Part shown: piece by piece, positions 1-64,000 of the stretch
Numbering within the stretch: the first letter of the stretch is position 1
Layout: each line of letters begins with the position of its first letter
Assembly: GCA_963827685.1 (NCBI GenBank)
Contig: CAWHBU010000005.1
Location: forward strand, 128,001 to 192,000
Direction: 5' to 3'
Length of the DNA stretch: 64,000 nucleotides
Source of the DNA: an uncultured delta proteobacterium
GTDB lineage: Bacteria > Desulfobacterota > BSN033 > UBA1163
Notes under the pieces: model-generated
Database searches by the model: none
The model's input: the letters and a program-made list of their open reading frames with translations, nothing else
Told to the model about the DNA's origin: nothing
Position numbers and translations under genes: made by a program

Positions 1-189
1 TGGTGTTATTCTCCAATTCCAGAAGGCTTCTTGAGCTGCTCTGACTGTTCGATCAATTTCTTCCTTGGTTGTCTCAGGGATGAGGGCAATCACTTCATCC
101 TTCGCCGGGTTTCTCACCTCCAGCCATTGATTCGTTTTCGACTCCACCCATTGTCCATTGATGTAATTTTTTAGCTTTTTTACTTCCAT
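1..189 (-). CDS. Aldehyde dehydrogenase family protein, N-terminus only (runs off window); possibly CoA-acylating methylmalonate-semialdehyde dehydrogenase
   Basis: Manual translation MEVKKLKNYINGQWVESKTNQWLEVRNPAKDEVIALIP...AAQEAFWNWRITP is a typical ALDH N-terminus (YINGQW, V.NPA). Confidence 0.85.
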   Translation of the reverse strand, partial: MEVKKLKNYINGQWVESKTNQWLEVRNPAKDEVIALIPETTKEEIDRTVRAAQEAFWNWRITP

Positions 190-227
190 CTCCAATCCTT
201 TCTAAATTTATTGGATGTATAACCCAT

Positions 228-947
228 TTACATAGCTAGATACGCTTTTTTCACATGCTGGTTATTAAGAAGTTCGCTCCCTCTCCCCTCCAATACGATC
301 CTCCCGTTTTCAAGGACATAGGCTCGGTGGCTGATCTCAAGGGAGTAGTTGACATTCTGCTCCACCAAAAGAATAGTAACTCCTTTCCGGTTAATCTCTC
401 GAATGGCTTCGAAGGTCCGGGTGACCAACATGGGTTGAAGCCCTAAAGAAGGTTCATCCAGAAGAAGAAGGTCTGGTTTTGACATGAGCGCCCTTCCTAC
501 GGCCAACATCTGCCGTTCTCCTCCACTTAATGTCTTTGCCTTCTGAGATTCTCTCTCTTTCAGCCTTGGGAAAAGGGTATAGACCTCTTCTATGGTTTTT
601 TCTCGAACTTCCCTTGCCTTCTTGATATAAGATCCCATCTTCAAGTTATCGAGCACACTCATTTCGGGGAAAACCCTCGCCCCTTCCGGAACAATGGCAA
701 TTCCAAACTTTACCGTTTCCTCAGGGGAAAAACCATCCATCCTATTACCTCGATAAAAAATACCTGAATCCATTTGATCGGTTTTTTGGGGATGATTCAA
801 GTTGACAATCGTGTGGAGGAGGGTTGACTTGCCGGAACCATTGGGTCCTACTACAGTGACAATTTCCCCTTCATCGACTTTTAAAGAGACATCCCATAAA
901 ACTTGAACATCTCCATAAAACACTTTGATTTTATCTACACGAAGCAT
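228..947 (-). CDS. livF: LIV-type ABC transporter ATP-binding subunit (LivF-like)
   Basis: Walker A GPNGSGKST, LSGGERQM, LLLDEPS, C-terminal KAYL. Confidence 0.92.
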   Translation of the reverse strand: MLRVDKIKVFYGDVQVLWDVSLKVDEGEIVTVVGPNGSGKSTLLHTIVNLNHPQKTDQMDSGIFYRGNRMDGFSPEETVKFGIAIVPEGARVFPEMSVLDNLKMGSYIKKAREVREKTIEEVYTLFPRLKERESQKAKTLSGGERQMLAVGRALMSKPDLLLLDEPSLGLQPMLVTRTFEAIREINRKGVTILLVEQNVNYSLEISHRAYVLENGRIVLEGRGSELLNNQHVKKAYLAM

Positions 948-1663
948 ACTTTTTCACCTAAATAGGCCTCGATAACCTTTTCATTATTCGCTACCTCAGA
1001 AGGGGTCCCTTCGGCGATCTTTTCTCCGTAATTAAGAACAATGATCCGGTCTGATATCCCCATGACGACGCGCATAATATGTTCCACCACAATCAGGGTC
1101 TTGCCCTGATTTCGAATTTCTCTTAAAAGTTTCAGAACCTCTTCGATCTCCGTTGGATTCAGTCCTGCCATATTCTCGTCTAGGAGAATGATCTCTGCAC
1201 CTGTTGCGATGGCTCTCGCTAGTTCCAGCCGTCTTCGATCTGGTACAGTGATGGAACCGGAAGCCATCCCTTTCAAACCTCCAAGGCCAATGAACTCTAA
1301 AATCTCTTCTGCCTCCAGAGTTGCATGGCTAAAGGAAAGGTTCTTTCCATGAAGCCCGCCCACTAAGACATTTTCAAGAACACTCATCTGAGTAAAAGGC
1401 TGAACAATCTGCGAGGTCTTAGCTATTCCCATCCTGCAAATCCTGTGGGGTTTTAACCCTGAAATTGTTCTTCCTTTGAAAACCACTTCGCCTTTATCAG
1501 GTTTATAGACTCCCATGATCACATTGAAGAGAGTTGATTTCCCGGCTCCGTTTGGACCAATCATCCCTAAGATCTCTTCCTTTTCCACTGAGAAATCTAC
1601 GGAGTTGATGGCGGCGAGAGCCCCATAATATTTCGTTAAATTCCTTCCTTCAAGTATCGCCAT
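935..1663 (-). CDS. livG: LIV-type ABC transporter ATP-binding subunit (LivG-like)
   Basis: GPNGAGKST, VVEHIM, VIEAYLG. Confidence 0.92.
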   Translation of the reverse strand: MAILEGRNLTKYYGALAAINSVDFSVEKEEILGMIGPNGAGKSTLFNVIMGVYKPDKGEVVFKGRTISGLKPHRICRMGIAKTSQIVQPFTQMSVLENVLVGGLHGKNLSFSHATLEAEEILEFIGLGGLKGMASGSITVPDRRRLELARAIATGAEIILLDENMAGLNPTEIEEVLKLLREIRNQGKTLIVVEHIMRVVMGISDRIIVLNYGEKIAEGTPSEVANNEKVIEAYLGEKVCFV

Positions 1664-1680
1664 ATGAGTTTATAGAGAGT

Positions 1681-2646
1681 TTATTGCGTTAGTCGAGTTT
1701 TCTGAGTTACCAGTTTTGTCTGTAAGGTTCCTACAATCCCCTTTGGCATAAGAAGAACCACCACGACTACAATAAACCCGACAATGATTGCATAGGTGTA
1801 TGGAAAGTCCCTGTGTAGTAGTTCATAAATAATGGTCAGGAAGGAGGCTCCGACTACAGGACCGAACACAGTTCCAATTCCTCCCAACAGGGACATCACA
1901 ACCATCTGAATCGTGATGAGGACGTCAAAGACCATATGGGGTGTAATGTAAGTGAGCCAATAAGCCTCCACCCCTCCGATTAGACCCAAAAAGAACGCAC
2001 TGATCATATAGGCTTTGATTTTTGCCCTTAACGTATCTACACCCGAAAGTTCTGCGGCATGCTCTGCTTCATGAATGGCTCGAAGGGCATAGCCGAATTT
2101 GGATCGTCTAATCCAATAGGTGATTCCAATCACAGCAACCATGACCACAAAACCAATATAATAAAAGAATTCGTTTTTGGGACCGATCGGCAAGGTAATT
2201 CCATGGGGACCTTCAAAAAAATTAATTCCAACAGTCTTGTCGAATTCGAGGATGATCTGCTTCATCGCCTCGGCAAAGGCGAGAGTTGCAATCCCGAAAT
2301 AAGCTCCTCTTAATCGAAGAGTAGGCAAGCCGATGGGTAAGGCGATCAAGCCTGAAACGACGCCACTGATCAAAATCGAAAGCAAGAACGGGACATGTCC
2401 CTTCGACATGAGTATGGCCGTGACATAAGAACCGATTCCATAGTATCCCACTGCGCCAAAATCGATATAGCCCGTATATCCAGAGATGATGTTCCAACAA
2501 CCTGTCTTTCCAATCCAGAAAAAGATCATGGCGAGAAGCCGGATGAGATATCCTGAAACTCCAGCGAAGGGGACAAAGAGAAGTCCGATCGCAATCGCAA
2601 TAACAAGAGTGGTTGAGAATCTCTTTAACATCCCTTTATTCGACAA
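1681..2646 (-). CDS. livM: LIV-type ABC transporter permease (LivM-like)
   Basis: WNIISGYTG, LRLRGAYF..ATLAF, GG.GTVFGPVVGA motifs; hydrophobic. Confidence 0.9.
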   Translation of the reverse strand: MSNKGMLKRFSTTLVIAIAIGLLFVPFAGVSGYLIRLLAMIFFWIGKTGCWNIISGYTGYIDFGAVGYYGIGSYVTAILMSKGHVPFLLSILISGVVSGLIALPIGLPTLRLRGAYFGIATLAFAEAMKQIILEFDKTVGINFFEGPHGITLPIGPKNEFFYYIGFVVMVAVIGITYWIRRSKFGYALRAIHEAEHAAELSGVDTLRAKIKAYMISAFFLGLIGGVEAYWLTYITPHMVFDVLITIQMVVMSLLGGIGTVFGPVVGASFLTIIYELLHRDFPYTYAIIVGFIVVVVVLLMPKGIVGTLQTKLVTQKTRLTQ

Positions 2647-3505
2647 TCCCTTTTCCTACAATGCCGGTAGGCCGCACAATCAACATAATAAACAGAAGAA
2701 TGAATGTGAAGGCTCCGGAGATTCCAGCATTGAGATACGTGGCCGTAAGGGATTGGACCACCCCCAGAATCAATCCTCCCCAGAGGGCGCCTGGGATATA
2801 TCCCATTCCTCCTAAAACGACCACACAGAAGGCAATGATGGTGTAGGGAAGTCCCATCTGGGGAAAGATGATGAAGTAAGTAGAGATGAGAGATCCCGCG
2901 ACCCCCGTAATCGCCGCACCAATTCCAAAAGTGACCGCATAAATTCGATAGATGTTGACCCCCATCAGGCGGGCCACTTCCTTATCCTGGGCTGTCGCCT
3001 GAATAGCCCTTCCCACTTCGCTCTTATACAGAAGAATGTAGAGCCCGACCACTACAAAGAGGGCTAATCCGAAGGTCGCTAACCTGGCGTAAGGGACGAT
3101 TATTCCACCAATGTTCGCATTAAATCCTGAGTAGCTGGTCGTCACCGTTCTGAAATCGGCAGTCCAGACCCATAGGGCTGTATAGGAAATAATTAAATGG
3201 ATACCAAACGTGAGGATGTAGGAAATCATGGGAGGTGCCTCAACCACCCTGTTGATTACGAATCTCTGAACCAGATAACCGAAGATGAAAAGTGAGACAA
3301 TCGAGAAAGGGATGGTCAAAAATGGATCGATATGGAATAAAGTAAAAATCCAGTAGGTGAGGAAGGCTCCTAACATCACCATTTCACCATGGAAGATGTT
3401 GATCACCCCCATCACCCCGAAGATTAGTGAGAACCCGGCTGAATAGGAGGCATAGATTCCTCCGAGGAGGATTCCGTTAAGCAAAGATTGTAAAAATAGA
3501 AGCAT
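2636..3505 (-). CDS. livH: LIV-type ABC transporter permease (LivH-like)
   Basis: GFSLIFGVMGVINIFHGE, GRAIQATAQD, VVLGGMG. Confidence 0.92.
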   Translation of the reverse strand: MLLFLQSLLNGILLGGIYASYSAGFSLIFGVMGVINIFHGEMVMLGAFLTYWIFTLFHIDPFLTIPFSIVSLFIFGYLVQRFVINRVVEAPPMISYILTFGIHLIISYTALWVWTADFRTVTTSYSGFNANIGGIIVPYARLATFGLALFVVVGLYILLYKSEVGRAIQATAQDKEVARLMGVNIYRIYAVTFGIGAAITGVAGSLISTYFIIFPQMGLPYTIIAFCVVVLGGMGYIPGALWGGLILGVVQSLTATYLNAGISGAFTFILLFIMLIVRPTGIVGKGIVE

Positions 3506-3550
3506 CTCTTCTAAAACTTTCGTGTGCGATATTTAAACCCAAAAACGATT

Positions 3551-3581
3551 GTAGGGGCAGGTTAAGAGAACCCACCCCTAC
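3551..3581. repeat. GTAG-class REP-like palindrome
   Basis: GTAGGGGCAGGTTAAGAGAACCCACCCCTAC, imperfect palindrome between SBP and permease genes. Confidence 0.7.
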
Positions 3582-3599
3582 TTCGTTCCTCACGATCCT

Positions 3600-4826
3600 T
3601 TATCTCTCTTTCCACGGCTTCATGGGATACCATGGAGCTGCCTCTGCTGCGTTTTTAGGAAAGACATTGACCAGCTTCCCATTTTGAATTTGAACTACAA
3701 CAGGAGGATGCGCCTCATTGGCACCGTCGGGACCAAATTTGACGACTCCGTAGAAGGTCATCAAACTCTGCTTATGAAGTTCCTCCATCAACCTAACCCG
3801 ATCCTCTTCTTTCACGGGAGGCGTAATCCCCAATTTTTCAATAGCTATCTGCATCGCATAGGCGCCTGCTGCTGAGGCGGCTTCGACATAGTCAGGGTAA
3901 CGTCCACACTTTTTGAAGTAGTTTTCATTAAATTGTCTGGCTGTGCCAAAAAGCGAATCCTTATAGGGCAAGTTGGGAGCCCATTCAGATGCGGCGAGAA
4001 CAAACTCCGCATCTCTTCCTAAATTCTTGACAAAGTCGGGGACCGTTGGACCATAGCTGAAAGTCACCATCTTGGGCGTAAAATCAATCTCCTTCATCGC
4101 CTTAATCGTCTTCATAGCCACCATCAGGTGAGATCCAACAAACAGAATATCCGGGTTTTTCTGCTTTACCTTAAGAAGCATGGAATTGTAATCTTGAAGG
4201 GTTATTGGAAAAAGTTCGTTGAGAACGATCTCAATTCCGTTTTGAGCAGCATATTTTTTATATCCTTCGCAAGCCAAGGAGGTAAAAAGAATATCCGATC
4301 CAATGATGGCCCCCGTCTTGGGTTTAGGGGAGAGAATCTGAACGAGGTCCACACATCCTCGGACCTCCTCCGTTGCTTTTCCTATAGTAGAAAAATAGTA
4401 TTTAAACCCTCGCTCGAAGAGTTTGTTCGAACTGGCCGCACCGCTGATTAAAGGATACTTATATTTCTCTGCCACAGCGCTGCCTGCAAAGACGGAATCG
4501 CTTCCGAACCCACCCAGGATCAAATCGACTTTATCTTCCGTGATCAGCTTTTCCGTAAACTTGGCATTTTCTGCTGCAGTCGATTTGTCATCGATGACGG
4601 TCAGTTCAACAGGATATTTTTTCCCTTTGACCTCGATTCCCCCTTTTGAATTGACAAGCTCAGCCCAGAAATTGTAGGCATCTTTCACCAAGTTTCCATC
4701 TCTTCCAAACGTTCCTGTCAGCGGGTCAGCATATCCAATCCTAAATTTCTGTTGGGCTGAACCGATTCCAGAACTCAAAACGATTACCAGGCCTACGATG
4801 ATAACTCCGAGACATAACTTCCGCAT
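3600..4826 (-). CDS. LIV-type ABC transporter periplasmic substrate-binding protein
   Basis: Signal peptide, PLTG, DDKST, ITEDKVDLILG; position in operon. Confidence 0.92.
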   Translation of the reverse strand: MRKLCLGVIIVGLVIVLSSGIGSAQQKFRIGYADPLTGTFGRDGNLVKDAYNFWAELVNSKGGIEVKGKKYPVELTVIDDKSTAAENAKFTEKLITEDKVDLILGGFGSDSVFAGSAVAEKYKYPLISGAASSNKLFERGFKYYFSTIGKATEEVRGCVDLVQILSPKPKTGAIIGSDILFTSLACEGYKKYAAQNGIEIVLNELFPITLQDYNSMLLKVKQKNPDILFVGSHLMVAMKTIKAMKEIDFTPKMVTFSYGPTVPDFVKNLGRDAEFVLAASEWAPNLPYKDSLFGTARQFNENYFKKCGRYPDYVEAASAAGAYAMQIAIEKLGITPPVKEEDRVRLMEELHKQSLMTFYGVVKFGPDGANEAHPPVVVQIQNGKLVNVFPKNAAEAAPWYPMKPWKER

Positions 4827-4917
4827 AAAATCCCTCCTTTCTAAAGAATCATGATATGGTTTGATTCAGTTGGATTTGTTGATTCTTCACCTCCCTTCAC
4901 TGTTTTTTTCCCTTTTT

Positions 4918-5466
4918 TCAAAAAGTAGGTGGACTCACCACCCATATCACGACCGCCCTCTTTTTGCCAGAGTTCGACCAGCTATGAGGCTCTTGGGATG
5001 AAAAATAAAAACTTTCGTTCTTTTTCACTCGATAGGGTTTCCCATTCAAATTGATCTCCAGTTCTCCCTGCAGGACAATCCCAAATTCTTCTCCGATATG
5101 GGAATAAGGCCCTTTTGATCCACCCCTGGGCTCAATCGTGGTATAAAAGGGCTGCATCCGTTTATTCTGGATACTCCGGACAAGCATCTGAATCTTTGCA
5201 TCCCCACGTTTAAAGCGAATGTTTACCCTCTCCCCTTCTTTGCAGACCACATCGTTCTCCTCGGTCTCTGGCTCGAGGAAAAAATCAACCACCTTCACCT
5301 GAAGGGCGGAGGCAATCTTTTTTAGAATCATGATAGAAGGGTTTGCGCGCCCCCGTTCCAGTTGGGAGAGGAAGGCGTCTGTGCAACCAGCCTTGCTGGC
5401 CAGTTGTTTGAGGGTCATTCGGTTTGCCAAGCGGAAGACTTTGAGTTTTTCGGCAATCTCTTTCAT
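4918..5466 (-). CDS. XRE-family HTH + cupin transcriptional regulator (copy 1)
   Basis: MTLKQLA...FLSQLERGRANPS HTH; H.GEE...GE cupin. Confidence 0.93.
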   Translation of the reverse strand: MKEIAEKLKVFRLANRMTLKQLASKAGCTDAFLSQLERGRANPSIMILKKIASALQVKVVDFFLEPETEENDVVCKEGERVNIRFKRGDAKIQMLVRSIQNKRMQPFYTTIEPRGGSKGPYSHIGEEFGIVLQGELEINLNGKPYRVKKNESFYFSSQEPHSWSNSGKKRAVVIWVVSPPTF

Positions 5467-5476
5467 CGGCGAGAAA

Positions 5477-5529
5477 TTAAATATAATTTAACCTAATTAA
5501 CAAATACTTAATACCCAAAAATTTGTCAA
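5477..5529 (-). promoter_or_regulatory. Putative promoter/operator of XRE-cupin gene
   Basis: TTGACA on minus strand at 5529-5524; two TTAA-N7-TTAA boxes (5477-5491, 5497-5511); conserved in copy 2; -10 is weak. Confidence 0.55.
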
Positions 5530-5700
5530 GAAAAAACTTCAAGAGTTTTTCAAACCAACCATTGTTTCGTTCTCGATTCCACCAACTCTCCACTGATGTA
5601 ATTTGTGAGCTTCTCAATACCCATTGCAAACTCCTTTCTCGAATATATGTTTAACCGTCTTACTTCTTTTCATTTAGATGATCCAAGAACCGTAATGATG

Positions 5701-7050
5701 TTATCCGTTGCAAACAATATTCCGGCATCTTGTCTCTTTGATTAGCAAAGCCGCTCCGAGGCCGATCAATGTGGTAAAAAAACAAACCAAAAAAGCGGTG
5801 CGGTAGGCGTCCAAAGAATAGAATCGGACACCGTTAACCAAGGTGTTGTCCCATTTCAAATCAAGAATCTTGCCCAACAGAACCTGTAGGATGGCACTTC
5901 CAAGAAAACCACCTGTATTCACGGTTCCCATGGCAATTCCTGATACACTTGGTGGATTGATCTCTTTCGAACAGACCATGGTTAAAATAAAGCCAGAGCT
6001 TGAAAAACCCATCAAAAAACAGAGTGGGTACATAAGGGAGAGAGGAGGCTTACCGTGATTAACGAAACAGAGCATTCCCCAAATCATAGAATAAACCAGC
6101 ATGCAAAGGACATACGGTAATTTTCTTCTCACAAGAATTTTATCAGACAATTGTCCTGTAAATGGACAACCCAAAATCAATCCCAATGAAACAGCGATCA
6201 TGTAATTCGCGGCTCCGGGGGCTGACAAGCCATAGATTTGAGTTAGAAAAGGAATCCCCCAGAGGCCCGAAAAGGCCATCAAAGTCGAGTAGAAAGAGAA
6301 AAACCCAAAGAAGGGGGGCCAGGTATAGGGATTTTTTATTACAGATTTAACCCCTAACCAAATTCTCGGTTCCAGGAGCTCTCGATTCGTATCGTGATAT
6401 GCACCCTCGCTTTTATTCTCCAATGCTGGAAGTCCGCAATCTGCGGGGCGGTTTCTAACAACCCACCAACAATTCAAGGTCATAAGGATCGAAACTAGGC
6501 CGATCATCTCAAAACTGACACGCCAGCTTAATGCCTCCGACAGCAGGGCAAGTGGTGTGGCGGCCAAAAGCCCGCCAATCCCGCCAATGGTAGTAGTTAA
6601 CCCAGTGATGAAACCTAATTCATTAGGCCGAAACCATTCCACACATGTGCGCACGATATTCACCATGATAACAGAAACACCTAGCCCTACAAGAAATCGC
6701 CCTACATAACAGACAATCAACGAGGGTGCCGCACCGAAAATAATGGTACCGATTCCCATAATGATACCACCAATGGTGATGGTCAGCCTGGGTCCTATGG
6801 TGTCGGATAGGATCCCTGCTGGAATTTGCATCGCTGCATAGGTATAAAAATAAACGGAAGATAGGACACCCAATAGAACACCACTTGTTTGAAATGCACG
6901 CATCAAGTCCTCAGCGATGACTGCTGGCGCGACACGATGAAAATACCCCACGATATAGACTAAGATCAGGGAGACCCAGATGAACCATCTTTTTCTCAAA
7001 GTTTTTTCTATTCCAGTGATGTTCATATGTAAGGTGAGGAGGGTCTGCAT
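5701..7050 (-). CDS. MFS transporter
   Basis: G.LSD.IGPR loop motif, ~12 TM segments; true start may be slightly downstream. Confidence 0.9.
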   Translation of the reverse strand: MQTLLTLHMNITGIEKTLRKRWFIWVSLILVYIVGYFHRVAPAVIAEDLMRAFQTSGVLLGVLSSVYFYTYAAMQIPAGILSDTIGPRLTITIGGIIMGIGTIIFGAAPSLIVCYVGRFLVGLGVSVIMVNIVRTCVEWFRPNELGFITGLTTTIGGIGGLLAATPLALLSEALSWRVSFEMIGLVSILMTLNCWWVVRNRPADCGLPALENKSEGAYHDTNRELLEPRIWLGVKSVIKNPYTWPPFFGFFSFYSTLMAFSGLWGIPFLTQIYGLSAPGAANYMIAVSLGLILGCPFTGQLSDKILVRRKLPYVLCMLVYSMIWGMLCFVNHGKPPLSLMYPLCFLMGFSSSGFILTMVCSKEINPPSVSGIAMGTVNTGGFLGSAILQVLLGKILDLKWDNTLVNGVRFYSLDAYRTAFLVCFFTTLIGLGAALLIKETRCRNIVCNG

Positions 7051-7135
7051 TTCTAATAAGAGAATCGGTTTGAAATGAAAACGGTGTCTCTGGGGTCAGA
7101 ACTGTCGAAGGGGCAAGGGCAAGCCCCCCTTATAA

Positions 7136-7921
7136 CTACGGGTTTGTTTTCTTTGAGCCTTTAGTTTTCTTAATGAACATCCTCATCTTTTCATGAAAAT
7201 CAATGAACGTTGAGCTGTAAGCATTACTCAAGGATTCGAGGTAGGTAAAAGGGATTCCTGGCATATCTAAGCTGTGGTTTGTAAGAAATTTTGCCAGTTC
7301 CATAGCCACTGGATTTTTTTCAGCCAGTTCCTTGGCCATGTTTTTCGCCTCATCCAACAGCTGGTTCCTCGGAACCACTTTAGTCAATAATCCCATCTGA
7401 AAGGCTGCCTTGGCATCGATGATCCTACCAAGAAGGGTAAGTTCTTTAGTTTTTGCAAGACCGATCAGCCTCGGAAGTCGCCAGGCACTACCCCACCCTC
7501 CAGGGAAATTCAAATTGACTTCAGGAAGTCCTACCTTAATATCATCAGCAGCAATTCTAAAATCACAGGCCAGGGCTAAATCGAGTCCACCACCAATCGC
7601 GTGGCCATTGATCACAGCGACCACCGGCTGACGGAGCCTCTCGATGGCCTCCATGACATGGTGTCCGAGCAGGGAATGGATGCGGAAGAATGATGGTTCC
7701 TTATCCAGCATCTCATCGATGTCAGACCCTGCACAAAAAGCCTTCTGGCCAATTCCGGTGATGATCAGGGACCTCATATCCTTTAAATTTCCTACGTCAT
7801 TGATGACCTGCCTAAATTCCACCAATGAATCATCATTCAACGCATTGGTCAGTTCGGGACGGTTTATAGTAATGTTTCCCACCGAGTCGTCTTGTTCGAA
7901 AAGAAAATATTTGTATTGCAT
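7136..7921 (-). CDS. Enoyl-CoA hydratase/isomerase (crotonase) family
   Basis: AFCAGSDI, NGHAIGGG.DLALACDFRIA, GLPEV; start taken at ATG 7921 with SD. Confidence 0.9.
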   Translation of the reverse strand: MQYKYFLFEQDDSVGNITINRPELTNALNDDSLVEFRQVINDVGNLKDMRSLIITGIGQKAFCAGSDIDEMLDKEPSFFRIHSLLGHHVMEAIERLRQPVVAVINGHAIGGGLDLALACDFRIAADDIKVGLPEVNLNFPGGWGSAWRLPRLIGLAKTKELTLLGRIIDAKAAFQMGLLTKVVPRNQLLDEAKNMAKELAEKNPVAMELAKFLTNHSLDMPGIPFTYLESLSNAYSSTFIDFHEKMRMFIKKTKGSKKTNP

Positions 7922-7941
7922 CTTTCTCCCCCAGAGGAGCA

Positions 7942-9100
7942 TCACCAAGCTTTTAAATCCAACAGGTGGAGCGCAATGAGCCCTCTTTGAATTTCATTGG
8001 TACCATCAAAAATCTGCAATATCTTTACGTCTCTAAAGATCCGTTCTACGGCATAGCCTCTGATATATCCGTACCCTCCAAAAATTTGCACCGCATTGGT
8101 GGCATGCTTCATGGCCACATCAGTAGCAAACAGTTTAGCCATCGAAGCTTCAAAGGTGCACCTCCTACCCGTTTTGAGGGATTCGTCTCGTAGATTGGCT
8201 GCCCAATAGACCAATAAACGGGCTGCCTCCAATTCAGTCGCCATGTCGGCAATCATGGCTTGGATCATTTGATAGGCACCAATCGGTTTTCCAAAAGCGT
8301 ATCTTTCCCTTGAATAGGAAACCGAATTTTCCAAGGCTCCCCTAGAGCCTCCTAAGGCCATCCCTGCGCACTCCAATCGCGTCCCATCTAATGCACTCAT
8401 TGCAATCTTGAAACCACCTCCTTCCCTCCCAAGGAGACAAGAGGCGGAAACAATGCAATTTTCAAAAATGACATCGGATACAGGCACCCCCTTCTGTCCC
8501 ATCTTTTTCTCTTTGGCTCCGATAGTGATCCCAGGCGTGTCAACATCCATCACAAAGGTGCTGATGCCTTTGGCACCCGCAGTCTTCTCAGTTTTGAAAA
8601 AAACGATAAGGTTTCGAAGCAACTGGAGCCATGGTACCGAATGTCTTAATCCCATTCAGAACATATTTGTCTCCCTCTTTGACCGCACTGGCCTTGATCG
8701 CAGCTGCATCCGAACCCGCATGAGATTCCGAGAGACAGAAAGCGCTGACTTTTCCCTCAACCAAAGGACGTAAATACTTTTCTTTTTGGTATTCTGTACC
8801 AAAGAGATCGAGTGTTTTCAAACAGAGGCGCTGATCACTGATGATGTCCGCAACACCAATCGAAACCCTTCCCACTTCCTCCGTAGCAATGAGTTGGGAA
8901 ATGGTATCCAACTCTCCCCCCCCATATTTCTCTGTCACACCGGCAGCGATCAAACCCATTCCAGCCATCTGACGGTGGAGGTCCCATGGAAACTCATCTT
9001 GTTCATCAATTTCAACCGCTCGAGGAACCACCTGCTGATCAGTAAACCTTTTAACCGTCTCTTTGATCTGCTTCTGTTCCTCTGTGTAATTAAAATCCAT
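7942..9100 (-). pseudogene. Acyl-CoA dehydrogenase split by a +1 frameshift near 8600-8620
   Basis: N-half (FCLSESHAGSD, LNGIKTF) and C-half (EKKMGQKG, QIFGGYGY, IFDGTNEIQR) lie in different frames; deleting one base gives APVASNLIVFFKTEK. Confidence 0.85.
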
Positions 9101-9124
9101 CTTCCAGCCCCTTTCTCCTACGGA

Positions 9125-10312
9125 TCAAACAACTCCCTCTTTTTCGAGTGCTCGAATCTCCTCCTTTGGATAACCAAGTAAGCTTCCGAAGATCTCCTCA
9201 TTGTGCTGACCCAACTTCGGCGGATTGGAATGAATTTGCCCTGGACTCAACGATAATTTGGGGAGAATCCCGATGACATTGAAGGAACCCAGCCCTTCAT
9301 AGGACACCTTCTGGGTCAGGTTCCGTTCCGTGAATTGAGGGTCTTTGACCATCTGATCAATGGAATAAACGGGAGCACAGGGAACATCCGATTTCCTTAA
9401 AATCTGAATTGACTCTTCAACAGTTCTGCTATCTAACCAAGCCTGAAGAATTTTATCCACTTCATCCTCGTTCTCAACCCTTTTCAGATTCGTTCCAAAC
9501 TGAGGAGATTCGGCAAGCTCTTTTCTGCCGATGGCGCTCGCCAGCCTCTTCCATTGTTCGTCATTTCCTACCGCAATGACAAGATAACCATCCTTCACCT
9601 GGTAACAATTGTACGGCGTAATGGTTCGGACGCGGCTCCCAACCCTTTTTGCAACGATTCCCAGCAAATCAAAATTAGTGATGACATTTTCGAGGCTTGC
9701 AGCCACGCTGTCAAAGATAGAAGCATCCACATACTGTCCCTCTCCGGTTTTTTCGCGGTAATAAAGGGCAACCATGGTTCCATAAAGGGCGTATAATGCC
9801 GCAAGAATATCACCCAATCCGGGACCTGTTCTCACTGGAGGGCCATCTGGAAAACCGGTCAGATCCATCATCCCCCCCATGGCCTGGGCAATAATCTCAT
9901 AGGCCGGCAAGGGCGCATAGGGGCCGGTCTGCCCGAACCCCGCGACCGAGGTAAATATAATATCTGGTTTGATTTTCTTTAGAGTGGAATACCCTATCCC
10001 CAATTTGTCCATCATGCCGACTCTATTGTTCTCAATCACGACATCTGATTTCTTAGCGAGGTCGTAAAAGATTTCAACCCCCTTTCTTGATTTTAGATTA
10101 AGGGTAATGCTCTTTTTGTTACGATTGAAAGCCAAAAAGAAGGTGCCTATTCCTTTGAGTTGAGGCGACCAATACCGACACTCATCACCGATCCGAGGGA
10201 CCTCGATCTTAATCACCTCGGCTCCCATATCTGCTAAAAGCATTCCGACTTGGGGACCGGCTAAAGCTTTTGCCACTTCAAGTACTCTAATATTTTTCAG
10301 TGGTTCAGCCAT
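9125..10312 (-). CDS. Family III (CaiB/BaiF) CoA-transferase
   Basis: LAGP...LADMGAEVIKIE, NRNKKS, DVVIEN, P.LGQHN. Confidence 0.93.
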   Translation of the reverse strand: MAEPLKNIRVLEVAKALAGPQVGMLLADMGAEVIKIEVPRIGDECRYWSPQLKGIGTFFLAFNRNKKSITLNLKSRKGVEIFYDLAKKSDVVIENNRVGMMDKLGIGYSTLKKIKPDIIFTSVAGFGQTGPYAPLPAYEIIAQAMGGMMDLTGFPDGPPVRTGPGLGDILAALYALYGTMVALYYREKTGEGQYVDASIFDSVAASLENVITNFDLLGIVAKRVGSRVRTITPYNCYQVKDGYLVIAVGNDEQWKRLASAIGRKELAESPQFGTNLKRVENEDEVDKILQAWLDSRTVEESIQILRKSDVPCAPVYSIDQMVKDPQFTERNLTQKVSYEGLGSFNVIGILPKLSLSPGQIHSNPPKLGQHNEEIFGSLLGYPKEEIRALEKEGVV

Positions 10313-10387
10313 CTCCCTCTTTTGGTTCCTCCTCACCTGTTCTCTATTCGTTTTCTATCTCTAAATATGAAACCTTTCTCTTCAAGG

Positions 10388-11092
10388 CTAACCTCCAAGG
10401 TAGGTCTTCTTAACTCGTTCATCACTCAGAAACTCCTTTGCAGAACCCTCCAAAACAATTTTACCCGTCTCCATCACATAGGCACGATTCGCAATGCTTA
10501 GTGCCATATTCGCATTTTGTTCTATGAGTAAGACCGTGATTCCTTCTTTTTGGATTCTCTCAATAATATTCAGTATTTCCTTGACAAGCAATGGGGCAAG
10601 GCCAGCGGACGGCTCATCGAGCAAAAGCAGTTTCGGCCGTGACATGAGAGCACGACCCATTGCTAACATCTGTTGTTCGCCACCGCTGAGCGTGCCAGCC
10701 AGCTGTTGTCTCCTTTCTTTGAGTAAGGGAAAACTTCGATAAACTACCTCGAAATCTTCGTCGATGGTTTTTTGGCCTTTGACCGTGTAGGCCCCCATTT
10801 CGAGATTCTCTCGAACGGTCATTCGGGCAAAAATTTGACGGCCCTCTGGGCATTGCGAGATGCCATATCGAACGATGATATCAGGAGAAAGTCCACCGAT
10901 CTGATTTTCCATGAAGGTGATTTTGCCTGAGGAAGGAGCAAGCAAACCCGAAATGGTCCTCAGGGTGGTCGTTTTGCCCGCTCCGTTGGCACCCAGAAGG
11001 GTAACGATTTCCCCCTCCCTCACATCCATGGAAATATCAAAAAGGGCCTGCGTACGTTTATAAAACGTGCTGATCTTATCTATATCCAACAT
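10388..11092 (-). CDS. livF: LIV-type ABC ATP-binding subunit (LivF-like)
   Basis: GANGAGKTT, LSGGEQQM. Confidence 0.92.
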   Translation of the reverse strand: MLDIDKISTFYKRTQALFDISMDVREGEIVTLLGANGAGKTTTLRTISGLLAPSSGKITFMENQIGGLSPDIIVRYGISQCPEGRQIFARMTVRENLEMGAYTVKGQKTIDEDFEVVYRSFPLLKERRQQLAGTLSGGEQQMLAMGRALMSRPKLLLLDEPSAGLAPLLVKEILNIIERIQKEGITVLLIEQNANMALSIANRAYVMETGKIVLEGSAKEFLSDERVKKTYLGG

Positions 11093-11095
11093 CTC

Positions 11096-11860
11096 TTACC
11101 AACCCGCGCCACCCAGATAGGCCCGGATGACCTCTTCGTTTTCTTGAATCTCCCTCGGCTTGCCCTCCGCGATCTTCTTCCCGTAATTCAAAACGACAAT
11201 CCGGTCGGAAATACCCATGACCATGCCCATGTCATGCTCGACGAGAAGGATTGTGATCCCGTTGGATCGGATCTTTTTGATGAGTTCCATCACACGATCT
11301 TTTTCGGAAGGATTCATCCCCGTGGCAGGTTCGTCCAAGAGAAGAAGATTCGGCTCCCCTGCCAGGGCGACAGCGATTTCTAATAATCTTTGCTCGCCGG
11401 AGGGAAGGTTTCGAGCCATTTCAGCCTTTCGATGGGCAAGGCCGACAAAATCAAGAATGGCTTCTACTTTCTCCTTACTCTTTTTCTCTTCCATCCGAAC
11501 ATCATTCGTATTGAAAATAATCTTCAAGAATCCGCCTTTTGTTCGGGAGTGTCTGCCCATCATCACTCCGTCAAAAACGGAGACTGAGGAGAAAATGTTG
11601 GTCTTCTGAAAAGTTCGAATGAGTCCTTTAGAAGCAATTTGGTGAGGTGGGAGCCTGACAATATCTTCCCTGCTGTATATGACTTGACCATGGGTCGGAG
11701 AGAGGAATCCTGTGATGATATTGAAGGCTGTCGTCTTCCCTGCACCATTTGGACCTATGAGAGCGACGATCTCTTCTTCGGCCACATGGAAACTAAGGTC
11801 ATAGAGGGCCACTAAACCTCCAAACTGAATCGTTAGTTGTTTGAGCTCAAGGTCCGCCAT
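11096..11860 (-). CDS. livG: LIV-type ABC ATP-binding subunit (LivG-like)
   Basis: GPNGAGKTT, VEHDM, VIRAYLG. Confidence 0.92.
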   Translation of the reverse strand: MADLELKQLTIQFGGLVALYDLSFHVAEEEIVALIGPNGAGKTTAFNIITGFLSPTHGQVIYSREDIVRLPPHQIASKGLIRTFQKTNIFSSVSVFDGVMMGRHSRTKGGFLKIIFNTNDVRMEEKKSKEKVEAILDFVGLAHRKAEMARNLPSGEQRLLEIAVALAGEPNLLLLDEPATGMNPSEKDRVMELIKKIRSNGITILLVEHDMGMVMGISDRIVVLNYGKKIAEGKPREIQENEEVIRAYLGGAGW

Positions 11861-12843
11861 AATCTCATCTTCCAGCTTTCAAGAGCATTGGAAATAGGCA
11901 TCAATTTGTAGATAATCCCATCAGGGATGTAGAGAGTGACAATGACCAGAAGAAACCCGAAGATAGGTAACCGGTACATCGCCGCCATCCGGAGAAACTC
12001 TGGCAATATAGAGATAATGATCGCACCCAGAATGGGACCACTAATGGTGCCCTTGCCTCCGATGGCGATCATTAACAACATCGTGATCATACTATAAAAA
12101 CCAAACATATCAGGGGTCACCAGGTTGAGATAGTGCGCTTGGAAACTTCCGGCCACCCCGGCATAGATGCTCGAGATGACAAAGGCAAAGAGGCTATAGC
12201 CAAAAGTGTTGACCCCCATCGATTTTGCCAGTTCTTCATTCTCGCGGATCGCGATGAAAGCTCTCCCGATGCGAGAGTGAATCAGCCGGTATTCCACATA
12301 GAGACCAACAAAAACCATTACTAAAACAAGATAGTAATATTGCATCTTAGTCTGAAATGTAAAATTCCATAATCCAGGAATATAAAGTGTGGGAGAGGGA
12401 ATGCCTGGCATCCCCATGGGACCTCCAGTGAGGTCCACCCAATTGATGCAGACGAGCTCCATGATCAGAGCGAAAGCAAGGGTCACGATTACGAAATAAT
12501 GACTCCGCAGTCTCAAGCAGACTGCCCCTATGAGAAAACCTGCTATCCCGGCTAAAAGAGCGGCTGCTGTCAAGCAGGGAAGATAGGAAAGATGATAGTT
12601 CTTCATTAAGAAGGCTGAGGTATACCCCCCGATGCCCAAGAATGCCTGCTGCCCAAGGCTCAGGGCTCCTGTATAGCCAATGATGATATTTAATCCTGTT
12701 ACTAAAATGATGAAAAACCCTGTATCGATAAGGATATGCATCAGATAACCGCTTTCTACAAAAAGCGGCGCTGTGAAGGCTAAGAAAATTCCAACCCAGT
12801 GAACGAGCTTAAGCTGTTTTAGGCAACCCACGTTACTCTCCAA
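11833..12843 (-). CDS. livM: LIV-type ABC permease (LivM-like)
   Basis: LNIIIGYTG.LSLG, LRLRSHYF, AIRENE. Confidence 0.9.
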   Translation of the reverse strand: MESNVGCLKQLKLVHWVGIFLAFTAPLFVESGYLMHILIDTGFFIILVTGLNIIIGYTGALSLGQQAFLGIGGYTSAFLMKNYHLSYLPCLTAAALLAGIAGFLIGAVCLRLRSHYFVIVTLAFALIMELVCINWVDLTGGPMGMPGIPSPTLYIPGLWNFTFQTKMQYYYLVLVMVFVGLYVEYRLIHSRIGRAFIAIRENEELAKSMGVNTFGYSLFAFVISSIYAGVAGSFQAHYLNLVTPDMFGFYSMITMLLMIAIGGKGTISGPILGAIIISILPEFLRMAAMYRLPIFGFLLVIVTLYIPDGIIYKLMPISNALESWKMRLWRTLSSNN

Positions 12844-13693
12844 AAAGTCCTTGCGGCCTAAAGAGGAGGACTAAGATGACAATGACGAAGCCTACTGCAT
12901 CCTTATAACCGGTTGAGATAAAACCAGCCCCTAAACTTTCGGAGATCCCGAGAATGATGCCACTGAAAAATGCTCCGACAAAGTTGCCCATCCCTCCCAT
13001 GATTACTATGATGAATGCCTTCAAGACAGCCAATTCACCCATAGTCGGATAGACAAGATAAATCGTTCCCAATAGAATGCCGGCCATGCCTGCCACGACT
13101 GAACCGATGGCAAAGGTATAGAGGTAGATGCGGTCAATCCGAATCCCCATCAGGGCAGCTGCATCCTTATTTTCAAAGGTAGCTCGCATTGCTTTCCCGA
13201 GTTTAGTCTTTCTAATAAGGTAGTGAAGAAGGATGATGACGCCGATGGTAAGCAAAAGAGCAAATATTCTGGGTTGGGTGACATAGACGTATCCTAATTT
13301 TAACGAGGCAGGGGGGAAGGGATTAGGTATTTTTTTGGGCACACCGCCCCATATGACTAACGCCGTATTTTTAAGGAAGATAGAAAGACCAATGGTCACG
13401 AGGGCTGTCATGAGAATCGGAGCATTACGTATGGGCTTGATGGTGAGACGCTCGATGATCCCTCCAAAAACCAGAACTCCACCCATCCCCAATAAGATCG
13501 AGAGGAAATAGTTCACTTGAAGAATTGCAACGAGGCTATAAACAAAAAAGGCTCCTAACATGTATAGTTCACCATGGGCAAAATTCACTACATTCATGAG
13601 GCCGAAGATCAGGGTTAGTCCTACCCCCATCAATCCATAGGCCGATCCAATGATCGCGCCATTAAACATGTGGGTGACAAACTGTTCAAACAT
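12833..13693 (-). CDS. livH: LIV-type ABC permease (LivH-like)
   Basis: GLTLIFGLMNVVNFAHGE, RPQGLFG. Confidence 0.92.
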   Translation of the reverse strand: MFEQFVTHMFNGAIIGSAYGLMGVGLTLIFGLMNVVNFAHGELYMLGAFFVYSLVAILQVNYFLSILLGMGGVLVFGGIIERLTIKPIRNAPILMTALVTIGLSIFLKNTALVIWGGVPKKIPNPFPPASLKLGYVYVTQPRIFALLLTIGVIILLHYLIRKTKLGKAMRATFENKDAAALMGIRIDRIYLYTFAIGSVVAGMAGILLGTIYLVYPTMGELAVLKAFIIVIMGGMGNFVGAFFSGIILGISESLGAGFISTGYKDAVGFVIVILVLLFRPQGLFGE

Positions 13694-13707
13694 AAGATCT
13701 CCTACTT

Positions 13708-13740
13708 AAAGAGGCTATGGCAGGGGGCCATAGCCTCTTT
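13708..13740. terminator. Perfect 14-bp stem-loop between SBP and permease (partial terminator or mRNA stabiliser)
   Basis: AAAGAGGCTATGGC-AGGGG-GCCATAGCCTCTTT. Confidence 0.7.
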
Positions 13741-13743
13741 GCT

Positions 13744-14874
13744 CTAATCAGCAGGGACATGTCTCAAGACTTGTACTTTCCCCTCCTTGATCTGAGTAAC
13801 TACAACATAAGCAATTCCGCGGTGCCGCTCATCAAAGCGGAAATTCACGCCATGGAGAGTATCCATCCTAGTCTTTTCAATAGCACTCGTTAGCTTTTCT
13901 GGATCAGTTCCTCCGGCCCGCTTCACCGCATCAGCGATAATAATCACAGCGTCATAGCCAGCGGCTGGATATTTACCTGGGGTTCCAAGCTGTGGATACC
14001 GAGCCATATAGTCTTTTACAAAAGCGACATTTAGAGTGTCCTGAATCCCTGGAGCCCATTCAGCGCCTCCATAGATCCCTTCGCTATCCGCTCCGGCCAG
14101 TTTAATGAAGTGCGACTCCACAATGGCCCCCGTCGCAAGGGTGGGCTTTTTCAGTCCCTGCTCCCTCATCTGTTTAATGAGCAAGGCTCCATCTTGTGCT
14201 TCAGCGACAATGAACATAGCATCAGGCTTGACCCCCTTCACTTTTGTAATGAAAGGTAAGTAATCGGTTTCGCCATGGGAAAATAGATCTTTACTCAGAA
14301 TCTTCACCCCAGACCCTTCAAAAAGGTCGCCAAAGTCTTTAGTGGCATTCCGTCCCCAGTCATCGTTTACTGCAAGGATGCATACAGTTTTCACTTTGTT
14401 TGTATCGACGAAGAATTTCACTGAGGCCTTGGCAAGAGCTCTTTCTCCCGGGGGCATCCGGAAGTAATACTTAATTGGATCTTCTAAAAGCTTAGGAGAG
14501 GTGGAGATGGCATTGACCATGGGAATTCCATATTTCATGGCAACCGGTTTTGCAGCCAAACTCGCTGTGCTGCAAAAAGCACCAATGAAGACAGGAACTT
14601 TATCCTTAGCAATCAGTTTCTCCGCCGCCGCTCTTGTTTCGTTGGGTTTACACATCCCATCCTCAACAACTAATTCAATCTTTCTTCCAAGAATACCGCC
14701 CTTTGCATTGATTTGCTCTACAGCCAGCTTAGCCCCATTAACCGCCGCTTGTCCATCGAGGGCAATAGAACCTGTCAGCGGCTGGATGATCCCTATTCGA
14801 ATTGGCTCCTGGGCAAAACTGGTTTGAATAACGAAAAGAAATGCGATAGATGAAAGAACAATAAGTTTTTTCAT
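13744..14874 (-). CDS. LIV-type ABC substrate-binding protein
   Basis: Signal peptide, IRIG...PLTG, INAKGGILGRKIELVVED. Confidence 0.92.
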   Translation of the reverse strand: MKKLIVLSSIAFLFVIQTSFAQEPIRIGIIQPLTGSIALDGQAAVNGAKLAVEQINAKGGILGRKIELVVEDGMCKPNETRAAAEKLIAKDKVPVFIGAFCSTASLAAKPVAMKYGIPMVNAISTSPKLLEDPIKYYFRMPPGERALAKASVKFFVDTNKVKTVCILAVNDDWGRNATKDFGDLFEGSGVKILSKDLFSHGETDYLPFITKVKGVKPDAMFIVAEAQDGALLIKQMREQGLKKPTLATGAIVESHFIKLAGADSEGIYGGAEWAPGIQDTLNVAFVKDYMARYPQLGTPGKYPAAGYDAVIIIADAVKRAGGTDPEKLTSAIEKTRMDTLHGVNFRFDERHRGIAYVVVTQIKEGKVQVLRHVPAD

Positions 14875-15024
14875 TGGCAGACCCCCTTCCTTTTTAATGG
14901 AATCAATAACATTTAAAGAGATAAATAAAGATTCAGAGTGTGTTTTCCCTCCTCTTCATCTCCGTCTAACCAAAAAGGAGTTGATTGATATCGAACAGGC
15001 TAAACCCTTGCTCACCTCCCTTCC

Positions 15025-15573
15025 TTAAAAAGTGGGTGGACTCACCACCCATATCACGACCGCCCTCTTTTTGCCAGAGTTCGACCAGCTATGAGGCTCT
15101 TGGGATGAAAAATAAAAACTTTCGTTCTTTTTCACTCGATAGGGTTTCCCATTCAAATTGATCTCCAGTTCTCCCTGCAGGACAATCCCAAATTCTTCTC
15201 CGATATGGGAATAAGGCCCTTTTGATCCACCCCTGGGCTCAATCGTGGTATAAAAGGGCTGCATCCGTTTATTCTGGATACTCCGGACAAGCATCTGAAT
15301 CTTTGCATCCCCACGTTTAAAGCGAATGTTTACCCTCTCCCCTTCTTTGCAGACCACATCGTTCTCCTCGGTCTCTGGCTCGAGGAAAAAATCAACCACC
15401 TTCACCTGAAGGGCGGAGGCAATCTTTTTTAGAATCATGATAGAAGGGTTTGCGCGCCCCCGTTCCAGTTGGGAGAGGAAGGCGTCTGTGCAACCAGCCT
15501 TGCTGGCCAGTTGTTTGAGGGTCATTCGGTTTGCCAAGCGGAAGACTTTGAGTTTTTCGGCAATCTCTTTCAT
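15025..15573 (-). CDS. XRE-family HTH + cupin regulator (copy 2, protein identical to copy 1)
   Basis: Same 182-aa translation as 4918-5466. Confidence 0.93.
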   Translation of the reverse strand: MKEIAEKLKVFRLANRMTLKQLASKAGCTDAFLSQLERGRANPSIMILKKIASALQVKVVDFFLEPETEENDVVCKEGERVNIRFKRGDAKIQMLVRSIQNKRMQPFYTTIEPRGGSKGPYSHIGEEFGIVLQGELEINLNGKPYRVKKNESFYFSSQEPHSWSNSGKKRAVVIWVVSPPTF

Positions 15574-15637
15574 CGGAGAGAAGTTAAATATAATTTAACC
15601 TAATTAACAAATACTTAATATCTAAAAATTTGTCAAG
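15025..15637. repeat. ~613-bp direct repeat, copy 2
   Basis: Matches 4918-5530 through the upstream TTGTCAAG. Confidence 0.95.
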
Positions 15638-15669
15638 CAGAAAATTCATCGAAGTTGGATGAAGGAAAT

Positions 15670-16401
15670 CTATTTTTTTGACAGCGTATAATCCAATTTA
15701 ATATTGGAAAGAGCACGGAAGATATTTCCTTTGACACGACGTTCTTTCTTGCTCAAAGTCTCAATCAAGTCTTTTACCACTTTTCTTTTCGTCTTTCCGG
15801 AGCTCGGACAACCGCTCGGGGCAAAAGGCAATCCCATTTCCCGGGCAAATCTCTCAATTTTCTTTTCCTCCAAAAGAGCTAAAGGCCGAATAAGGGCGAG
15901 CTTCCCTTTAAACAAGCTCTGAAGAGGAAGCATCGTGCTGATCTCAGCGCTGTAAAAAATATTAAGAAGAAGGGTCTCGATGATATCGTCCTGGTGATGG
16001 CCAAGGGCAATCTTGTTACATTTGAAACGATGAGCAAGGTGGAAGAGGCGCTTTCTCCTCTCCCAGGAGCAGAGGAAACAGGGGTTTTCTCGATTCTCTG
16101 CGCTGTTCGCTCTTCTCCCGATATCGGTAACCTCAATGTGGTAAGATAGCCCTTTCGTTTCAAAAAAATTCTCCAGGGTTTCCGTTCGCCCGGAATCAAA
16201 GCCGAGGTCAATGTAAACCGGCATGAGTTCGTAACGGATCGGGACGCGCTTGCTTCGTTCATGGAGAAGGTGGAGCAATGTCAGGCTATCCTTTCCGCCA
16301 GAGACCCCCACCAGAATGCGGTCTCCCTCCTGGATCAAACCATAACGGTGGATGGCCTTTCCCATCAAGCTTCGAATCTCTTTTTGCCAGTAGTCCCCCA
16401 T
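15670..16401 (-). CDS. ttcA: tRNA 2-thiocytidine biosynthesis TtcA-family protein
   Basis: PP-loop SGGKDS, PCFLC, ALGHHQDD, IRPL. Confidence 0.85.
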   Translation of the reverse strand: MGDYWQKEIRSLMGKAIHRYGLIQEGDRILVGVSGGKDSLTLLHLLHERSKRVPIRYELMPVYIDLGFDSGRTETLENFFETKGLSYHIEVTDIGRRANSAENRENPCFLCSWERRKRLFHLAHRFKCNKIALGHHQDDIIETLLLNIFYSAEISTMLPLQSLFKGKLALIRPLALLEEKKIERFAREMGLPFAPSGCPSSGKTKRKVVKDLIETLSKKERRVKGNIFRALSNIKLDYTLSKK

Positions 16402-16429
16402 GTGACCTCACCGCTGAAAACCCAATATA

Positions 16430-16519
16430 TCCCCTCCCCCTTGATGGGGGAGGGGGGGGTGGGGGTGAAAAAGAGTTTATCTCCCCCTCCCCTCCATCCC
16501 CTCCCGCCAAGGGAGGGGA
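16430..16519. repeat. Inverted doublet of CCCCTCCCCC..GGGGGAGGG REP-like palindromes
   Basis: CCCCTCCCCCTTGATGGGGGAGGGG-GGGGTGGGGGTG ... CCCCCTCCCCTCCATCCCCTCCCGCCAAGGGAGGGG; related unit at 22968-23170. Confidence 0.8.
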
Positions 16520-16533
16520 AAGTTTTTAGAATC

Positions 16534-16596
16534 TGTAGCGTCGGTATTTATTGCTGACGAAATCGTTTGTCGCCTCCAGTCAATGGAGGCGCTACA
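16534..16596. repeat. GTAG-class REP-like element with two internal hairpins
   Basis: TGTAGCG...CGCTACA termini; GTCGGTA/TGCTGAC and GCCTCCA/TGGAGGC stems. Confidence 0.65.
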
Positions 16597-16609
16597 TTTC
16601 CATAAGACC

Positions 16610-17272
16610 TCACTCGACCCCTTGACCCCTCGGCCCCTCGAACCCTTTCAACGGACAGATATCACATCTCGGCGTCTTTTTACACACCATTTTTCCCACA
16701 TGAACGATGAGGGCATGATATTCGTTGAACAATTCTTCGTCAAGGGGAAGATGATCCATAAGGAGTTTCTGGATTTCCTCGTAAGAGGCTTCCTCTGAAA
16801 TGACTCCATGTCGAGAAAGGACCCTTTTCGTATAAGCATCGACAACGAAAATAGGTTTCTTCAAGGCATAGAGGAGGATGCTATCCGCTGTTTCGGGTCC
16901 GATTCCCTTGACTCCGAGAAGCTTTTTCCTCAACTCTACCAGCCCCTCTCTCTTCATTCTCTTTAAATCCCCGCCATATTCTTCAAATAAGAAGTCTATA
17001 AACGACTTCAATCGATCGGCTTTGATTCGGTAGTAACCTGACGATTTGATCAGCGAGGCGAGTTGTGAACGTTTAAGGTGATAGATCCCTTCCGGATTTA
17101 ATACCCTTCTCCCTTTTAGCTTCTGAATTGCTTTCTCCACATTTCTCCAGGAGGTATTTTGTGTGAGGATCGCTCCAACCATCACCTCAAAAGAAGTCTC
17201 ACCAGGCCACCAATTTCGGGAACCGTAAGTCCGGTTAAGTTTGCGGTAGATTTTCATTAAAATTTTCTTCAT
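16610..17272 (-). CDS. Endonuclease III-related HhH-GPD DNA glycosylase
   Basis: GAILTQNTSW, HhH GIGPETAD, VVDAY, CKKTPRCDIC. Confidence 0.9.
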   Translation of the reverse strand: MKKILMKIYRKLNRTYGSRNWWPGETSFEVMVGAILTQNTSWRNVEKAIQKLKGRRVLNPEGIYHLKRSQLASLIKSSGYYRIKADRLKSFIDFLFEEYGGDLKRMKREGLVELRKKLLGVKGIGPETADSILLYALKKPIFVVDAYTKRVLSRHGVISEEASYEEIQKLLMDHLPLDEELFNEYHALIVHVGKMVCKKTPRCDICPLKGFEGPRGQGVE

Positions 17273-17308
17273 AATGGTTTCTTGACTTCCAATTAGAATT
17301 ATCCAAAA

Positions 17309-17420
17309 GGGTCCAAGGGGTCAAGGATTCAAGGGGTCAAGCGAAAAATATGAGATGGAAAGAAGCATAATTTTTAAATTATAAACCCTTGAACCCATGA
17401 ACCCTCGAATCCTTGAACCC
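17309..17420. repeat. Inverted pair of degenerate octamer arrays
   Basis: GGGTCCAA GGGGTCAA GGATTCAA GGGGTCAA / CCCTTGAA CCCATGAA CCCTCGAA TCCTTGAA. Confidence 0.85.
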
Positions 17421-17424
17421 TTTT

Positions 17425-18555
17425 TTATTTTAGTCTTTTCTGGAACCTCAGGGAACTCAAAAGGATCATGAGTGTGCCCAAGATGCCTAATGCCAGCATC
17501 TGGGGCCAGAGGATATCCAAGCCATTCGCCTTTAAAAAGACGCCTCGAATGATGACCAGAAAATAACGCAGCGGGTTAACATAGGTCAGGTATTGGATCC
17601 ATTCTGGCATATTCTCTATCGGAAAAGCAAAACCGGATAGAGTGAAAGCAGGCATGGCGAAAAAGAAGGTGGAAATCTGAGCTTGTTGTTGAGTGGAGCA
17701 GATCGTGGAAATAAAGAGTCCGATGGCCACTGAACTCATCAGAAAAAGCACCGCACCCAATAGAAGGACGAAGGGATTTCCCCGAAGAGGAACCTCAAAC
17801 CAAAAAACTCCGATCAGGGCGATCATCATGACATCAAGAAGACCGAACAGAGCAAAGGGAAGCGTCTTCCCTAACATTAATTCCCAGGAACGGATGGGCG
17901 TGACCATGATCTGTTCAAGGGTCCCGATCTCCCTCTCCCTGACAATAGCCTGGGCGGTCAAAATGATCGGGATGAGAAAGGCAATGGAGGCAATGACCCC
18001 CGGGATATAAAAGACCCTGCTTTCGAAATTCGGGTTGAACCAGATTCGTTGCTGCAGATCTACACCTGCTTCCTCAAAGCCGGTCATGCCGGCTCGATTC
18101 AGCCTTTTTACGAGAAGTTGCGACGAGAATTCAGAAAGGATTTGGTTCGCATAGCCCAGGGCGACCAACGCCGTATTGGAATCGGTTCCATCCAGAACAA
18201 TCTGGACCGTGGCGGTGTCCCCCTTTTTCAGCTTTCTTGAAAAATCGGTTGGGATCTCGATGCTGACCGTCACATTCCCTTGATTAATAAGGTCTTTGAC
18301 TTCTTTCGGGGTATTGGGGAAAGAGACGATATCAAAATATTTTGAACTTCCAAATCTTCCGATAAGGTCCCTCGACTCAACACTCTGGTCCAGATCCCGG
18401 ATGGCTGTGCGGATATGTTTTACATCCAGATTGGCGGCATATCCAAAAATGATCAGTTGAAGAATGGGAGGAACAATCAGGGTAACCCGCATCCGTTTGT
18501 CTCTTAAGGTCTGGATTAATTCCTTGACGAAGAGATATCGGATTTTTTGGAACAT
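17425..18555 (-). CDS. ABC-2 exporter permease (YbhR-like)
   Basis: KE..Q..RD, IVREREIGTLEQ, LSGF.FPIENMP. Confidence 0.9.
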   Translation of the reverse strand: MFQKIRYLFVKELIQTLRDKRMRVTLIVPPILQLIIFGYAANLDVKHIRTAIRDLDQSVESRDLIGRFGSSKYFDIVSFPNTPKEVKDLINQGNVTVSIEIPTDFSRKLKKGDTATVQIVLDGTDSNTALVALGYANQILSEFSSQLLVKRLNRAGMTGFEEAGVDLQQRIWFNPNFESRVFYIPGVIASIAFLIPIILTAQAIVREREIGTLEQIMVTPIRSWELMLGKTLPFALFGLLDVMMIALIGVFWFEVPLRGNPFVLLLGAVLFLMSSVAIGLFISTICSTQQQAQISTFFFAMPAFTLSGFAFPIENMPEWIQYLTYVNPLRYFLVIIRGVFLKANGLDILWPQMLALGILGTLMILLSSLRFQKRLK

Positions 18556-19689
18556 TTACCTCAACTCCTTCTTAAAACTCCTGGTGGCCACCCAGAGTCC
18601 CGCCATCGCCATCACCATCAATACCAGGGTTTCACGCCAGAGAAAGGAGAAGCCCACCCCTTTCAAGAAGATCTCCTTTAGAATCGTCACATAATACCGA
18701 GGCGCAATCCCATAAGTAATGATCTGGAGCCAGGTGGGCATGTTGGCGATCGCGAAGGTGAACCCGGAGAGGAGAAACGTGGGCAGAAATCCGATGACCA
18801 TCGCCATCTGATTGGCCAGAATCTGCGTCCTGGCAAAGGTGGAGATGGTCAGGCCGAGGCCCAGAGCCACGAAAATGTAGATGCACGAGAGAGCAAAAAG
18901 CAAAGCAACACTTCCTCTCAAGGGCACCTGAAAGACCCATTTGCCCATCAGAACGGCCAATGACAAGTCTAAGAGTCCTAAGAAAAAATAGGGAAATAAC
19001 TTTCCCATCATCAGCTCTCCTTTTCGAACAGGAGTTGAGATGAGGAGTTCCATCGTCCCCTTCTCCCATTCCCGAACAATCACCTGTCCAGTAAGGAGTA
19101 CTCCGATGATCGACATGATCACCGCCACCAGCCCTGGTACGAAATAATTCTTCGACTCCAGATCTTCATTGAACCAGACCCTTGGCCGTGCTTCGATGGG
19201 GAAGTTCACACTCTGTGCTCCCATCCGCGTGACCTTCAGAATGGTCTTCTCCTGAGTGTATTGCCGGGCAATGGCCTGGGCATAACTGAGAATAATGTTG
19301 GCGGTGTTGGCATCGGCCCCGTCGATCAACACCTGAATCGGAACCACCTTCTCTGCCTTAATCGTTTTCGAAAAATCCCAGGGAAGCATCAACCCCATCT
19401 TCACCTCACCCTGGTCGATGAGCTGCTTCATCTCCCTTTCATCTCGAGCCCAAAAGCGAAGATGGAAATAGGGAGAGGCGCTGAATCGTTGGATGAAATC
19501 TAAGCTCTCCTGGGTCCGGTCTCGATCTAAGACAGCCATCGAGACCTTCTTCACATCGAGGGTAACAGCGTATCCGAAGAGGAGCATCAAGAGAGCAGGC
19601 ATAAGGATCACCAGTGCCAAGCTCCTTGGATCCCGGTAGATATGGAAAAACTCTTTTTTCGCAATGGCCCAAGTACGGGAGGAATTCAC
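18556..19689 (-). CDS. ABC-2 exporter permease (YbhS-like)
   Basis: KEF.HI.RDPRS, VREWEKGTME. Confidence 0.9.
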   Translation of the reverse strand: MNSSRTWAIAKKEFFHIYRDPRSLALVILMPALLMLLFGYAVTLDVKKVSMAVLDRDRTQESLDFIQRFSASPYFHLRFWARDEREMKQLIDQGEVKMGLMLPWDFSKTIKAEKVVPIQVLIDGADANTANIILSYAQAIARQYTQEKTILKVTRMGAQSVNFPIEARPRVWFNEDLESKNYFVPGLVAVIMSIIGVLLTGQVIVREWEKGTMELLISTPVRKGELMMGKLFPYFFLGLLDLSLAVLMGKWVFQVPLRGSVALLFALSCIYIFVALGLGLTISTFARTQILANQMAMVIGFLPTFLLSGFTFAIANMPTWLQIITYGIAPRYYVTILKEIFLKGVGFSFLWRETLVLMVMAMAGLWVATRSFKKELR

Positions 19690-20621
19690 TGTTTCTCCTC
19701 TCTTTCGATCAATGAAACAAAAACATCTTCCAAGGAAGGTCTGATTCTTCCCATCCTTTTAAGAAGGATCCCATACTTCTGGAAGAGAGCGCTAATTTCT
19801 CGCTCCACCTCTACGCCTTCCTTACCGATCACATGGAGGCCGTCTCCGAATACGGCTGATTCCGCGGCCCAGGGCTCTTTCTTCAGGAGATCCAGGGCCG
19901 TAACGAGAGGATCGCATTCCACTTCGAATATTCCCTGTGAGAGAGCCCTCACTTTTAATTCGGAAGGAGTCCCCATGGCGGTGATCCTCCCCTGATAGAT
20001 CAGGGCCAGCCGGCCGCAATACTCCGCTTCATCCATGTAGTGGGTGGTCACAAAGGTGGTCACCCCTTTCTCTCCCATCTGCTGGATGAGACTCCAGAAA
20101 TTTCTTCGAGAGATCGGATCGACCCCTGAAGTAGGTTCATCCAAGAATAGGATGGTAGGCTCGTGGAGAATGGCGCACCCTAATGCGAGACGCTGTTTCG
20201 ACCCGACAGCGAGTGTTCGGGTGATTCGATCTCGGGAATCTTGAAGGTCAATCATCTCTAAGACCTCATTTTCTCTCCTTTTCTGCAATGAACCGGAGAG
20301 GCCGTAAATTCCTCCAAAAAAATGGAGATTTTCGACAACGGTTAAGTCATCGTAAAGTGAAAATTTTTGGGACATATACCCAATGGCCCGTTTGATCTTC
20401 TCCGGCTCCTTCATGATATCGAATCCAGCAACCTTCCCCTTCCCAGAAGTAGGCAGTAAGAGTCCGCAGAGCATTCGGATGGTCGTGGACTTGCCGGCAC
20501 CATTTGGACCCAGAAATCCGAAGATTTCTCCCTTCTCCACCTGAAAACGGATATGGTCTACTGCGATAAAGCTATCAAATCTTTTTACTAAGTCTTCTAC
20601 TTCGACAACAAAAGTTGGCAT
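19686..20621 (-). CDS. ABC exporter ATP-binding protein (YbhF-like)
   Basis: GPNGAGKST, GYMSQKFSLY, LDEPTSGVDP. Confidence 0.92.
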   Translation of the reverse strand: MPTFVVEVEDLVKRFDSFIAVDHIRFQVEKGEIFGFLGPNGAGKSTTIRMLCGLLLPTSGKGKVAGFDIMKEPEKIKRAIGYMSQKFSLYDDLTVVENLHFFGGIYGLSGSLQKRRENEVLEMIDLQDSRDRITRTLAVGSKQRLALGCAILHEPTILFLDEPTSGVDPISRRNFWSLIQQMGEKGVTTFVTTHYMDEAEYCGRLALIYQGRITAMGTPSELKVRALSQGIFEVECDPLVTALDLLKKEPWAAESAVFGDGLHVIGKEGVEVEREISALFQKYGILLKRMGRIRPSLEDVFVSLIEREEKQ

Positions 20622-20626
20622 AGTGC

Positions 20627-20715
20627 TGAGTTATGAGTTTAGAGTTTAGAGTTAAGAGTTTAGAGTTATAAATTAATCCATAATCCTCAATTCACAATTC
20701 TCAATTCATAACTCT
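20627..20715. repeat. Inverted pair of degenerate heptamer arrays (6+6 units)
   Basis: (T/A)GAGTT(A/T) x6 followed by (T/C)AA(T/C)(T/C)C(A/T) x6. Confidence 0.85.
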
Positions 20716-21644
20716 TAATTATTTCTCTTCCTTCCTTGGACAATGGAGACGAAGGCGTCCTCAAGTGAGGGTCGGACCACCAGCAGATCAAGAATTTTCA
20801 TTCCTTGTTCTTTTAGAATATCCCGAATCACTTTTTCGCCCTCCTGGGGATCATCCACGAGAATGTGGATCTTATCCCCGGATAAGACCAGGCTTCGAAT
20901 CAACTTGATGTCTTCAAGCAACTTCATCCCTTTCTGGCGGTTCTCCACCCGCAGTTCCAGGATCGTCCCCCCGATTCGGGCCTTCACAGCAGAAGGAGTA
21001 TCAGCAATGAGCAGGTCTCCCTGATAGATCAGACCAACACGGCTGCAGCGCTCGGCTTCATCCAGATAAGAAGTTGAGAAAAGGATGGTCACCCCCTCTT
21101 TCAACAGATCGTAGAGGATGATCCAGAAATCTCTCCGAGAAAGGGGATCAACCCCTGTGGTCGGTTCATCGAGAAAGAGGATTTGAGGCGTATGGATCAA
21201 AGCACAGATTAGACCCAGCTTCTGTTTCATGCCGCCGGAGAGGTCCTGAGCCTTTCTCTTCCCGAAGGGTTCAAGATTGGCAAATCGGAGGAGCCTTTCT
21301 ATCCGTTCCTTTCTCTTCTGCTTCGGAACTTGATAGAGATCTCCGTAGAAATGGATGTTTTCAAGAACGGTAAGATCCCCGTAGAGTCCAAACCGCTGGG
21401 GAAGATAACCGACCTTTTCTCTTAGAGCCTCTGCCTCTCTGAGGATATCATGCCCTGCCACCTTTGCCTCCCCTCCGTCAGGGGGAAGGATCCCGCACAG
21501 CATCCGGATAGTAGTCGTTTTCCCAGACGCATCCGGCCCCACCAGACCAAAGATCTCCCCTGTTTTCACTTCCAGGTTCAGGTCTTTGACAGCAGTCAAT
21601 GATTCAAAGGATTTGGACAGATGGGTGGTTTGAATGGAGAACAT
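20715..21644 (-). CDS. ABC exporter ATP-binding protein (YbhF-like)
   Basis: GPDASGKTT, LSGGMKQKL, LDEPTTGVDP; ATG at 21644. Confidence 0.92.
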   Translation of the reverse strand: MFSIQTTHLSKSFESLTAVKDLNLEVKTGEIFGLVGPDASGKTTTIRMLCGILPPDGGEAKVAGHDILREAEALREKVGYLPQRFGLYGDLTVLENIHFYGDLYQVPKQKRKERIERLLRFANLEPFGKRKAQDLSGGMKQKLGLICALIHTPQILFLDEPTTGVDPLSRRDFWIILYDLLKEGVTILFSTSYLDEAERCSRVGLIYQGDLLIADTPSAVKARIGGTILELRVENRQKGMKLLEDIKLIRSLVLSGDKIHILVDDPQEGEKVIRDILKEQGMKILDLLVVRPSLEDAFVSIVQGRKRNN

Positions 21645-21650
21645 AGGGGT

Positions 21651-21850
21651 AAGCTCCAAGGCTCAAGCACCTGCCTTCGCCGAAGCGCCTGCCCTCCGCA
21701 AGGCTTCTGGAGGCGGGGCTTCGCGCAGGCAGGCCAAATCACAAATAAATTCCAATATCCAAAATTCAAAATTTCAAACAAAATCGTTTTGGTATTTCGA
21801 AATTGTAATTTGGAACTTGTTTGGCATTTGGAATTTGTAATTTGGAATTT
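21651..21850. repeat. Inverted heptamer-like arrays interrupted by a two-layer palindromic mini-element (21670-21733)
   Basis: AAGCTCC AAGGCTC AAGCA[insert]CC AAATCAC...AATATCC AAAATTC / TTTGGAA...TTTGTAA TTTGGAA; insert has CCTGCC...GGCAGG termini. Confidence 0.8.
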
Positions 21851-21889
21851 AAGGATACAAGAACTGATTTCATGCAAGAGTTGGCATTA

Positions 21890-22891
21890 TCAATTTTTTG
21901 ATGGTAACGGTGCCAGATGGATCCGTCCGTCGGCTGGCATCCCGGGCTTGAGTTCATGATCCTTATTGGAAATATCCACCTTAATCCGGTAGACCAGGGT
22001 CACCCTCTCCTTTTCCGTCTGAATCTGTTTAGGTGTGAATTCGGCCTGGGAGGAGATGAAAGAAATTTTCCCTTTGTATTCCTTTTTCGGCCGAAGGTCA
22101 GTGGTCACAATCACCTCCTGGCCCCATTTCACCTGACTGAGGTCCGTCTCCGGGATATATGCCTTCAACCAAACATTTTCGATATCGGCCATGGTGAGAA
22201 TGGATGTCCCTGGATTGACGACCTCACCGATTTCTCCAGATTTCACCAGGACGACTCCGGATATGGGAGAATAGAGAGTGGTGTAGCTGAGCTGTGTCTC
22301 ATTCAGTTTCACAGAGGCCCGGCCTTGATCCACTTGAGCTCTCGCATCTTCAATATCCTCTTTCCTCGGCCCCTCCTTCACCAGAAGGTAGTTCTCCGTA
22401 GCCTTTTGAAAAGTGGCCTTGGCGATCTTAAATGCAGCCTCGGCATTGTCCGACGTCTCTTTAGGAACAACCCGCTTCTCGAAGAGGGACTTCATCCTTT
22501 CGTATTGGGTCTCCTTGTTCTCTAGATCGAACTTAGCCTGGTTGAGTTCGGCCTCCGCCTGTCTTATTTCTTCCGGTCTTGACCCCGCAAGCAGTTTGCT
22601 CAATCGAGCTTGCGCCGACATCAACGCGGCCCGTGCCACGTCAAGACGGTTGCGGAGATCTTCATCATCCAATTTGGCCAGAACTTTTCCTTGATCTGCC
22701 CAATCTCCCTCCTCAAAAGAACGACTGACAATCCTTCCAGAGACTTTAAACCCCACATCTACTTCTGTAGCCTCTATGTTTCCAGAAACCTTGATGAAAG
22801 TCCCCTCCGCCTCTTTTTCTCTTGTGAAGAAATAATAGAGAAGACCTCCTATAGCAACAGCCATGATAACAATCAGCAAGATCCGTTTCAT
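21890..22891 (-). CDS. HlyD-family periplasmic adaptor (YbhG-like)
   Basis: VSGNIEAT, G.R.EEI, AEFTPK.IQT..ER..LVY. Confidence 0.92.
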   Translation of the reverse strand: MKRILLIVIMAVAIGGLLYYFFTREKEAEGTFIKVSGNIEATEVDVGFKVSGRIVSRSFEEGDWADQGKVLAKLDDEDLRNRLDVARAALMSAQARLSKLLAGSRPEEIRQAEAELNQAKFDLENKETQYERMKSLFEKRVVPKETSDNAEAAFKIAKATFQKATENYLLVKEGPRKEDIEDARAQVDQGRASVKLNETQLSYTTLYSPISGVVLVKSGEIGEVVNPGTSILTMADIENVWLKAYIPETDLSQVKWGQEVIVTTDLRPKKEYKGKISFISSQAEFTPKQIQTEKERVTLVYRIKVDISNKDHELKPGMPADGRIHLAPLPSKN

Positions 22892-22967
22892 CTTCCAACC
22901 TATCCTAAGTCTTAAGGCACATCATTATAAATTCTATTATGATCACTGTCAAAACTTTTCCCCTCTT

Positions 22968-23170
22968 CCCTTCTCCCCCTGGGGGAGAGGGGAAGTCGCC
23001 GACGCGCCATAGCCTGCCTTTGCCAAAACGCTCTCGCCTGCCGGAGAAATTGCCTGCCTGCGCGAAGCCCCGCCTGCCAAAGCCTTGTGCGGCGGGCAGG
23101 CGCTTCGGCGAAGGCAGGTTCGGCGAGCAGGTCGTGCAGGCATGCTGCTCTGGCAACGGCGCGGGTGAGG
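22968..23170. repeat. Nested stack of six short palindromic elements
   Basis: Removing inner units one at a time restores intact outer units; the 23053-23118 unit is the reverse complement of the outer unit at 21670-21733. Confidence 0.75.
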
Positions 23171-23185
23171 CGTAAGAGAACCCTC

Positions 23186-24615
23186 TGTAATCCCAAAATG
23201 ATAATGTCCTAATTGACCAATTTAGAAATGTCCTCTTTTCGACATGCTAAGATGCCCTTTTTCAGAGGAGGGCATGATGGCAGGAGAGGACATGATCATG
23301 GTACGTCAGGGAGAGTTAAAGCGGTTACATGTCATCCAGAAGGTCCTGGAGAGGGTCATCAAGCGGGTAGAGGCAGCAGAGATTCTTTCCTTGAGTGGTA
23401 GGCAAATTCGGAGGATCGTGAAGCGGATCAGGAATGAAGGGAACAGGGGAGTCATACACAAATCGAGAGGGAGGCCATCAAACCGGAGGATACCCTATAA
23501 GATTAAGGACAGGGTGATCCGACTTTACCGGGCACAGTACAAGGGTTTTGGGCCGACCCTGGCCTCGGAGAAGCTTCTGGAAAGGGGTAGGATAGAGATC
23601 AGTGATGAGACCTTACGGAGGTGGCTCATCGAGGCGGGGGATTGGAAGAAGAGCCGCAAGAGAGGGAGGCATCGTCAGTGGAGGGAGCGGAAGCATCATT
23701 ACGGCGAGATGGTACAGATGGACGGGTCCCATCACGCTTGGTTTGAGGACAGAGGTGGCCCCTGTGTTCTGATGAGCTATATTGACGATGCTACCGGGGA
23801 AGCCTTTGGGAGGTTCTATGAGTATGAGGGGACGATCCCGGCGATGGATAGCTTCAAGCGTTATATCAAGAAAAACGGTTTACCGATGAAGGTGTATTTG
23901 GATAAGCATTCGACCTATAAGTCGACGGCCAAGCCAACGATCGAGGACGAGTTAAATGACGTGGGGCCGTTAAGTGAGTTTGAGAGGGCCTTAAAAGAGT
24001 TGGGGGTAGAGGTCAGTCATGCCCATTCGCCGCAGGCCAAGGGGCGGATTGAACGACTCTTTCGGACCCTTCAGGACAGGCTGGTCAAGGAGATGCGTTT
24101 AAGAGGGATCAGGACGATTGAGGAAGGCAATCAGTTCTTAGAGGAATATCTTCCTCTCTATAACAAGAGGTTCTCTGTTTGGCCCCAGGAGAAAGACGAT
24201 TTCCACAGGCCCTTACCTAAGGGGGTGGATCTGGATGCGATCTTATGCATTAAGACAGAGCGAGCACTGAGAAATGACTTTACGGTGGCTCATAACAGGA
24301 AGCTCTATCAGGTTGAGGATACGATCAAGGCCTCCAAGGTGATGGTTCAGGATCGAATCGACGGATCAATGGTCATGACCCATAAAGGTCGAGCTTTGAG
24401 ATTTAAAGAGATCACTGAGAGACCACTAAGAGAGAAGAAACAGCCGGCTATTGTGAGAAGGAGGAAGACTTACATTCCTCCGGCTGATCATCCTTGGAGG
24501 AAGTTCAAGATTAGGAAACATCCCTATAACAGAGAAAAACTCTTAGAATCTCAAATCTGAAGAATAGGACATTTCTATTTTGGTAAGAAGAGGACATTTC
24601 TATTTTGGCTTGACA
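23186..24615 (+). mobile_element. IS1202-family (formerly ISNCY) insertion sequence with 17-bp target duplication
   Basis: Ends TGTAATCCCAAAATGATAATGTCC / rc TGTCAAGCCAAAATAGAAATGTCC; internal repeated AATGTCC sites; GGCGTAAGAGAACCCTC at 23169-23185 and 24616-24632. Confidence 0.9.
23277..24560 (+). CDS. DDE transposase (rve/integrase core with N-terminal HTH)
   Basis: QMDGS, IDDAT, YLDKHS, PQAKGRIERLFRTLQDRL. Confidence 0.93.
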   Translation: MAGEDMIMVRQGELKRLHVIQKVLERVIKRVEAAEILSLSGRQIRRIVKRIRNEGNRGVIHKSRGRPSNRRIPYKIKDRVIRLYRAQYKGFGPTLASEKLLERGRIEISDETLRRWLIEAGDWKKSRKRGRHRQWRERKHHYGEMVQMDGSHHAWFEDRGGPCVLMSYIDDATGEAFGRFYEYEGTIPAMDSFKRYIKKNGLPMKVYLDKHSTYKSTAKPTIEDELNDVGPLSEFERALKELGVEVSHAHSPQAKGRIERLFRTLQDRLVKEMRLRGIRTIEEGNQFLEEYLPLYNKRFSVWPQEKDDFHRPLPKGVDLDAILCIKTERALRNDFTVAHNRKLYQVEDTIKASKVMVQDRIDGSMVMTHKGRALRFKEITERPLREKKQPAIVRRRKTYIPPADHPWRKFKIRKHPYNREKLLESQI

Positions 24616-24632
24616 GGCGTAAGAGAACCCTC

Positions 24633-24661
24633 TTGAATTTTCTTATAGTTACGAGTAAGAT
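24633..24661 (+). promoter_or_regulatory. Putative sigma70 promoter of rel
   Basis: TTGAAT-17 bp-TAAGAT. Confidence 0.55.
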
Positions 24662-24667
24662 GGGTTT

Positions 24668-24776
24668 GTGAAGCCCTCCGGCCAGAGGCCGGGGCTTCCC
24701 GGGAAAGGAATACTGTTTTGATTGTGCCCCTTGACCCCAACCTAGAAGGCGGGGCTTGCGGGGCACTTGCCGGCCA
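24668..24776. mobile_element. ~109-bp double-hairpin non-autonomous element resembling IS200/IS605 ends
   Basis: GAAGCCC.CCGGCC-AGA-GGCCGGGGCTTC and GTGCCCC..CCCC..GGGG..GGGGCAC hairpins; family assignment is inference. Confidence 0.55.
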
Positions 24777-24777
24777 A

Positions 24778-26949
24778 ATGTTAAGATTCAATGACATCCT
24801 TGAAAGACTAACCTCCTATCATCCCAATGCGGATATAGAACTCCTAAAGAAAGCCTATGTTTTCTCTGCCAAAGTTCATTTAGGGCAGGTCCGCCTCTCC
24901 GGAGAACCCTACCTGAATCATCCCTTGGAAGTCGCTGGAATCTTGACTCAACTGAAACTCGACGTCGCGAGCGTGGCAACCGGCCTGCTTCACGATACGG
25001 TGGAGGATACCCTAACCACCCCCAAGGAAATCCAGGAAAATTTCGGGGAAGAAATCGCTCAGTTGGTAGACGGCCTGACCAAGATCAGCCTGATCTCTCT
25101 ACGATCCTCTGAAGAACACCAGGCAGAAAATTTCCGCAAGATGATACTGGCAATGGTGAAGGACATTCGGGTCATCCTGATTAAACTGGCTGACCGCCTC
25201 CATAACATGCGAACTCTTAAATATCAATCTCCTGAAAAACAGGCGGAGATCGCTCAAGAAACCCTTGACATCTATGCTCCTCTGGCCGATCGTCTTGGAA
25301 TAGACTGGATCAAATCGGAGTTGGAAGATCTGGCTTTCCAATACCTCCATCCTGAAATCTACGACGAGATTCGACGCAAGATCGCGAAAAAGGAAAAGGA
25401 GAGAACCCGTTACATCGAAGAGGTGAAGCGTACCTTAATGAAGAAACTCTATGAAAACCATACCCAGGGCGAGGTGACCGGCCGATTAAAACAGATTTAC
25501 AGTATCTACTTGAAAATGAAAGAACAGAACATCGATTTTGATCAGGTCTATGACATTACCGCTTTCCGGGTCATCGTCAATTCCATTAAGGAATGCTATG
25601 ACGTGCTGGGTATCATCCACTCCATCTGGAAGCCCATTCCCGGGAAATTCAAGGATTACATCGGCCTTCCCAAAGAGAATATGTACCAATCCCTTCATAC
25701 CACCGTGATCGGACCCTATGGGGAGCGGATCGAAATCCAGATTCGAACACATGAAATGCATAAGATTGCCGAGGAAGGCATTGCCGCCCATTGGAAATAC
25801 AAAGGGGGAAAAGTGGTTGAAGAGGCGGAGGACAAACGTTTCACCTGGCTGAGACAGCTCTTAGAGTGGCAGCGAGATCTAAAGGATAATCGAGAATTCA
25901 TTGAAAGTGTCAAGGTGGATCTCTTCCCGAATGAAGTCTACATCTTCACCCCAAAAGGCGAGGTCAAACAGTTCCCCATTGGTTCAACCCCTATCGATTT
26001 TGCTTACAGCATCCACTCCGACATCGGGAATCATTGCGTGGGGGCGAAGGTGAACAGTAAGATCGTCCCTCTGAGATATGAACTGCGAAGCGGGGATACC
26101 ATCGAAATCCTCACCTCCCCCAATCAGAAACCGAGCAAGGATTGGCTTAAATTGGTCAAGACCTCACGGGCCAAAGCAAAAATTCGCCAATGGTTTACAG
26201 CAGAAGAGAGGGAAAAATCGATCACCCTTGGAAAAGAAATCCTGGAGAAAGAACTTCAAAAATATGACCTCCAGCAGGCCAAACTGATTAAATCAGGCGA
26301 TTTGGCCAAGGCAGCCAATGAATTCAGTTACCAGGGAGTCGAGGACCTCATCGCGGCAGTAGGTTACGGGAAGGTCACCGCCAATCAGATCATTGGGAAG
26401 ATCCTTCCCCAGGAAAAATTTGAACAACAGAAAGAAGAACTGCAAGAGGGACGCCTCAAGCACCTCCTCCAAAAAATCACTCGCGGACCCAAGGATGCCC
26501 TCCTGATCAAGGGGATTGATAATGTGATGGTGCGCTATGCCAGGTGTTGCAATCCCGTCCCCGGAGATAAAGTGGTGGGATTCATCACTCGAGGCAGAGG
26601 AGTAACCATCCATACTGCAGATTGCCAGAATGCGATGGATGACGATCCTCATCGCAAGGTCGAGGTGGAATGGGATTCAACGAAGGAATACAGTTATCCC
26701 GTACGAATCCGAATCCATTCTGAGGATAAAAAAGGACTGCTGGGTGAGATCAGCAACTCCATATCCTCCAACGGAGCCAACATCAAGAATGCCAGAGTGG
26801 ATACAACAGAGGATAAAAAAGCCGTCAGCAATTTCGAGGTGGAGATACGAGATTTAAACCACCTCAACAAGGTGATCAGAGCGCTCGGGAAGATTAAGGG
26901 GGTCCATCAGGTAGAAAGAATGAGGGTGGAGGCACCGGCCGAATCCTGA
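24778..26949 (+). CDS. rel: Bifunctional (p)ppGpp synthetase/hydrolase (RelA/SpoT)
   Basis: H.GQ.R.SGEPY..HP, LHDTVED, KLADRLHN, YQSLHT, TGS and ACT domains; start at ATG 24778. Confidence 0.96.
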   Translation: MLRFNDILERLTSYHPNADIELLKKAYVFSAKVHLGQVRLSGEPYLNHPLEVAGILTQLKLDVASVATGLLHDTVEDTLTTPKEIQENFGEEIAQLVDGLTKISLISLRSSEEHQAENFRKMILAMVKDIRVILIKLADRLHNMRTLKYQSPEKQAEIAQETLDIYAPLADRLGIDWIKSELEDLAFQYLHPEIYDEIRRKIAKKEKERTRYIEEVKRTLMKKLYENHTQGEVTGRLKQIYSIYLKMKEQNIDFDQVYDITAFRVIVNSIKECYDVLGIIHSIWKPIPGKFKDYIGLPKENMYQSLHTTVIGPYGERIEIQIRTHEMHKIAEEGIAAHWKYKGGKVVEEAEDKRFTWLRQLLEWQRDLKDNREFIESVKVDLFPNEVYIFTPKGEVKQFPIGSTPIDFAYSIHSDIGNHCVGAKVNSKIVPLRYELRSGDTIEILTSPNQKPSKDWLKLVKTSRAKAKIRQWFTAEEREKSITLGKEILEKELQKYDLQQAKLIKSGDLAKAANEFSYQGVEDLIAAVGYGKVTANQIIGKILPQEKFEQQKEELQEGRLKHLLQKITRGPKDALLIKGIDNVMVRYARCCNPVPGDKVVGFITRGRGVTIHTADCQNAMDDDPHRKVEVEWDSTKEYSYPVRIRIHSEDKKGLLGEISNSISSNGANIKNARVDTTEDKKAVSNFEVEIRDLNHLNKVIRALGKIKGVHQVERMRVEAPAES

Positions 26950-26955
26950 CGGATT

Positions 26956-27033
26956 GCATGACGCATAGCGCAAAGGGCAGAGCGCGAGAAGTCTTAACAC
27001 AATGCTCTCTGCTCTATGCTAATGAAACTATGC
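26956..27033. repeat. Inverted heptamer arrays between convergent rel and rpmB
   Basis: GCATGAC GCATAGC GCAAAGG GCAGAGC / ACAATGC TCTCTGC TCTATGC. Confidence 0.7.
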
Positions 27034-27219
27034 GGCTTTGGTAATCAATCCTGAGCGAAGGCATCGGGAACAGACCTTCATATGCACGGTTCTTCCCTCT
27101 TTCAGGGTCTTTACCTTGTGAAGGTTGGGGTGCCAAACTTTTCGGGTCTTGTTATTGGCATGGCTCACATTATGTCCAAAGACAGGCCCTTTCCCACAGA
27201 TGTCGCAGACTTTTGCCAT
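27028..27219 (-). CDS. rpmB: 50S ribosomal protein L28
   Basis: [10 protein letters not shown]...SHANNKT...PNL...CSRCLRS. Confidence 0.96.
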
Positions 27220-27504
27220 GATTACACCTCAAGATTAATTTAATACAAAATAACATCATCTACAAGAATTTTCAAGCCAAATATTCTCTAAGAAGTTTCT
27301 GGTGTTGATGCCGAGGGGGAAAAAATGGGGGTATAGGGAGGGAGATGCAGTTAAGGAGTTACAATCGAATGCAGGAAGGTTGGCGGGCCAGTGAAGGAGT
27401 GGTAAGTTGAATCCTCTATGGGCTCAGTTGCCACATGCCTGCCGTGGGCAGGAAGGTATAAAGAGTGTGCGGAGAAAGTACTGATTCTTTGGGCAACATG
27501 CTGG

Positions 27505-28983
27505 TTAATATTTGGATTTAAATATTAAATATTTTTCTCGATCTTTAACGGTAAGCCGAGGGCCTTCTTGGACTGAAAAATCCTTCTGAACTAACTCTAT
27601 AAGTTGGGGATAGTCTCTTTTGATATTCTTTTCTTCGGCCACAATATATTTAATCCCATCCGCTCTGGCTTCACGGATATTCTTCTCATAATTCAATTTA
27701 TCCATTATCAAGAGTTCGCCTCCAGCATAATAGGCCACTAAATGGGCGTCAGTCATTATTAATGGTTTCCCGATTTCTTGATGTCTTATCCAAAGGCCGA
27801 TGGCCTTTCTACCAAGTTTTTCCACCCGGTAGGGGTGTAGGAGAACAGGCAAAAACACAATGAAAATAAGAACGAACAGACCTGTGGTCACTCTATTGGG
27901 AGAAAAATGTACCCTTCTCACTACCTTGTCCTGAATCTCCACAGCTCCGGCCCCCGCCCATAGATAAGAGAGAAAAATCGGGAAAAAGAGGTATCTCTGG
28001 GATGAAAACATCATCAAGCCGATAATGATTAGGTAGCCAAAGATAAAAGAAAATAGAAACATTTCCTTGAAAAAGTCTCGTGGTATCGTCTTTCTTCTAA
28101 TGAGGCCTGCCAACAAAAATAGAAATAGAATGGGATGGTACACTTTTATTATTTTCTTGATCAATGGGAAAGGTCCCCTTTCAACTCCAGCAATTTCAAT
28201 CTTCTTATCAAAAAGAATAGACTCTACCAAATCGCCCACGGTTACTATCGACCTACTGATGTCCCACTTTCCTGTAACCGCCTTGACATTTATCATCAGA
28301 GGTATAACAACCGCTGCGCAAAGAGTCAGAACAAGAAAGAGATAGCACAATCTTTTGTAAAGATTCGCGTCGAAATATTTCCTTTTTAGAAATAAGATCC
28401 AGAAGATGAACACCGGAATAAGTATCAGAGATGCAACCCGGGTTAGGACAGCCATAAGTGTTATAAGGATTGAAGCCACAAGCCAGGATATTCTTCTATG
28501 CTTCAGAAAAAGATAGAATAAGAAGATGGCGGAGAATAGCAAAAAAATCAAAAGCCCTTCTTTTAATACGTCTGCTGACCGCTGGAGCATTTCTGGATTC
28601 AAAAAATAGAAAATCCCTGACCAAAATGCTGCGGCTTCTCCAAATATGGATTTTCCCAAAAGAAACAGGGGAATGACTGCTAAGATGCTTGAAATGAAAG
28701 AAATGAGTTGACCGGAAATCTCAAAATTTCCAATCATTTTTGCGAGTATAGAAATTAAATAAGGAAACAATGGCATTTGAGTTTGATGTAAGGCCTCCTG
28801 GTGCTCTCCCCAGGCAAATAATTTTGCTATTGGGATATAGCCGGCTGAATCAAGCGAAATCAGGTAGGTCTGAGAAAGAAAGATCATTCTCGTCAAAAAA
28901 CCAATTCCTAAGAGAACAGAAATACATTGCCAATCACTCCTGGAAATTATTTTGTACTCCTCAGGCCTTTGATTATTACTCAT
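27505..28983 (-). CDS. GT-C (ArnT/PMT-like) membrane glycosyltransferase
   Basis: DS..Y after first TM, PLFP, many TMs, soluble C-terminal domain. Confidence 0.75.
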   Translation of the reverse strand: MSNNQRPEEYKIISRSDWQCISVLLGIGFLTRMIFLSQTYLISLDSAGYIPIAKLFAWGEHQEALHQTQMPLFPYLISILAKMIGNFEISGQLISFISSILAVIPLFLLGKSIFGEAAAFWSGIFYFLNPEMLQRSADVLKEGLLIFLLFSAIFLFYLFLKHRRISWLVASILITLMAVLTRVASLILIPVFIFWILFLKRKYFDANLYKRLCYLFLVLTLCAAVVIPLMINVKAVTGKWDISRSIVTVGDLVESILFDKKIEIAGVERGPFPLIKKIIKVYHPILFLFLLAGLIRRKTIPRDFFKEMFLFSFIFGYLIIIGLMMFSSQRYLFFPIFLSYLWAGAGAVEIQDKVVRRVHFSPNRVTTGLFVLIFIVFLPVLLHPYRVEKLGRKAIGLWIRHQEIGKPLIMTDAHLVAYYAGGELLIMDKLNYEKNIREARADGIKYIVAEEKNIKRDYPQLIELVQKDFSVQEGPRLTVKDREKYLIFKSKY

Positions 28984-30820
28984 AGATAATTTGACATCTT
29001 CTTACAAAAAGGTTTCTATCCTCAATGTTTTTTGTTTTTTCATCAACCTTCCAAAAATCATTTGTAAATGAAATGCTTAGACTGTACTTTCCTGGGTTAA
29101 CCGCTTTCCTAAATTCATAATCCTTCAATTTCTCTGATGTGACATCAATCTCACCCATGATTTCATTATCAAGTTTTACTACCATGTGAGGCCAGATGCC
29201 TCTTGCTGGTGTCCCGTGCGCCTGCAAGATAAATTTAGTATTGCCCTCTTTCAAGATAACAGGCACAGATACAGTCCCCTGCCAATACATGTCTCCATTT
29301 TGATAAACGTTTTCCCCTGCTTTACCCTTCCAATCTGCTGCTTCAACAACTTTGCTTGCAACTTTTTCGATTAAATTACCCATCTCAATGGCTTTCTCTT
29401 CCAAACCCATCTTTGCATATAGCTTCTTTAGATGATAAAATCCTCCAATATTTTTCTTGTCCAGTACGCTCAATTTTTCAAAAACCTCAACAGCTTTAAG
29501 GTCTTGGTGAATATTTTCGTATCCTATCCCAAGATAATAATATCCCTCAGCGAAGTTCGGATTTAATCTGACCACCTTCTCTAATGCATGACATCCATCC
29601 AGATATTGCCTGGATTCAAGATATGCCCTACCTAAAAAGAAATAAGCTTCATAATTATGAGGAATAAATTCTGCTGCCTTTAGAAGGTATTTGATAGCCA
29701 ACTGTGTCAGTTCTTCTTTAAACAGTCCTTCCCCTATAATAAGATAATCTTCTGCATGCTCAAAAGACATCGGATGCGTTTCTTGAAGGTTTCTGATAAA
29801 TTCTAAGGCTTTGTCTATCTTCCCATCTTTTATAAATGCGTGGATGTAGGGCGGATAAAGGTTCATTTCTCTTGGTCTTAAGAATATTAACTTTCTATAG
29901 GCCTCATAGGCCTTCTTCCAGTCTTTTTGCTTGTAGAAAATTTCAGCAAGACCCCGATTCGCTTCAAAGTTAAAAGCCTGATTAACCAAAATTTCCCTAT
30001 AGTAATTAGAAGCCTCGTTGAAACTCCCTTTCTCCGTGCTCATTTTTCCAAGCTCATTCATGGCCATAGTATCAACGAATTCTATCTTGGGCATTTTATT
30101 AAGCTTTAATAAATCATGCCACAACTTTTCCTCCGACCTTGTATGAAGAGCCTTATGGTAAGCAGTATAGACTATGTAGGTCTTTAAGGCCCCTATTCCA
30201 ATAAGGAGAATCAGAACCCCTAATGTGGCGGGTTTTAAAAAAATATCCATTTTTCTCGGAGACAGGTATTTTAGAGATAAATTTAGAGAATAGAATAGGA
30301 CGAACCCAGAGGCAATTATAATATAGATAGAGTAATCAGGGATGAGTTTTGCTTGTGGCGATATTTCGTCGATATTCAGAACGAAAAGAAAAAACATTGC
30401 TAAGCTAACCAAAATAATCCCTGGATTGGCTTTATTTATTAAATCATGAAAAGTTTGATTGGAGTCTTGAACCGGCGGAGAATCAACTCTAATTTTTTGA
30501 TATGAAACCAAAGATACGGATCCTACAAAGATAATAAGCAGGGTAAGCCACCCAGGAATTGAGAGGAACCACCAGTTGATGTTTCCAGGATGAAAGTTGT
30601 TGATGTAGAATTGACTGAGGAGGAAAATTAAAAGGAAAATAAGAAAATTATTCCATGCGCCCGGAGTTATTCTCCTGAATTTGAGACCAATCACATATAG
30701 ACAAATCAGAATAAATAGAAATAGATTTTCCTTCCAATTCAAATGGGAATAGGCGAAAATACATATAAACAAAAACAGATACACACTAACCGAAAGGATA
30801 AGGGGGATTCTTTTCATCAT
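28976..30820 (-). CDS. Membrane protein with TPR repeats and C-terminal carbohydrate-binding-like domain
   Basis: ~7 N-terminal TMs; TPR motifs (AYFFLGRAY, GYYYLGIGY); WPHMVV...FTND...DRNLFV resembles Ca-dependent CBM. Confidence 0.7.
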   Translation of the reverse strand: MMKRIPLILSVSVYLFLFICIFAYSHLNWKENLFLFILICLYVIGLKFRRITPGAWNNFLIFLLIFLLSQFYINNFHPGNINWWFLSIPGWLTLLIIFVGSVSLVSYQKIRVDSPPVQDSNQTFHDLINKANPGIILVSLAMFFLFVLNIDEISPQAKLIPDYSIYIIIASGFVLFYSLNLSLKYLSPRKMDIFLKPATLGVLILLIGIGALKTYIVYTAYHKALHTRSEEKLWHDLLKLNKMPKIEFVDTMAMNELGKMSTEKGSFNEASNYYREILVNQAFNFEANRGLAEIFYKQKDWKKAYEAYRKLIFLRPREMNLYPPYIHAFIKDGKIDKALEFIRNLQETHPMSFEHAEDYLIIGEGLFKEELTQLAIKYLLKAAEFIPHNYEAYFFLGRAYLESRQYLDGCHALEKVVRLNPNFAEGYYYLGIGYENIHQDLKAVEVFEKLSVLDKKNIGGFYHLKKLYAKMGLEEKAIEMGNLIEKVASKVVEAADWKGKAGENVYQNGDMYWQGTVSVPVILKEGNTKFILQAHGTPARGIWPHMVVKLDNEIMGEIDVTSEKLKDYEFRKAVNPGKYSLSISFTNDFWKVDEKTKNIEDRNLFVRRCQIIYE

Positions 30821-30869
30821 CAGGAAATCAGAAGAAAAGCAGTAGAACGGAACCGGGAGTGAGAAGAGA

Positions 30870-31544
30870 TCACTTTTTTAGGTTTTTGAAGGCTTTCTTA
30901 GCGTCGTCCATAAACTGCTTTACGGTCTCGCGGGAATACTTGTGATCAACCCATTTCGTAAGAAATTGGGGGGGAATGGTAATGATATGAGCGCCAGCTA
31001 CAGCTGCATTCTGGATGTCGATCACACTCCGAATACTTCCCACTATAATCTTTGTCTTAAAACCCCAAGATTCGAGCCATTTGACTGACATAGAAATTAA
31101 CTCCCAGGGATCGCCTCCCTCATCTGCAACTCTCCCAGAAAAGATGCTCGAGTAGGTTGCTCCAGATTTGGCTGAGAGTGCCATCTGGCCGAAAGATAGT
31201 GCGGCTGTGGCATTGACCCGAATTCCTTCATCCTCAAGAGTTTTGATTACCTCAAGACATGGTTCCCCGAACTGACTAATTATAGGGATTTTAATCACGA
31301 CGTTTTTAGCCCATGAAGAGAATTCTCGGGCCTGGCTCAACATCTCTTCAGGGTTATCAGTGACAACCTCCACACTTACAGGTTTTCCATCTAAGATAGC
31401 AGCAATATCCTTCGTTCCTTTTTCCATATCACTAACACCATCCTTAAGCATGATAGTTGGATTAGTTGTTACACCGTCGGCGATTCCATACCTAACCCAC
31501 TTCTCGATCTCCCTAATGTTGGCCGAATCAATAAAGATTTGCAT
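30870..31544 (-). CDS. Transaldolase (short TalC/Fsa type)
   Basis: IFIDSA, GVTTNPT, SVEV, VIKIP Schiff-base Lys, FSGR. Confidence 0.9.
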   Translation of the reverse strand: MQIFIDSANIREIEKWVRYGIADGVTTNPTIMLKDGVSDMEKGTKDIAAILDGKPVSVEVVTDNPEEMLSQAREFSSWAKNVVIKIPIISQFGEPCLEVIKTLEDEGIRVNATAALSFGQMALSAKSGATYSSIFSGRVADEGGDPWELISMSVKWLESWGFKTKIIVGSIRSVIDIQNAAVAGAHIITIPPQFLTKWVDHKYSRETVKQFMDDAKKAFKNLKK

Positions 31545-31577
31545 AAGGCCCCCTACTTATAGGTTATAGGTGATTGG

Positions 31578-32135
31578 TTACATGCTAGAGATTTTGATGA
31601 TTTCAACGGCTTCTAAAAGCGAATTTACACGAAAGTCGCATCGGATATCTCGGTTATAAAGGGCATCCAATAAAATAGTTTTACAGCCAGCGGCTTTACC
31701 GGCTTCCATATCTTTCCACGTATCGCCAACAATAAATGACGACGAAAGATCGATTTCCCATCGGGAGGCTGCTTCGAGCAACATCCCGGGTTTGGGTTTT
31801 CGACATGAACATTGATGGATATCATCATGAGGACAGACATAGACATTATCAATAGGGATTTCCCCGCACATTCGTTCCGTCATCAGATCGAGAACGCCTT
31901 GAGTGATTTCACCTCTATCCAAATCGGGCTGGTTGCTTACGACCAAGATCTTATATCCTAATTCCTTCATCTTACAAACAGCTTCTCGAATTCCATCATT
32001 AAGAACAAATTCGTCATATTTCCTCGGTGAATAGGGCTTACCATCACACAGAATCACCTTGTTAATCACTCCATCCCTATCGAGAAAAACAGCTCTTTCC
32101 TTGAATAAGGTCTTGGGTTTTGGGTTACAGGTCAT
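31578..32135 (-). CDS. gmhB: Heptose-bisphosphate phosphatase (GmhB-like HAD)
   Basis: FLDRDGVIN, SNQ, CPH...CSCRKPKPG, VGD. Confidence 0.9.
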   Translation of the reverse strand: MTCNPKPKTLFKERAVFLDRDGVINKVILCDGKPYSPRKYDEFVLNDGIREAVCKMKELGYKILVVSNQPDLDRGEITQGVLDLMTERMCGEIPIDNVYVCPHDDIHQCSCRKPKPGMLLEAASRWEIDLSSSFIVGDTWKDMEAGKAAGCKTILLDALYNRDIRCDFRVNSLLEAVEIIKISSM

Positions 32136-32142
32136 GGGTAAC
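32108..32142. repeat. Heptamer array 3' of four-helix-bundle gene 1
   Basis: AGGTCTT GGGTTTT GGGTTAC AGGTCAT GGGTAAC. Confidence 0.75.
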
Positions 32143-32184
32143 AAAAGCAAGGTAATGATCGGAGATAGGTAAATAAAAAGATTC

Positions 32185-32573
32185 CTATTCCTTTCTGGAG
32201 GATTTCCAGATCTCTAAAGATTTTTCAAGGGCTGTTAACATTCGACCACATTCATCGTACCGATTCATAAGGTCATCAAATTTATCTTTTTCAAAATAAT
32301 TTTTTTAAAAACCATTTTGAGATGATGCTTTGATTCTCTTATTTCAGCATGTGCTCTGTTGATTCCTTCCAAATACATGTTAATATGTCTATTATTCCAG
32401 CCCTCAGCTATGTTAGCAGGAGCAGAATTTGAGGAGCGCCTTAACTGAGAACCAAGTTCAAAGAGTTCGAAACTTGGAAATGTAAAAGTTAGCTCATTTA
32501 CTTCTAAATGAAGTTCACATAACTTCTGATATACCTCCAAATCCTCAAAACTCTTAATCCTCTTTTTTCCCAT
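32185..32573 (-). pseudogene. Four-helix-bundle protein (TIGR02436/23S-IVP-like), frameshifted in an A7 run
   Basis: SFEDLEVYQ, QLRRSSNS.PANIAEG; adding one A at 32300-32306 gives ...KKNYFEKDKFDDLMNRYDECGRMLTALEKSLEIWKSSRKE*. Confidence 0.85.
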
Positions 32574-32653
32574 TTGCTAACATGCTTTTTAAATTATGAA
32601 AGCATTCCTAATACATTACTTAATCCCGCCCATGTTATGTATGAAAGTAATTT

Positions 32654-32688
32654 ACCTAAAACCTCTAACCTAACACCAAAAACCTATC
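32654..32688. repeat. Heptamer array 5' of four-helix-bundle gene 1 (inverted to 32108-32142)
   Basis: ACCTAAA ACCTCTA ACCTAAC ACCAAAA ACCTATC. Confidence 0.75.
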
Positions 32689-33286
32689 TCTTCTGAACAC
32701 TTTCCCACTTCATTTCTGATATCTTGAGGGAAGGATGCGAAACGATAAGGTGTAAAATAATACTTTGAAAAGATTCGGTATGAGGGGTAATTGTCTCCTG
32801 GTTAACTGTTGGCACAATTACACATGCATCAGCAATCTTTGCTGTATACCCCCCATCTCTACCAACAATTCCCAAGACTTTTGCCCCTATTTCCTTTGCA
32901 TAATCCAAGGCGCGGATTAGATTAACACTGATATTCTTTTCCGAGTTCCCTCCTCCCACAGAGAGCACAAACACACTATCACCGGAAGTAAGTTTACTTC
33001 CCTTTAACCAATCAACAAAAACAGATTCCCAGCCACTGTCATTCGTCCGTGCGGTTAATTCAGAGACATTGTCTATTGGCGTATAGGCTTCGATCCCACA
33101 AATCTTTCTGAAGTCATTGACAGCATGAGAGGCGTTTGCAGCCCCCCCACCTACTCCCAGAAAGAAAAGACGACCGCCTCTTCCTCGCAGTTCAATTATT
33201 GATTCCGCTATTCGCTGAATATCGCCCTTGTTGAGTGACTGAATTACCTTTTGTGTCTCACTCAAGTATTGATCTATATAGTGCAT
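32684..33286 (-). CDS. gmhA: Phosphoheptose isomerase-like SIS protein (GmhA-like)
   Basis: G.GGGAANASH, TARTND.GW, GRDGG, HTES.Q. Confidence 0.85.
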   Translation of the reverse strand: MHYIDQYLSETQKVIQSLNKGDIQRIAESIIELRGRGGRLFFLGVGGGAANASHAVNDFRKICGIEAYTPIDNVSELTARTNDSGWESVFVDWLKGSKLTSGDSVFVLSVGGGNSEKNISVNLIRALDYAKEIGAKVLGIVGRDGGYTAKIADACVIVPTVNQETITPHTESFQSIILHLIVSHPSLKISEMKWESVQKR

Positions 33287-33300
33287 AAGGGCCTCGAAAA

Positions 33301-33340
33301 GTTGATAAGTTTATGAGTTAATAGGTTGATGGGTTATAAA
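33301..33340. repeat. Octamer array 3' of four-helix-bundle gene 2
   Basis: GTTGATAA GTTTATGA GTTAATAG GTTGATGG GTTATAAA. Confidence 0.8.
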
Positions 33341-33358
33341 AAATGTAAAAAGCGATAC

Positions 33359-33760
33359 CTATGAATCCTTATTTTTGCAGCGCTGGAGGTAATTGATGTA
33401 GCCGTTGACAAGGCCAACAGCATTGCTAATAAGCGCACGTCCAGTAGAATAATCTTCTTGGGTAATAAATCCGTCATCCAAAGAAGTGAGCAATTGATCA
33501 ATAAGTTCGTGGAGCGAGCCGCGACTTTGTCTGCAAAACTGAATATTCTCTTGAAAGTGAAACCTCCCGAAGCCTTCTGCTATGTTATGAGTGGTTGACC
33601 GAGCAGCACGTATCATGTCGTCAACGAGACGAAACTTTTCTTCTGGTGGATATTTTTTCACAAGTTTTGATGCAAATCTACGAACCTCGGAACATGCTTT
33701 CCAAGAGTCAAGCTCCTCAAAGCTCGTAAACCTTTTTTTCTTAGAACTTTCTTCATCCAC
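33359..33760 (-). CDS. Four-helix-bundle protein (TIGR02436/23S-IVP-like)
   Basis: SFEELDSW, P.EEKF.L, RAARS...NIAEGFGR, SRGSL.E. Confidence 0.92.
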   Translation of the reverse strand: MDEESSKKKRFTSFEELDSWKACSEVRRFASKLVKKYPPEEKFRLVDDMIRAARSTTHNIAEGFGRFHFQENIQFCRQSRGSLHELIDQLLTSLDDGFITQEDYSTGRALISNAVGLVNGYINYLQRCKNKDS

Positions 33761-33763
33761 TGC

Positions 33764-33802
33764 CTTATAATCTATTAACTTATCAACATATCAACATTTA
33801 AC
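33764..33802. repeat. Octamer array 5' of four-helix-bundle gene 2 (inverted to 33301-33340)
   Basis: CTTATAAT CTATTAAC TTATCAAC ATATCAAC ATTTAAC. Confidence 0.8.
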
Positions 33803-33809
33803 TTTTCAG

Positions 33810-34757
33810 TTACGGGATTCTACCAGTTGCCATTTCTTGCCGGATATAATCAATTGAATTCTGTAACCCTACATCAAGCGGTGTCTTCGGTTTCCAGTCG
33901 AGACTTTCTGCCTGAGTAATATCAGCCAGAGTCACTTGAGCTTCCCCAGGAAGATCATCTTTATAAATGGGATCTGGATTAACTCCAAGGATTCTTGAGA
34001 TTTTATCAAGGATCTCGAGAACAGAATAATTTTCTCCTGAACCGATATTAAACGTTTTTCCATTCGTTCGGTCGTCCCGGATACAAATTAGATGGAAATC
34101 ATTCACATCATCTACATAGACAAAGTCGCGTCTTTTTTCACCAGTTCCATAAATGATCGGCTGCTCACCTTTAAGGAGCTTAATCATAAAGGCGCTCATC
34201 ATGGGGGGAATTGTACGTCGATAATCCTGAACTGGGCCATAGACGCAGAAGTATCGTAACGCTGTAAATCTTAGACCATAAAATTCCCCATACGCTTTGG
34301 CAAAATAAAGAGAAGCCAACTTACTTACTGCATAAAAACTTTCTGGTTTTAATTCCCATTCCGGAGTGGGATAAACGGATGATCCCTCATAAAGCGCAGA
34401 ACTCTCAGCATACACAACCTTTCTCACCCCTGCCCTTCTTGAGGCCTCAAAGACATTTACTGTCCCGGAGACATTGACCTCCGCGGTCTCCACAGGGTCA
34501 GCCTGGCAATCCGCAATACAGTTTTTAGCCGCAAGATGAAAAACCGTATCGACCTCCCTAAATAACGGAATTATCTCTTTCTCCCTAATATCCAGGCAGT
34601 AAAAGTCCACTCCATCTGGAACATTTTCCCTCAGGCCGTAGGCCAGATTGTCAATTCCCGAAACTTCATACCCTTCGGCAAGAAGCCTTGCCGCCAAGTT
34701 GGAGCCAATAAATCCAGCAACACCCGTTATTAAGATTTTTCCTTTATCAGACATCAT
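33810..34757 (-). CDS. NAD-dependent nucleotide-sugar epimerase/dehydratase
   Basis: TGVAGFIGS, YAVSK, RYFCVYGP. Confidence 0.92.
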   Translation of the reverse strand: MMSDKGKILITGVAGFIGSNLAARLLAEGYEVSGIDNLAYGLRENVPDGVDFYCLDIREKEIIPLFREVDTVFHLAAKNCIADCQADPVETAEVNVSGTVNVFEASRRAGVRKVVYAESSALYEGSSVYPTPEWELKPESFYAVSKLASLYFAKAYGEFYGLRFTALRYFCVYGPVQDYRRTIPPMMSAFMIKLLKGEQPIIYGTGEKRRDFVYVDDVNDFHLICIRDDRTNGKTFNIGSGENYSVLEILDKISRILGVNPDPIYKDDLPGEAQVTLADITQAESLDWKPKTPLDVGLQNSIDYIRQEMATGRIP

Positions 34758-34806
34758 TTAATCAAGAAATCATCCTCATTTCTTATCAAACGATTTCTCT
34801 AACAAA

Positions 34807-35826
34807 TTACCAGTAAGGCGACCACCCATTTCTTGGATTGAATAAGTTTATGAGAACTTTGGTACCTTCAAAGTCGAACCGAAATCGCATTTCCCTTAGT
34901 CCTTCCTCAGCCATAGCCTTCCTCATGCGGTCTCGATGCTCTTCACAGTAAAACATGAAAAAACCTCCGCCGCCCGCGCCCATAATTTTCCCGCCGATAG
35001 CACCATTCTCTTTGGCTTTTTCATAGAGCCGATCAATTTTTGAATCAGATATTTTTCCTGAAAGATTTTTCTTGGTTTTCCAATGTTTGTCAAGGAGATA
35101 ACCAAACTTGGCCAAATTTCCGTCCTCTAAGGCACCTTTGATTTGGTATCCTATTTCTTTGATTCGGTGAAGAGTATCAACCACACGGCTATCTTCTTCT
35201 GCGGCTGCCTTACTTTGGGAAGAAAGAATGTCATTCGCTCCTCTTGAGATCCCTGTAAAGAAAAGAAGAATATTTTTTTCAAGCTCATCAATGGTGGCAT
35301 GACTTATCTGGCCATTACAAACTCCTACTTTGCCATCCTTTTCAATTTCTAAACACGTTAATCCTCCGAATGCGGCCAGATACTGATCATGTTTTCCTAT
35401 TGGCTTACCGAGAATGTCAATCTCGATTTTACAGGCCTCCTCAGCGAGATCTTGAAGGGTTAGTGAATCGCGTCTCAGAGCGTGAAGTGCGTTTAGTAAC
35501 CCAATAGTATAAGCACCGGAGGAGCCCAATCCAGTTCCTGCAGGCACGTCAGCCATTGAGACTATTTCGATTGCTTTCTTAAACCCAAGTAATTTTAAGG
35601 CTTCTCGCACAATTTCGTGTTGTACGTCATCTACTGAGGGAATCGTCTCGCTCTTGGAATATTTTACACGGATTAGATCGTCGACAATTGGCTGGTTCAA
35701 ACTGATGAACATGTATTTATCGATTGCCGCACTGAAAATAAAACCGCCATATTTGGAGTAATAGGAAGGAAGATCCGTACCTCCACCACCTAACGAAACT
35801 CGAAAAGGAGTACGTGTAATAATCAT
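34807..35826 (-). CDS. hddA: GHMP kinase, D-glycero-alpha-D-manno-heptose-7-phosphate kinase-like (HddA)
   Basis: TPFRVSLGGGGTD, PAGTGLGSSG, GAGGGGF. Confidence 0.9.
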   Translation of the reverse strand: MIITRTPFRVSLGGGGTDLPSYYSKYGGFIFSAAIDKYMFISLNQPIVDDLIRVKYSKSETIPSVDDVQHEIVREALKLLGFKKAIEIVSMADVPAGTGLGSSGAYTIGLLNALHALRRDSLTLQDLAEEACKIEIDILGKPIGKHDQYLAAFGGLTCLEIEKDGKVGVCNGQISHATIDELEKNILLFFTGISRGANDILSSQSKAAAEEDSRVVDTLHRIKEIGYQIKGALEDGNLAKFGYLLDKHWKTKKNLSGKISDSKIDRLYEKAKENGAIGGKIMGAGGGGFFMFYCEEHRDRMRKAMAEEGLREMRFRFDFEGTKVLINLFNPRNGWSPYW

Positions 35827-35841
35827 AATAAAACCCCCAAG

Positions 35842-36567
35842 TTATTGGTTAATTGTTATTCGATCTGCAAATATTCCTTGGACCCTTTCATAGTCTTCCA
35901 TCCTATCAATCCACCAGATTTGTTCGCCCGCACTGAATTTATAACCGTAAAGACTTTCACCTTTTGCCAATAGATTCGGTAGTATCTCCCTACCAAAGTC
36001 GGAAGGTGCGCCGGAGGGAATGTATTGAAACACCTGCTTCTCAAGCACTAAAACACCTGCGTTCACCCAATGACTGATCGCCTGGTTTGCCCGGGGCTTT
36101 TCTAAAAAATACGTAACCCTGTCATAGGCGTCGAGAGAAACCACGCCGCTCTGGCTCACTTCATCGCGGTAGTGAACCACGATTGTACCAATGCCCTGAT
36201 GTTCATGATGGAACGAAAGTAAACGGTTTAGATCGAAATCAATCAAATTATCGCCGTATATGACAAAAAAGGTGCCCTCAAAAAACCCCTCAAGCTTCTT
36301 AACAGCCCCTGCTGTGCCCAGAAGCTCAGGCTCATAGGAATAAGTAATGTTTACACCAAAACTCGAGCCATCACCGAAATGATTCATCACAACTTCAGGA
36401 CAATGATGCAGGTTAATAGCAATCTCATGGATTCCCGAACGGGAGAGGAAGTTAATGTTATGTTCCAGAATAGGCTTGCCAGCGATGGGAATCATGGGCT
36501 TGGGCAATGTCTCAGTAAGCGGACGGAGGCGTGTACCCTCACCTGCGGCGAGCAATAAAACCTTCAT
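35842..36567 (-). CDS. Sugar-1-phosphate nucleotidyltransferase (HddC-like)
   Basis: LAAGEGTRLRPLT..PKP, E..LLGTAG. Confidence 0.88.
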   Translation of the reverse strand: MKVLLLAAGEGTRLRPLTETLPKPMIPIAGKPILEHNINFLSRSGIHEIAINLHHCPEVVMNHFGDGSSFGVNITYSYEPELLGTAGAVKKLEGFFEGTFFVIYGDNLIDFDLNRLLSFHHEHQGIGTIVVHYRDEVSQSGVVSLDAYDRVTYFLEKPRANQAISHWVNAGVLVLEKQVFQYIPSGAPSDFGREILPNLLAKGESLYGYKFSAGEQIWWIDRMEDYERVQGIFADRITINQ

Positions 36568-36594
36568 GATTTTTGCAGAATTTTTGGATTGGGC

Positions 36595-37647
36595 TTATCC
36601 TAAATGAACAACATAACCGCTTCGTGAGGATTCATAAATTGCATCGATTAGGCGCATTGCTTGTAAACCGTCCACACCATTGGCTACTGGTTGACGCGCT
36701 TCATGGATTGCTGTGGCAAATTCAGTCCATTCAGCGTGCCACGAGCAATCGGGGCCGGGGAATTCGAAATGTTCTTCGTCAGGTGGACCTGACTCGGCAT
36801 GCCGTTTACTCCATGTTAAACGCTCCAACCCGTAATTGCCGCCTAAGCCATCCACACAAAGATATCCGTTCTTTCCAAAAATTTCGAAAGAAAACCGGTT
36901 CTTCCACTGTGTCCAACTTGTATGCCATTGAGCGACCCGACCGTCATCAGTGCGGAGCACGACGAAGGCGTTGTCCTCCAGTTGGTAACTCAGGGCAGTC
37001 TCTCGGCTACCACCCTGAGTCTTGAAATATCCCAGATCCCAGAAATAGGTTGCAATTGAGCCAAAGGCTTCCCCAAAATCGCCCATAAACCAGCGGCAGA
37101 GGTCTATGATATGTACTCCCTGATCGAGAAGCTCTCCGCCACCAGCCAAATCAGGATCAGCCCGCCATTCTTTGTCGTAACCGGGCCGGCCACCGTGTCC
37201 ATACACCGCTCGTATGAACATGATGGGACCGATTGAACCCTGGCTGCACAGTTCGTGAGCCCTCAAAATTGCCGGGTGATGGCGGTGATTGAAACCAGTC
37301 TTTAAAAGAAGATTTGCGCGCCGAGCAGCTTCGACCATCTGATGGGCCTCATTGCAGTTGCGACCCAGCGGTTTTTCGCACAGAACGTGCTTGCCGTGTT
37401 CCATCGCCGCAACGGTAACCGGCATCAGAAACTTATTCGTCGTTGAGACAATCACAGCTTCAATATCGTCCCTGGTCACAACCTCTTGCCAATTCGTCGT
37501 CGCCAAGCAATCCATTTCCGCTGCTAAACTTCTGGCGCGCAACCCATCAATGTCTGCCACAATGATGAGCTCATCGTCCTTCGATTGGTGCACGACATTG
37601 GCTCTACGCTTCCCTATTAGACCGCACCCAACAATGCCAATTTTCAT
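36595..37647 (-). CDS. Gfo/Idh/MocA oxidoreductase
   Basis: GCGLIG, HVLCEKP, GGGELLDQGVH. Confidence 0.92.
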   Translation of the reverse strand: MKIGIVGCGLIGKRRANVVHQSKDDELIIVADIDGLRARSLAAEMDCLATTNWQEVVTRDDIEAVIVSTTNKFLMPVTVAAMEHGKHVLCEKPLGRNCNEAHQMVEAARRANLLLKTGFNHRHHPAILRAHELCSQGSIGPIMFIRAVYGHGGRPGYDKEWRADPDLAGGGELLDQGVHIIDLCRWFMGDFGEAFGSIATYFWDLGYFKTQGGSRETALSYQLEDNAFVVLRTDDGRVAQWHTSWTQWKNRFSFEIFGKNGYLCVDGLGGNYGLERLTWSKRHAESGPPDEEHFEFPGPDCSWHAEWTEFATAIHEARQPVANGVDGLQAMRLIDAIYESSRSGYVVHLG

Positions 37648-37650
37648 CTA

Positions 37651-38511
37651 TTAACCCAAATCCTTGATCAGAGGTTTGATCGTAAAGGGATCCAGGCGAC
37701 GAATCGTATACATGGGCGTGGCATTGAGTTCATCTGCCTTTCCTACCCACTCCTGCCATGGATCATGAGGTGCACTAATTAATTTGCCTGTTAAAGTACC
37801 GGATTCATCCGACGCAAGAAATATGGCTAGGGCAACAACCGCTTCCAAAGAATCACCACCACTGTGTTTTTGTCGTTTTGCCTGGGATAAGGCGAATTCA
37901 CCCACTGCATCACCAGCAGCCAGAACTTCATCCAACATTCGTGTATTGATCGCACCGGGAGCAATTGCATTGACCTGGATGTTAAAGGGTTTAACTTCTT
38001 CGGCCACTGTCTCTGTGAACCGCACTAACGCTGCCTTGGAGGCTGCGTAGGCAGAGAAGTTGGGACGGGGTGCTGTAGCACCACCCCCGGACAGGTTGAT
38101 AATCTTTCCTCGCTGTCGCTCGATCATGCCAGGAAGCACAGCCTTGCAACATAGCATCGGCCCCACTAAATTCACCAGGATTGTCTGAATCCAGTCTTGG
38201 GAGTCACATTCGACAATCAGACCAATTGGTGGCTGGCGGCCAGCATTATTGATTAAAATATCAATCTTCCCAAATTTGGCCAAAACCATCTGGATAAGCT
38301 GCTCTACAGAAGCAGGATCTGACACGTCGGTTGGTATTACAACTGCCTTACGCCCCATTTTCTGAATCTCGATAGCGCTCTTTTCAAGCTCCTTTTGTGT
38401 TCTTGCAGTTAAAACAACATTGGCTCCTTCCTGAGCGAAGCCATGTGCCAAAGCCTTTCCAATGCCACGGCCAGCACCAGTAATCAGTACAACCCTATTT
38501 TTGAGTTTCAT
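37651..38511 (-). CDS. SDR-family oxidoreductase
   Basis: TGAGRGIG, NNAG, YAASK. Confidence 0.92.
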   Translation of the reverse strand: MKLKNRVVLITGAGRGIGKALAHGFAQEGANVVLTARTQKELEKSAIEIQKMGRKAVVIPTDVSDPASVEQLIQMVLAKFGKIDILINNAGRQPPIGLIVECDSQDWIQTILVNLVGPMLCCKAVLPGMIERQRGKIINLSGGGATAPRPNFSAYAASKAALVRFTETVAEEVKPFNIQVNAIAPGAINTRMLDEVLAAGDAVGEFALSQAKRQKHSGGDSLEAVVALAIFLASDESGTLTGKLISAPHDPWQEWVGKADELNATPMYTIRRLDPFTIKPLIKDLG

Positions 38512-38570
38512 TAGTCTTTATAGTCCCTCTGGTCTATTTAGTCTATCTGGTTTATTGGATCTATTTAGCC
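38512..38570. repeat. One-sided degenerate 9-mer array
   Basis: TAGTCTTTA TAGTCCCTC TGGTCTATT TAGTCTATC TGGTTTATT GGATCTATT. Confidence 0.7.
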
Positions 38571-38631
38571 TTCCTTGTCCACCTGGTAAATGAAAATTTG
38601 ACTTAAAAATTAAGTCAGAGCGGGAGGGTAA

Positions 38632-40068
38632 TTACTGGCCTGTGCCTTTGAGGACGACCCAGGCCGTTTTGGCTAGGATCTTCATGTCGAGCCATAACGA
38701 CCAATTATCGATATATTCAAGGTCCATCCGCACCCATTCGTTGAAATCATTGATCTTGTTTCTCCCATTAGCTTGCCAGAGGCATGTAATGCCGGGTTTG
38801 ATGCTTAGCTTTCTTCTATGCCAGCTCTCATACCGAACCAATTCATGAGGGCCTGCCGGTCTGGGACCAACTAAGCTTATTTCTCCCCTAAACACACTCC
38901 ATAGTTGAGGTAGTTCATCAAGACTGTATTTTCGCAGAAATTTTCCCACCCTTGTAATCCTTGGATCATTTTTAATCTTAAAGACAGGACCTTTCATCTC
39001 ATTTAATTGGGCCAGCGTTTCTTTAATATCATCAGCATTGGCTAGCATTGTCCGAAACTTCCAACTCCGAAAAGGTTTCTTATTAAAGCCCACAACGTTC
39101 CACTTATAAAAAACTGGACCTCCGGAGGTTGATTTGATTAGTATTCCTATCACCAAGAAAAGCGGAGAGAGAACGATCAGCAAAGTTCCGGATATAAGAA
39201 TATCAATCAACCTTTTCAAATATAGGGCCCACTCATTATGGGGAGTATTTAAATAACTAATGATCGACAATCCATAAACATTATCTACATTAACTTTTTT
39301 GGTCAGCTTCCCCAGAAAGTCAGAATTAATGCGGATTTGAACCCCCTCTCGTTCACAGATTTCAAAAACTTCTTCAAACTCGAGGCGGCCCAATTCATTG
39401 CCTGAGGCACATACGATTACTTCGTCCACAGAATATTGATGAAGGATCTCTGCGATCTCTTTATTGCTCCCGAGGATCCTCTTCCCATAGCGTTCCTTCT
39501 CTTTGAGGGAATCACGATCCACCACGAGCCCAACGATATCCAGTCCCCATCCGAGATTCGCTTCAATGGTTTCAATGAAGGTCTTTGTCCTCGATCCAGC
39601 CCCAACGACAAGGACTTTCTTTCTATTTTTTCCCTTTCCCCGAATCTCTTTTGCAACTTTAAAGAGAATGACTTTTTCTCCGGCAAGGCTGATAAAGTTT
39701 ATAATGAAAAAGATACCAATGTAAGTTCGGGGAAAATATTCAAAACGGAATATGGAGTAAGCAGCAGAAAGGATGAGGGTGCCAATTAAAGAAGCCTTTC
39801 CAACATGTTTCATTTCCCGCTGAAAGGAAGTAAACCTTTGATAGGTGTAGGCCCCCAGCCTCGTGAGAATAATCACCCATACGATGGCAAAAACAATGAT
39901 TTTCCAAAAAAGATCATGGGCGATTTCAATATCTCTTCCAAGGGGGGCCCACGGAAAGGTTAGTCTTGCCCAGTTCCAGACGAAATACGCTGCTAAGAAG
40001 CTGAAGGCAGTAGTTAGAGCATCAGCCAGTTGGGCAATTCTTCTATGATAACTCGGCCGCCAGAGCAT
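38632..40068 (-). CDS. Priming polyprenyl-phosphate hexose-1-P transferase (WcaJ/CpsE-like)
   Basis: KRLID, KFRTM, DPRIT.VG, DELPQ, KPGIT. Confidence 0.93.
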   Translation of the reverse strand: MLWRPSYHRRIAQLADALTTAFSFLAAYFVWNWARLTFPWAPLGRDIEIAHDLFWKIIVFAIVWVIILTRLGAYTYQRFTSFQREMKHVGKASLIGTLILSAAYSIFRFEYFPRTYIGIFFIINFISLAGEKVILFKVAKEIRGKGKNRKKVLVVGAGSRTKTFIETIEANLGWGLDIVGLVVDRDSLKEKERYGKRILGSNKEIAEILHQYSVDEVIVCASGNELGRLEFEEVFEICEREGVQIRINSDFLGKLTKKVNVDNVYGLSIISYLNTPHNEWALYLKRLIDILISGTLLIVLSPLFLVIGILIKSTSGGPVFYKWNVVGFNKKPFRSWKFRTMLANADDIKETLAQLNEMKGPVFKIKNDPRITRVGKFLRKYSLDELPQLWSVFRGEISLVGPRPAGPHELVRYESWHRRKLSIKPGITCLWQANGRNKINDFNEWVRMDLEYIDNWSLWLDMKILAKTAWVVLKGTGQ

Positions 40069-40237
40069 TAAAACTTTTCTCTAAAAAGTTACCATCCGAA
40101 TTTGATATGAGAATATATCTACTGGATTCTTAGTAGGCTCCATATTGAAAGTTCTTCTTCCAATTTCATTCCTCCGAGTTTGTAGCCGACTCAACTGTCT
40201 ACTTTTGTCTTTCTGAAATGCACAACGATTTCAGATT

Positions 40238-41710
40238 TTACCAATGGAAGAACTTCTTCCGGGTCCAATGCATAAGCTTGATATCCAAGCCTCGATTAAA
40301 ATTATGTTTTCGCCATCTCCATCTGTAGAAGTTTGCAATGTACCGGAGTGGAAACAAAGGGACAGGCACTCCACCCAAGGCTTGTCGTAGCCTACGTTCC
40401 AATCTAGTCCCATCAATGAGTTTGGATGTGAACATAATGGTCTCTAGCAAGTTGAGCCTGTCCTGGATCCAGGGAGTTGCTAAGTGCTGGCGATGGAAAA
40501 CAGTCCACTTCTCCAAAGAATCTGGAGGATTGAACCCATGCTCCATGGCAAAATCAAATATTTCTGTGCCTGGATACGGGACAAGGACATAGAAACCTGA
40601 TATTTGTGCCTTGGGGTTGTCGTCAAGCAACTGAATGGCAAGGTCTACGCTTTGCATCAATTCATCATATGTTTCGGTAGGAAACCCCATCATGAGGTTG
40701 TAGAGAGGCTCAATGCTCGTCTGGGCGAGGCGACGGTTAGCTTCTATCATGTCGGCTACAGTCTCTCCTTTCTTGATCAGTTTCAGTATACGCTCTGAAC
40801 CTGATTCTATTCCCGGTTGTACCGCACATAGCCCCCCCTTCTCCATCTTAGATAGATTCACTCTTCGAAGTCCGTCCATCCTTCCTTGAATCCACCATCT
40901 GAACTTGCCATCAATTAATGCGGCAATCTTTTCCGCCCTTGCTCCATTGATTAAAAATTCTTCATCGTGGAAAGTAACTGCATCTAGATCAAATCTACCA
41001 ACAAGGTCTGCTAGTTGCTCATAGGTTTTCTTCGCACTCATGCTTCTCCAGCGTCGTCGAGATAGCCGAGGGTTACAACAGTATGTGCATTGCCACGGAC
41101 ATCCGCGGCTGGATATGAATATCAGGCTCCTGGTGGTTTCCCCAAGAAATCTGCCCTGACTCCCAATATACTTCTCTACACCCACCAAGTGGTAGGGGAG
41201 TTCGGGGAGATTCTCAATATCCACAAAATCCTCTGCTTCTGTCTTGATAACTTTATCCCCGTGTTTGAACGTGATACCTCTGACATTTGCCAGATTCTGT
41301 TTTTTCTCCAAGGCTCTTAATAGGTTGCGGAAGCTCAATTCTCCTTCCCCAACCACTACAATATCAACCAGGGGATGTTGAACGGTTTGCTCCGGTAGCA
41401 GTGTCGCGTGGACGCCGCCCCAGACGAGTCTAGTTGAGTCACCATTTTCCTCTTTAACTATCTTAGCGGCTTCAAGTGCAAAGTGTATTTGGGGGCTGGT
41501 CATAGCAGTTACCCCAACACATAAGGGCTGCGACTTCAATTCTTGCTTGAGGCTCTCTTCCCAATGAGGATCTACCCGCTGGTCAATGATTTTGACATTA
41601 TAGTCCCGCGACACAAGGTTACTCACTGCGAGTAAGGACAGCGGTAGATCCACTGAAACCTTGGGAATGTCAAAACCAGTTTTGGGATACACCAATACTA
41701 CGTCTGCCAT
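40238..41710 (-). CDS. B12-binding radical SAM protein
   Basis: WGGVHAT, GEGE, SSRGCPWQCTYC, GIESGS. Confidence 0.92.
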   Translation of the reverse strand: MADVVLVYPKTGFDIPKVSVDLPLSLLAVSNLVSRDYNVKIIDQRVDPHWEESLKQELKSQPLCVGVTAMTSPQIHFALEAAKIVKEENGDSTRLVWGGVHATLLPEQTVQHPLVDIVVVGEGELSFRNLLRALEKKQNLANVRGITFKHGDKVIKTEAEDFVDIENLPELPYHLVGVEKYIGSQGRFLGETTRSLIFISSRGCPWQCTYCCNPRLSRRRWRSMSAKKTYEQLADLVGRFDLDAVTFHDEEFLINGARAEKIAALIDGKFRWWIQGRMDGLRRVNLSKMEKGGLCAVQPGIESGSERILKLIKKGETVADMIEANRRLAQTSIEPLYNLMMGFPTETYDELMQSVDLAIQLLDDNPKAQISGFYVLVPYPGTEIFDFAMEHGFNPPDSLEKWTVFHRQHLATPWIQDRLNLLETIMFTSKLIDGTRLERRLRQALGGVPVPLFPLRYIANFYRWRWRKHNFNRGLDIKLMHWTRKKFFHW

Positions 41711-41711
41711 T

Positions 41712-41825
41712 TTATTCTTCTTTTACAATTTGATATAAAAGGTAAGCGGTTATGAAACTGAATGCTACAGACATGGCGCCAGCCAGTTGAACAATTCTTC
41801 TATGATGTGTTGTCCGCCAGAACAT
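41712..41825 (-). pseudogene. 37-codon fragment homologous to the N-terminus of the priming transferase
   Basis: MFWRTTHHRRIVQLAGAMSVAFSFITAY vs MLWRPSYHRRIAQLADALTTAFSFLAAY. Confidence 0.8.
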
Positions 41826-41854
41826 ACTTGAATACAGTAGTTACTCTTTCCGCT

Positions 41855-42580
41855 TCATAAACGTTTCAATACGAAGTTGAAGTTATTCCTCAGCCTGCCT
41901 ATATACGGCAACCGGCATAGCATTCTATCGAGGCTCCACAGCACACTCACCATATGATTGATTTTAGGTAAATTCATTGGAAAGAATTGGAATTGTTCCG
42001 TGGTCAGAACCGTAAATCCTTCTTGCCGAAGAATGCTAACCACATCCGACAGTCCATAGGAACGAAGGTTCGTGTAAGGGCTGTGGCCACTGAGCCCCAT
42101 TTTTGTAAGCCAGTATTTTTTGTTTGGAAAGACTCCACAAAAATAAAGTCCGCCATCGTATAGTATGCGTCGTACGTTCCGGATAAACGTCCGTATATCC
42201 TCAATCAACTCGAGCACTGCCGCCTCAAACAGTCCCCCAAGAAAAACATCTGGGTAGATTGACAGATCTCCATCTTGTTGGATGCTGTAGGGGATCCTCA
42301 GGCGTTTTAGGACTTCTTCATAATGCGGTTTGACTTCAAACACCGTAACTTCGTAGCCCCAGTTTTTTAAGAAGAAGGAGACTTTCCCAAACCCTCCCCC
42401 AAGATCAAGCAGACGCGTACCTCGTCGGCAATACCGGCGAACCTGATCGGCTATACATAGGTAACGCATGATTCCGAGGCGACTGGCAATTCGATTTGCA
42501 TCATCAGAAATACGAGGACGGGTAGTCCCGATCTTCAGAATTGTTTCGACTGCTTCGTGATTCTCTGCCAGTAGCTTCAT
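41855..42580 (-). CDS. Class I SAM-dependent methyltransferase
   Basis: LLDLGGGFG, VLE.I.D; ATGA coupling to upstream gene. Confidence 0.82.
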   Translation of the reverse strand: MKLLAENHEAVETILKIGTTRPRISDDANRIASRLGIMRYLCIADQVRRYCRRGTRLLDLGGGFGKVSFFLKNWGYEVTVFEVKPHYEEVLKRLRIPYSIQQDGDLSIYPDVFLGGLFEAAVLELIEDIRTFIRNVRRILYDGGLYFCGVFPNKKYWLTKMGLSGHSPYTNLRSYGLSDVVSILRQEGFTVLTTEQFQFFPMNLPKINHMVSVLWSLDRMLCRLPYIGRLRNNFNFVLKRL

Positions 42581-43689
42581 TGCTTCGGACCTAGCTTCCG
42601 GATCGCTTGACATACTATATTGATCTGTTCGTCAGTGAGTGCACAACCCGAAGGTAGATAGAGGCCTCGCATCCATAGGTTTTCGGCCTCTGGACAAGGC
42701 AATGGTCGCACGGCATTTCTCTTTTGATAGACCGGTTGAATATTGAGGGGGTAGAAGAAGGTGCGTGTATCGATTTTACGCTCGGACAACGCTTTAGCCA
42801 AATCATCGCGCGTTATTCCAAACTCTGGATCAACCACGATGCCATACATCCAATAAATGTTCCTTGCATAATCTTTCTCAACAGGCAAACGCAGTCCCCG
42901 CACCCCAACTAATTGCTCGGTGTATTTGCGAGCGATTGCCCGCTTCGTTTCGATGATTTCTTCAATGCGTTCCAACTGAGCTAAGCCGATTGCAGCCTGA
43001 ACGTTCGTCATGCGATAGTTGAAGCCGAGTTCTTCATGGCGAAAACGTGGTTGAGAAAAGGCTAAATTCCTCAGCAACCTGGCTTTGTCAGCCAGATCAG
43101 GATTGTTCGTCGTGATCATTCCGCCTTCACCCGTGGTGATGACCTTATTAGCATAGAAACTAAAGCATGCCAGGTCCCCAAGGCTGCCAACTTTGCGGCC
43201 TTTACAAAGCGCCCCATGAGCCTCCGCGCAATCTTCTACCACAAACAATTTATATTTCTTAGCAACTCTGTTTACCTCATCCATGTCCACCGGATGGCCG
43301 TAGATATGAACTGGCAGGATTGCTTTTGTGCTTGAGGTAACGGCTCGTTCAAGCAAGCGCGTGTCCATATTCCATGTGTCCCGCTCAGAATCAATCGGGA
43401 CAATAACCCCCCCCTCCATCACCACGCAATTACCGCATGCAATGTTGGTGCAAGCATTTACCAGTACTTCATCACCGGGTTGAATCCCAATTACCGCCAT
43501 GGCAAGGTGCAGCGCAGTCGAGCCACTCGAGGTCGAGATTCCAAATTTGCAATCACAATAAGCAGCAAATTTGTCTTCAAACAGTTTAATGAACCTGCCA
43601 AATGAACCAGATATTTCTCCTGAACGAATAGCTTCTATAGCCAGTTCTACTTCTTTATCTTCGATAACAGGCTGGTGAACCGGAATCAC
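42577..43689 (-). CDS. per: DegT/DnrJ aminotransferase, perosamine synthase-like
   Basis: EDCAEAHG, SFYANKVITTGEGG, GFNYRMTN; gmd in same locus. Confidence 0.85.
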   Translation of the reverse strand: MIPVHQPVIEDKEVELAIEAIRSGEISGSFGRFIKLFEDKFAAYCDCKFGISTSSGSTALHLAMAVIGIQPGDEVLVNACTNIACGNCVVMEGGVIVPIDSERDTWNMDTRLLERAVTSSTKAILPVHIYGHPVDMDEVNRVAKKYKLFVVEDCAEAHGALCKGRKVGSLGDLACFSFYANKVITTGEGGMITTNNPDLADKARLLRNLAFSQPRFRHEELGFNYRMTNVQAAIGLAQLERIEEIIETKRAIARKYTEQLVGVRGLRLPVEKDYARNIYWMYGIVVDPEFGITRDDLAKALSERKIDTRTFFYPLNIQPVYQKRNAVRPLPCPEAENLWMRGLYLPSGCALTDEQINIVCQAIRKLGPKQ

Positions 43690-44105
43690 AGTTGCTCCTC
43701 AGACAAATAAACTTTCTCAGCTTCCACGCCATAGTAAGGTCCTTGTTTGACTTCAAGTATACAGCAGCGTTCCAGGACCCTTAATCCGTGCCCACCATTC
43801 ATTAGGATAATTACATCTCCTGCTGCCATTTGTTGGACCCCCAATAGTTTCCCAACGGGCGAATAGAACTGGATCTCTATCCGACCCTCTATGACAAAGA
43901 GTACTTCGTAAGTCGAATGCACCAACTTGTCTTGATTGCGATGAACGTGAGGTTTAATATACTTTTCGGCGGGGTGAACTAGAAGACCAAGTTGCAGCGG
44001 CATGCTACTCGGTGTCAGAAAATGGACACCTTCTTCAAGGGGCTGCTTCGGGAACAGAAGGGCATACTGAACTCCATTAAATTCAATTGGTATCATACTA
44101 GCCAT
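43686..44105 (-). CDS. Cupin-fold protein of polysaccharide loci
   Basis: PHVH...E...G, GGHG, EVKQGPY. Confidence 0.8.
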   Translation of the reverse strand: MASMIPIEFNGVQYALLFPKQPLEEGVHFLTPSSMPLQLGLLVHPAEKYIKPHVHRNQDKLVHSTYEVLFVIEGRIEIQFYSPVGKLLGVQQMAAGDVIILMNGGHGLRVLERCCILEVKQGPYYGVEAEKVYLSEEQL

Positions 44106-44115
44106 GGTGATTGTC

Positions 44116-45300
44116 CTACTTTGATCTCGTTTTTTGATTCGCCAAATTCAGGTAAATCTTCTCAATCTGACGACACAGATTTTCCACACTATATTGCCGC
44201 GCCCATTCAATCGCTCTCCGACTCATTTCCTGTCTGTGCTTGACATCGCTCTTGAAGTACTCATGAAGCTTGTCAGCAATGGCTCTTGGTGTTTCCTCTG
44301 TTACCCATTGACCATTTTGCCCTTCGACAATTAAGTTTTCATCCAGGCCTAATGGATGCCGCACAGCAATAGTCGGAACTCCACAGGCATTCGCCTCCAG
44401 GCAGGTAATACTGCCCCCACCCTCTTTAGTAGAAGGATTGACAAAAAGTTGCGCCGACTTGACGTAGCCTAACAAATCATCATAATGTTCGATGCGCCCG
44501 AGGAAATCAACCTGCGATCCAATTTGTAACTCTTGTGCCAGCTTCTCGAGGTTCTGACGCTCCGGGCCATCACCTAAGATCTTTGTTCCAAGAACTAGAC
44601 CTTCATTCCTGCACAATGCAAGCGCTTTTAATAATACACCCACATTTTTGTGATCCTTTAGGCGCCCGAAATAACACACCTCGTAAGGCGAGCCGATGGG
44701 TACTAGTTCCACAATGTGTTCGTAGTCAATCCAGTTCGGGACATAGTACGTCGAACCTGGGTCACAACCAATCGCCAACAGTTGCCGATGCGAGTGGTCT
44801 GAAACAGCGATGATGTTGCCGGCAAATCGAGCAGTCCATCGCTCGACTAATCTCCCTACTTTTCCTTTGCTCTGCCCTAGATATTCTAGCCAATGATCAC
44901 CCCAGAACTCATACCAGCTTACAACGACTGGCGTGTGCCGCAACACTGTGTAAAGCTTGCCCGCGAACAAATGAAAAAATGGATATTGAGACATATCCAC
45001 AACGTCGAACTGTTCGCGCATCAACACTAATCCTAGCGCCGGTACCCCAAACTGAAGTGCCTCCTTGATCGAACGCCGGCTACCGTTGAAGGCGTCGATC
45101 CGGTCGATAATGCAACGGATTCGTATGCCTTCAACAAGCTGTTGGGGGGCACCATCCCACTGCCTGGAAGTAAACCAAGTAACACAGTGCCCTTTTGAGA
45201 CCAAATATTTTGCCAGTGTATAATAACGACTTTCAACTCCGCCCTTGGTAAAAGGATAACAGAAATCAGAGACTAAAGCGACCTTAAGTCTATACTGCAT
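44116..45300 (-). CDS. GT4 glycosyltransferase
   Basis: GGVESR, GRLKDHK, EG....LEANACG; start ATG 45300. Confidence 0.9.
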   Translation of the reverse strand: MQYRLKVALVSDFCYPFTKGGVESRYYTLAKYLVSKGHCVTWFTSRQWDGAPQQLVEGIRIRCIIDRIDAFNGSRRSIKEALQFGVPALGLVLMREQFDVVDMSQYPFFHLFAGKLYTVLRHTPVVVSWYEFWGDHWLEYLGQSKGKVGRLVERWTARFAGNIIAVSDHSHRQLLAIGCDPGSTYYVPNWIDYEHIVELVPIGSPYEVCYFGRLKDHKNVGVLLKALALCRNEGLVLGTKILGDGPERQNLEKLAQELQIGSQVDFLGRIEHYDDLLGYVKSAQLFVNPSTKEGGGSITCLEANACGVPTIAVRHPLGLDENLIVEGQNGQWVTEETPRAIADKLHEYFKSDVKHRQEMSRRAIEWARQYSVENLCRQIEKIYLNLANQKTRSK

Positions 45301-45464
45301 CTTTTGATTATCAATCCTATGGAACCCGGCCCAATTAGGAAAACAACTATTTGGACAAAATATGAATGATAGATATGTTTGGAGTGCACCCCTGAAACTG
45401 GACAAAATGTGTTAGAGTGGTGACAGGATCTTAGCCCCCTGAATGGGGGAGAAAGGATCTTGTC

Positions 45465-45812
45465 ATGAGAAACCAACGGCGCTTTTCTCCAGAACTTAAA
45501 CGTTCTATCGTCGAAGAGCTTTTGAGCCAAACCTCCTCTCCTGCCCAGATCTGTCGACGCCATAATATCTCCTCCGGCCTCCTCTATCATTGGAAAAGAC
45601 AATATGCCCGAGGGAAATTCGGCAATGAACCGACCAAGGAAGCAGCCCTGGCCGATCGCGTCGAACAGCTGGAACGACTGGTCGGCCAGTTGACCCTGGA
45701 AAAAGAGTTCTTAAAAAAAGCCTTGAAACATACCCTCGAAAAAGCCGACAGAAGAGAGAATTCCTTCTCCATCACCTCCATAAAGGAATCCAAGGGGGGT
45801 GTCAGCTCATGA
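45465..45812 (+). CDS. IS3 OrfA (HTH)
   Basis: RRFSPELK, ICRRHNIS..LLYHWK; A7G at 45713-45720 with open -1 frame into OrfB. Confidence 0.9.
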   Translation: MRNQRRFSPELKRSIVEELLSQTSSPAQICRRHNISSGLLYHWKRQYARGKFGNEPTKEAALADRVEQLERLVGQLTLEKEFLKKALKHTLEKADRRENSFSITSIKESKGGVSS

Positions 45813-46633
45813 ATCTTCCGAGGAGTAGCTTCTATTATCCGCCGAGAGAGAAAACGCCCTCTCAACAAGAACAGGAGAAGACTCTCGAGGGACGAATTGA
45901 AGCCCTCTGTTTGGAATTCCCTCGCTATGGCTATCGAAGGGTAACGGCTCAGTTGCATCGTGAAGGTCTTCTCATCAACCACAAGAAAGTCCTTAAGATC
46001 ATGAAAGCCAATGATTTAGTCTGCCGCCCGCACAGGAAATGGGTCAGAACGACCCAGAGCGATCATGGCTACCCCCTCTATCCCAATCTTCTGAAGGATC
46101 GTCCTATTACGGCCATCAATCAGGCTTGGGTTGCCGATATTACCTATATCCGTATTACTTCGTGCTTTGTCTATCTGTCTGTTCTGTTGGATCTCTTCTC
46201 TCGAAAGGCTATCGGCTATGCGGTGTCTCAAAGTCTTCATGCCTCATTGACTCTTCAAGCCTTAGGGATGGCTTTGTCTCAAAGGGACCCTCCCCGAGGC
46301 TGCATCCACCACTCTGACCAAGGGGTTCAGTATGCCTCTTGGGAGTATGTTCAAAGGTTGAAGAATCACCATTTTCAAATCAGCATGGCTCGTAGAGGAA
46401 ACCCCTATGATAATGCCTTTGCTGAGAGCTTTATTAAGACCCTCAAGAGTGAGGAAATCGATCTTTGGGAGTATCGGACTCTTGAGGACGTTCACCAACG
46501 ACTTCCCTTTTTTATTGAAGAAGTGTATAACAAGAAACGATTGCACTCTGCACTGGGATATTTACCCCCAGATGAATTTGAAGCCATGGTCATAAAGACT
46601 AATAACTTTCTACACCCCTGTCTATCACTCTAA
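45809..46633 (+). CDS. IS3 OrfB DDE transposase
   Basis: YGYRR, WVADITY, HHSDQG.QY, DNA.AESF, RLHSALGY. Confidence 0.93.
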   Translation: MNLPRSSFYYPPREKTPSQQEQEKTLEGRIEALCLEFPRYGYRRVTAQLHREGLLINHKKVLKIMKANDLVCRPHRKWVRTTQSDHGYPLYPNLLKDRPITAINQAWVADITYIRITSCFVYLSVLLDLFSRKAIGYAVSQSLHASLTLQALGMALSQRDPPRGCIHHSDQGVQYASWEYVQRLKNHHFQISMARRGNPYDNAFAESFIKTLKSEEIDLWEYRTLEDVHQRLPFFIEEVYNKKRLHSALGYLPPDEFEAMVIKTNNFLHPCLSL

Positions 46634-46738
46634 GTTTGATTGTCCAATCCCAGGGGTTCAGTCCAGTTTGTGATAATTAAGATAACCGATAATATGAATA
46701 ACGACCCTCAAAATGAAAGGCGCCGAATCGGGATTATT

Positions 46739-48205
46739 TCATTCACCTGTGGATTTATTCAGACTATTCGTTCTTAATCCCCAATCATATATTGTTACAC
46801 CTATTCTTCTAATAAGCTTCGATTTCAATAAGTTTTCCTGAAGGAAATCAGACATATAAGCCTTTGAAATCAATATATTTAAAATGGGCAGCCGTTCAAA
46901 ACGCCGCTGTATGGCAACCTTTCTTATATTGTATCGAACTCGTTTTGTATATTTTAAGGCCTTGATACGAGTTTCTAAATCCATCTCGGCGGTAACAAAA
47001 ACCGGTTGGCTATCCCAAGCATTGGCATCATTCAGATAGTTTTCTGAATCTCTAATAAACAAATTATTGTTCTTCACATATTCATATAAGTCGCTCCCAG
47101 GAAAAGGAATGGCATTAAAAAATTTAGCATCAAAAATAGGATACTTTTGGGCTAGATTGACTGACTCTTCTAATGCAGCCCAATCTTCCCCAGGGCAACC
47201 AACAATGAAAAACAAGACAACATCCAATCCAATTCTACATGCATATTCCGTCATATCACAAACTGCTTCTATCTTGAGATGTTTTCGCATTAATCTACGA
47301 ACTGTCTCATTTGCACTTTCCACTCCAAAAGCAATATACTCCCAACCAATAGATTTCATACGGTCTAGCATATCTTTATCACAGCAATCTGCCCTCAAAC
47401 CGTTCGGAGATCTAAAATGCAACCCTTTCAATCCTCGTTTTTCTATCCTATCAGCAAACTCAAAAATGCGAGATTTTTTGGTAGTAAAACAGTCATCAAC
47501 TATAGCGAATCTACGCTTTCCTAGCTCATACCAAAACTCGATCTCGTCTACCACGTTGTCTGCTGAACGTGGTATCCATTTTCTGCCTATGGATCGTTCG
47601 ATAGAACAGAAGGTGCACGTAAATGGACAGCCCCGTGAAGAAACTATAGGTACTTCATCATATACATAGCGATTCAATTCAAAATGATTATATGTTGGAA
47701 ATGGGATTGAATCTAAATCAATAATGCGGGATCTTTCTCCTGTAAAGCATACCTCCCCATTTTTTCTGTATAAGAGTCCAGCAATTTGAGAGAGATCCTC
47801 GCCGCGACATAATTCCATTAAAGCCGGCTCCCCTTCTCCCGTTATTGCCAAATCAATTTCGGGGCAAGCTTTTAACACGTTGTCTTGCAATGCTGATACA
47901 TGCGGTCCCCCTACAAGAATTACAGCTGTGTCTCCTACAAATTCTCTTATTTTTCTTATCGTCCTATAGTGATTCATAAATTGGAGTGACATAAGGCTCA
48001 GCCCGATCAAGTCGGGTTTATGTTCTTGCAGTTCATTTTTTAACTCCGAATCAGAATATTTGAAACGCAGATCCATTATTCTGTGGTTTGTGCCTCCTAA
48101 CTGAAGTACCTCTGAAAGGTACCCCAATCCAACAGGTGCATGGGTGACTCCATATCTAGTCTCTAGGTAATCCGGAAAAAGCAAAAGAACGTTGTTGAAC
48201 CGCAT
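46739..48205 (-). CDS. B12-binding radical SAM protein
   Basis: GGPH, GEGE, SSRGCPFTCTFC, GVES. Confidence 0.92.
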   Translation of the reverse strand: MRFNNVLLLFPDYLETRYGVTHAPVGLGYLSEVLQLGGTNHRIMDLRFKYSDSELKNELQEHKPDLIGLSLMSLQFMNHYRTIRKIREFVGDTAVILVGGPHVSALQDNVLKACPEIDLAITGEGEPALMELCRGEDLSQIAGLLYRKNGEVCFTGERSRIIDLDSIPFPTYNHFELNRYVYDEVPIVSSRGCPFTCTFCSIERSIGRKWIPRSADNVVDEIEFWYELGKRRFAIVDDCFTTKKSRIFEFADRIEKRGLKGLHFRSPNGLRADCCDKDMLDRMKSIGWEYIAFGVESANETVRRLMRKHLKIEAVCDMTEYACRIGLDVVLFFIVGCPGEDWAALEESVNLAQKYPIFDAKFFNAIPFPGSDLYEYVKNNNLFIRDSENYLNDANAWDSQPVFVTAEMDLETRIKALKYTKRVRYNIRKVAIQRRFERLPILNILISKAYMSDFLQENLLKSKLIRRIGVTIYDWGLRTNSLNKSTGE

Positions 48206-48229
48206 ATTAAAGCCCCCGCGTATCATATT

Positions 48230-49402
48230 TTATGCCAGTTTCAAACAATCCATGTATAACGAATAAATGTGATCAGTTACTATTTTCCAAGAGAATTTAT
48301 TTTCAACACGTAATCGGGCTCTTACTGATAGTTCCCTTCGAAGAGACTCATCGTAGTATAATTGTTTTAGGGCACTTTCAATTTCCGAGGCACTTCTTTC
48401 GGCGACTACTAATCCAGCATCACCAAGCACCTTTGGTATTTCACCACAATTTGAGCCTATCACTGGTATACCGCAGGCCATAGCCTCAATTATAATCCTT
48501 CCAAACTGTTCCTTCCAACCGGATACTGTGATGGAAGGCAAAACCAATACATCTAATTGCTGTAGATAGCTTGGCATATCGCTATTTTGTATTTTCCCTA
48601 GGAATGTCGTAGAGAATTCGATACCTAACTTATGACACAAGTCCTCTAAATCCCTTTTTTGAACCCCGTTTCCTGCCAATTTTAACCGATAAGGGAAAGG
48701 AAGGCGTGACGCTGCTCGCAGAATATATTCTACTCCCTTATGGTGAGCCATTTCCCCCGCATAACCAATCACCAAAGGCCTTTCTTTAGAGTTATAGATT
48801 CTAGATGTAGCTTGTGGATTAGCAGGACAAAATACGTCAATATCAACACCATGCGTAACCACTTTTAGAATGCCAGGATAACCCTTTAATCTAAGCACAT
48901 CCACTACGTCATCATTTCTCGCCATAACCATACAGGAGTTCTTCAAAACGAAATTTTCTATCCAACGAAAAGGGCATAAATGGTCCTTATAAATGTTCTG
49001 CGATGAATGCAAAATAAGCCGGGCTTTACTCAGCCAAGCCTTTTTGATTAGCGTTACTTGAAGAGCTAAAAGACTATAAGGTTCCACATCAAGATCAATA
49101 ATGTGCGGAGAAAATTTGCGTAGATCATTTATTAAAGAAGGAGCCATAATAAATAAATGCCATCGTTTGTTTCCCCAAATTTTCCAATTCATGAATGCTC
49201 TCTTCTCAACTACCTTCAAAGAAGCAGATGATTTTTCTTGAATTTTATCCGCCTTAAGGCCAATGTTATCCCACCACTCCTTTGGTACAACCACTAAATT
49301 GTCGGTTGGCCACGATGTTGCCAAGGTTTCGATTTTACGAAGGTATGTAGTAGATGCAAAAAAATATGAAATATGAGCTATTTTAATGCGTTTGTTTTGC
49401 AT
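48230..49402 (-). CDS. GT4 glycosyltransferase
   Basis: HGVD, HKG, EQFGRIIIEAMACG. Confidence 0.92.
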   Translation of the reverse strand: MQNKRIKIAHISYFFASTTYLRKIETLATSWPTDNLVVVPKEWWDNIGLKADKIQEKSSASLKVVEKRAFMNWKIWGNKRWHLFIMAPSLINDLRKFSPHIIDLDVEPYSLLALQVTLIKKAWLSKARLILHSSQNIYKDHLCPFRWIENFVLKNSCMVMARNDDVVDVLRLKGYPGILKVVTHGVDIDVFCPANPQATSRIYNSKERPLVIGYAGEMAHHKGVEYILRAASRLPFPYRLKLAGNGVQKRDLEDLCHKLGIEFSTTFLGKIQNSDMPSYLQQLDVLVLPSITVSGWKEQFGRIIIEAMACGIPVIGSNCGEIPKVLGDAGLVVAERSASEIESALKQLYYDESLRRELSVRARLRVENKFSWKIVTDHIYSLYMDCLKLA

Positions 49403-49626
49403 TTATGTTTTACTTTAGCCGGTATTTACGATAGATCGTTTACCTGGAACCTCGCGACGCTATTCTGACGAGACCTTTATTGCGCCTACACACCATGCAT
49501 CTCCCAGATTGGAAAAAAACCCAAATTCAAAACCGGGTAAAGGACACCCCACACCAATAAAACCAAGGTACGTTAGAGCCGCAACATAAATGTAACCGGC
49601 AACAATTGTCGTTGAGTTTAGAGCTA

Positions 49627-50451
49627 TCATTTCATAGCAACATACAAATAGTTTCCGTACTTCAGTCTCCTAAAAATGCGCCTAAACAGAGAGAAAGCCC
49701 ATGGATTTTCTGCCAATAAATGAGTAAATACAGCTCCAACTTTGCTATGGGGTAAATCAGGGAAGCAAATGGTTGTAGCAACGGCATTGTGAAATCCGGC
49801 TGATTCAAGGTAGCCGATTACTTCATCTGGCGAGTATTCCACAATATGCGATCTTGCATGTTTCCGACCTAGGACACGCTTCGGAAGGTTCAGCCTCCCA
49901 TCTGGCGTGCTCAGGCATAGTTTTCCTCCGGAAGCCATCACTCGATACACTTCATCCAGTACGCGCAGCATCTGTGAAGTTTCCATATGCTCTATAACAT
50001 CCATCATTACAACCAAATCGAAGAACGTCCCCGGAAAAGGAACATGATCTGCAGAAGCGCACACATAAATCTTACCCTGTGAGCAAAACCGGCGGGCCGC
50101 AAATCCTAGTGCATCCAAGTCTATATCTACACCAGCATAAAGATCCGCCTGCGGAAATAAATCGCTTCCTAGTCCCAAACTACAGCCCACATCTAACACT
50201 CGCGGGTGTCTTCCCGATACGGCAGCTACTGCAGCTTTATAACGCATTTGAGCGGCAGCGCGAGACCGGCGGACAATGACAGGTGGCATTCTTAGCCCAA
50301 TATTCGAAGTCCCTTGCATCCAAAACAGAATCTGCAAATCCAACTCAGAGAGTGGCTTGCACCTGCCACATATCTCTTCCCACTCAAACAATGACTTGGC
50401 TCTCCGTCGCTCTGGGCAAGTTAGGCAATACACTGTAGTCCTCATTCCCAT
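49627..50451 (-). CDS. Class I SAM methyltransferase with possible N-terminal CxxC..CxxC segment
   Basis: VLDVGCSLG, FDLV...VIEH, STP. Confidence 0.85.
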   Translation of the reverse strand: MGMRTTVYCLTCPERRRAKSLFEWEEICGRCKPLSELDLQILFWMQGTSNIGLRMPPVIVRRSRAAAQMRYKAAVAAVSGRHPRVLDVGCSLGLGSDLFPQADLYAGVDIDLDALGFAARRFCSQGKIYVCASADHVPFPGTFFDLVVMMDVIEHMETSQMLRVLDEVYRVMASGGKLCLSTPDGRLNLPKRVLGRKHARSHIVEYSPDEVIGYLESAGFHNAVATTICFPDLPHSKVGAVFTHLLAENPWAFSLFRRIFRRLKYGNYLYVAMK

Positions 50452-50720
50452 CTGGTCTGTGAAACGACATTTGAGCTATGCATAGAGAACACCTAAGCAT
50501 CAGATGGATACTTCCTAAATCCTTTGGCCGTAGCCGACTCCCGCCGATGGCCACTCGGGGGCCAAGTGGTGTTCGCATAATCGATTAGAAGTCGTCCCTT
50601 CATACTAATTTAAGTGGAGTCAAAAGATGAAATAGTACTCGACGGTTCTAAAGTTTTCTGTCATTACGATTTCATTTAGCTTTGCTTGAAAACGCATAAT
50701 ATCTTGATTTGAAGGCAACC

Positions 50721-52304
50721 TCAAACCCCTTTCCAAAATTGTTTAAGGAGGGCGGTAGTGCCTTGGTTGCGTAATTCCACCAACCAAGCCAGAGATATGT
50801 AGAGTGCGACCAAAATTGCTGAAACAGTGAAGGTGCGCACCCAAAAATCTACCTTGAGCGATAACAGCCACAAGTGCGCAAAATTCGCCCCAGTGTAACT
50901 AATTGCCGCTGCTACCGAATAAACAAAAATGGGTCTCCAAATGTTACTTAAAAACTTCTTATTCTGCAAAGAACGATGAAGCACAAGGCTTCCCAGTACT
51001 GCTGTCGTTAGCTGAACAATTGACGAGGAAAGCGCAATACCCACAAAATCAAACCAGCATACTAAAATTAGGTTCAAAATCACGTGCATCACCAGGGATA
51101 TTATACTTATAATTAGAAAGGCGCGGTTTTTTGAAAGGGCAAATAGACCCCGGATTAAGTAATAATACAGACCAGCAAAGGGCAGCCCAAGAGCAAAAGC
51201 GCCCAACGCCTTAGCTGTTCGTATGGTACATTCTGCATCAAACATGCCACGTTGCAAGATGATTCTCACAAGCTCATGACGCATTAGGATGATCCACGCT
51301 GACACACCAATCAAACCAAAAGATAGAAACATAGAAATTTTGAGCAAGGCATCCGCTAATTTTGTGTATTCACCCCGGGCTACCATCGTGGTCAGCTTAG
51401 GAAAAGCTGCCCAGGATACCGCCATTACTCCTGTCATTATCGGTATAGAAAGGTTATAAGCGTAACGGAGTGCAGAAATACTCCCGTTAGATAGGTAGGA
51501 AGCAATCAGGTTATCCACATAAGGTGAAAGTACCATGAAAATCATACTCAACCACAATGGGAAAAACAATTTCAAGGCGCGTTGCATGTCTGGATCGCGT
51601 AGATTAAGCAATGGTCTATAGGTGATCCCCAAACGTCCCAAAGCTTGGTATTGTATTAACACTTGAAGAAACATACCGATCAAGACACCCGCAGCCGGAG
51701 CATAAAGACCATAAGTATGCCCAAACATTAGGGTCATAGCAATCACGGCGATTGCACCAAAAGAAAGAGAAAGAGAGGGTAATAGGAAACGATCCATTGC
51801 GTTTAATACAGCCCAGGGCACATTAGACAATCCCATTAACGGAGCTGCCAGAATTGTTATTAACAATAAACGAGCCGTCAATGCCTTGATGTCGGTAGCA
51901 AATCCGCCGGCCAACAAATGCACTGCCAGAGAAGCACCCAGCATAACTAAAACCGAAAGCGTTCCACTGACAAGCAATATGAGGGTCGAAGCATTATTGA
52001 CCAGCCGTGCCACACCAGGCTGATCTTTGCGCTGAAGGAGATCAACCACAGGAGGCATGAGAGCCGAATAAACTGAAGTGCTGGCCACTAGACAATCAAG
52101 TTGCATCGGGGCTTGCATTGCCACAAACAGTGCATCAGTTTGAGATGAAGTGCCATAAAAGGATGCAATGACAATCTCGCGCAAGAATGAAAATACTTTC
52201 GAAGCGAACAACCCAACCCCCATTGCCAGGGTGCTGGTTGTAAAAGCATGGATACCTGTGCCGTCTGTTGGAGGGATTGTAGTTTCCTTAGTATTCAATT
52301 CCAC
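50721..52304 (-). CDS. MurJ/MOP-family flippase of the polysaccharide locus
   Basis: SK..SFLRE..IA..YG, QRG.FD, many TMs. Confidence 0.85.
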   Translation of the reverse strand: MELNTKETTIPPTDGTGIHAFTTSTLAMGVGLFASKVFSFLREIVIASFYGTSSQTDALFVAMQAPMQLDCLVASTSVYSALMPPVVDLLQRKDQPGVARLVNNASTLILLVSGTLSVLVMLGASLAVHLLAGGFATDIKALTARLLLITILAAPLMGLSNVPWAVLNAMDRFLLPSLSLSFGAIAVIAMTLMFGHTYGLYAPAAGVLIGMFLQVLIQYQALGRLGITYRPLLNLRDPDMQRALKLFFPLWLSMIFMVLSPYVDNLIASYLSNGSISALRYAYNLSIPIMTGVMAVSWAAFPKLTTMVARGEYTKLADALLKISMFLSFGLIGVSAWIILMRHELVRIILQRGMFDAECTIRTAKALGAFALGLPFAGLYYYLIRGLFALSKNRAFLIISIISLVMHVILNLILVCWFDFVGIALSSSIVQLTTAVLGSLVLHRSLQNKKFLSNIWRPIFVYSVAAAISYTGANFAHLWLLSLKVDFWVRTFTVSAILVALYISLAWLVELRNQGTTALLKQFWKGV

Positions 52305-52331
52305 ATGAGGTTAAGGATTCGAATAAATGAC

Positions 52332-53453
52332 CTACTTCTTCAGCGCAGAAGACCATGCTTGCACGTAATCCTGAACTACATCCGACCAATCGAAATAAGC
52401 CTTTACGTGATCATAAGCTGCCTCTCCCATCTTCACAGCTCTTTCCGGTTCTCGTAGTAAGGATAATATTCCCTCCGATATCGATTTCGGATTTGGCGCA
52501 GTTAGAATACCCGTGACATTGGGAACAACAGTCTCGGGTATTCCGCCTACGTAGGGGGATACAACTGCTTTACCGGCTGCCATCGCTTCGAGCAATACAA
52601 TCCCCAGTGGTTCCATACGAGCTGAGTGCACATAAAATTCGCAGCCACGCATTAATGAAGCCACTTCAGTTTGTGGGCGTTCACCCATGAAACGCACATG
52701 GTCTTGCAACCCAAGGAATTTTACCATTTCCTCTACTTTGGGACGTTCATCTCCATCTCCACAGAGCCAAAGCTCGGGAGCATTAGGAAATGCTGAAAGC
52801 ACTTGTTTATAAGCATGAACCAAATTATCTTGACCTTTTTTATATACAAATCTGCCTACATTGAGGAGATAAGGAGTTTTATTTGAATATATCGGAGCAC
52901 TGGCAATGGCCTCCACATCGACTCCATTACGCATAACACAAGCTTGTTTACCAGCAGCTCGCACAAGCTCAGCCCCTTCGTTCATCAAGTACTGGGAGCA
53001 AAATCCAACTGCTACGGAGTTTCGAAAAGCAGATCGGACCAGAAAGGGTTGATCAAGACGAATGTGAAAATCCTCCAGAATATCGCTACCACAGGCACAC
53101 ACCACTAAGGGCAACTTTGTTATTTTATGTAATAAGATTGGATAGATAACTCCTGGACCCACATAATGTTGATGTAATAAATCGGGACGCCAACTCCTTG
53201 CACGGAATATCAGTCTTAAAAAAGTTGAAAGAAACCGAAATGGGAATGAGATGAAAGGTTTCAATCTCCAATTAAAGCGCCAAACATCAATACCGTCGAT
53301 GTTGTCGAGCACCGGCAGATCAGATCTATGTCTTGAAGTTACAACAACAATCTGGTGGCCCAGACGCGAAGCCTGACGTGCGAGGTTAGAAACAGCACTG
53401 CTTATCCCATGTGCTGCTGGAAGATATTCATTGCAAAAAACTAAAACACGCAT
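52332..53453 (-). CDS. GT4 glycosyltransferase
   Basis: NGVD, GRFVYKKG, EPLGIVLLEAMAAG. Confidence 0.92.
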   Translation of the reverse strand: MRVLVFCNEYLPAAHGISSAVSNLARQASRLGHQIVVVTSRHRSDLPVLDNIDGIDVWRFNWRLKPFISFPFRFLSTFLRLIFRARSWRPDLLHQHYVGPGVIYPILLHKITKLPLVVCACGSDILEDFHIRLDQPFLVRSAFRNSVAVGFCSQYLMNEGAELVRAAGKQACVMRNGVDVEAIASAPIYSNKTPYLLNVGRFVYKKGQDNLVHAYKQVLSAFPNAPELWLCGDGDERPKVEEMVKFLGLQDHVRFMGERPQTEVASLMRGCEFYVHSARMEPLGIVLLEAMAAGKAVVSPYVGGIPETVVPNVTGILTAPNPKSISEGILSLLREPERAVKMGEAAYDHVKAYFDWSDVVQDYVQAWSSALKK

Positions 53454-53484
53454 AAAATACTGAATTTCCTTTCTACCGAACCGA

Positions 53485-54975
53485 TTAGGAGTGCTCTTTC
53501 ATGAAAGATCCTTTGAATACTACTTCTGTATTAGAAATTATCTCCTTATGGAGACGTTGGGCGATCCAGACCATTACCACCAATAAACTGGTAGAAGAAG
53601 GATCGCCTATGTTATTGAAAAATAGGCTCCCAGCCAGATAGGCGGCGAACCATGCAAATACCCCTGCTACTAAGTTGTCTGACATTTTTTTGCGTACGGA
53701 CCATAAACGAAGCAAAGGTGCCAATACAAACCATAGGAAAGCTACCAAACCAAAAATGCCCATCTGCAACGCCAGGTAAAGATACATATTTTCGGTCGTT
53801 GCAAATACAGTGACGGGAGTGCCAGCCCAAGAAGTAGATACCTGGTAGCCGGCCTCTTGTTCAAACCCAGGACCGAGGCCCAAAAGAGGATTATCAACCA
53901 CGACTCTCACATAATGCACCCACACATCTATCCTGCTTATGTCAGTGTCATATTGGTCGAGCAAACGACCCGCCAATGTACCCTTGGCTATTATAGAGAG
54001 AGCAATAGGTATTATTAAAGCAAAGATAAATACAATAAAGCCTTTGCGTAGGACTAATGCTTTAGTTTTGCCACGGCTCAGTGCCAGCAAGACCAATAGC
54101 CCTACCGCAATAGCCACCCAACCAGTACGTTTGTATGAGGCCAGGCTGGCAATAATCAGGAGTCCACTAACATAAAGGTATGAAGAGTGCCATAATGAGC
54201 GTCGGTGATCGCCAATTGCCAGGCCTAAAGCTAAGTACCCAAAACAGGCAGTATATAAGGCGAAGTACAGATTGTTAATGAAAGTGCCAAAGGCAAGGAC
54301 ACGTCCGCCATAAATCCAATTAAAGCCACCTTGCCAGAGTTTCTCACTCAACCAATCTGGGTCAAACAGAAACCGAGCAAATGGCATTCGCAAAATATCT
54401 TCAATCACAGAGGGATCATTTATTATAAACTGGACTAAGCCAAGCATCGCTTGCAGCGTCATAGACAACAAGAGTATTCCCAAAACATTTCCAATACTCA
54501 ATCGGTCCTCATTGGCCTGAATGAGCCAATACAGCACAATCGGCAGTGTCCAATCAAGTAAGAACTTCAAAGTTTCCCTAACATCACCCCTGATCAAGCC
54601 TGACAAAGTGCCTAAGAAAATTAAAATCAGCAAGGGGATAAATCTACTGTAGACAATGGTAAACTGCCCTGAAATGCAGTACTTCAGAATCTGCAGGATA
54701 GCCAGTGTTAATAATATTATTTGGAAAACAGTAAAGGTAAATGTAGTACCAGGCCAATTGAAAAGATAAATCTGCCAGGGAATCAAGAATATTAAGACTT
54801 GGATAAGAGATATTCCGAGCAGTCGTAAGAAGATCAAAACCAACGCTATTATTAATATCGCGACTCTAATTCCGCTGGGTAATACGGGAATGAGTACTCC
54901 GGTTACAGCACAAACTACAAGAATAATAAGAGCGCGGTTTTTTATATCACTTTCGTATTTGTCAAAAGCAATCAT
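53485..54975 (-). CDS. O-antigen ligase/polymerase (Wzy_C) family membrane protein
   Basis: R..GTF.N, S.KRTGW, R...W......NPLLG.G, N.YL...GIFG. Confidence 0.8.
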   Translation of the reverse strand: MIAFDKYESDIKNRALIILVVCAVTGVLIPVLPSGIRVAILIIALVLIFLRLLGISLIQVLIFLIPWQIYLFNWPGTTFTFTVFQIILLTLAILQILKYCISGQFTIVYSRFIPLLILIFLGTLSGLIRGDVRETLKFLLDWTLPIVLYWLIQANEDRLSIGNVLGILLLSMTLQAMLGLVQFIINDPSVIEDILRMPFARFLFDPDWLSEKLWQGGFNWIYGGRVLAFGTFINNLYFALYTACFGYLALGLAIGDHRRSLWHSSYLYVSGLLIIASLASYKRTGWVAIAVGLLVLLALSRGKTKALVLRKGFIVFIFALIIPIALSIIAKGTLAGRLLDQYDTDISRIDVWVHYVRVVVDNPLLGLGPGFEQEAGYQVSTSWAGTPVTVFATTENMYLYLALQMGIFGLVAFLWFVLAPLLRLWSVRKKMSDNLVAGVFAWFAAYLAGSLFFNNIGDPSSTSLLVVMVWIAQRLHKEIISNTEVVFKGSFMKEHS

Positions 54976-56024
54976 CAGTATTTTAAACTTCTTGTCAAAA
55001 TATTAGCCTCTTCTGGATAGTTATAAGCGTCCCAAGGAAACCTTTCGCCCTTAAGCCATTTTTGCCAACGATCTAAATCCTCTTTTACCATTATTTCAAC
55101 TAACTTCTTAAATTTCACTCTTGGCTCCCAACCTAACTTCTCCTTTGCTTTAGAGTAATCACCTTGTAAAAAATCCACATCTATAATTCTGAAAAACCTC
55201 TTATCTACCTTGACATACCTTTCCCAGTCTAATCCCACAATTTTAAATGCCTCCTCCACTAACTCCCTGACGGAATGTGTTTCATTAGTTGCAATCACAA
55301 AGTCATCAGGTTCATTTTGTTGAAGTATCATCCACATAGATTCGATATACTCTGGAGCATATCCCCAATCCCTTAATGCTTCTAAGTTACCAAGTGTCAA
55401 TTCCTTCTTTATTCCTAAAACAATCTTTGCCACTGCATTTGAGATTTTTCTCGTAACAAACTCCAAGCCTCTTAGGGACGATTCATGATTAAACAGAATC
55501 CCATTGCAGGCAAAAATGTTGTAACCGGTCCTATAAATTTTTGTCATCCAAAATGCATATAATTTCGCCGCTGCATAGGGAGAGGAAGGGGTGAAAGGGA
55601 TATTTTCATTTTGTGGTGCTGTATTCCCTTTTCCATATAATTCGCTTGTTGAGGCCTGATAAAATCTTATTTTTGTATTTATCTGTCGTATTGCTTCTAA
55701 TATTCTGGTTGTACCAAGACCAGTGATTTCGCCCGATCCTACAGGTTGCTCAAAGGAGGCGCTCACAAAACTTTGAGCTGCTAAATGATATATTTCGTCA
55801 GGCAAAGATATTTCAATCGCTTCTACAATTGATGAAGAATCAATTAAATCAGCTGGAATGAGATGAACCCTATCAAAAATATCTAAATACTGTAACCGCC
55901 AGAAATTGGGAGTTGAAAGTCTCCTGTAGGTACCAAAAACCTTATACCCCTTATCTAAAAGGAATTTGGCTAAATAAGCGCCATCTTGCCCCGTGATGCC
56001 GGTGATTAATGCCTGTTTAGTCAT
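54975..56024 (-). CDS. gmd: GDP-mannose 4,6-dehydratase
   Basis: ITGITGQDGAYL, LAAQSFV, YQASTSE, FNHES. Confidence 0.96.
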   Translation of the reverse strand: MTKQALITGITGQDGAYLAKFLLDKGYKVFGTYRRLSTPNFWRLQYLDIFDRVHLIPADLIDSSSIVEAIEISLPDEIYHLAAQSFVSASFEQPVGSGEITGLGTTRILEAIRQINTKIRFYQASTSELYGKGNTAPQNENIPFTPSSPYAAAKLYAFWMTKIYRTGYNIFACNGILFNHESSLRGLEFVTRKISNAVAKIVLGIKKELTLGNLEALRDWGYAPEYIESMWMILQQNEPDDFVIATNETHSVRELVEEAFKIVGLDWERYVKVDKRFFRIIDVDFLQGDYSKAKEKLGWEPRVKFKKLVEIMVKEDLDRWQKWLKGERFPWDAYNYPEEANILTRSLKY

Positions 56025-56050
56025 TCTGAACCCTCGAGTAATTCATTCTT

Positions 56051-56072
56051 AAAAGACAGCGAGCCGTCTTTT
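56051..56072 (-). terminator. Putative intrinsic terminator just upstream of gmd
   Basis: Minus strand AAAAGACGGC-TC-GCTGTCTTTT. Confidence 0.5.
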
Positions 56073-56240
56073 GTGTCATCGGGCCTAAGAGACGACAAAC
56101 GCAGACTACAAGGGAGATAATTAAAAAAATGATTTCTGATTGGAGATTGCAAAAGCTAGAAAGTCAAGGTTGGAAGGGTTAATCGGTTGCTGAGTGGCTA
56201 AGTCATTTCGTCGCCGCATCAAAGCATATTCATTAAAGAA

Positions 56241-56284
56241 GCTTCCGCCCTTCCGGATTTTGACTCAATCCCACAAGAGTCCGT
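56241..56284 (-). promoter_or_regulatory. ops/JUMPstart-like site
   Basis: Minus strand GACTC-N10-GAGTC hairpin followed by GGGCGGAAGC (one mismatch to ops core GGCGGTAGC). Confidence 0.45.
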
Positions 56285-56314
56285 CAGAAAATTTTGTGCC
56301 AGTTTTCTGGGCAA

Positions 56315-56423
56315 TGGGCTTTTTCTGTTTATCGAGTTTATTGGGCTTCTTGGGTTTAAAGCCTGGTAACTTCCTATTTTTAATCAATTCAACTCAAGAA
56401 ACCCAAGAAACTCAAAAAACTTA
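56315..56423. repeat. Inverted pair of 9-mer arrays
   Basis: CGAGTTTAT TGGGCTTCT TGGGTTTAA / AACTCAAGA AACCCAAGA AACTCAAAA. Confidence 0.8.
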
Positions 56424-56975
56424 TTATGCCGCCTTTTTAATATGCGAACGAGAGATTTGAATGGGTACCTCAACACCAATCAGATTGAGCAGAATCCTTA
56501 CCCGTCCATTATCTGAGATCTTCTTCTGAAAGATTCCGTTGAATTCTTTAAATGGACCTGAAGTAATCTGAACGACGTCGCCCTCTTTTAGTTCTTCCTC
56601 TAACTTTACAAGATTATCCTTCCCCATTCTCTCCTTAATCGCCAGGACGACTTTATCAGAAATAGGCATCGGCCCATCTCCAAAACCCAGAAGTTTACTG
56701 ACCCCCCTTGTCCACTTCACCTTATAGTAATGAAGATTAAGATCGAGTCTTGCAAAGAGGTAGCTTGGAAAGAAGGGTTTTATCGTCTGAATTACGTTTC
56801 CGTTTCGATATTGATGGTTTTGGATCAAAGGAAGGAAGGTTTCAATCTTTTGATTAAGGAGATGAGTCTCCACACGATGTTCAGCGCCTGGCTTAGTATG
56901 GACAACAAACCAATCGAGACCGTCAAATGAATTTATCGGACTGCTTTGGTCCTCTAAATTCATCTTGCCCCCCAT
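56424..56975 (-). CDS. NusG paralog antiterminator (RfaH/UpxY-like)
   Basis: WFVVHTKP, PFFPSYLF, TRGV, KOW GD.V.ITSGPF. Confidence 0.9.
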   Translation of the reverse strand: MGGKMNLEDQSSPINSFDGLDWFVVHTKPGAEHRVETHLLNQKIETFLPLIQNHQYRNGNVIQTIKPFFPSYLFARLDLNLHYYKVKWTRGVSKLLGFGDGPMPISDKVVLAIKERMGKDNLVKLEEELKEGDVVQITSGPFKEFNGIFQKKISDNGRVRILLNLIGVEVPIQISRSHIKKAA

Positions 56976-56977
56976 TT

Positions 56978-58186
56978 TTAAACAGGTTTTTCAAGATGCG
57001 ACCTGTTCTTCTCCAAATATTCCATAAAGAAGGCCATCATGATCGAAGCTAAGAGACCCACCACCCCCGCTATCATTACATTTAGTCGCTTTTTAGGTTT
57101 GATCGGAAACTCTGGGGGTATGGCAGGAACTGAAACCTGAATTGTTGTCGATTTAATCGCTGAAGAGACCTTTGTCTCCTCTCCTTTTTTGGAAAGGATC
57201 TCATAAGTGTTTCTCGCTGTGTCCACGTTTCTTGTCAGTCTGGTCTGAATAAGCTCTTGTTCTGCTAATTGCTTTTTCAATCCGCTAACCTCTTCATTGA
57301 GATTTTTGACATTCTCTTTTAATTGAAGAATTTCAGCATTGAAGGATTGGATATTTACAGCCGTATCTGCCGTTCTCGAACTTAGACCAACATAAAGAGG
57401 ATTAATTTCCTCTTTTCCAATTAGCCCTTTATCCACAGGCATAGTTCTTTCCTGCTCTTTTATCTGGGCTGTCAATTCTTTATAACGTGCCTTTTCCATC
57501 ATTAAGGAACGGTTTGAATCATCCAATTTGACTTCATATTGCACAACTTGTTTAATCTTGCCAGAAATTTGTTCTTTCAGGAGATCTACTTTATTGACCT
57601 TCTGAAATTTCTCCAATTCTTCTTCGGAAGTCTTTAGACTCATTTTGGCCTTTTCTAATTGACCCATAACAAAGGCATAGGTGTTGCTTGTTTCCTTGGA
57701 AGTGACCTCCTCGTTTCTCTCGATAAAAGTAGAGGACCATTCGTTGGCAATCTGAGCAGCTCGATCCTTCGATGTATCTTGAACCTTTAATAAGATCAGG
57801 TTGGTATTTCTCGGATACTCGATTTTGACCTGTTTCAAGATTTTCGTAACCGTGTATTCATGGCCAGGATTGGTCAGCCCCAGTTTTGTAACCACAGTTT
57901 TTGCAGTATGTTCGTTCAAAATCATTTTTGAGAATGTTTCGGCAGAAACATTCTCAAAGATCGGAGTAGATATTCGAGGGCCCTCTTTAGTAGCAAATTC
58001 TACTTGGTATTTTGGTGATGTGACCATCAGGTAGGTTTTGGCTTCATAGATCTTTGGCAATAGGAAACTGACTATTCCTGCCACAACCATACAGAGAAGT
58101 GTTCCAATGATAATCAGCCATTTCCTTTTCTTGATCACCTGAATATAATCCATTAAGTTGATTTCGTCGGGTGTAATCTCATTCAT
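56978..58186 (-). CDS. wzz: Wzz/GumC-type polysaccharide chain-length determinant
   Basis: DEINL.DY, two TMs flanking a coiled coil, P..PIKPK. Confidence 0.88.
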   Translation of the reverse strand: MNEITPDEINLMDYIQVIKKRKWLIIIGTLLCMVVAGIVSFLLPKIYEAKTYLMVTSPKYQVEFATKEGPRISTPIFENVSAETFSKMILNEHTAKTVVTKLGLTNPGHEYTVTKILKQVKIEYPRNTNLILLKVQDTSKDRAAQIANEWSSTFIERNEEVTSKETSNTYAFVMGQLEKAKMSLKTSEEELEKFQKVNKVDLLKEQISGKIKQVVQYEVKLDDSNRSLMMEKARYKELTAQIKEQERTMPVDKGLIGKEEINPLYVGLSSRTADTAVNIQSFNAEILQLKENVKNLNEEVSGLKKQLAEQELIQTRLTRNVDTARNTYEILSKKGEETKVSSAIKSTTIQVSVPAIPPEFPIKPKKRLNVMIAGVVGLLASIMMAFFMEYLEKNRSHLEKPV

Positions 58187-58524
58187 TCTCTTTGCTCTTT
58201 GCCTCTTGAACAAAAATAACAATTAGACCAACATCTCAAGCTAAATGGGTTCCTTACCCTGTCTCTTGGACACTGCATTGGTGTTCTTAAATCGATCCAT
58301 ATATTCTTTAGAACTAAAAGGGCTTTGTTTTTTTATCAAGGATTATTCGATTTCCCCCACCCGTGGGTTCTAAAGCTTAGTATTCAAAAAACAATTAATT
58401 TTCTTTTATGTTTTTCACTTTTTTACATCTGGTGTCCGCTTCCCAAGAACAAATGTAAGCTAATTTTAGGGCTTTTTCTCAATCCGGCGGGAACCTTTGT
58501 AAGTCCCAGTCGGTCGGACACTGT

Positions 58525-58790
58525 TTAAGCTGATCCTTCGCGCTTTTTGCGTCTCTGTTTCGAGGCTCCCGATTCCTCCATATTTCCGACGACTTTCAGG
58601 ATTGCGTAGTAGACCACCTCCCAAATCTGAGTCGCTTTGGGGTTGACCGCTGCTCTCATGATGGCTCCCAACATCCTTGAAGGAGAAATGCCAGAAGGCT
58701 TGATAAATTTCTCAAATTCGCGCCATACGTGCCGACTCAGGTAGAGGGTAGGGTAATGTTGATCCGTTTATCTCGATGCCAATCTTTGGC
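58525..58790 (-). pseudogene. Degraded ribbon-helix-helix-like gene with 5-bp duplication
   Basis: Removing one ACCCT (58745-58754) gives KRINITLYLSRHVWREFEKFIKPSGISPSRMLGAIMR...; no clean start; TTGACA-17-TATAGG upstream. Confidence 0.45.
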
Positions 58791-59025
58791 AGATGTTTTC
58801 TGCCCAGTGGAATAAACCTATACACCCCCTTTCATTCTTTGTCAAGGTTTTTTCACAGATCAGTTGAATTGGGAAGTCTCAACCTTGTTATAAAGAAAAT
58901 TGCAAGAGCAAATAGGAAGGCTTCGTAATCATTAAAGAATTTGTGGAGTGCAGTCTAAGTAGTAAAAGAGGATTTGTATCGGACAGGGCAAAGTTCGCTC
59001 CAACAGGCATTATTCGATTCTTTTA

Positions 59026-59925
59026 TTAATTCAGTGGTTGATAATAGACCACCTTCCTTCTCTCAACTGGGAATCTCAAGAAGATGTACGTCCTTGTTTT
59101 CTTCTCGTCGGCTCCAATCTTAATCGTTCCTTGGTTGCGCAGCACCACTTCCTTAACAAAACGAAGGATGAGATCCGATGCCTCTTCTTTTTGGAGCGTG
59201 GCCATTTCCAATACCGGTTCGCTCGGTCTCTGATGCCCTGGAAATACCACCGAGATCTCAACATATTTTCCATCCTTCTTGAATAAACTTTGAACCTCGC
59301 TTGCCTCCTTCTCAAGGATGAAAGATCTTGTTGACAGGCCAAGGTTCCAGTTGGGAGGCGTCAAGGCCAGGGCATATTGAAGGACAGATCCTATGATATA
59401 CTTCAACTGTTCATCAGGGACAATGGTTTCGGGAAGATCCTTTTCTAATCTTTTAAGTACCTTGATTCCCTTCTCTTCCAATTTAGCCTGGTGTTTCTTC
59501 AACACCTCCTCAATGATATTATGAATCGTGTTCACTTTTCGGATCGGCGTGTGGACCTTAATGTAATCAAGAAGACTATTCAATACCATATCCATCTTCT
59601 CAATATCCCCGGTCACCGTCCGATAATAATATTCACCGAATTCACTATCACTAAATTTTCCTCGCGAAATTTGCGTATAATTTTTAATGGAGGCGAGACT
59701 GTTCTTAATCCGTTGGATTAAATCAATAAAAAAGGAGGTCAAGAAAGGGGCGTTTTGTTCATTTGACAAAAAATCTAATTTAGACTTAATGGATTCTATC
59801 CCCTCTTCAACCGAAGAGGGGGGGGAGGGCGTTTTTTCATTTTCAATTTCGAAAAGATTCCAATCCATCTCGATCACCAAACCTTTCTTAATGGAATTAA
59901 ATCCAATTCCCAAATCCGTAATCAT
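59026..59925 (-). CDS. Degenerate histidine-kinase-like protein
   Basis: HisKA-like LIQRIKNSLASIK, LEKDLP...D.EQL; lacks His, N-box Asn and G boxes. Confidence 0.7.
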   Translation of the reverse strand: MITDLGIGFNSIKKGLVIEMDWNLFEIENEKTPSPPSSVEEGIESIKSKLDFLSNEQNAPFLTSFFIDLIQRIKNSLASIKNYTQISRGKFSDSEFGEYYYRTVTGDIEKMDMVLNSLLDYIKVHTPIRKVNTIHNIIEEVLKKHQAKLEEKGIKVLKRLEKDLPETIVPDEQLKYIIGSVLQYALALTPPNWNLGLSTRSFILEKEASEVQSLFKKDGKYVEISVVFPGHQRPSEPVLEMATLQKEEASDLILRFVKEVVLRNQGTIKIGADEKKTRTYIFLRFPVERRKVVYYQPLN

Positions 59926-60125
59926 TATATATAGACTTTACTAAAAACTCAATATTGAAAACATAAATGAAGGCATAAGATCTCAACATTTTTCTCTTTT
60001 CACCAACGTGATTTGACACTTATTAACACGATTTTACATAGCTGAGAAATTTAATATTTGAGAAATATTATGAAATGGTTTTGTCAGGAAGCTTCCTCAA
60101 TAAATGAGGAGATAAAATTATGGCT

Positions 60126-61280
60126 TCACTCTTTAAAAGCAGTCATGGGTTCCACCATCAACTCGCCTTTTTCGAAGCGCCCGATGGAAAGAGAGGAGAT
60201 GTTGATTGTATTCGCCCCTCCGTTTGCGATCAGCTCTGAGATCACTTTTCCCACTGCAGGGCTATGCTGAAATCCGTGTCCGCTAAAACCATTGGCGAGG
60301 ATAAATCCTTCTACCTCGGGAACCTTTCCGAGGATAGCATGGTGGTCCGGAGATATCTCATAAAGTCCTGCCCATCCCCGGGCAATACGAGCCTTTTCGA
60401 GAACCGGAACGCGGCAAATTGCATTCTCCGAAGTCTCGGCCATGGCTTCATAGTCGATATTGAGGTTAAAACTCGGCTCCAGGTCTAACGGGCCAGAGAG
60501 GAGCAATCCATCACCTTCCTGACGGAAATACCATCCCCGGTGAAAATCAATGGTCAGCGGAATAGGACGGTCGGTGAGATGGAAGGGGGCCGTAATAAAG
60601 ATTTGCCTTCTCAAAGGTTTGACAGGAATTTTGATACCTACCATTTCCCCTATGGAAGCAGCATAGGGTCCTGCTGCATTGATCACCACACGCGTGGAAA
60701 TCTCTTCGTCCTTTGTTTTGACACTACGAATCTTCCCTTTTGCTAATGAGATTCCCATGATCTCCATTCCTTCGTAGATTTTGACACCTGCCCTCTTCGC
60801 ACCACTGGCAAACCCGGAGAGAATTTCACTCGGGCCTGCATACCCATCCCAGGAGCATAATGTCCCTCCCAGGATATCGTCGATTCTCAAGCAGGGCCAG
60901 CACGACCTGATTTCATTAGGACTTAAGAATTCAACAGGAATATTAAATTTTTTCTGGAGCTTCATATTCTCCTTGAAGACTCCGATCTCTCTTTCAGTAG
61001 TCGCTAAAAAGAGATAGCCAATTCTTTTGAATTCTGGGTTGACTCCGAATTCCTCTTCGAATCGTTCGAAGGTCTTTAATGATTCGAGTGAGAAACGAAT
61101 ATTAATCTCTGTAGAAAATTGGACTCGAATGCCTCCCACACAGCGGCTGGTGGAACCTTCTCCCAATTGCCCCTTCTCGAAGAGGACAATCTTCCCTGGC
61201 CTTTTCAGGGCAAGATAGTAAGCAATGCTCAGGCCAACAATACCACCTCCGATAATAACTATGTCCGCTGTTTTTTCCAT
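60126..61280 (-). CDS. FAD-dependent oxidoreductase (DAO/sarcosine oxidase beta-like)
   Basis: IIGGGIVG, GSTSR..GG, SPD...ILG, GFSGHGF. Confidence 0.92.
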   Translation of the reverse strand: MEKTADIVIIGGGIVGLSIAYYLALKRPGKIVLFEKGQLGEGSTSRCVGGIRVQFSTEINIRFSLESLKTFERFEEEFGVNPEFKRIGYLFLATTEREIGVFKENMKLQKKFNIPVEFLSPNEIRSCWPCLRIDDILGGTLCSWDGYAGPSEILSGFASGAKRAGVKIYEGMEIMGISLAKGKIRSVKTKDEEISTRVVINAAGPYAASIGEMVGIKIPVKPLRRQIFITAPFHLTDRPIPLTIDFHRGWYFRQEGDGLLLSGPLDLEPSFNLNIDYEAMAETSENAICRVPVLEKARIARGWAGLYEISPDHHAILGKVPEVEGFILANGFSGHGFQHSPAVGKVISELIANGGANTINISSLSIGRFEKGELMVEPMTAFKE

Positions 61281-61339
61281 GGGAGCCTACCATGAGGATA
61301 GAATATGGTAATCGGATTGAACCGCTTCGGTATTCCTTT

Positions 61340-62905
61340 TTAACGTTTCATCTTTCTTTTAACGATATTCAGCAAAAAAAGCATCTCCTCATTCTTCATC
61401 CAATAAGAGCAAGCCAAATAGATTCCGAGGCCGGCAATCATCCCTGCCCCCAGGAGAAATATCTTTTCGATCGTATTTCCGGAAACCGTCCAGTCTCTCA
61501 GAGAACAGATTGAATAAACCGTTAACCCCATGAGAAAACTGCATAAAAACATTTTAAGGAGCGCCTTAATGTTTTTTATGACATCGAACCCGCCTAATCG
61601 ACAATTCAATTTCCAATAGAGAAGAAAGAGGTTCAGCATGGAGGAGAGGCTGGTCGCCAGTGCCAGACCGGCATGTTTTAAAGGGTGTATGAAGATAAGG
61701 ATCAGGACGATATTGACCCCCAGGCAGATGAGACCGATCTTAAAAGGGGTCCACGTATCCTGGAGGGAATAAAAAGCCGGGGCAAGCACCCGGACCCCTC
61801 CGATTGCCCAGAGGCCGATGGAATAGCATAGAAGCGCTTTGGCCGTCATTTCAGTGGCAACATAATCGAACGCTCCCCTTTGCAGAAGCAGATTGAGAAT
61901 GGGAGTTTTCAACGAGATAAGACCCACCGCAGCAGGAATGCAAATAAATGAACCCAGCCGAAAGGCAAATGAGACCGTTTCTTTGAATTCTTCGGTCTTT
62001 CCCTGAGCAACCAGTGACGAAAAACTCGGGAGTGCAGCCGTTCCGATCGCAATCACGAATATTCCCAATGGAAATTCCATGAGCCGGTCCGCATAGTAGA
62101 GATAGGAAACGCTTCCATCGGCAAGAGACGTGGCAAACATCGTGTCGATAAGCACATTGATCTGGTAGACGGCGGTTCCGATCAATCCCGGAATCATCAG
62201 AAATCCGATTCGCTTAATGGCAGGATGCCTGAAATTGAGATCGAATCGGAAGCTGATCTTCTTTTTTATTAAAAAAGGGACCTGAAAGAAAAACTGAAGC
62301 ATTCCTCCCGCAAGAACACCCATGGCCAATGCCATGACCGGTTTTTGAAAATGATGATAGAATAAGAAGGCCGAGGCAATGATAGAGAGATTGAGGAAAA
62401 CGGTAGCAAACGCCGGTGCGAAGAAATGCCTGAGGGAGTTCAAAATTCCCATAGAGAGAGCAAATAACCCGATAAAAAACAGATACGGGAACATAATCCG
62501 GTTTAAGGTAACGGCCAGGTGAAATTTTTCTGAGGTTGGGGGCCATGTCCAGGCAAATATTTTGATCAAAATCGGAGAGAAGACAATTCCGAGAACTGTC
62601 AGAACGAGCAATAGCACTCCACCGATCGTAAAAGCGATATGTGTGACTTCCTGCGATTCCTTTTCTGTTCGCTGAGTGAGGTATTCTGTATAGACAGGGA
62701 TGAAAGAGACGGTCATTGACCCTTCTCCTACCAATCGTCTCCAGAGATTTGGAATTCGGAAGGCGACGAAAAAGGCGTCGGTTGCCATTCCTGCCCCGAA
62801 AAAGTAGGCAACCACCATATCCCTGAAGAAGCCTGAGATACGACTGAGGAGCGTTCCTGTCCCGATGAGCGTAGCTGCTTTCGTGATTTTATGGTTTTCA
62901 GACAT
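61340..62905 (-). CDS. murJ: Lipid II flippase MurJ
   Basis: SRISGF.RD, AFRIPNL.RRL.GEG, YYADRLMEFPLG. Confidence 0.95.
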   Translation of the reverse strand: MSENHKITKAATLIGTGTLLSRISGFFRDMVVAYFFGAGMATDAFFVAFRIPNLWRRLVGEGSMTVSFIPVYTEYLTQRTEKESQEVTHIAFTIGGVLLLVLTVLGIVFSPILIKIFAWTWPPTSEKFHLAVTLNRIMFPYLFFIGLFALSMGILNSLRHFFAPAFATVFLNLSIIASAFLFYHHFQKPVMALAMGVLAGGMLQFFFQVPFLIKKKISFRFDLNFRHPAIKRIGFLMIPGLIGTAVYQINVLIDTMFATSLADGSVSYLYYADRLMEFPLGIFVIAIGTAALPSFSSLVAQGKTEEFKETVSFAFRLGSFICIPAAVGLISLKTPILNLLLQRGAFDYVATEMTAKALLCYSIGLWAIGGVRVLAPAFYSLQDTWTPFKIGLICLGVNIVLILIFIHPLKHAGLALATSLSSMLNLFLLYWKLNCRLGGFDVIKNIKALLKMFLCSFLMGLTVYSICSLRDWTVSGNTIEKIFLLGAGMIAGLGIYLACSYWMKNEEMLFLLNIVKRKMKR

Positions 62906-62926
62906 AATGCGTCACTTCAAAAGACC

Positions 62927-62956
62927 TTGACACAAGCTATACTAAAATGTTAAAAA
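62927..62956 (+). promoter_or_regulatory. Putative rpsT promoter
   Basis: TTGACA followed 17-18 bp later by TG-T-TAAAAA. Confidence 0.5.
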
Positions 62957-62975
62957 AATCAATAATATCATTGCA

Positions 62976-63043
62976 GATTGAAGAATTTAGGGATTTAGGA
63001 ATTTTGAAATTCGCAATCCCTCAATTCCTGAATTCTTTAATTC
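62976..63043. repeat. Inverted octamer arrays in rpsT leader
   Basis: GATTGAAG AATTTAGG GATTTAGG AATTTTGA / CGCAATCC CTCAATTC CTGAATTC TTTAATTC. Confidence 0.8.
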
Positions 63044-63066
63044 ATTAAGAAAAAGGAGGCGAAATT

Positions 63067-63354
63067 TTGGCAATCCATTTATCGGCGATTAAACGGGCAA
63101 GACAAAACGAAAAGAGAAGGCTTCGAAACCTCCACATCAGAACCACAGTGAAGTCCTCTGTGAAAAAAGTGAGGGCAGCCATTGAGAAAAAAGATGTTGA
63201 AGGGGCCCAAAAGGCTTTGTCGAAGACAATCCCTCTAATCCAGAAATCTCACTCCAAGGGTGTCTTTCATAAAAATACCACTGCCAGGAAAATATCCCGG
63301 CTCACCCGGGAAGTCGACGCCCTATCCGCAGAGCGCAAAGAGCATAGCGCATAG
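63067..63354 (+). CDS. rpsT: 30S ribosomal protein S20
   Basis: SAIKRARQNEKRR, KGVFHKN..ARK.SRL; TTG start with GGAGG. Confidence 0.96.
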   Translation: MAIHLSAIKRARQNEKRRLRNLHIRTTVKSSVKKVRAAIEKKDVEGAQKALSKTIPLIQKSHSKGVFHKNTTARKISRLTREVDALSAERKEHSA

Positions 63355-63359
63355 CGAAT

Positions 63360-64000
63360 TCACCGCGGACGGCAGAGGTCAATCACCAACTTCTCCATTA
63401 AAAGATCCTTGGGTCCCCGGCTCCTCTTAATAGCTAAGTCGGACTGATGACACTTTCGGATTCCTTCTTTAAGTGAAGCCTCAGAGAAATTCTTCCCTTG
63501 ATCCATCAATTTCCTTATATTCCACGGTGGCGTTCGCAGTTCTTTGGCCAGGTCCCCCATATCCTTATGACGAGAACTCATCTGTTTGATCACCAGCATA
63601 CTCCAATATTGCTTTGCCATCATGCCCAATAGTAGTGGAACAGGGTCCTTCTTTGAGGGCTCTTCGTCCTTTTTAAATGAAATAGCCCCTAAATCCATAG
63701 CCTTTTCTAAAATTCCGAGGGCTTTCTCCAAGTTTTGATGACCAATCGCATCGGTTAAATCGAAGACCGTGCTCACCTTGACCTCTGAGGTAACTTCTTC
63801 CATGTCGGAAAGCTCGATGTTCCGTTTCTCTCCAACACTCAAAAAGACCTTCTCCAGTGCGTTGTCGAGATCGTATAGGTGATCTCCCACTACCTCAACC
63901 AAATAGTCTGCAGACTCATCCGAAAGCGTTTTCCCCTTTTCCTTCATCCTATTCTTCATCCAGGAAACTAACGCCCTGCCCTTTAATCGTGTATATTCAG
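63360..64000 (-). CDS. holA: DNA polymerase III delta subunit, C-terminal part
   Basis: VGD.L..L.N.LEK, VFDL.DAI, D.AIK.S; usual neighbour of rpsT. Confidence 0.88.
   Translation of the reverse strand, partial: EYTRLKGRALVSWMKNRMKEKGKTLSDESADYLVEVVGDHLYDLDNALEKVFLSVGEKRNIELSDMEEVTSEVKVSTVFDLTDAIGHQNLEKALGILEKAMDLGAISFKKDEEPSKKDPVPLLLGMMAKQYWSMLVIKQMSSRHKDMGDLAKELRTPPWNIRKLMDQGKNFSEASLKEGIRKCHQSDLAIKRSRGPKDLLMEKLVIDLCRPR

Follow-up and report, generated by a model that had tools for sequence, protein, structure and literature searches.

The stretch of DNA analysed here, hereafter called the window, is 64,000 nucleotides long and contains at positions 22961-23170 six nested units of hairpin-forming mini-elements (20-35 bp). 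This nest lies between two divergent genes, an HlyD-family gene on the minus strand (21890-22891) and a RelA/SpoT gene on the plus strand (24718-26949), and it forms an island of 61-70% G+C in a genome of 46-48%. A nest of six layers had been proposed at this place in the original prediction, and this reading was borne out, each border moving by 1-2 bases once the layers were delimited from empty sites (described below). The layers, L1 to L6 from the outside inwards, and a second copy of family A in the window are as follows.

22961 to 22995, plus strand: left part of L1, with the C-rich stem, a short loop, the first G-rich stem and the AAG loop of a BoxC/PIT/TM_ECO-like triplex motif
22996 to 23012, plus strand: left arm of L2, a 35-bp unit known solely from loop 2 of triplex-type motifs
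23013 to 23032, plus strand: left arm of L3, a reverse-oriented family-A variant of 33 bp that carries 3 substitutions
23033 to 23052, plus strand: left arm of L4, a 33-bp unit of family B (GGAG subtype), with the A insertion site ...AACTTG|TTCGG
23053 to 23068, plus strand: left arm of L5, a 34-bp unit of family A with ends CCTGCCT/AGGCAGG and 0 differences from the commonest form
23069 to 23100, plus strand: L6, a 32-bp B-like unit interrupting A at its centre, after A position 16 and before position 17 (one C leaves the border ambiguous)
23101 to 23118, plus strand: right arm of L5, from genome copies of the unit
23119 to 23131, plus strand: right arm of L4, from paralog comparison
23132 to 23144, plus strand: right arm of L3, its end mutated to GGCATG
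23145 to 23162, plus strand: right arm of L2, from paralog comparison
23163 to 23170, plus strand: right part of L1, GGGTGAGG, the triplex-type motif's second G-rich stem; the join ...AAG|GGGTGAGG is uninterrupted in paralogs
21670 to 21733 (C5:149670-149734), minus strand: second family-A copy in the window, with a 29-bp L6-like insert, hosted by a heptamer-periodic repeat

The 226-nt nest region has a predicted folding energy of -66.6 kcal/mol, compared with a shuffle mean of -50.75 (z = -4.54, with 0 of 200 shuffles as good), and a search of positions 22700-23500 against Rfam found no family near the threshold. The pattern CCTGCC-N8-34-GGCAGG occurs twice in the window, where 0.05 occurrences are expected, and the genome-wide search for it that had been suggested earlier returned 184 occurrences, compared with 5 in a reversed-sequence control. 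Family A includes L3 and L5, and family B, whose members have common ends and a CCTGCCAAAG block, includes L4 and L6, so that the A and B types alternate in the nest. The description of L3 as a reverse copy of L5 agrees with its assignment to a family-A variant. Compared with their own units, L5 and L6 have 0 differences, L3 has 3 (including the mutated end), L4 has 1-3, and L2 has 1-2. These counts support the chronology that had been read from the decay of the layers, in which the inner layers would be younger than the outer ones.

We searched the nest region against the genome using short-word BLAST, which revealed many other places where the L5 halves directly adjoin, and then paired the matches to the L5 arms. 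Among the 68 pairs obtained, 62 were uninterrupted (57 + 5), four held an insert of 29-31 bp, one held an insert of 67 bp, and the last was merely two adjacent copies. The check that had been suggested showed that all six layers also exist elsewhere in the genome as uninterrupted multi-copy units, L6 solely within an L5-type unit. Counting full-length ungapped copies across the whole genome, we found 58 copies of the L5 unit, which we refer to as element A (32 exact, 12 with one mismatch, and 11 with two), eight uninterrupted copies of the L3 unit in differing hosts, and three exact copies of the L4 unit. The L2 unit has three uninterrupted copies, each between a G-rich stem and a GGGTGAGG-like sequence, which corresponds to loop 2 of triplex-type motifs. 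All three copies of the L6 unit lie within an L5-type unit at the identical position, and none of its full-length ungapped copies in the genome was found outside A.

Intermediate stages of the nest were also present, namely an empty L2 (C3:~563720 and C3:~634270), L2 with an intact L3 (C4:~657700), L2 and L3 enclosing an empty L4 (four loci), and L4 enclosing L5 without L6 (three loci). The composite of A and L6 is 66 bp long, has a 100% identical copy at C5:208152-208218, and occurs in three different host types in all; judging from these copies, it probably arrived in the nest as a single piece. As both this composite and the L2, L3 and L4 series exist ready-made elsewhere, the six layers need fewer than five local events.

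The joined flanks of each A copy were then searched against the genome, and a junction-spanning, paralogous empty site was recovered for 57 of the 68 copies, many of them 90-98% identical over 36-51 nt. These empty sites consist of exactly the left flank followed by the right flank, which fixes A at 34 bp with perfect 7-bp inverted ends. No target-site duplication was seen at A insertions across the junction-spanning paralogous empty sites, as the original prediction had stated. Comparison with these copies and sites shows the nest layers to be discrete multi-copy units with exact borders, which would have been inserted in one another without target duplication. Eight of the A copies have one long flank in common.

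Related genomes and metagenomes provided further views of the same site. The flanking genes on either side are kept in synteny in a genome of the same genus (G246), with identities of 83-87%, and the stretch matching window positions 22951-24775 is only ~68 bp long there; this orthologous site has no nest, no L1, no insertion sequence (IS), and no 110-bp repeat. Two further genomes of the family with conserved flanking genes also lack the nest at this site. Filled and empty forms, which had been suggested as a check in metagenomes, were sought in contigs (not reads) of four runs from four studies. A contig of run X2 joins 22960 to 24622 with G246-type letters, bypassing the nest including L1, and an IS-free form in X2 joins 23167 to 24615, retaining the right nest end. 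Other contig joints, from 23010 to 23144 (empty L2) and from 23048 to 23119 (empty L4), may originate from paralogs. Contigs of the probable source run, X1, cover 22984-23080 and 23090-23183 (record 4) and span the nest junctions identically, and a contig of run X3 from another study (record 19) covers 22985-23082 with 0 differences. Together, the X1 and X3 contigs cross five left-hand junctions identically, and the right-hand junctions are crossed by X1 record 4. On the strength of these matching contigs and of the IS-free joint that keeps the right nest end, the nest is real, not misassembled, and it predates the IS. The X3 contigs include a loose end after 23014, which would suggest that L2 is empty here but does not connect to the flank.

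The outermost layer had been described as a REP, and we reject this designation, as its block layout resembles that of BoxC/PIT/TM_ECO. The intrastrand-triplex consensus of that motif is CCCTCNCCC-N3-6-GGGNGAGGG-N3-GGGNGAGGG (Holder et al. 2015, PMC4666352), and according to the accessible part of this study, the motif is conserved across bacteria and the way in which it spreads was left open. With the nest removed, L1 has three blocks as in BoxC/PIT/TM_ECO, with a second loop of 3 nt (AAG) followed by GGGTGAGG, and it departs from the strict consensus in having CCCTTCTCC... where CCCTCNCCC is expected. Motifs of this kind matched 26 places in the genome under strict and 92 under relaxed settings, compared with 0 in the controls. 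L1 resembles the triplex motif and is a putative BoxC/PIT/TM_ECO relative.

Element A (34 bp, CCTGCCT...AGGCAGG) contains no genes, and the gene-less character of the units agrees with their earlier description as non-autonomous. Its 20-bp relative, CCTGCCTGCCGG[T/C]AGGCAGG, is present in 50 asymmetric and 16 symmetric copies (~66), and some 40-bp variants carry another inner hairpin. The common part of the 20-bp and 34-bp forms is the 7-bp terminal stem CCTGCCT/AGGCAGG alone, and their insertion sites are identical. Across 172 copies, the ends of A vary only at positions 1, 5 and 7, in a single copy each, with the foreign copies having been found using a pattern that fixed the terminal positions and left three positions free. 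In this genome, A varies chiefly at positions 13, 21 and 27 (in foreign loci this is imposed by the search pattern), and all four combinations at positions 21 and 27 were seen. A terminal GTAG or CGTC tag is absent from the A, B and L2 sequences, and the GTAG of the asymmetric 20-bp form sits within its stem and loop. One idea is that A might adopt a Y-shaped fold built from a GC(GNA)GC mini-hairpin, a GC(TNCG)GC hairpin and a stem of 9 bp, which would leave positions 13, 21 and 27 free; L6 would then be inserted in the linker of the junction, and a further B insertion would fall within the TNCG loop. The energy model favours a plain long hairpin over the Y fold (-13.3 vs -4.6 kcal/mol with DNA parameters and -19.5 vs -9.4 kcal/mol with RNA parameters). 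A literature search using parts of the A sequence and related concepts, with a coverage that lay outside most subscription journals, found no account of the A family, which is apparently undescribed so far.

The hosts of A in this genome include triplex-type motifs, where the junction is ...loop-G|GGAGAGG, and heptamer-periodic arrays such as ...ATTTGG|TGCTTGG and (CCGCAAT)n, as well as an A-like palindrome, family B, and other repeats. Within each host type, both the orientation and the position of A are constant. The A-bearing triplex-type hosts vary in loop and stem, and their junction is always G|GGAG-like; near-identical A copies in such differing hosts speak for independent insertions. 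The 20-bp form enters both A sites of the triplex motif, including loop 2, which is the site of L2 in the window, and it is also found in the loops of ~10 GTAG-REPs of the type that flanks a RAYT-like gene and in a ~110-bp repeat. A target logo built from 51 host clusters (170-172 copies) shows a purine at position -1 in 96% (G in 71% and A in 25%), only 2% A at position +1, a weak T-richness at -5 to -3, and no conserved tetra- or pentanucleotide. It had been claimed that the elements target hairpins. This holds in part, as 23 of the 51 host clusters (0.45) have the junction within 1 nt of a predicted hairpin loop, compared with 30% of all positions in the same sequences, and the part that does not hold concerns the other hosts, for example the heptamer-periodic tandem repeats. 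The predicted folds thus point to a weak preference of A for hairpin loops, an enrichment that is far from a rule.

With regard to genes, 53 of 57 A copies are outside crude ORFs and four are within them, with 41 between tandem genes, 10 between divergent genes, and two between convergent genes. No gene-strand bias was seen among these placements (16 same, 25 opposite), and the orientation of A relative to the sign of the local GC skew was 21/15 and 11/10, in a genome of 14 contigs whose origin was not located. There is therefore no positive sign of single-strand transposition in the strand distribution of A.

Beyond this genome, a scan for exact A (one genome per species, three positions left free) located it at no fewer than 117 loci in genomes of other species. 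By the record titles of the 80 matches listed, 51 loci belong to Deltaproteobacteria / Thermodesulfobacteriota / Syntrophaceae, 17 to Nitrospirota (including the complete chromosomes CP058931.1 and OZ245007.1), four to Bacteroidota, three to Dehalococcoidia (Chloroflexota), three to Pirellulales (Planctomycetota), and two to Zixibacteria; the phyla beyond Nitrospirota and the delta groups are represented by few metagenome-assembled genomes, for which mis-binning is possible. The flanks of foreign A copies comprise host types of this genome plus lineage-specific repeats. In each of three Nitrospira-type genomes, for example, a host repeat has 67-75 matches that are mostly empty, with 2 to ~8 per genome filled, and the flanks abut exactly in the empty repeat (e.g., G401:C1:1793677-1793768). 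Other A-bearing genomes have 86, 28, 13 and 2 copies. In its own phylum, A was found in six of 401 sampled genomes, with 55 copies here and then 12, 3, 3, 1 and 1. A was also found in one viral contig, and the 20-bp form was found in 54 viral-contig stretches, again at palindrome centres; a viral contig with seven 20-bp copies had palindrome hosts again and nothing else. The patchy presence and letter identity of A point to horizontal spread, and our verdict is that these REP-like mini-elements form a real, horizontally spreading family.

We consider it probable that the nest grew step by step, through one insertion after another of very small, hairpin-forming mobile elements that carry no genes. 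A trans-acting enzyme would recognise the terminal stem CCTGCCT/AGGCAGG, and we infer that the ends are what is recognised because the 20-bp and 34-bp forms share nothing else and still use the same sites. Internal cargo would be tolerated, since A with L6 appears to have moved as one unit to three host types. The enzyme would join the element, just after a purine, into exposed sites of other structured repeats, whether in heptamer arrays or in the loops of small folded units (triplex-type motifs, REP hairpins and further mini-elements), and either this capacity or the elements themselves may spread horizontally, as the presence of the 20-bp form in viral contigs would also suggest. Points against this explanation are the empty enzyme search described below, the lack of strand bias, the weak enrichment at hairpins, the few metagenome-assembled genomes behind the minor phyla, and the contig-only metagenome evidence. 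Many filled copies may also be composite duplicates, as the eight with one long flank in common illustrate, in which case the true events would be fewer than the copies.

The identity of the enzyme bears on the main alternative, in which an HUH/Y1 enzyme (a RAYT, a Y1+HTH protein, or an IS200-like TnpA) moves A on single-stranded hairpins and A is a REP/REPIN- or PATE-like passenger. HUH/Y1-type chemistry had been suggested in the original prediction, and it would be consistent with the lack of target duplication, the hairpin shape of the units, and the insertions in loops of REPs and other hairpins. Candidate genes are also present, as the genome has 25 Y1 matches at E <= 0.001 (26 at E <= 0.01), 21 of them IS200-like and four divergent. 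Of the latter, two are Y1+HTH genes, at C4:98678 and C6:19634, and two are RAYT-like, at C2:956110 and C6:428228, each with GTAG REPs of its own on the flanks; IS200-related hairpins are present in the ~110-bp repeat family as well. However, Y1 genes occur in 13 of 13 family genomes searched, including those free of A, and across four A-bearing genomes the ~1.5 kb around each of 30 Y1 loci is free of A-type units (CCTGCC...GGCAGG). The end hairpins of the 21 IS200-like copies and the hairpins bordering the two RAYT-like genes are not related to A, and no RAYT gene flanked by A was found here. The missing terminal tag, the purine at -1 in place of a 4-5-nt target of the IS200/IS605 style, and the lack of a clear orientation bias relative to GC skew also argue against it, and REP families are usually lineage-specific, whereas A is identical across phyla. 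We therefore did not retain this chemistry and regard an HUH/Y1 mover as unlikely.

Other candidate enzymes fared no better. We agree with the earlier statement that the window holds no candidate, and genes carrying the A termini were not found at Y1 loci, at IS ends, or between close A pairs: no gene boxed in by A-type units was found in this genome, nor between close A pairs in three others, and no IS with CCTGCC/GGCAGG ends was found among the 22 largest of 45 long-repeat families whose ends were read. A profile search of the genome for TnpB (PF07282) gave 0 matches. An Ssn-like GIY-YIG gene (G000:C5:121252-121476) is flanked by NTS-like hairpins, GTCATTCCCGC...GCGGGAAT and also GTCATTCC...GGAAT, and was rejected as the mover of A because these hairpins are not A. 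Both DUF559 nuclease genes of the genome, at C7:124532 and C3:786163, are flanked by triplex-type motifs, and DUF559 occurs in nine of the 13 genomes of the family; no match came from G124, which bears A, and G011 has DUF559 with no A detected. As its presence does not track A and it is flanked by other repeats, DUF559 was also rejected. Thus, none of the four candidate families examined (Y1/HUH, TnpB, GIY-YIG and DUF559), in comparisons that covered 13-30 genomes, shows a link to A.

This empty enzyme search would fit there being no dedicated enzyme, with rare illegitimate insertion being followed by gene conversion or recombination among copies of the host repeats, and with transfer between species by uptake of DNA carrying conserved host repeats. 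Nearly all A copies are indeed in multi-copy repeats, with position and orientation fixed per host type, and the triplex-type host is itself conserved across bacteria, as described in the accessible part of PMC4666352. We consider this route improbable, given that there are 51 distinct host clusters, that homology arms would be only 10-20 nt long, that A-bearing triplex hosts differ in the loops beside the junction so that conversion would have to break off no more than 1 nt from the element, and that forms sharing their ends alone hit the same sites. It is still less probable that selection maintains the nest as a structural or regulatory element, its units being kept for a function in transcription, mRNA stability or protein binding. 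The very stable predicted fold, the strict conservation of A outside mostly positions 13, 21 and 27, and the location between divergent genes, upstream of relA/spoT prior to the arrival of the IS, would fit such a role, but the nest is missing at this site in three relatives with conserved flanking genes, copies occur in many unrelated contexts, A has no orientation preference relative to genes and is rare in convergent gaps (2/57), and no Rfam family reached the threshold. Short-read assemblers do break at repeats of this type, and the Logan contigs are fragmented here, which is why an assembly artefact or a chance array of GC-rich palindromes has to be considered; the identical junction-spanning contigs from runs of two studies, the same composites at other loci, and the excess of the motif over its control make this explanation barely credible.

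Building on the preferred reading of successive insertions, we tentatively raise a broader possibility, which we hold to be somewhat less likely to be right than wrong. Hairpins of 20-66 bp capped by CCTGCCT...AGGCAGG might represent the smallest known class of transposable DNA, recognised through a 7-bp stem, able to carry other mini-elements as cargo, and aimed at unpaired spots of folded repeats (the loops of triplex motifs, the loops of REPs, and each other). They would be moved by a class of nuclease or transposase not yet tied to repeats and would cross phyla partly on viruses. If so, nests like this one would be a fossil record of parasites upon parasites in bacterial intergenic DNA.

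The way in which REPs and BoxC/triplex motifs spread has long been debated as an open question. Element A has exact borders, its empty sites can be found and its layers are dated, and across dozens of host repeats and several phyla it can be tracked as a presence/absence character. Unlike the case of REPINs, there is evidence here for horizontal movement of such elements. Element A or its 20-bp form provides a concrete substrate, and the triplex-motif loops and the REP loop provide concrete targets, for enzyme fishing. The elements also explain "mosaic" intergenic GC islands that mislead gene callers and assemblers. Recognition of the stem only, with free cargo, would be of interest as a tool for short-DNA insertion if it proves true.

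Among known systems, MITEs are 50-500 bp long, duplicate their target, and match the ends of a resident IS. Element A is similar to them in having terminal inverted repeats (7 bp) and in being non-autonomous, and it differs in lacking both a target duplication and, among the 22 largest of the 45 families, a resident IS that shares its ends. PATEs, which are derived from IS200/IS605, have no target duplication, differ between their two subterminal hairpins, insert 3' of a fixed target of 4-5 nt, and are biased in orientation towards the lagging-strand template. A is likewise non-autonomous and without target duplication, but it has no fixed 4-5-nt target and only the purine at -1. Parts of the literature on MITEs (PMC3184786, PMC2229807) served as background for this comparison.

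Another point of comparison is provided by insertion sequences that target REPs, such as IS1397, ISKpn1 and IS621. Like A, they insert at small palindromic repeats, often in the loop; they are, however, full-size, carry genes, and duplicate their target, whereas the invader here is a gene-less palindrome of 20-35 bp. The aiming of IS elements at REP hairpins has been described by Tobes & Pareja (2006, PMC1525189, accessible in part). The Ssn GIY-YIG single-strand nucleases, which are accompanied by hundreds of NTS/SRM hairpin repeats across phyla, were shown to cut rather than move these repeats, according to the part of PMC11893778 available to us. This combination of a small nuclease and hairpin repeats is present in our genome in the Ssn-like gene with its NTS-like hairpins, which are unrelated to A. 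Repeats of the Ssn-SRM type flank a small GIY-YIG (cd10448-type) gene and have a CGTC-type upstream tag, whereas A does not flank the Ssn-like gene. L1 has the same order as BoxC/PIT/TM_ECO (C-rich stem, loop, G-rich stem, 3-nt loop, and GGGTGAGG), and elements within the two loops of the motif, which are present here, do not appear in the accessible part of its published account (PMC4666352).

The closest likeness is to the REP, BIME and REPIN systems and their RAYT (TnpA-REP) proteins, as presented in the accessible parts of PMC2817692, PMC3116915, PMC3333891 and PMC3733652. The nearest precedent for a nest comes from Di Nocera et al. (2013, section 7, PMC3733652, seen in part), who report for three species that some REPs are "inserted within small palindromes". 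Element A is similarly a 20-40-bp imperfect palindrome that is present in high copy, is mostly intergenic, and builds mosaics, and as far as these sources go, both are regarded as non-autonomous and as inserting without target duplication. A and B differ from these systems in having no GTAG/CGTC tag and no Y1 gene flanked by them, and A is letter-identical across phyla, whereas REPs are usually lineage-specific and vertically inherited. Finally, the units described here stack six deep, and the minimal unit is 20 bp.

The nest of six mini-hairpin units is directly adjoined by an IS, and two further repeat features lie nearby in the window:

21670-21733, minus strand: second copy of family A (the 34-bp hairpin unit with ends CCTGCCT/AGGCAGG), holding a 29-bp insert like L6, the innermost unit of the nest
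23187-24614: IS directly beside the nest
23244-24560: HTH + rve-type transposase gene of this IS
24665-24779: ~110-bp repeat, …GTGCCCCTTGACCCC…GGCGGGGCTTGCGGGGCAC…

The IS has a direct repeat of 18-19 bp, GGCGTAAGAGAACCCTCT, on both sides (23168-23186 and 24615-24633), and a version of the site without it was seen in a metagenome contig. The genome has two families of related copies, with 7 and 3 members. The ~110-bp repeat is missing from the orthologous site in three relatives and is multi-copy elsewhere, with 41 matches in another A-bearing genome of the same family (G124) to a query that includes it. Its hairpin is similar to the one at the right end of a second family of IS200-like elements. 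The 20-bp element, a relative of A with the same 7-bp ends, has often inserted into this repeat.

The host of the second A copy is a heptamer-periodic repeat, flanked by an ABC-transporter ATPase gene on one side and a HlyD-family gene on the other. In three Nitrospira-type genomes that carry A, its sole host is a repeat of ~90 bp with a terminator-like hairpin at its end (GCCGCTGGCGGC plus a T-run) and 67-75 matches per genome.

The genome of the window is very repeat-rich: its 45 long-repeat families cover 184 regions, each 500 bp or longer, and include two ~560-bp IS200-like elements (18 and 3 copies). It also contains heptamer-periodic tandem arrays, which may resemble the cyanobacterial STRR repeats. 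Outside the window, four of its genes are bordered by repeats:

C7:124532-124849: DUF559 (Vsr-like) nuclease gene 1
C3:786163-786387: DUF559 (Vsr-like) nuclease gene 2
C6:428228-428560: RAYT-like gene, flanked by classic GTAG REPs
C5:121252-121476: small GIY-YIG gene, Ssn type

Both DUF559 genes have triplex-type CCCTC...GAGGG motifs on either side, and the start of one open frame reads through such a motif. The REP beside the RAYT-like gene is GTAGCGTCGGCA-loop-TGCCGACG, and elsewhere the 20-bp element sits in the loop of about 10 REPs of this kind. The hairpins bordering the Ssn-type gene, GTCATTCCCGCAGAAGCGGGAAT, closely resemble the NTS/SRM repeat of Neisseria.

Follow-up and report, generated by a model that had tools for sequence, protein, structure and literature searches.

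What are two small four-helix-bundle genes doing inside a heptose-type sugar operon, each enclosed by short periodic repeats that mirror one another? The question is raised by a 64,000-nucleotide stretch of DNA from an uncultured delta proteobacterium, which we analysed as a whole and refer to as the window. A first-pass annotation had read the genes as cassettes interrupting a sugar operon, and this description was borne out: both lie between heptose-type operon enzymes (HAD, SIS, epimerase, GHMP kinase and NTP-transferase). One of the two, 4HB-2, is intact and, together with its arms, makes up cassette 2.

33296-33340: 3' arm of cassette 2 as viewed from the gene, five GTTNNNNN octamers, reading (NNNNNAAC)n on the minus strand
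33359-33760, minus strand: 4HB-2 (protein P0001), intact four-helix-bundle protein gene of 133 aa with a GTG start
33763-33803: 5' arm of cassette 2 as viewed from the gene, a mirror array of four clear NNNNNAAC units and one degenerate unit

The pattern GTT(N5)x5 matched the window only once, at 33301-33335 on the plus strand, and had no match in 100 shuffles. In the mirror array, the clear AAC-ending units at 33773-33803 include three at period 8 and one at period 7, and TRF reported 3.1 copies of period 8 at 33773-33797. The annotated count of five octamers facing five reverse-complement units stands for the left array and is slightly generous for the right, where the fifth unit is degenerate. 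The arms contain exact reverse complements, GTTGATAA (33301-33308) and TTATCAAC (33781-33788), and are 84% complementary over 31 nt (33297-33327 and 33769-33799), separated by 441 nt. The epimerase stop codon lies 8 nt before the start of the 5' arm, and the ATG of the SIS gene lies 14 nt past the GTTNNNNN array on the minus strand. One promoter-like site falls within the 5' array. P0001 scored 78.0 bits against PF05635 (cutoff 33.8) and 71.7 bits against TIGR02436 (cutoff 24), and its A2 profile matched PDB entry 2gsc_A over residues 8-126 (E 1.6e-14); 4HB-2 thus appears by sequence homology to be a full-length homologue of the solved four-helix-bundle member. A search with P0001 found 2584 homologues, the best 120 of which are 69-99% identical to it.

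The second gene, 4HB-1, is a more distant member of the family (25% identical to P0001) and lies in cassette 1.

32105-32143: 3' arm of cassette 1, five GGTNNNN heptamers
32185-32304, minus strand: C-terminal helix of 4HB-1 in another frame, a local HMM match to profile positions 92-126 (E 0.0012)
32265-32573, minus strand: 4HB-1 (protein P0002), a 102-aa ORF of the family whose frame is broken before the last helix
32650-32688: 5' arm of cassette 1, five NNNNACC heptamers, beginning at the SIS stop codon TAG

P0002 scored 70.9 bits against PF05635 (profile positions 1-86 of 106) and 64.5 bits against TIGR02436. With its last helix in another frame, 4HB-1 is not a full-length four-helix bundle; the out-of-frame helix is a remnant displaced by a frameshift, which reflects either decay into a pseudogene or an error of sequencing within an A/T run. 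The pattern GGT(N4)x5 matched the window exactly twice, at 32109-32139 (plus strand) and 32654-32684 (minus strand), where 100 shuffles gave an expectation of zero. These arms are merely 71% complementary over 24 nt, with an inverted-repeat score below 12, and the GGTNNNN array includes an ATG in frame with the HAD phosphatase gene.

Comparison with a related MAG (locus L013) revealed how these units sit in the operon. The enzymes of its homologous operon are 61-83% identical to those of the window, except for the GFO (43%) and the NTP-transferase (45%), and its cassettes are located at the SDR|GHMP and NTP|epimerase junctions. The SIS|HAD junction of L013 is an ATGA stop/start overlap, whereas the window has the entire 4HB-1 cassette there. 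The filled/empty difference that the first-pass annotation had proposed to look for at orthologous junctions was therefore found between the window and L013. At the HAD|TAL junction, the window carries a further array, and identical CTATAAC heptamers occur at the orthologous junction of L013.

31557-31580: short one-sided heptamer array at the HAD|TAL junction

We conclude that the two genes are inserted cassettes, each consisting of a 5' periodic array, a TIGR02436 four-helix-bundle ORF and a mirror array at the 3' side, and that each exactly fills a stop/start junction of the host operon in the orientation of the operon. Cassettes occupy differing junctions in related operons, and both gene-less and decayed copies exist.

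The same arrangement recurs well beyond this operon. We assembled 80 related loci (L001-L080) in addition to the window, the closest of which are 73-79% identical; the nearest homologues of the protein, at 80-89% identity, lie outside this set. A flanking inverted repeat with a score of at least 12 was present for 38 of the 69 testable family genes and one of at least 16 for 16 of them, whereas 832 control ORFs averaged 7.9, with 95th and 99th percentiles of 10 and 15; family paralogues made up 5 of the 11 best-scoring "controls". Periodic arrays occurred at 6.21 per kb within 120 nt of family genes, at 0.91 per kb in other intergenic DNA (136 arrays in 148.9 kb) and at 0.16 per kb in coding DNA. 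Arrays stood on both sides of 47, on one side of 31 and on neither side of 11 of the 89 family gene segments, against both sides of 18/727 control genes. That arrays should be commoner around family genes than elsewhere had been named beforehand as the point on which the idea could fail, and the roughly 7-fold excess over other intergenic DNA, taken with the filled/empty difference, supports its core: that the genes form cassettes set between inverted periodic arrays and that derivatives lacking a gene lie near them. In a second set of 14 cyanobacterial and Bacteroidota plasmid loci, 10 had an inverted-repeat score of 12 or more, 7 of them reaching 16 or more, and the cyanobacterial plasmid cassettes have GGGTGTA, GGGAAAA and GGGAACA as cores. 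Plasmid loci L093 and L094 place such genes in Nostoc sp. PCC 7120. The arrays around the gene of one plasmid cassette are direct rather than inverted.

Arrays enclosing no family gene are also present in the window itself.

1673-1724 and 63326-63359: one-sided arrays
16448-16505: G/C-rich palindrome
16610-16648: octamer array CTCGACCC, inverted relative to 17306-17344 (39 nt, 79%)
17305-17424: gene-less octamer-array hairpin, GGGTCAAG / CTTGAACC, period 8, 37-nt arms, 81% complementary
20628-20720: gene-less heptamer-array hairpin, GAGTTTA / TCAATTC, period 7
21734-21851: gene-less heptamer-array hairpin, AAATTCA / TTTGGAA, period 7, with the A/C-rich arm first
38504-38568: one-sided 9-mer array
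56327-56421: gene-less 9-mer-array hairpin, period 9, 33-nt arms, 82% complementary
62977-63048: gene-less octamer-array hairpin, GAATTTAG / CAATTCCT, period 8, upstream of rpsT

The annotation had counted at least six gene-less inverted arrays with periods of 7, 8 and 9; five were confirmed, together with the one G/C-rich palindrome. Its one-sided arrays were also recovered, four in all, including that at the HAD|TAL junction; the array at 38504-38568 has no inverted partner within 38480-38640. The pair formed by 16610-16648 and 17306-17344 encloses an HhH-GPD glycosylase gene (16610-17272). Counting arrays of four units with at least four invariant columns (n=16), 11 lie almost wholly inside the non-coding 10% of the window, and the array cores differ among the window's hairpins.

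The insertion pattern raises the possibility, which we regard as somewhat improbable, that the arrays act at the level of DNA and delimit a non-autonomous mobile cassette, serving as its terminal inverted repeats or hairpin-forming ends. An enzyme encoded elsewhere could mobilise such a cassette in trans, or recombination between arrays could do so, and the gene-less hairpins would be MITE-like empties. Several observations fit this reading. When the filled SIS|HAD junction is set against the empty one of L013, the inserted DNA proves to be bounded on its outer sides by the arrays themselves, and the occupied junctions differ between homologous operons. Proteins that are 60-75% identical are found in distant phyla. 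Gene-less copies with the same motif (G-to-C array pairs) adjoin filled cassettes in 5 loci, and partial tandem duplications, of an array with the first ~20 codons or of the last ~15 codons with an array, point to recombination at the arrays. Similar inverted-repeat frames surround other small genes (GxxExxY/PDDEXK_3, DUF559 and GIY-YIG), and the mismatches between arms carry no strand bias, as detailed below, which fits DNA rather than RNA. However, no target-site duplication is visible at SIS|HAD relative to the empty L013 site, the only comparable junction, and a domain search found no transposase or integrase in or next to the window's cassettes. The core and period also differ among the cassettes of one genome, unlike those of a MITE family. 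Finally, 71 of 82 family genes (87%) are co-directional with both neighbours, compared with 475 of 771 control triples; such co-orientation implies that expression matters, which would be needless for a pure DNA parasite.

The repeats themselves fall into classes that follow the protein. Among cassettes whose protein is at least 52% identical to P0001, GTTAW/WTAAC heptamers were present on at least one side in 40/44 and on both sides in 30/44, and AGGCK was present in 0/44. Among cassettes below 46% identity, GTTAW occurred on both sides in 0/37, whereas AGGCK/MGCCT hexamers occurred on at least one side in 19/37 and on both sides in 11/37. The titles of the GTTAW loci span about eight phylum-level groups. 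The orientation 5'-GTTAW...WTAAC-3' was found 30 times among 87 cassettes and the reverse never. Spacing is strict (7 nt in 183/192 spacings and 6 nt in 48/48), and arrays typically hold 3-5 units. The window's own arrays have cores and periods unlike NNATAAC, namely GTTNNNNN at period 8 and GGTNNNN at period 7. Array and gene thus travel together, and the core and period follow the protein subfamily across phyla.

A trivial origin was also considered, in which the arrays are slippage products of AT-rich intergenic DNA and the small genes lie nearby by chance. Arrays do occur at junctions without family genes and around unrelated genes. Nevertheless, we judge this origin extremely improbable, as it is contradicted by the inverted-repeat scores, the higher array density by family genes, the fixed orientation (30 versus 0) and the tracking of motif with subfamily, and as the patterns are absent from 100 shuffles.

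Our best explanation, which we rate as about as likely as not, is that the cassettes belong to the same class of element as the 23S rRNA intervening sequences (IVS) from which the family was first known, but are mobile cassettes residing in mRNA operons, with arms that form a long imperfect stem and serve as an RNase III substrate. In the polycistronic transcript, the two arrays would pair and the ORF would be looped out by the stem. As a substrate of RNase III, like the rRNA elements, the stem could allow the cassette to be excised from the host RNA or silenced. Periodic arms would permit pairing free of register, so that repeat slippage would be tolerated. Predicted folds are consistent with this: the closing stem is built from the arrays in the MFE as well as the centroid structure of each sense transcript. 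The z-score for the whole-transcript fold was -3.05 for cassette 1 and -1.02 for cassette 2, for which 17 of 100 shuffles fold as well. The cassette 2 duplex is stabler in the antisense (-31.2 kcal/mol) than in the sense (-20.1 kcal/mol). No Rfam family, rRNA included, reached its gathering score anywhere in the window.

Comparative signs of selection for pairing were not found. At the non-Watson-Crick positions of 65 stems, G·U pairs were not in excess on the sense strand (56 G·U versus 59 A·C). When the variable spacers of the 3' array were permuted between its units, a procedure free of array-length confound, there was no sign of compensation at variable positions in 16 cassettes (18.9 observed versus 19.2 permuted, mean percentile 0.46, p 0.43). 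A cassette's own arms paired somewhat better than arms taken across cassettes of the same class (18.7 versus 16.3, percentiles 0.66 and 0.75), a modest advantage that we distrust because array lengths correlate within a cassette. By eye, in the few sequences of the Ignavibacteriaceae cassettes L058, L060 and L074, the one arm difference that could be traced breaks a pair and is uncompensated.

The stem alone does not account for a core kept at strict period across phyla, and the conserved core with its fixed spacing suits sequence-specific recognition at least as well. The arrays might accordingly be periodic sites read by a factor that recognises their sequence, for which the oligomeric four-helix-bundle protein would be the most economical candidate; this is possible, although we hold it to be doubtful. 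Binding of this kind could regulate expression of the cassette, protect its RNA or mark its ends. The complementarity of the arms would then be a by-product of mirror-placed sites, and the idea is compatible with the stem model. Consistent with it, the core is constant while the variable positions drift uncompensated, there is no sense-strand G·U bias, arms of the same class are nearly interchangeable, and the motif class goes with the protein subfamily in arrays of typically 3-5 units, although this last link is equally expected from plain co-inheritance. The solved member of the family is a homopentameric toroid (PMC4990558), and the related protein Avd is an essential DGR cofactor (PMC10053308); what the first-pass annotation had stated as known, namely the rRNA IVS origin, the pentameric four-helix bundle and the resemblance to Avd, agrees with the relevant parts of these two sources. 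In the GTTAW class, the 5' array ends at the start codon or a few nucleotides from it, so that anything bound there would control initiation. Against this reading, the modal number of units in upstream arrays is 4 (13/30) and not 5, which lends no support to the idea of a pentamer matched by five units in each array. In addition, the arrays read GUUAU and AUAAC on one RNA strand, so a single-strand RNA binder would see just one of them, and hairpin motifs (at least five) outnumber family genes (two) in the 64-kb window.

The position of the arrays at gene junctions suggests another role, which we consider unlikely: that they are translational-coupling and insulation modules. Ribosomes coming off the upstream host gene would terminate within or at the 5' array and reinitiate on the ORF of the cassette, then do the same at the 3' array for the next gene; such stop/restart coupling would make insertion non-polar and a promoter or Shine-Dalgarno sequence of the cassette's own unnecessary. 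The exact filling of stop/start junctions accords with this. So do several features of the related loci, in many of which the 3' arm starts between 14 nt before and a few nucleotides after the family-gene stop, and the ATG of the next gene lies 1-20 nt past the 3' NNATAAC array. As read from the sequence, (NNATAAC)n supplies TAA in all three frames across three units. In the window, promoter-like sites are no more frequent than chance (4 in 31400-34000 versus 6.7 expected), and no minus-strand terminator was found inside the cassettes. TAACTGA heptamers ending 1 nt before start codons have likewise been proposed to have a translational role (PMC4679880). However, hexamer classes supply stops in one frame only, none of these properties is seen in the G-rich cores of cyanobacteria (GGGTGTA, GGGAAAA), and the mirror-image arrays and gene-less hairpins are left unexplained.

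Returning to the proposal of an IVS-type cassette, the likeness to the rRNA elements extends beyond the common protein family. 23S rRNA IVS with an S23p ORF are known from Leptospira, Coxiella, Xanthomonas and Brucella, and the ORF is looped out by a stem of terminal inverted repeats; in one described element this stem measures 28 bp, and RNase III excised that element in vitro, with ends mapped within the stem (PMC4990558). Two or three tandem heptamers directly precede the ORF, and in Coxiella they are part of the stem; the ORF is often decaying, and the element is regarded as selfish (PMC4990558). The differences are of site and of arm structure. The rRNA elements lie in helix 25 or 45 of 23S rRNA, and the 28-bp IVS stem has one mismatch and one bulge (PMC4990558). 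In the window, each cassette is flanked by protein-coding genes within an mRNA operon, and the arms are wholly periodic with a degenerate unit and less complementary (71-84%). The window's cassettes are thus not inserted in a 23S rRNA helix but do have inverted arms that can pair into a stem enclosing the ORF (31 nt at 84% and 24 nt at 71%).

Cyanobacterial STRR heptamers are also intergenic heptamer arrays with a conserved G-rich core. The G-rich heptamers GGGAATC of Xanthomonas and GGGGA(C/T)T of Nostoc (Rehm et al. 2015, PMC4692102) likewise form intergenic arrays, with a conserved G-rich core like that of the cyanobacterial plasmid cassettes. In Xanthomonas, 70-75 GGGAATC arrays occur as convergent pairs able to make stem-loops; the sections of PMC4692102 drawn on here interpret both heptamers as G-quadruplex elements and do not mention four-helix-bundle genes. 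TAACTGA direct repeats in Beggiatoaceae, Cyanobacteria and Bacteroidetes (MacGregor 2015, PMC4679880) are tandem, mostly intergenic, placed a few nucleotides before start codons and patchily spread across phyla. (TAACTGA)n is one instance of the NNATAAC unit of the 3' arrays of the P0001 subfamily, although the repeats were reported as one-sided and direct, with a single inverted case (PMC4679880). S1, Csp and CsrA were proposed as their binders, and the four-helix-bundle/S23/IVS family is not mentioned in the corresponding part of that paper.

Avd, the DGR accessory protein, has a homologous four-helix-bundle fold (2GSC versus 4DWL) and works on nucleic acid jointly with another enzyme, although periodic arrays flanking its gene are not described in the sections of PMC10053308 used here. 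The window's 62 ORFs include no reverse-transcriptase domain, and a template/variable repeat pair is absent from the window. Like the window's cassettes, MITEs, REP/BIME elements and integron cassettes are short, intergenic and built on inverted repeats; some carry passenger ORFs, and they are promoterless and transcribed by the host. Unlike MITEs, the window's cassettes have no transposase-matched TIR family, and their arms are internally periodic and cassette-specific; assignment to MITEs or transposons is further opposed by the differing cores, the absence of a visible duplication at the one junction and the lack of a transposase in the cassettes. Nor are they integron cassettes, as arrays stand on both sides, a single attC-like site is absent and no tyrosine-recombinase domain is encoded among the window ORFs.

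Beyond the single rRNA IVS case, our literature search found no report linking TIGR02436/PF05635 to flanking periodic arrays; subscription journals and supplements were outside its scope. The family is among the most abundant bacterial families without a function (2584 homologues of a 133-aa protein in one search), and short periodic intergenic repeats have been reported several times before as isolated curiosities. Through the fixed design of array, gene and mirror array, the family acquires a cis-acting partner, and a candidate origin emerges for the repeats. The design also extends the concept of the rRNA intervening sequence to ordinary operons and, for annotation, explains small genes that interrupt unrelated operons as well as array-encoded starts and ends of their neighbours. 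Tentatively, and with more doubt than confidence, TIGR02436 genes and their cognate arrays may constitute one widespread, horizontally moving cassette system in which the protein reads the core of its own arrays to control processing, expression or movement. The STRR repeats of Nostocales, TAACTGA in Beggiatoaceae, Cyanobacteria and Bacteroidetes, GGGAATC in Xanthomonas and the rRNA IVS heptamers would then be the arms and gene-less relics of this system.

The two four-helix-bundle genes of the window, 4HB-2 and 4HB-1, belong to the TIGR02436/PF05635 (S23p) family of 23S rRNA intervening-sequence (IVS) proteins. The product of 4HB-2 (P0001) scored 78 bits against PF05635 and 71.7 bits against TIGR02436 (cutoff 24), and PDB 2gsc is a homologue; the product of 4HB-1 (P0002) is only 25% identical to it. 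The available part of PMC10053308 equates PF05635 with Avd, which bears out the resemblance noted in the first-pass annotation. Each gene is flanked by arrays, that is, tandem short periodic repeats:

33301-33335, + strand: left array of cassette 2, reading GTTGATAA GTTTATGA GTTAATAG GTTGATGG GTT
33359-33760, - strand: 4HB-2 (P0001), 133 aa, ORF between the two arms
33773-33803: right array of cassette 2, reading CTATTAAC TTATCAAC ATATCAAC ATTTAAC
32265-32573, - strand: 4HB-1 (P0002), the second family gene

The first-pass annotation had placed 4HB-2 between five octamers and five reverse-complement units. The left side agrees, with the pattern GTT(N5)x5 matching once in the window and never in 100 dinucleotide-preserving shuffles; the right side has only four clear AAC-ending units, the last at period 7, after one degenerate unit. 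The arms (33297-33327 and 33769-33799, 31 nt each) are 84% complementary. Enclosure of both genes was likewise found, since GGT(N4)x5 has exactly two matches in the window where none is expected, at 32109-32139 (+) and 32654-32684 (-), and these bracket 4HB-1 on opposite strands. This gene is frameshifted, its last helix lying in another frame at about 32185-32304.

Nearly all genes of the window are on the - strand, where the order is SDR, GFO/IDH/MocA oxidoreductase, NTP-transferase, GHMP kinase, epimerase, 4HB-2, SIS isomerase, 4HB-1, HAD phosphatase and transaldolase-like (TAL) gene. This operon is a heptose-type sugar-nucleotide pathway and, as previously proposed, it is interrupted by both family genes, with no evident pathway role for a four-helix bundle. 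At 89% identity, the window's RelA/SpoT protein matches proteins named from Thermodesulfobacteriota and 'Deltaproteobacteria bacterium RBG_19FT_COMBO_46_12'.

The same operon was found in a deltaproteobacterial MAG (locus L013), with identities of 76% (SDR), 61% (GHMP), 82% (epimerase), 81% (SIS), 73% (HAD), 82% (TAL), 43% (GFO) and 45% (NTP-transferase). This single pair of operons provided the comparison of filled and empty orthologous sites that had been suggested: at SIS|HAD, L013 has nothing but an ATGA stop/start overlap, and the window has the entire 4HB-1 cassette. There the 5' array starts at the SIS stop codon, the HAD start codon present in L013 is lost (32100-32140, -), and an in-frame ATG lies within the 3' array; a start at this ATG would add about nine array-encoded residues. 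L013 has family genes at SDR|GHMP, with GTTAT/ATAAC heptamers, and at NTP|epimerase, with GAAGATNN/NNATCTTC octamers, and the window junctions SDR|GFO and NTP|GHMP are empty. No target-site duplication was seen in this operon pair. CTATAAC heptamers are common to the orthologous HAD|TAL junctions (window 31557-31580; L013 about 16930-16960), where they directly precede the TAL start codon and neither genome has a family gene; they may represent a conserved solo array.

To place these cassettes within the family, we collected homologues of P0001. There are 2584 at E <= 1e-5, the best 120 of which are 69-99% identical and carry names from several phyla. With an alignment of 29 homologues, by way of two peptide patterns from a single subfamily, 80 loci were retrieved on contigs from one genome per species, the window's genome not among them; many are MAG contigs, some with evident frameshifts, and the control ORFs come from mechanical calling. 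For each gene, the 150 nt on its upstream side were compared with the 150 nt on its downstream side for the best ungapped inverted repeat (+1/-2), which scored at least 12 in 38 of 69 family genes and at least 16 in 16 of 69, compared with a mean of 7.9 and 95th and 99th percentiles of 10 and 15 for 832 control ORFs. Five of the 11 top-scoring "controls" turned out to be family paralogues, and other high-scoring ones include small genes from other selfish-looking families. In the window, 4HB-2 scored 16 and 4HB-1 below 12. The arms of related loci are likewise periodic, and the proposed periodicity scan set family genes apart: array density was 6.21/kb within 120 nt of them (138 in 22.2 kb) versus 0.91/kb in other intergenic DNA (136 in 148.9 kb) and 0.16/kb in coding DNA (147 in 893.7 kb). 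Arrays lay on both sides of 47 of 89 family gene segments, on one side of 31 and on neither side of 11, versus 18, 122 and 587 of 727 controls. Family genes were co-directional with both neighbours in 71 of 82 cases, compared with 475 of 771 control triples.

A tblastn search of complete plasmids with P0001 gave 20 records at E <= 0.01, of which 14 were analysed; the remaining six duplicate organisms or strains of this set. Scored in the same way, ten of these loci reached at least 12 and seven at least 16; arrays lay on both sides at seven, on one side at six and on neither side at one. All array-bearing loci have a period of 7 nt except L091 (8), and the cores are GGGAACA, GGGAAAA, GGGTGTA, GGCAGAA and AAGGTTYA. 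In a Pseudanabaena galeata plasmid (L081, 1270-1970) the gene lies between cas6 and cas4 and deviates in that the arrays flanking it are direct (about 14 CTAAAAG and about 10 CCAAAAG units); the mirror array stands further upstream.

The repeat core follows the protein subfamily. Among cassettes at least 52% identical to P0001 (n=44), GTTAW/WTAAC cores occurred on at least one side in 40 and on both sides in 30, and AGGCK/MGCCT cores in none on either measure; among those below 46% (n=37), the corresponding counts were 3 and 0 for GTTAW/WTAAC and 19 and 11 for AGGCK/MGCCT. Cores of the GTTGA type mark the Flavobacteriales group at 47-50% identity. Because the tabulated cassettes are relatives, this link shows co-inheritance and not by itself co-evolution. 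Unit spacing is 7 nt in 183 of 192 GTTAW steps and 6 nt in 48 of 48 AGGCK steps; cassette 2 of the window, with a GTT core at period 8, is therefore an outlier of its class. The orientation 5'-GTTAW...WTAAC-3' was seen in 30 of 87 cassettes and the reverse never. Titles of GTTAW loci name Desulfobacterales and other Thermodesulfobacteriota, Nitrospirota, Scalindua, Bacteroidota, Ignavibacteria, Chlorobiota, Edwardsbacteria and Pseudomonadota.

Incomplete forms were also identified. At five loci, GTTAW and WTAAC arrays stand less than 200 nt from each other with no gene between them, in each case adjoining a filled cassette. Tandem partial duplications are present at cassette ends in L004 (9780-10000), L008 (2480-2650, 3060-3130), L016 (3730-3870), L001 (580-700), L005 (880-1100) and L026 (3380-3480). 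Two or three copies of the 5' array, start codon and first ~20 codons precede the full gene, and extra copies of the last ~15 codons (NGYINYL...) and 3' array follow it; the duplications of L004 and L008 share similar junction sequence. Scanning the window at periods 6-10 for runs of four units in which four or more columns are invariant gave 16 arrays, 11 of them almost entirely inside the non-coding 10%. Five gene-less hairpins of two mirror arrays were found:

17305-17424: gene-less hairpin
20631-20718: gene-less hairpin
21734-21851: gene-less hairpin
56327-56420: gene-less hairpin
62977-63041: gene-less hairpin

These are 70-82% complementary, with several alternative registers pairing nearly as well. 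The earlier count of at least six gene-less inverted arrays plus one-sided ones thus stands for these five and for four one-sided arrays; the sixth pair, inverted octamer arrays at 16610-16648 and 17306-17344 (39 nt, 79%), has a gene inside it, for an HhH-GPD DNA glycosylase (16610-17272). This non-family gene stands in the same kind of frame, and its terminal codons extend into the array.

Several other elements were observed. Between two genes, at 16446-16505, is a G-run/C-run palindrome (GGGAGGGGGGGGTGGGG / CCCCTCCATCCCCTCCC; 17 nt, 82%). At L055 (about 12800-14650) one and the same hairpin, built of TATGTGCC-type octamer arrays, recurs at three consecutive junctions, flanking both a GxxExxY/PDDEXK_3 gene (TIGR04256, 129.6 bits) and the gene that follows it. 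Another small gene family in inverted-repeat frames is DUF559 endonuclease-like, in G/C-rich frames (cccctc...gagggg) at L027 8907-9287 and L017 12988-13362. Inside two four-helix-bundle ORFs (L050 7545-7799; L052 10218-10472), directly 3' of the conserved HNLAEGFGRFH motif, there is an 84-aa GIY-YIG nuclease ORF framed by a short inverted repeat (CCCTGT...ACAGGG), which suggests that the cassette gene itself was invaded by an element of homing-endonuclease type. The window also contains an IS3-type ORF pair (HTH_Tnp_1 and rve; 45465-46633) within a polysaccharide cluster, a 438-aa HTH_32 ORF (23244-24560) with flanking inverted repeats (score 15) that is probably another insertion sequence, and a 633-bp duplication (98.3% identity) carrying an HTH-cupin regulator gene (4909-5541 and 15017-15648), whose two copies adjoin different members of a pair of paralogous branched-chain amino-acid ABC transporter operons.

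Predicted sense-RNA folds of both cassettes are closed by a stem of the two arrays in MFE and centroid structures, with z-scores of -1.02 (cassette 2) and -3.05 (cassette 1). Three tests for selection on the array stem gave negative or weak outcomes. Across 65 stems with 1551 Watson-Crick pairs there was no sense-strand excess of G·U over A·C (56 vs 59), the commonest mismatch being A·A (77). Own arms paired slightly better than arms from other same-class cassettes (18.7 vs 16.3; 20.3 vs 16.1), and spacer shuffling among units did not alter complementarity in 16 cassettes (18.9 vs 19.2, p 0.43). For cassette 2 the antisense duplex is more stable than the sense duplex (-31.2 vs -20.1 kcal/mol). 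Promoter-like sites were not in excess in the cassettes, a - strand terminator was absent from them, and Rfam returned nothing for the whole window.

The available part of PMC4990558 concerns a 428-nt IVS that lies in helix 45 of 23S rRNA and carries an S23p ORF. This element has a 28-bp terminal stem and was cleaved in vitro by RNase III, with RACE ends inside the stem; directly 5' of the start codon stand GACAGAT heptamers, two or three in tandem. TCTGTCA-type arrays at L026 (3520-3620) and L014 (about 6030-6070) include ATCTGTC, the reverse complement of this heptamer. The available sections of PMC4679880 and PMC4692102 report TAACTGA repeats 5' of start codons in three phyla and 70-75 convergent pairs of Xanthomonas GGGAATC heptamers, respectively, with no mention of TIGR02436/PF05635 in those sections; our literature search returned no paper making a general connection between the family and periodic arrays beside its genes.

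We consider it established that the elements described here are inserted, co-inherited array-gene-array cassettes in mRNA operons, and that gene-less and decayed relatives of the cassettes exist. Their architecture is the same as that of the rRNA IVS, but their location differs. By analogy with rRNA, the arms would pair in the transcript, followed by processing. The conserved core and strict period speak at least as much for sequence-specific recognition, and it is possible that the encoded oligomer itself recognizes the array core.
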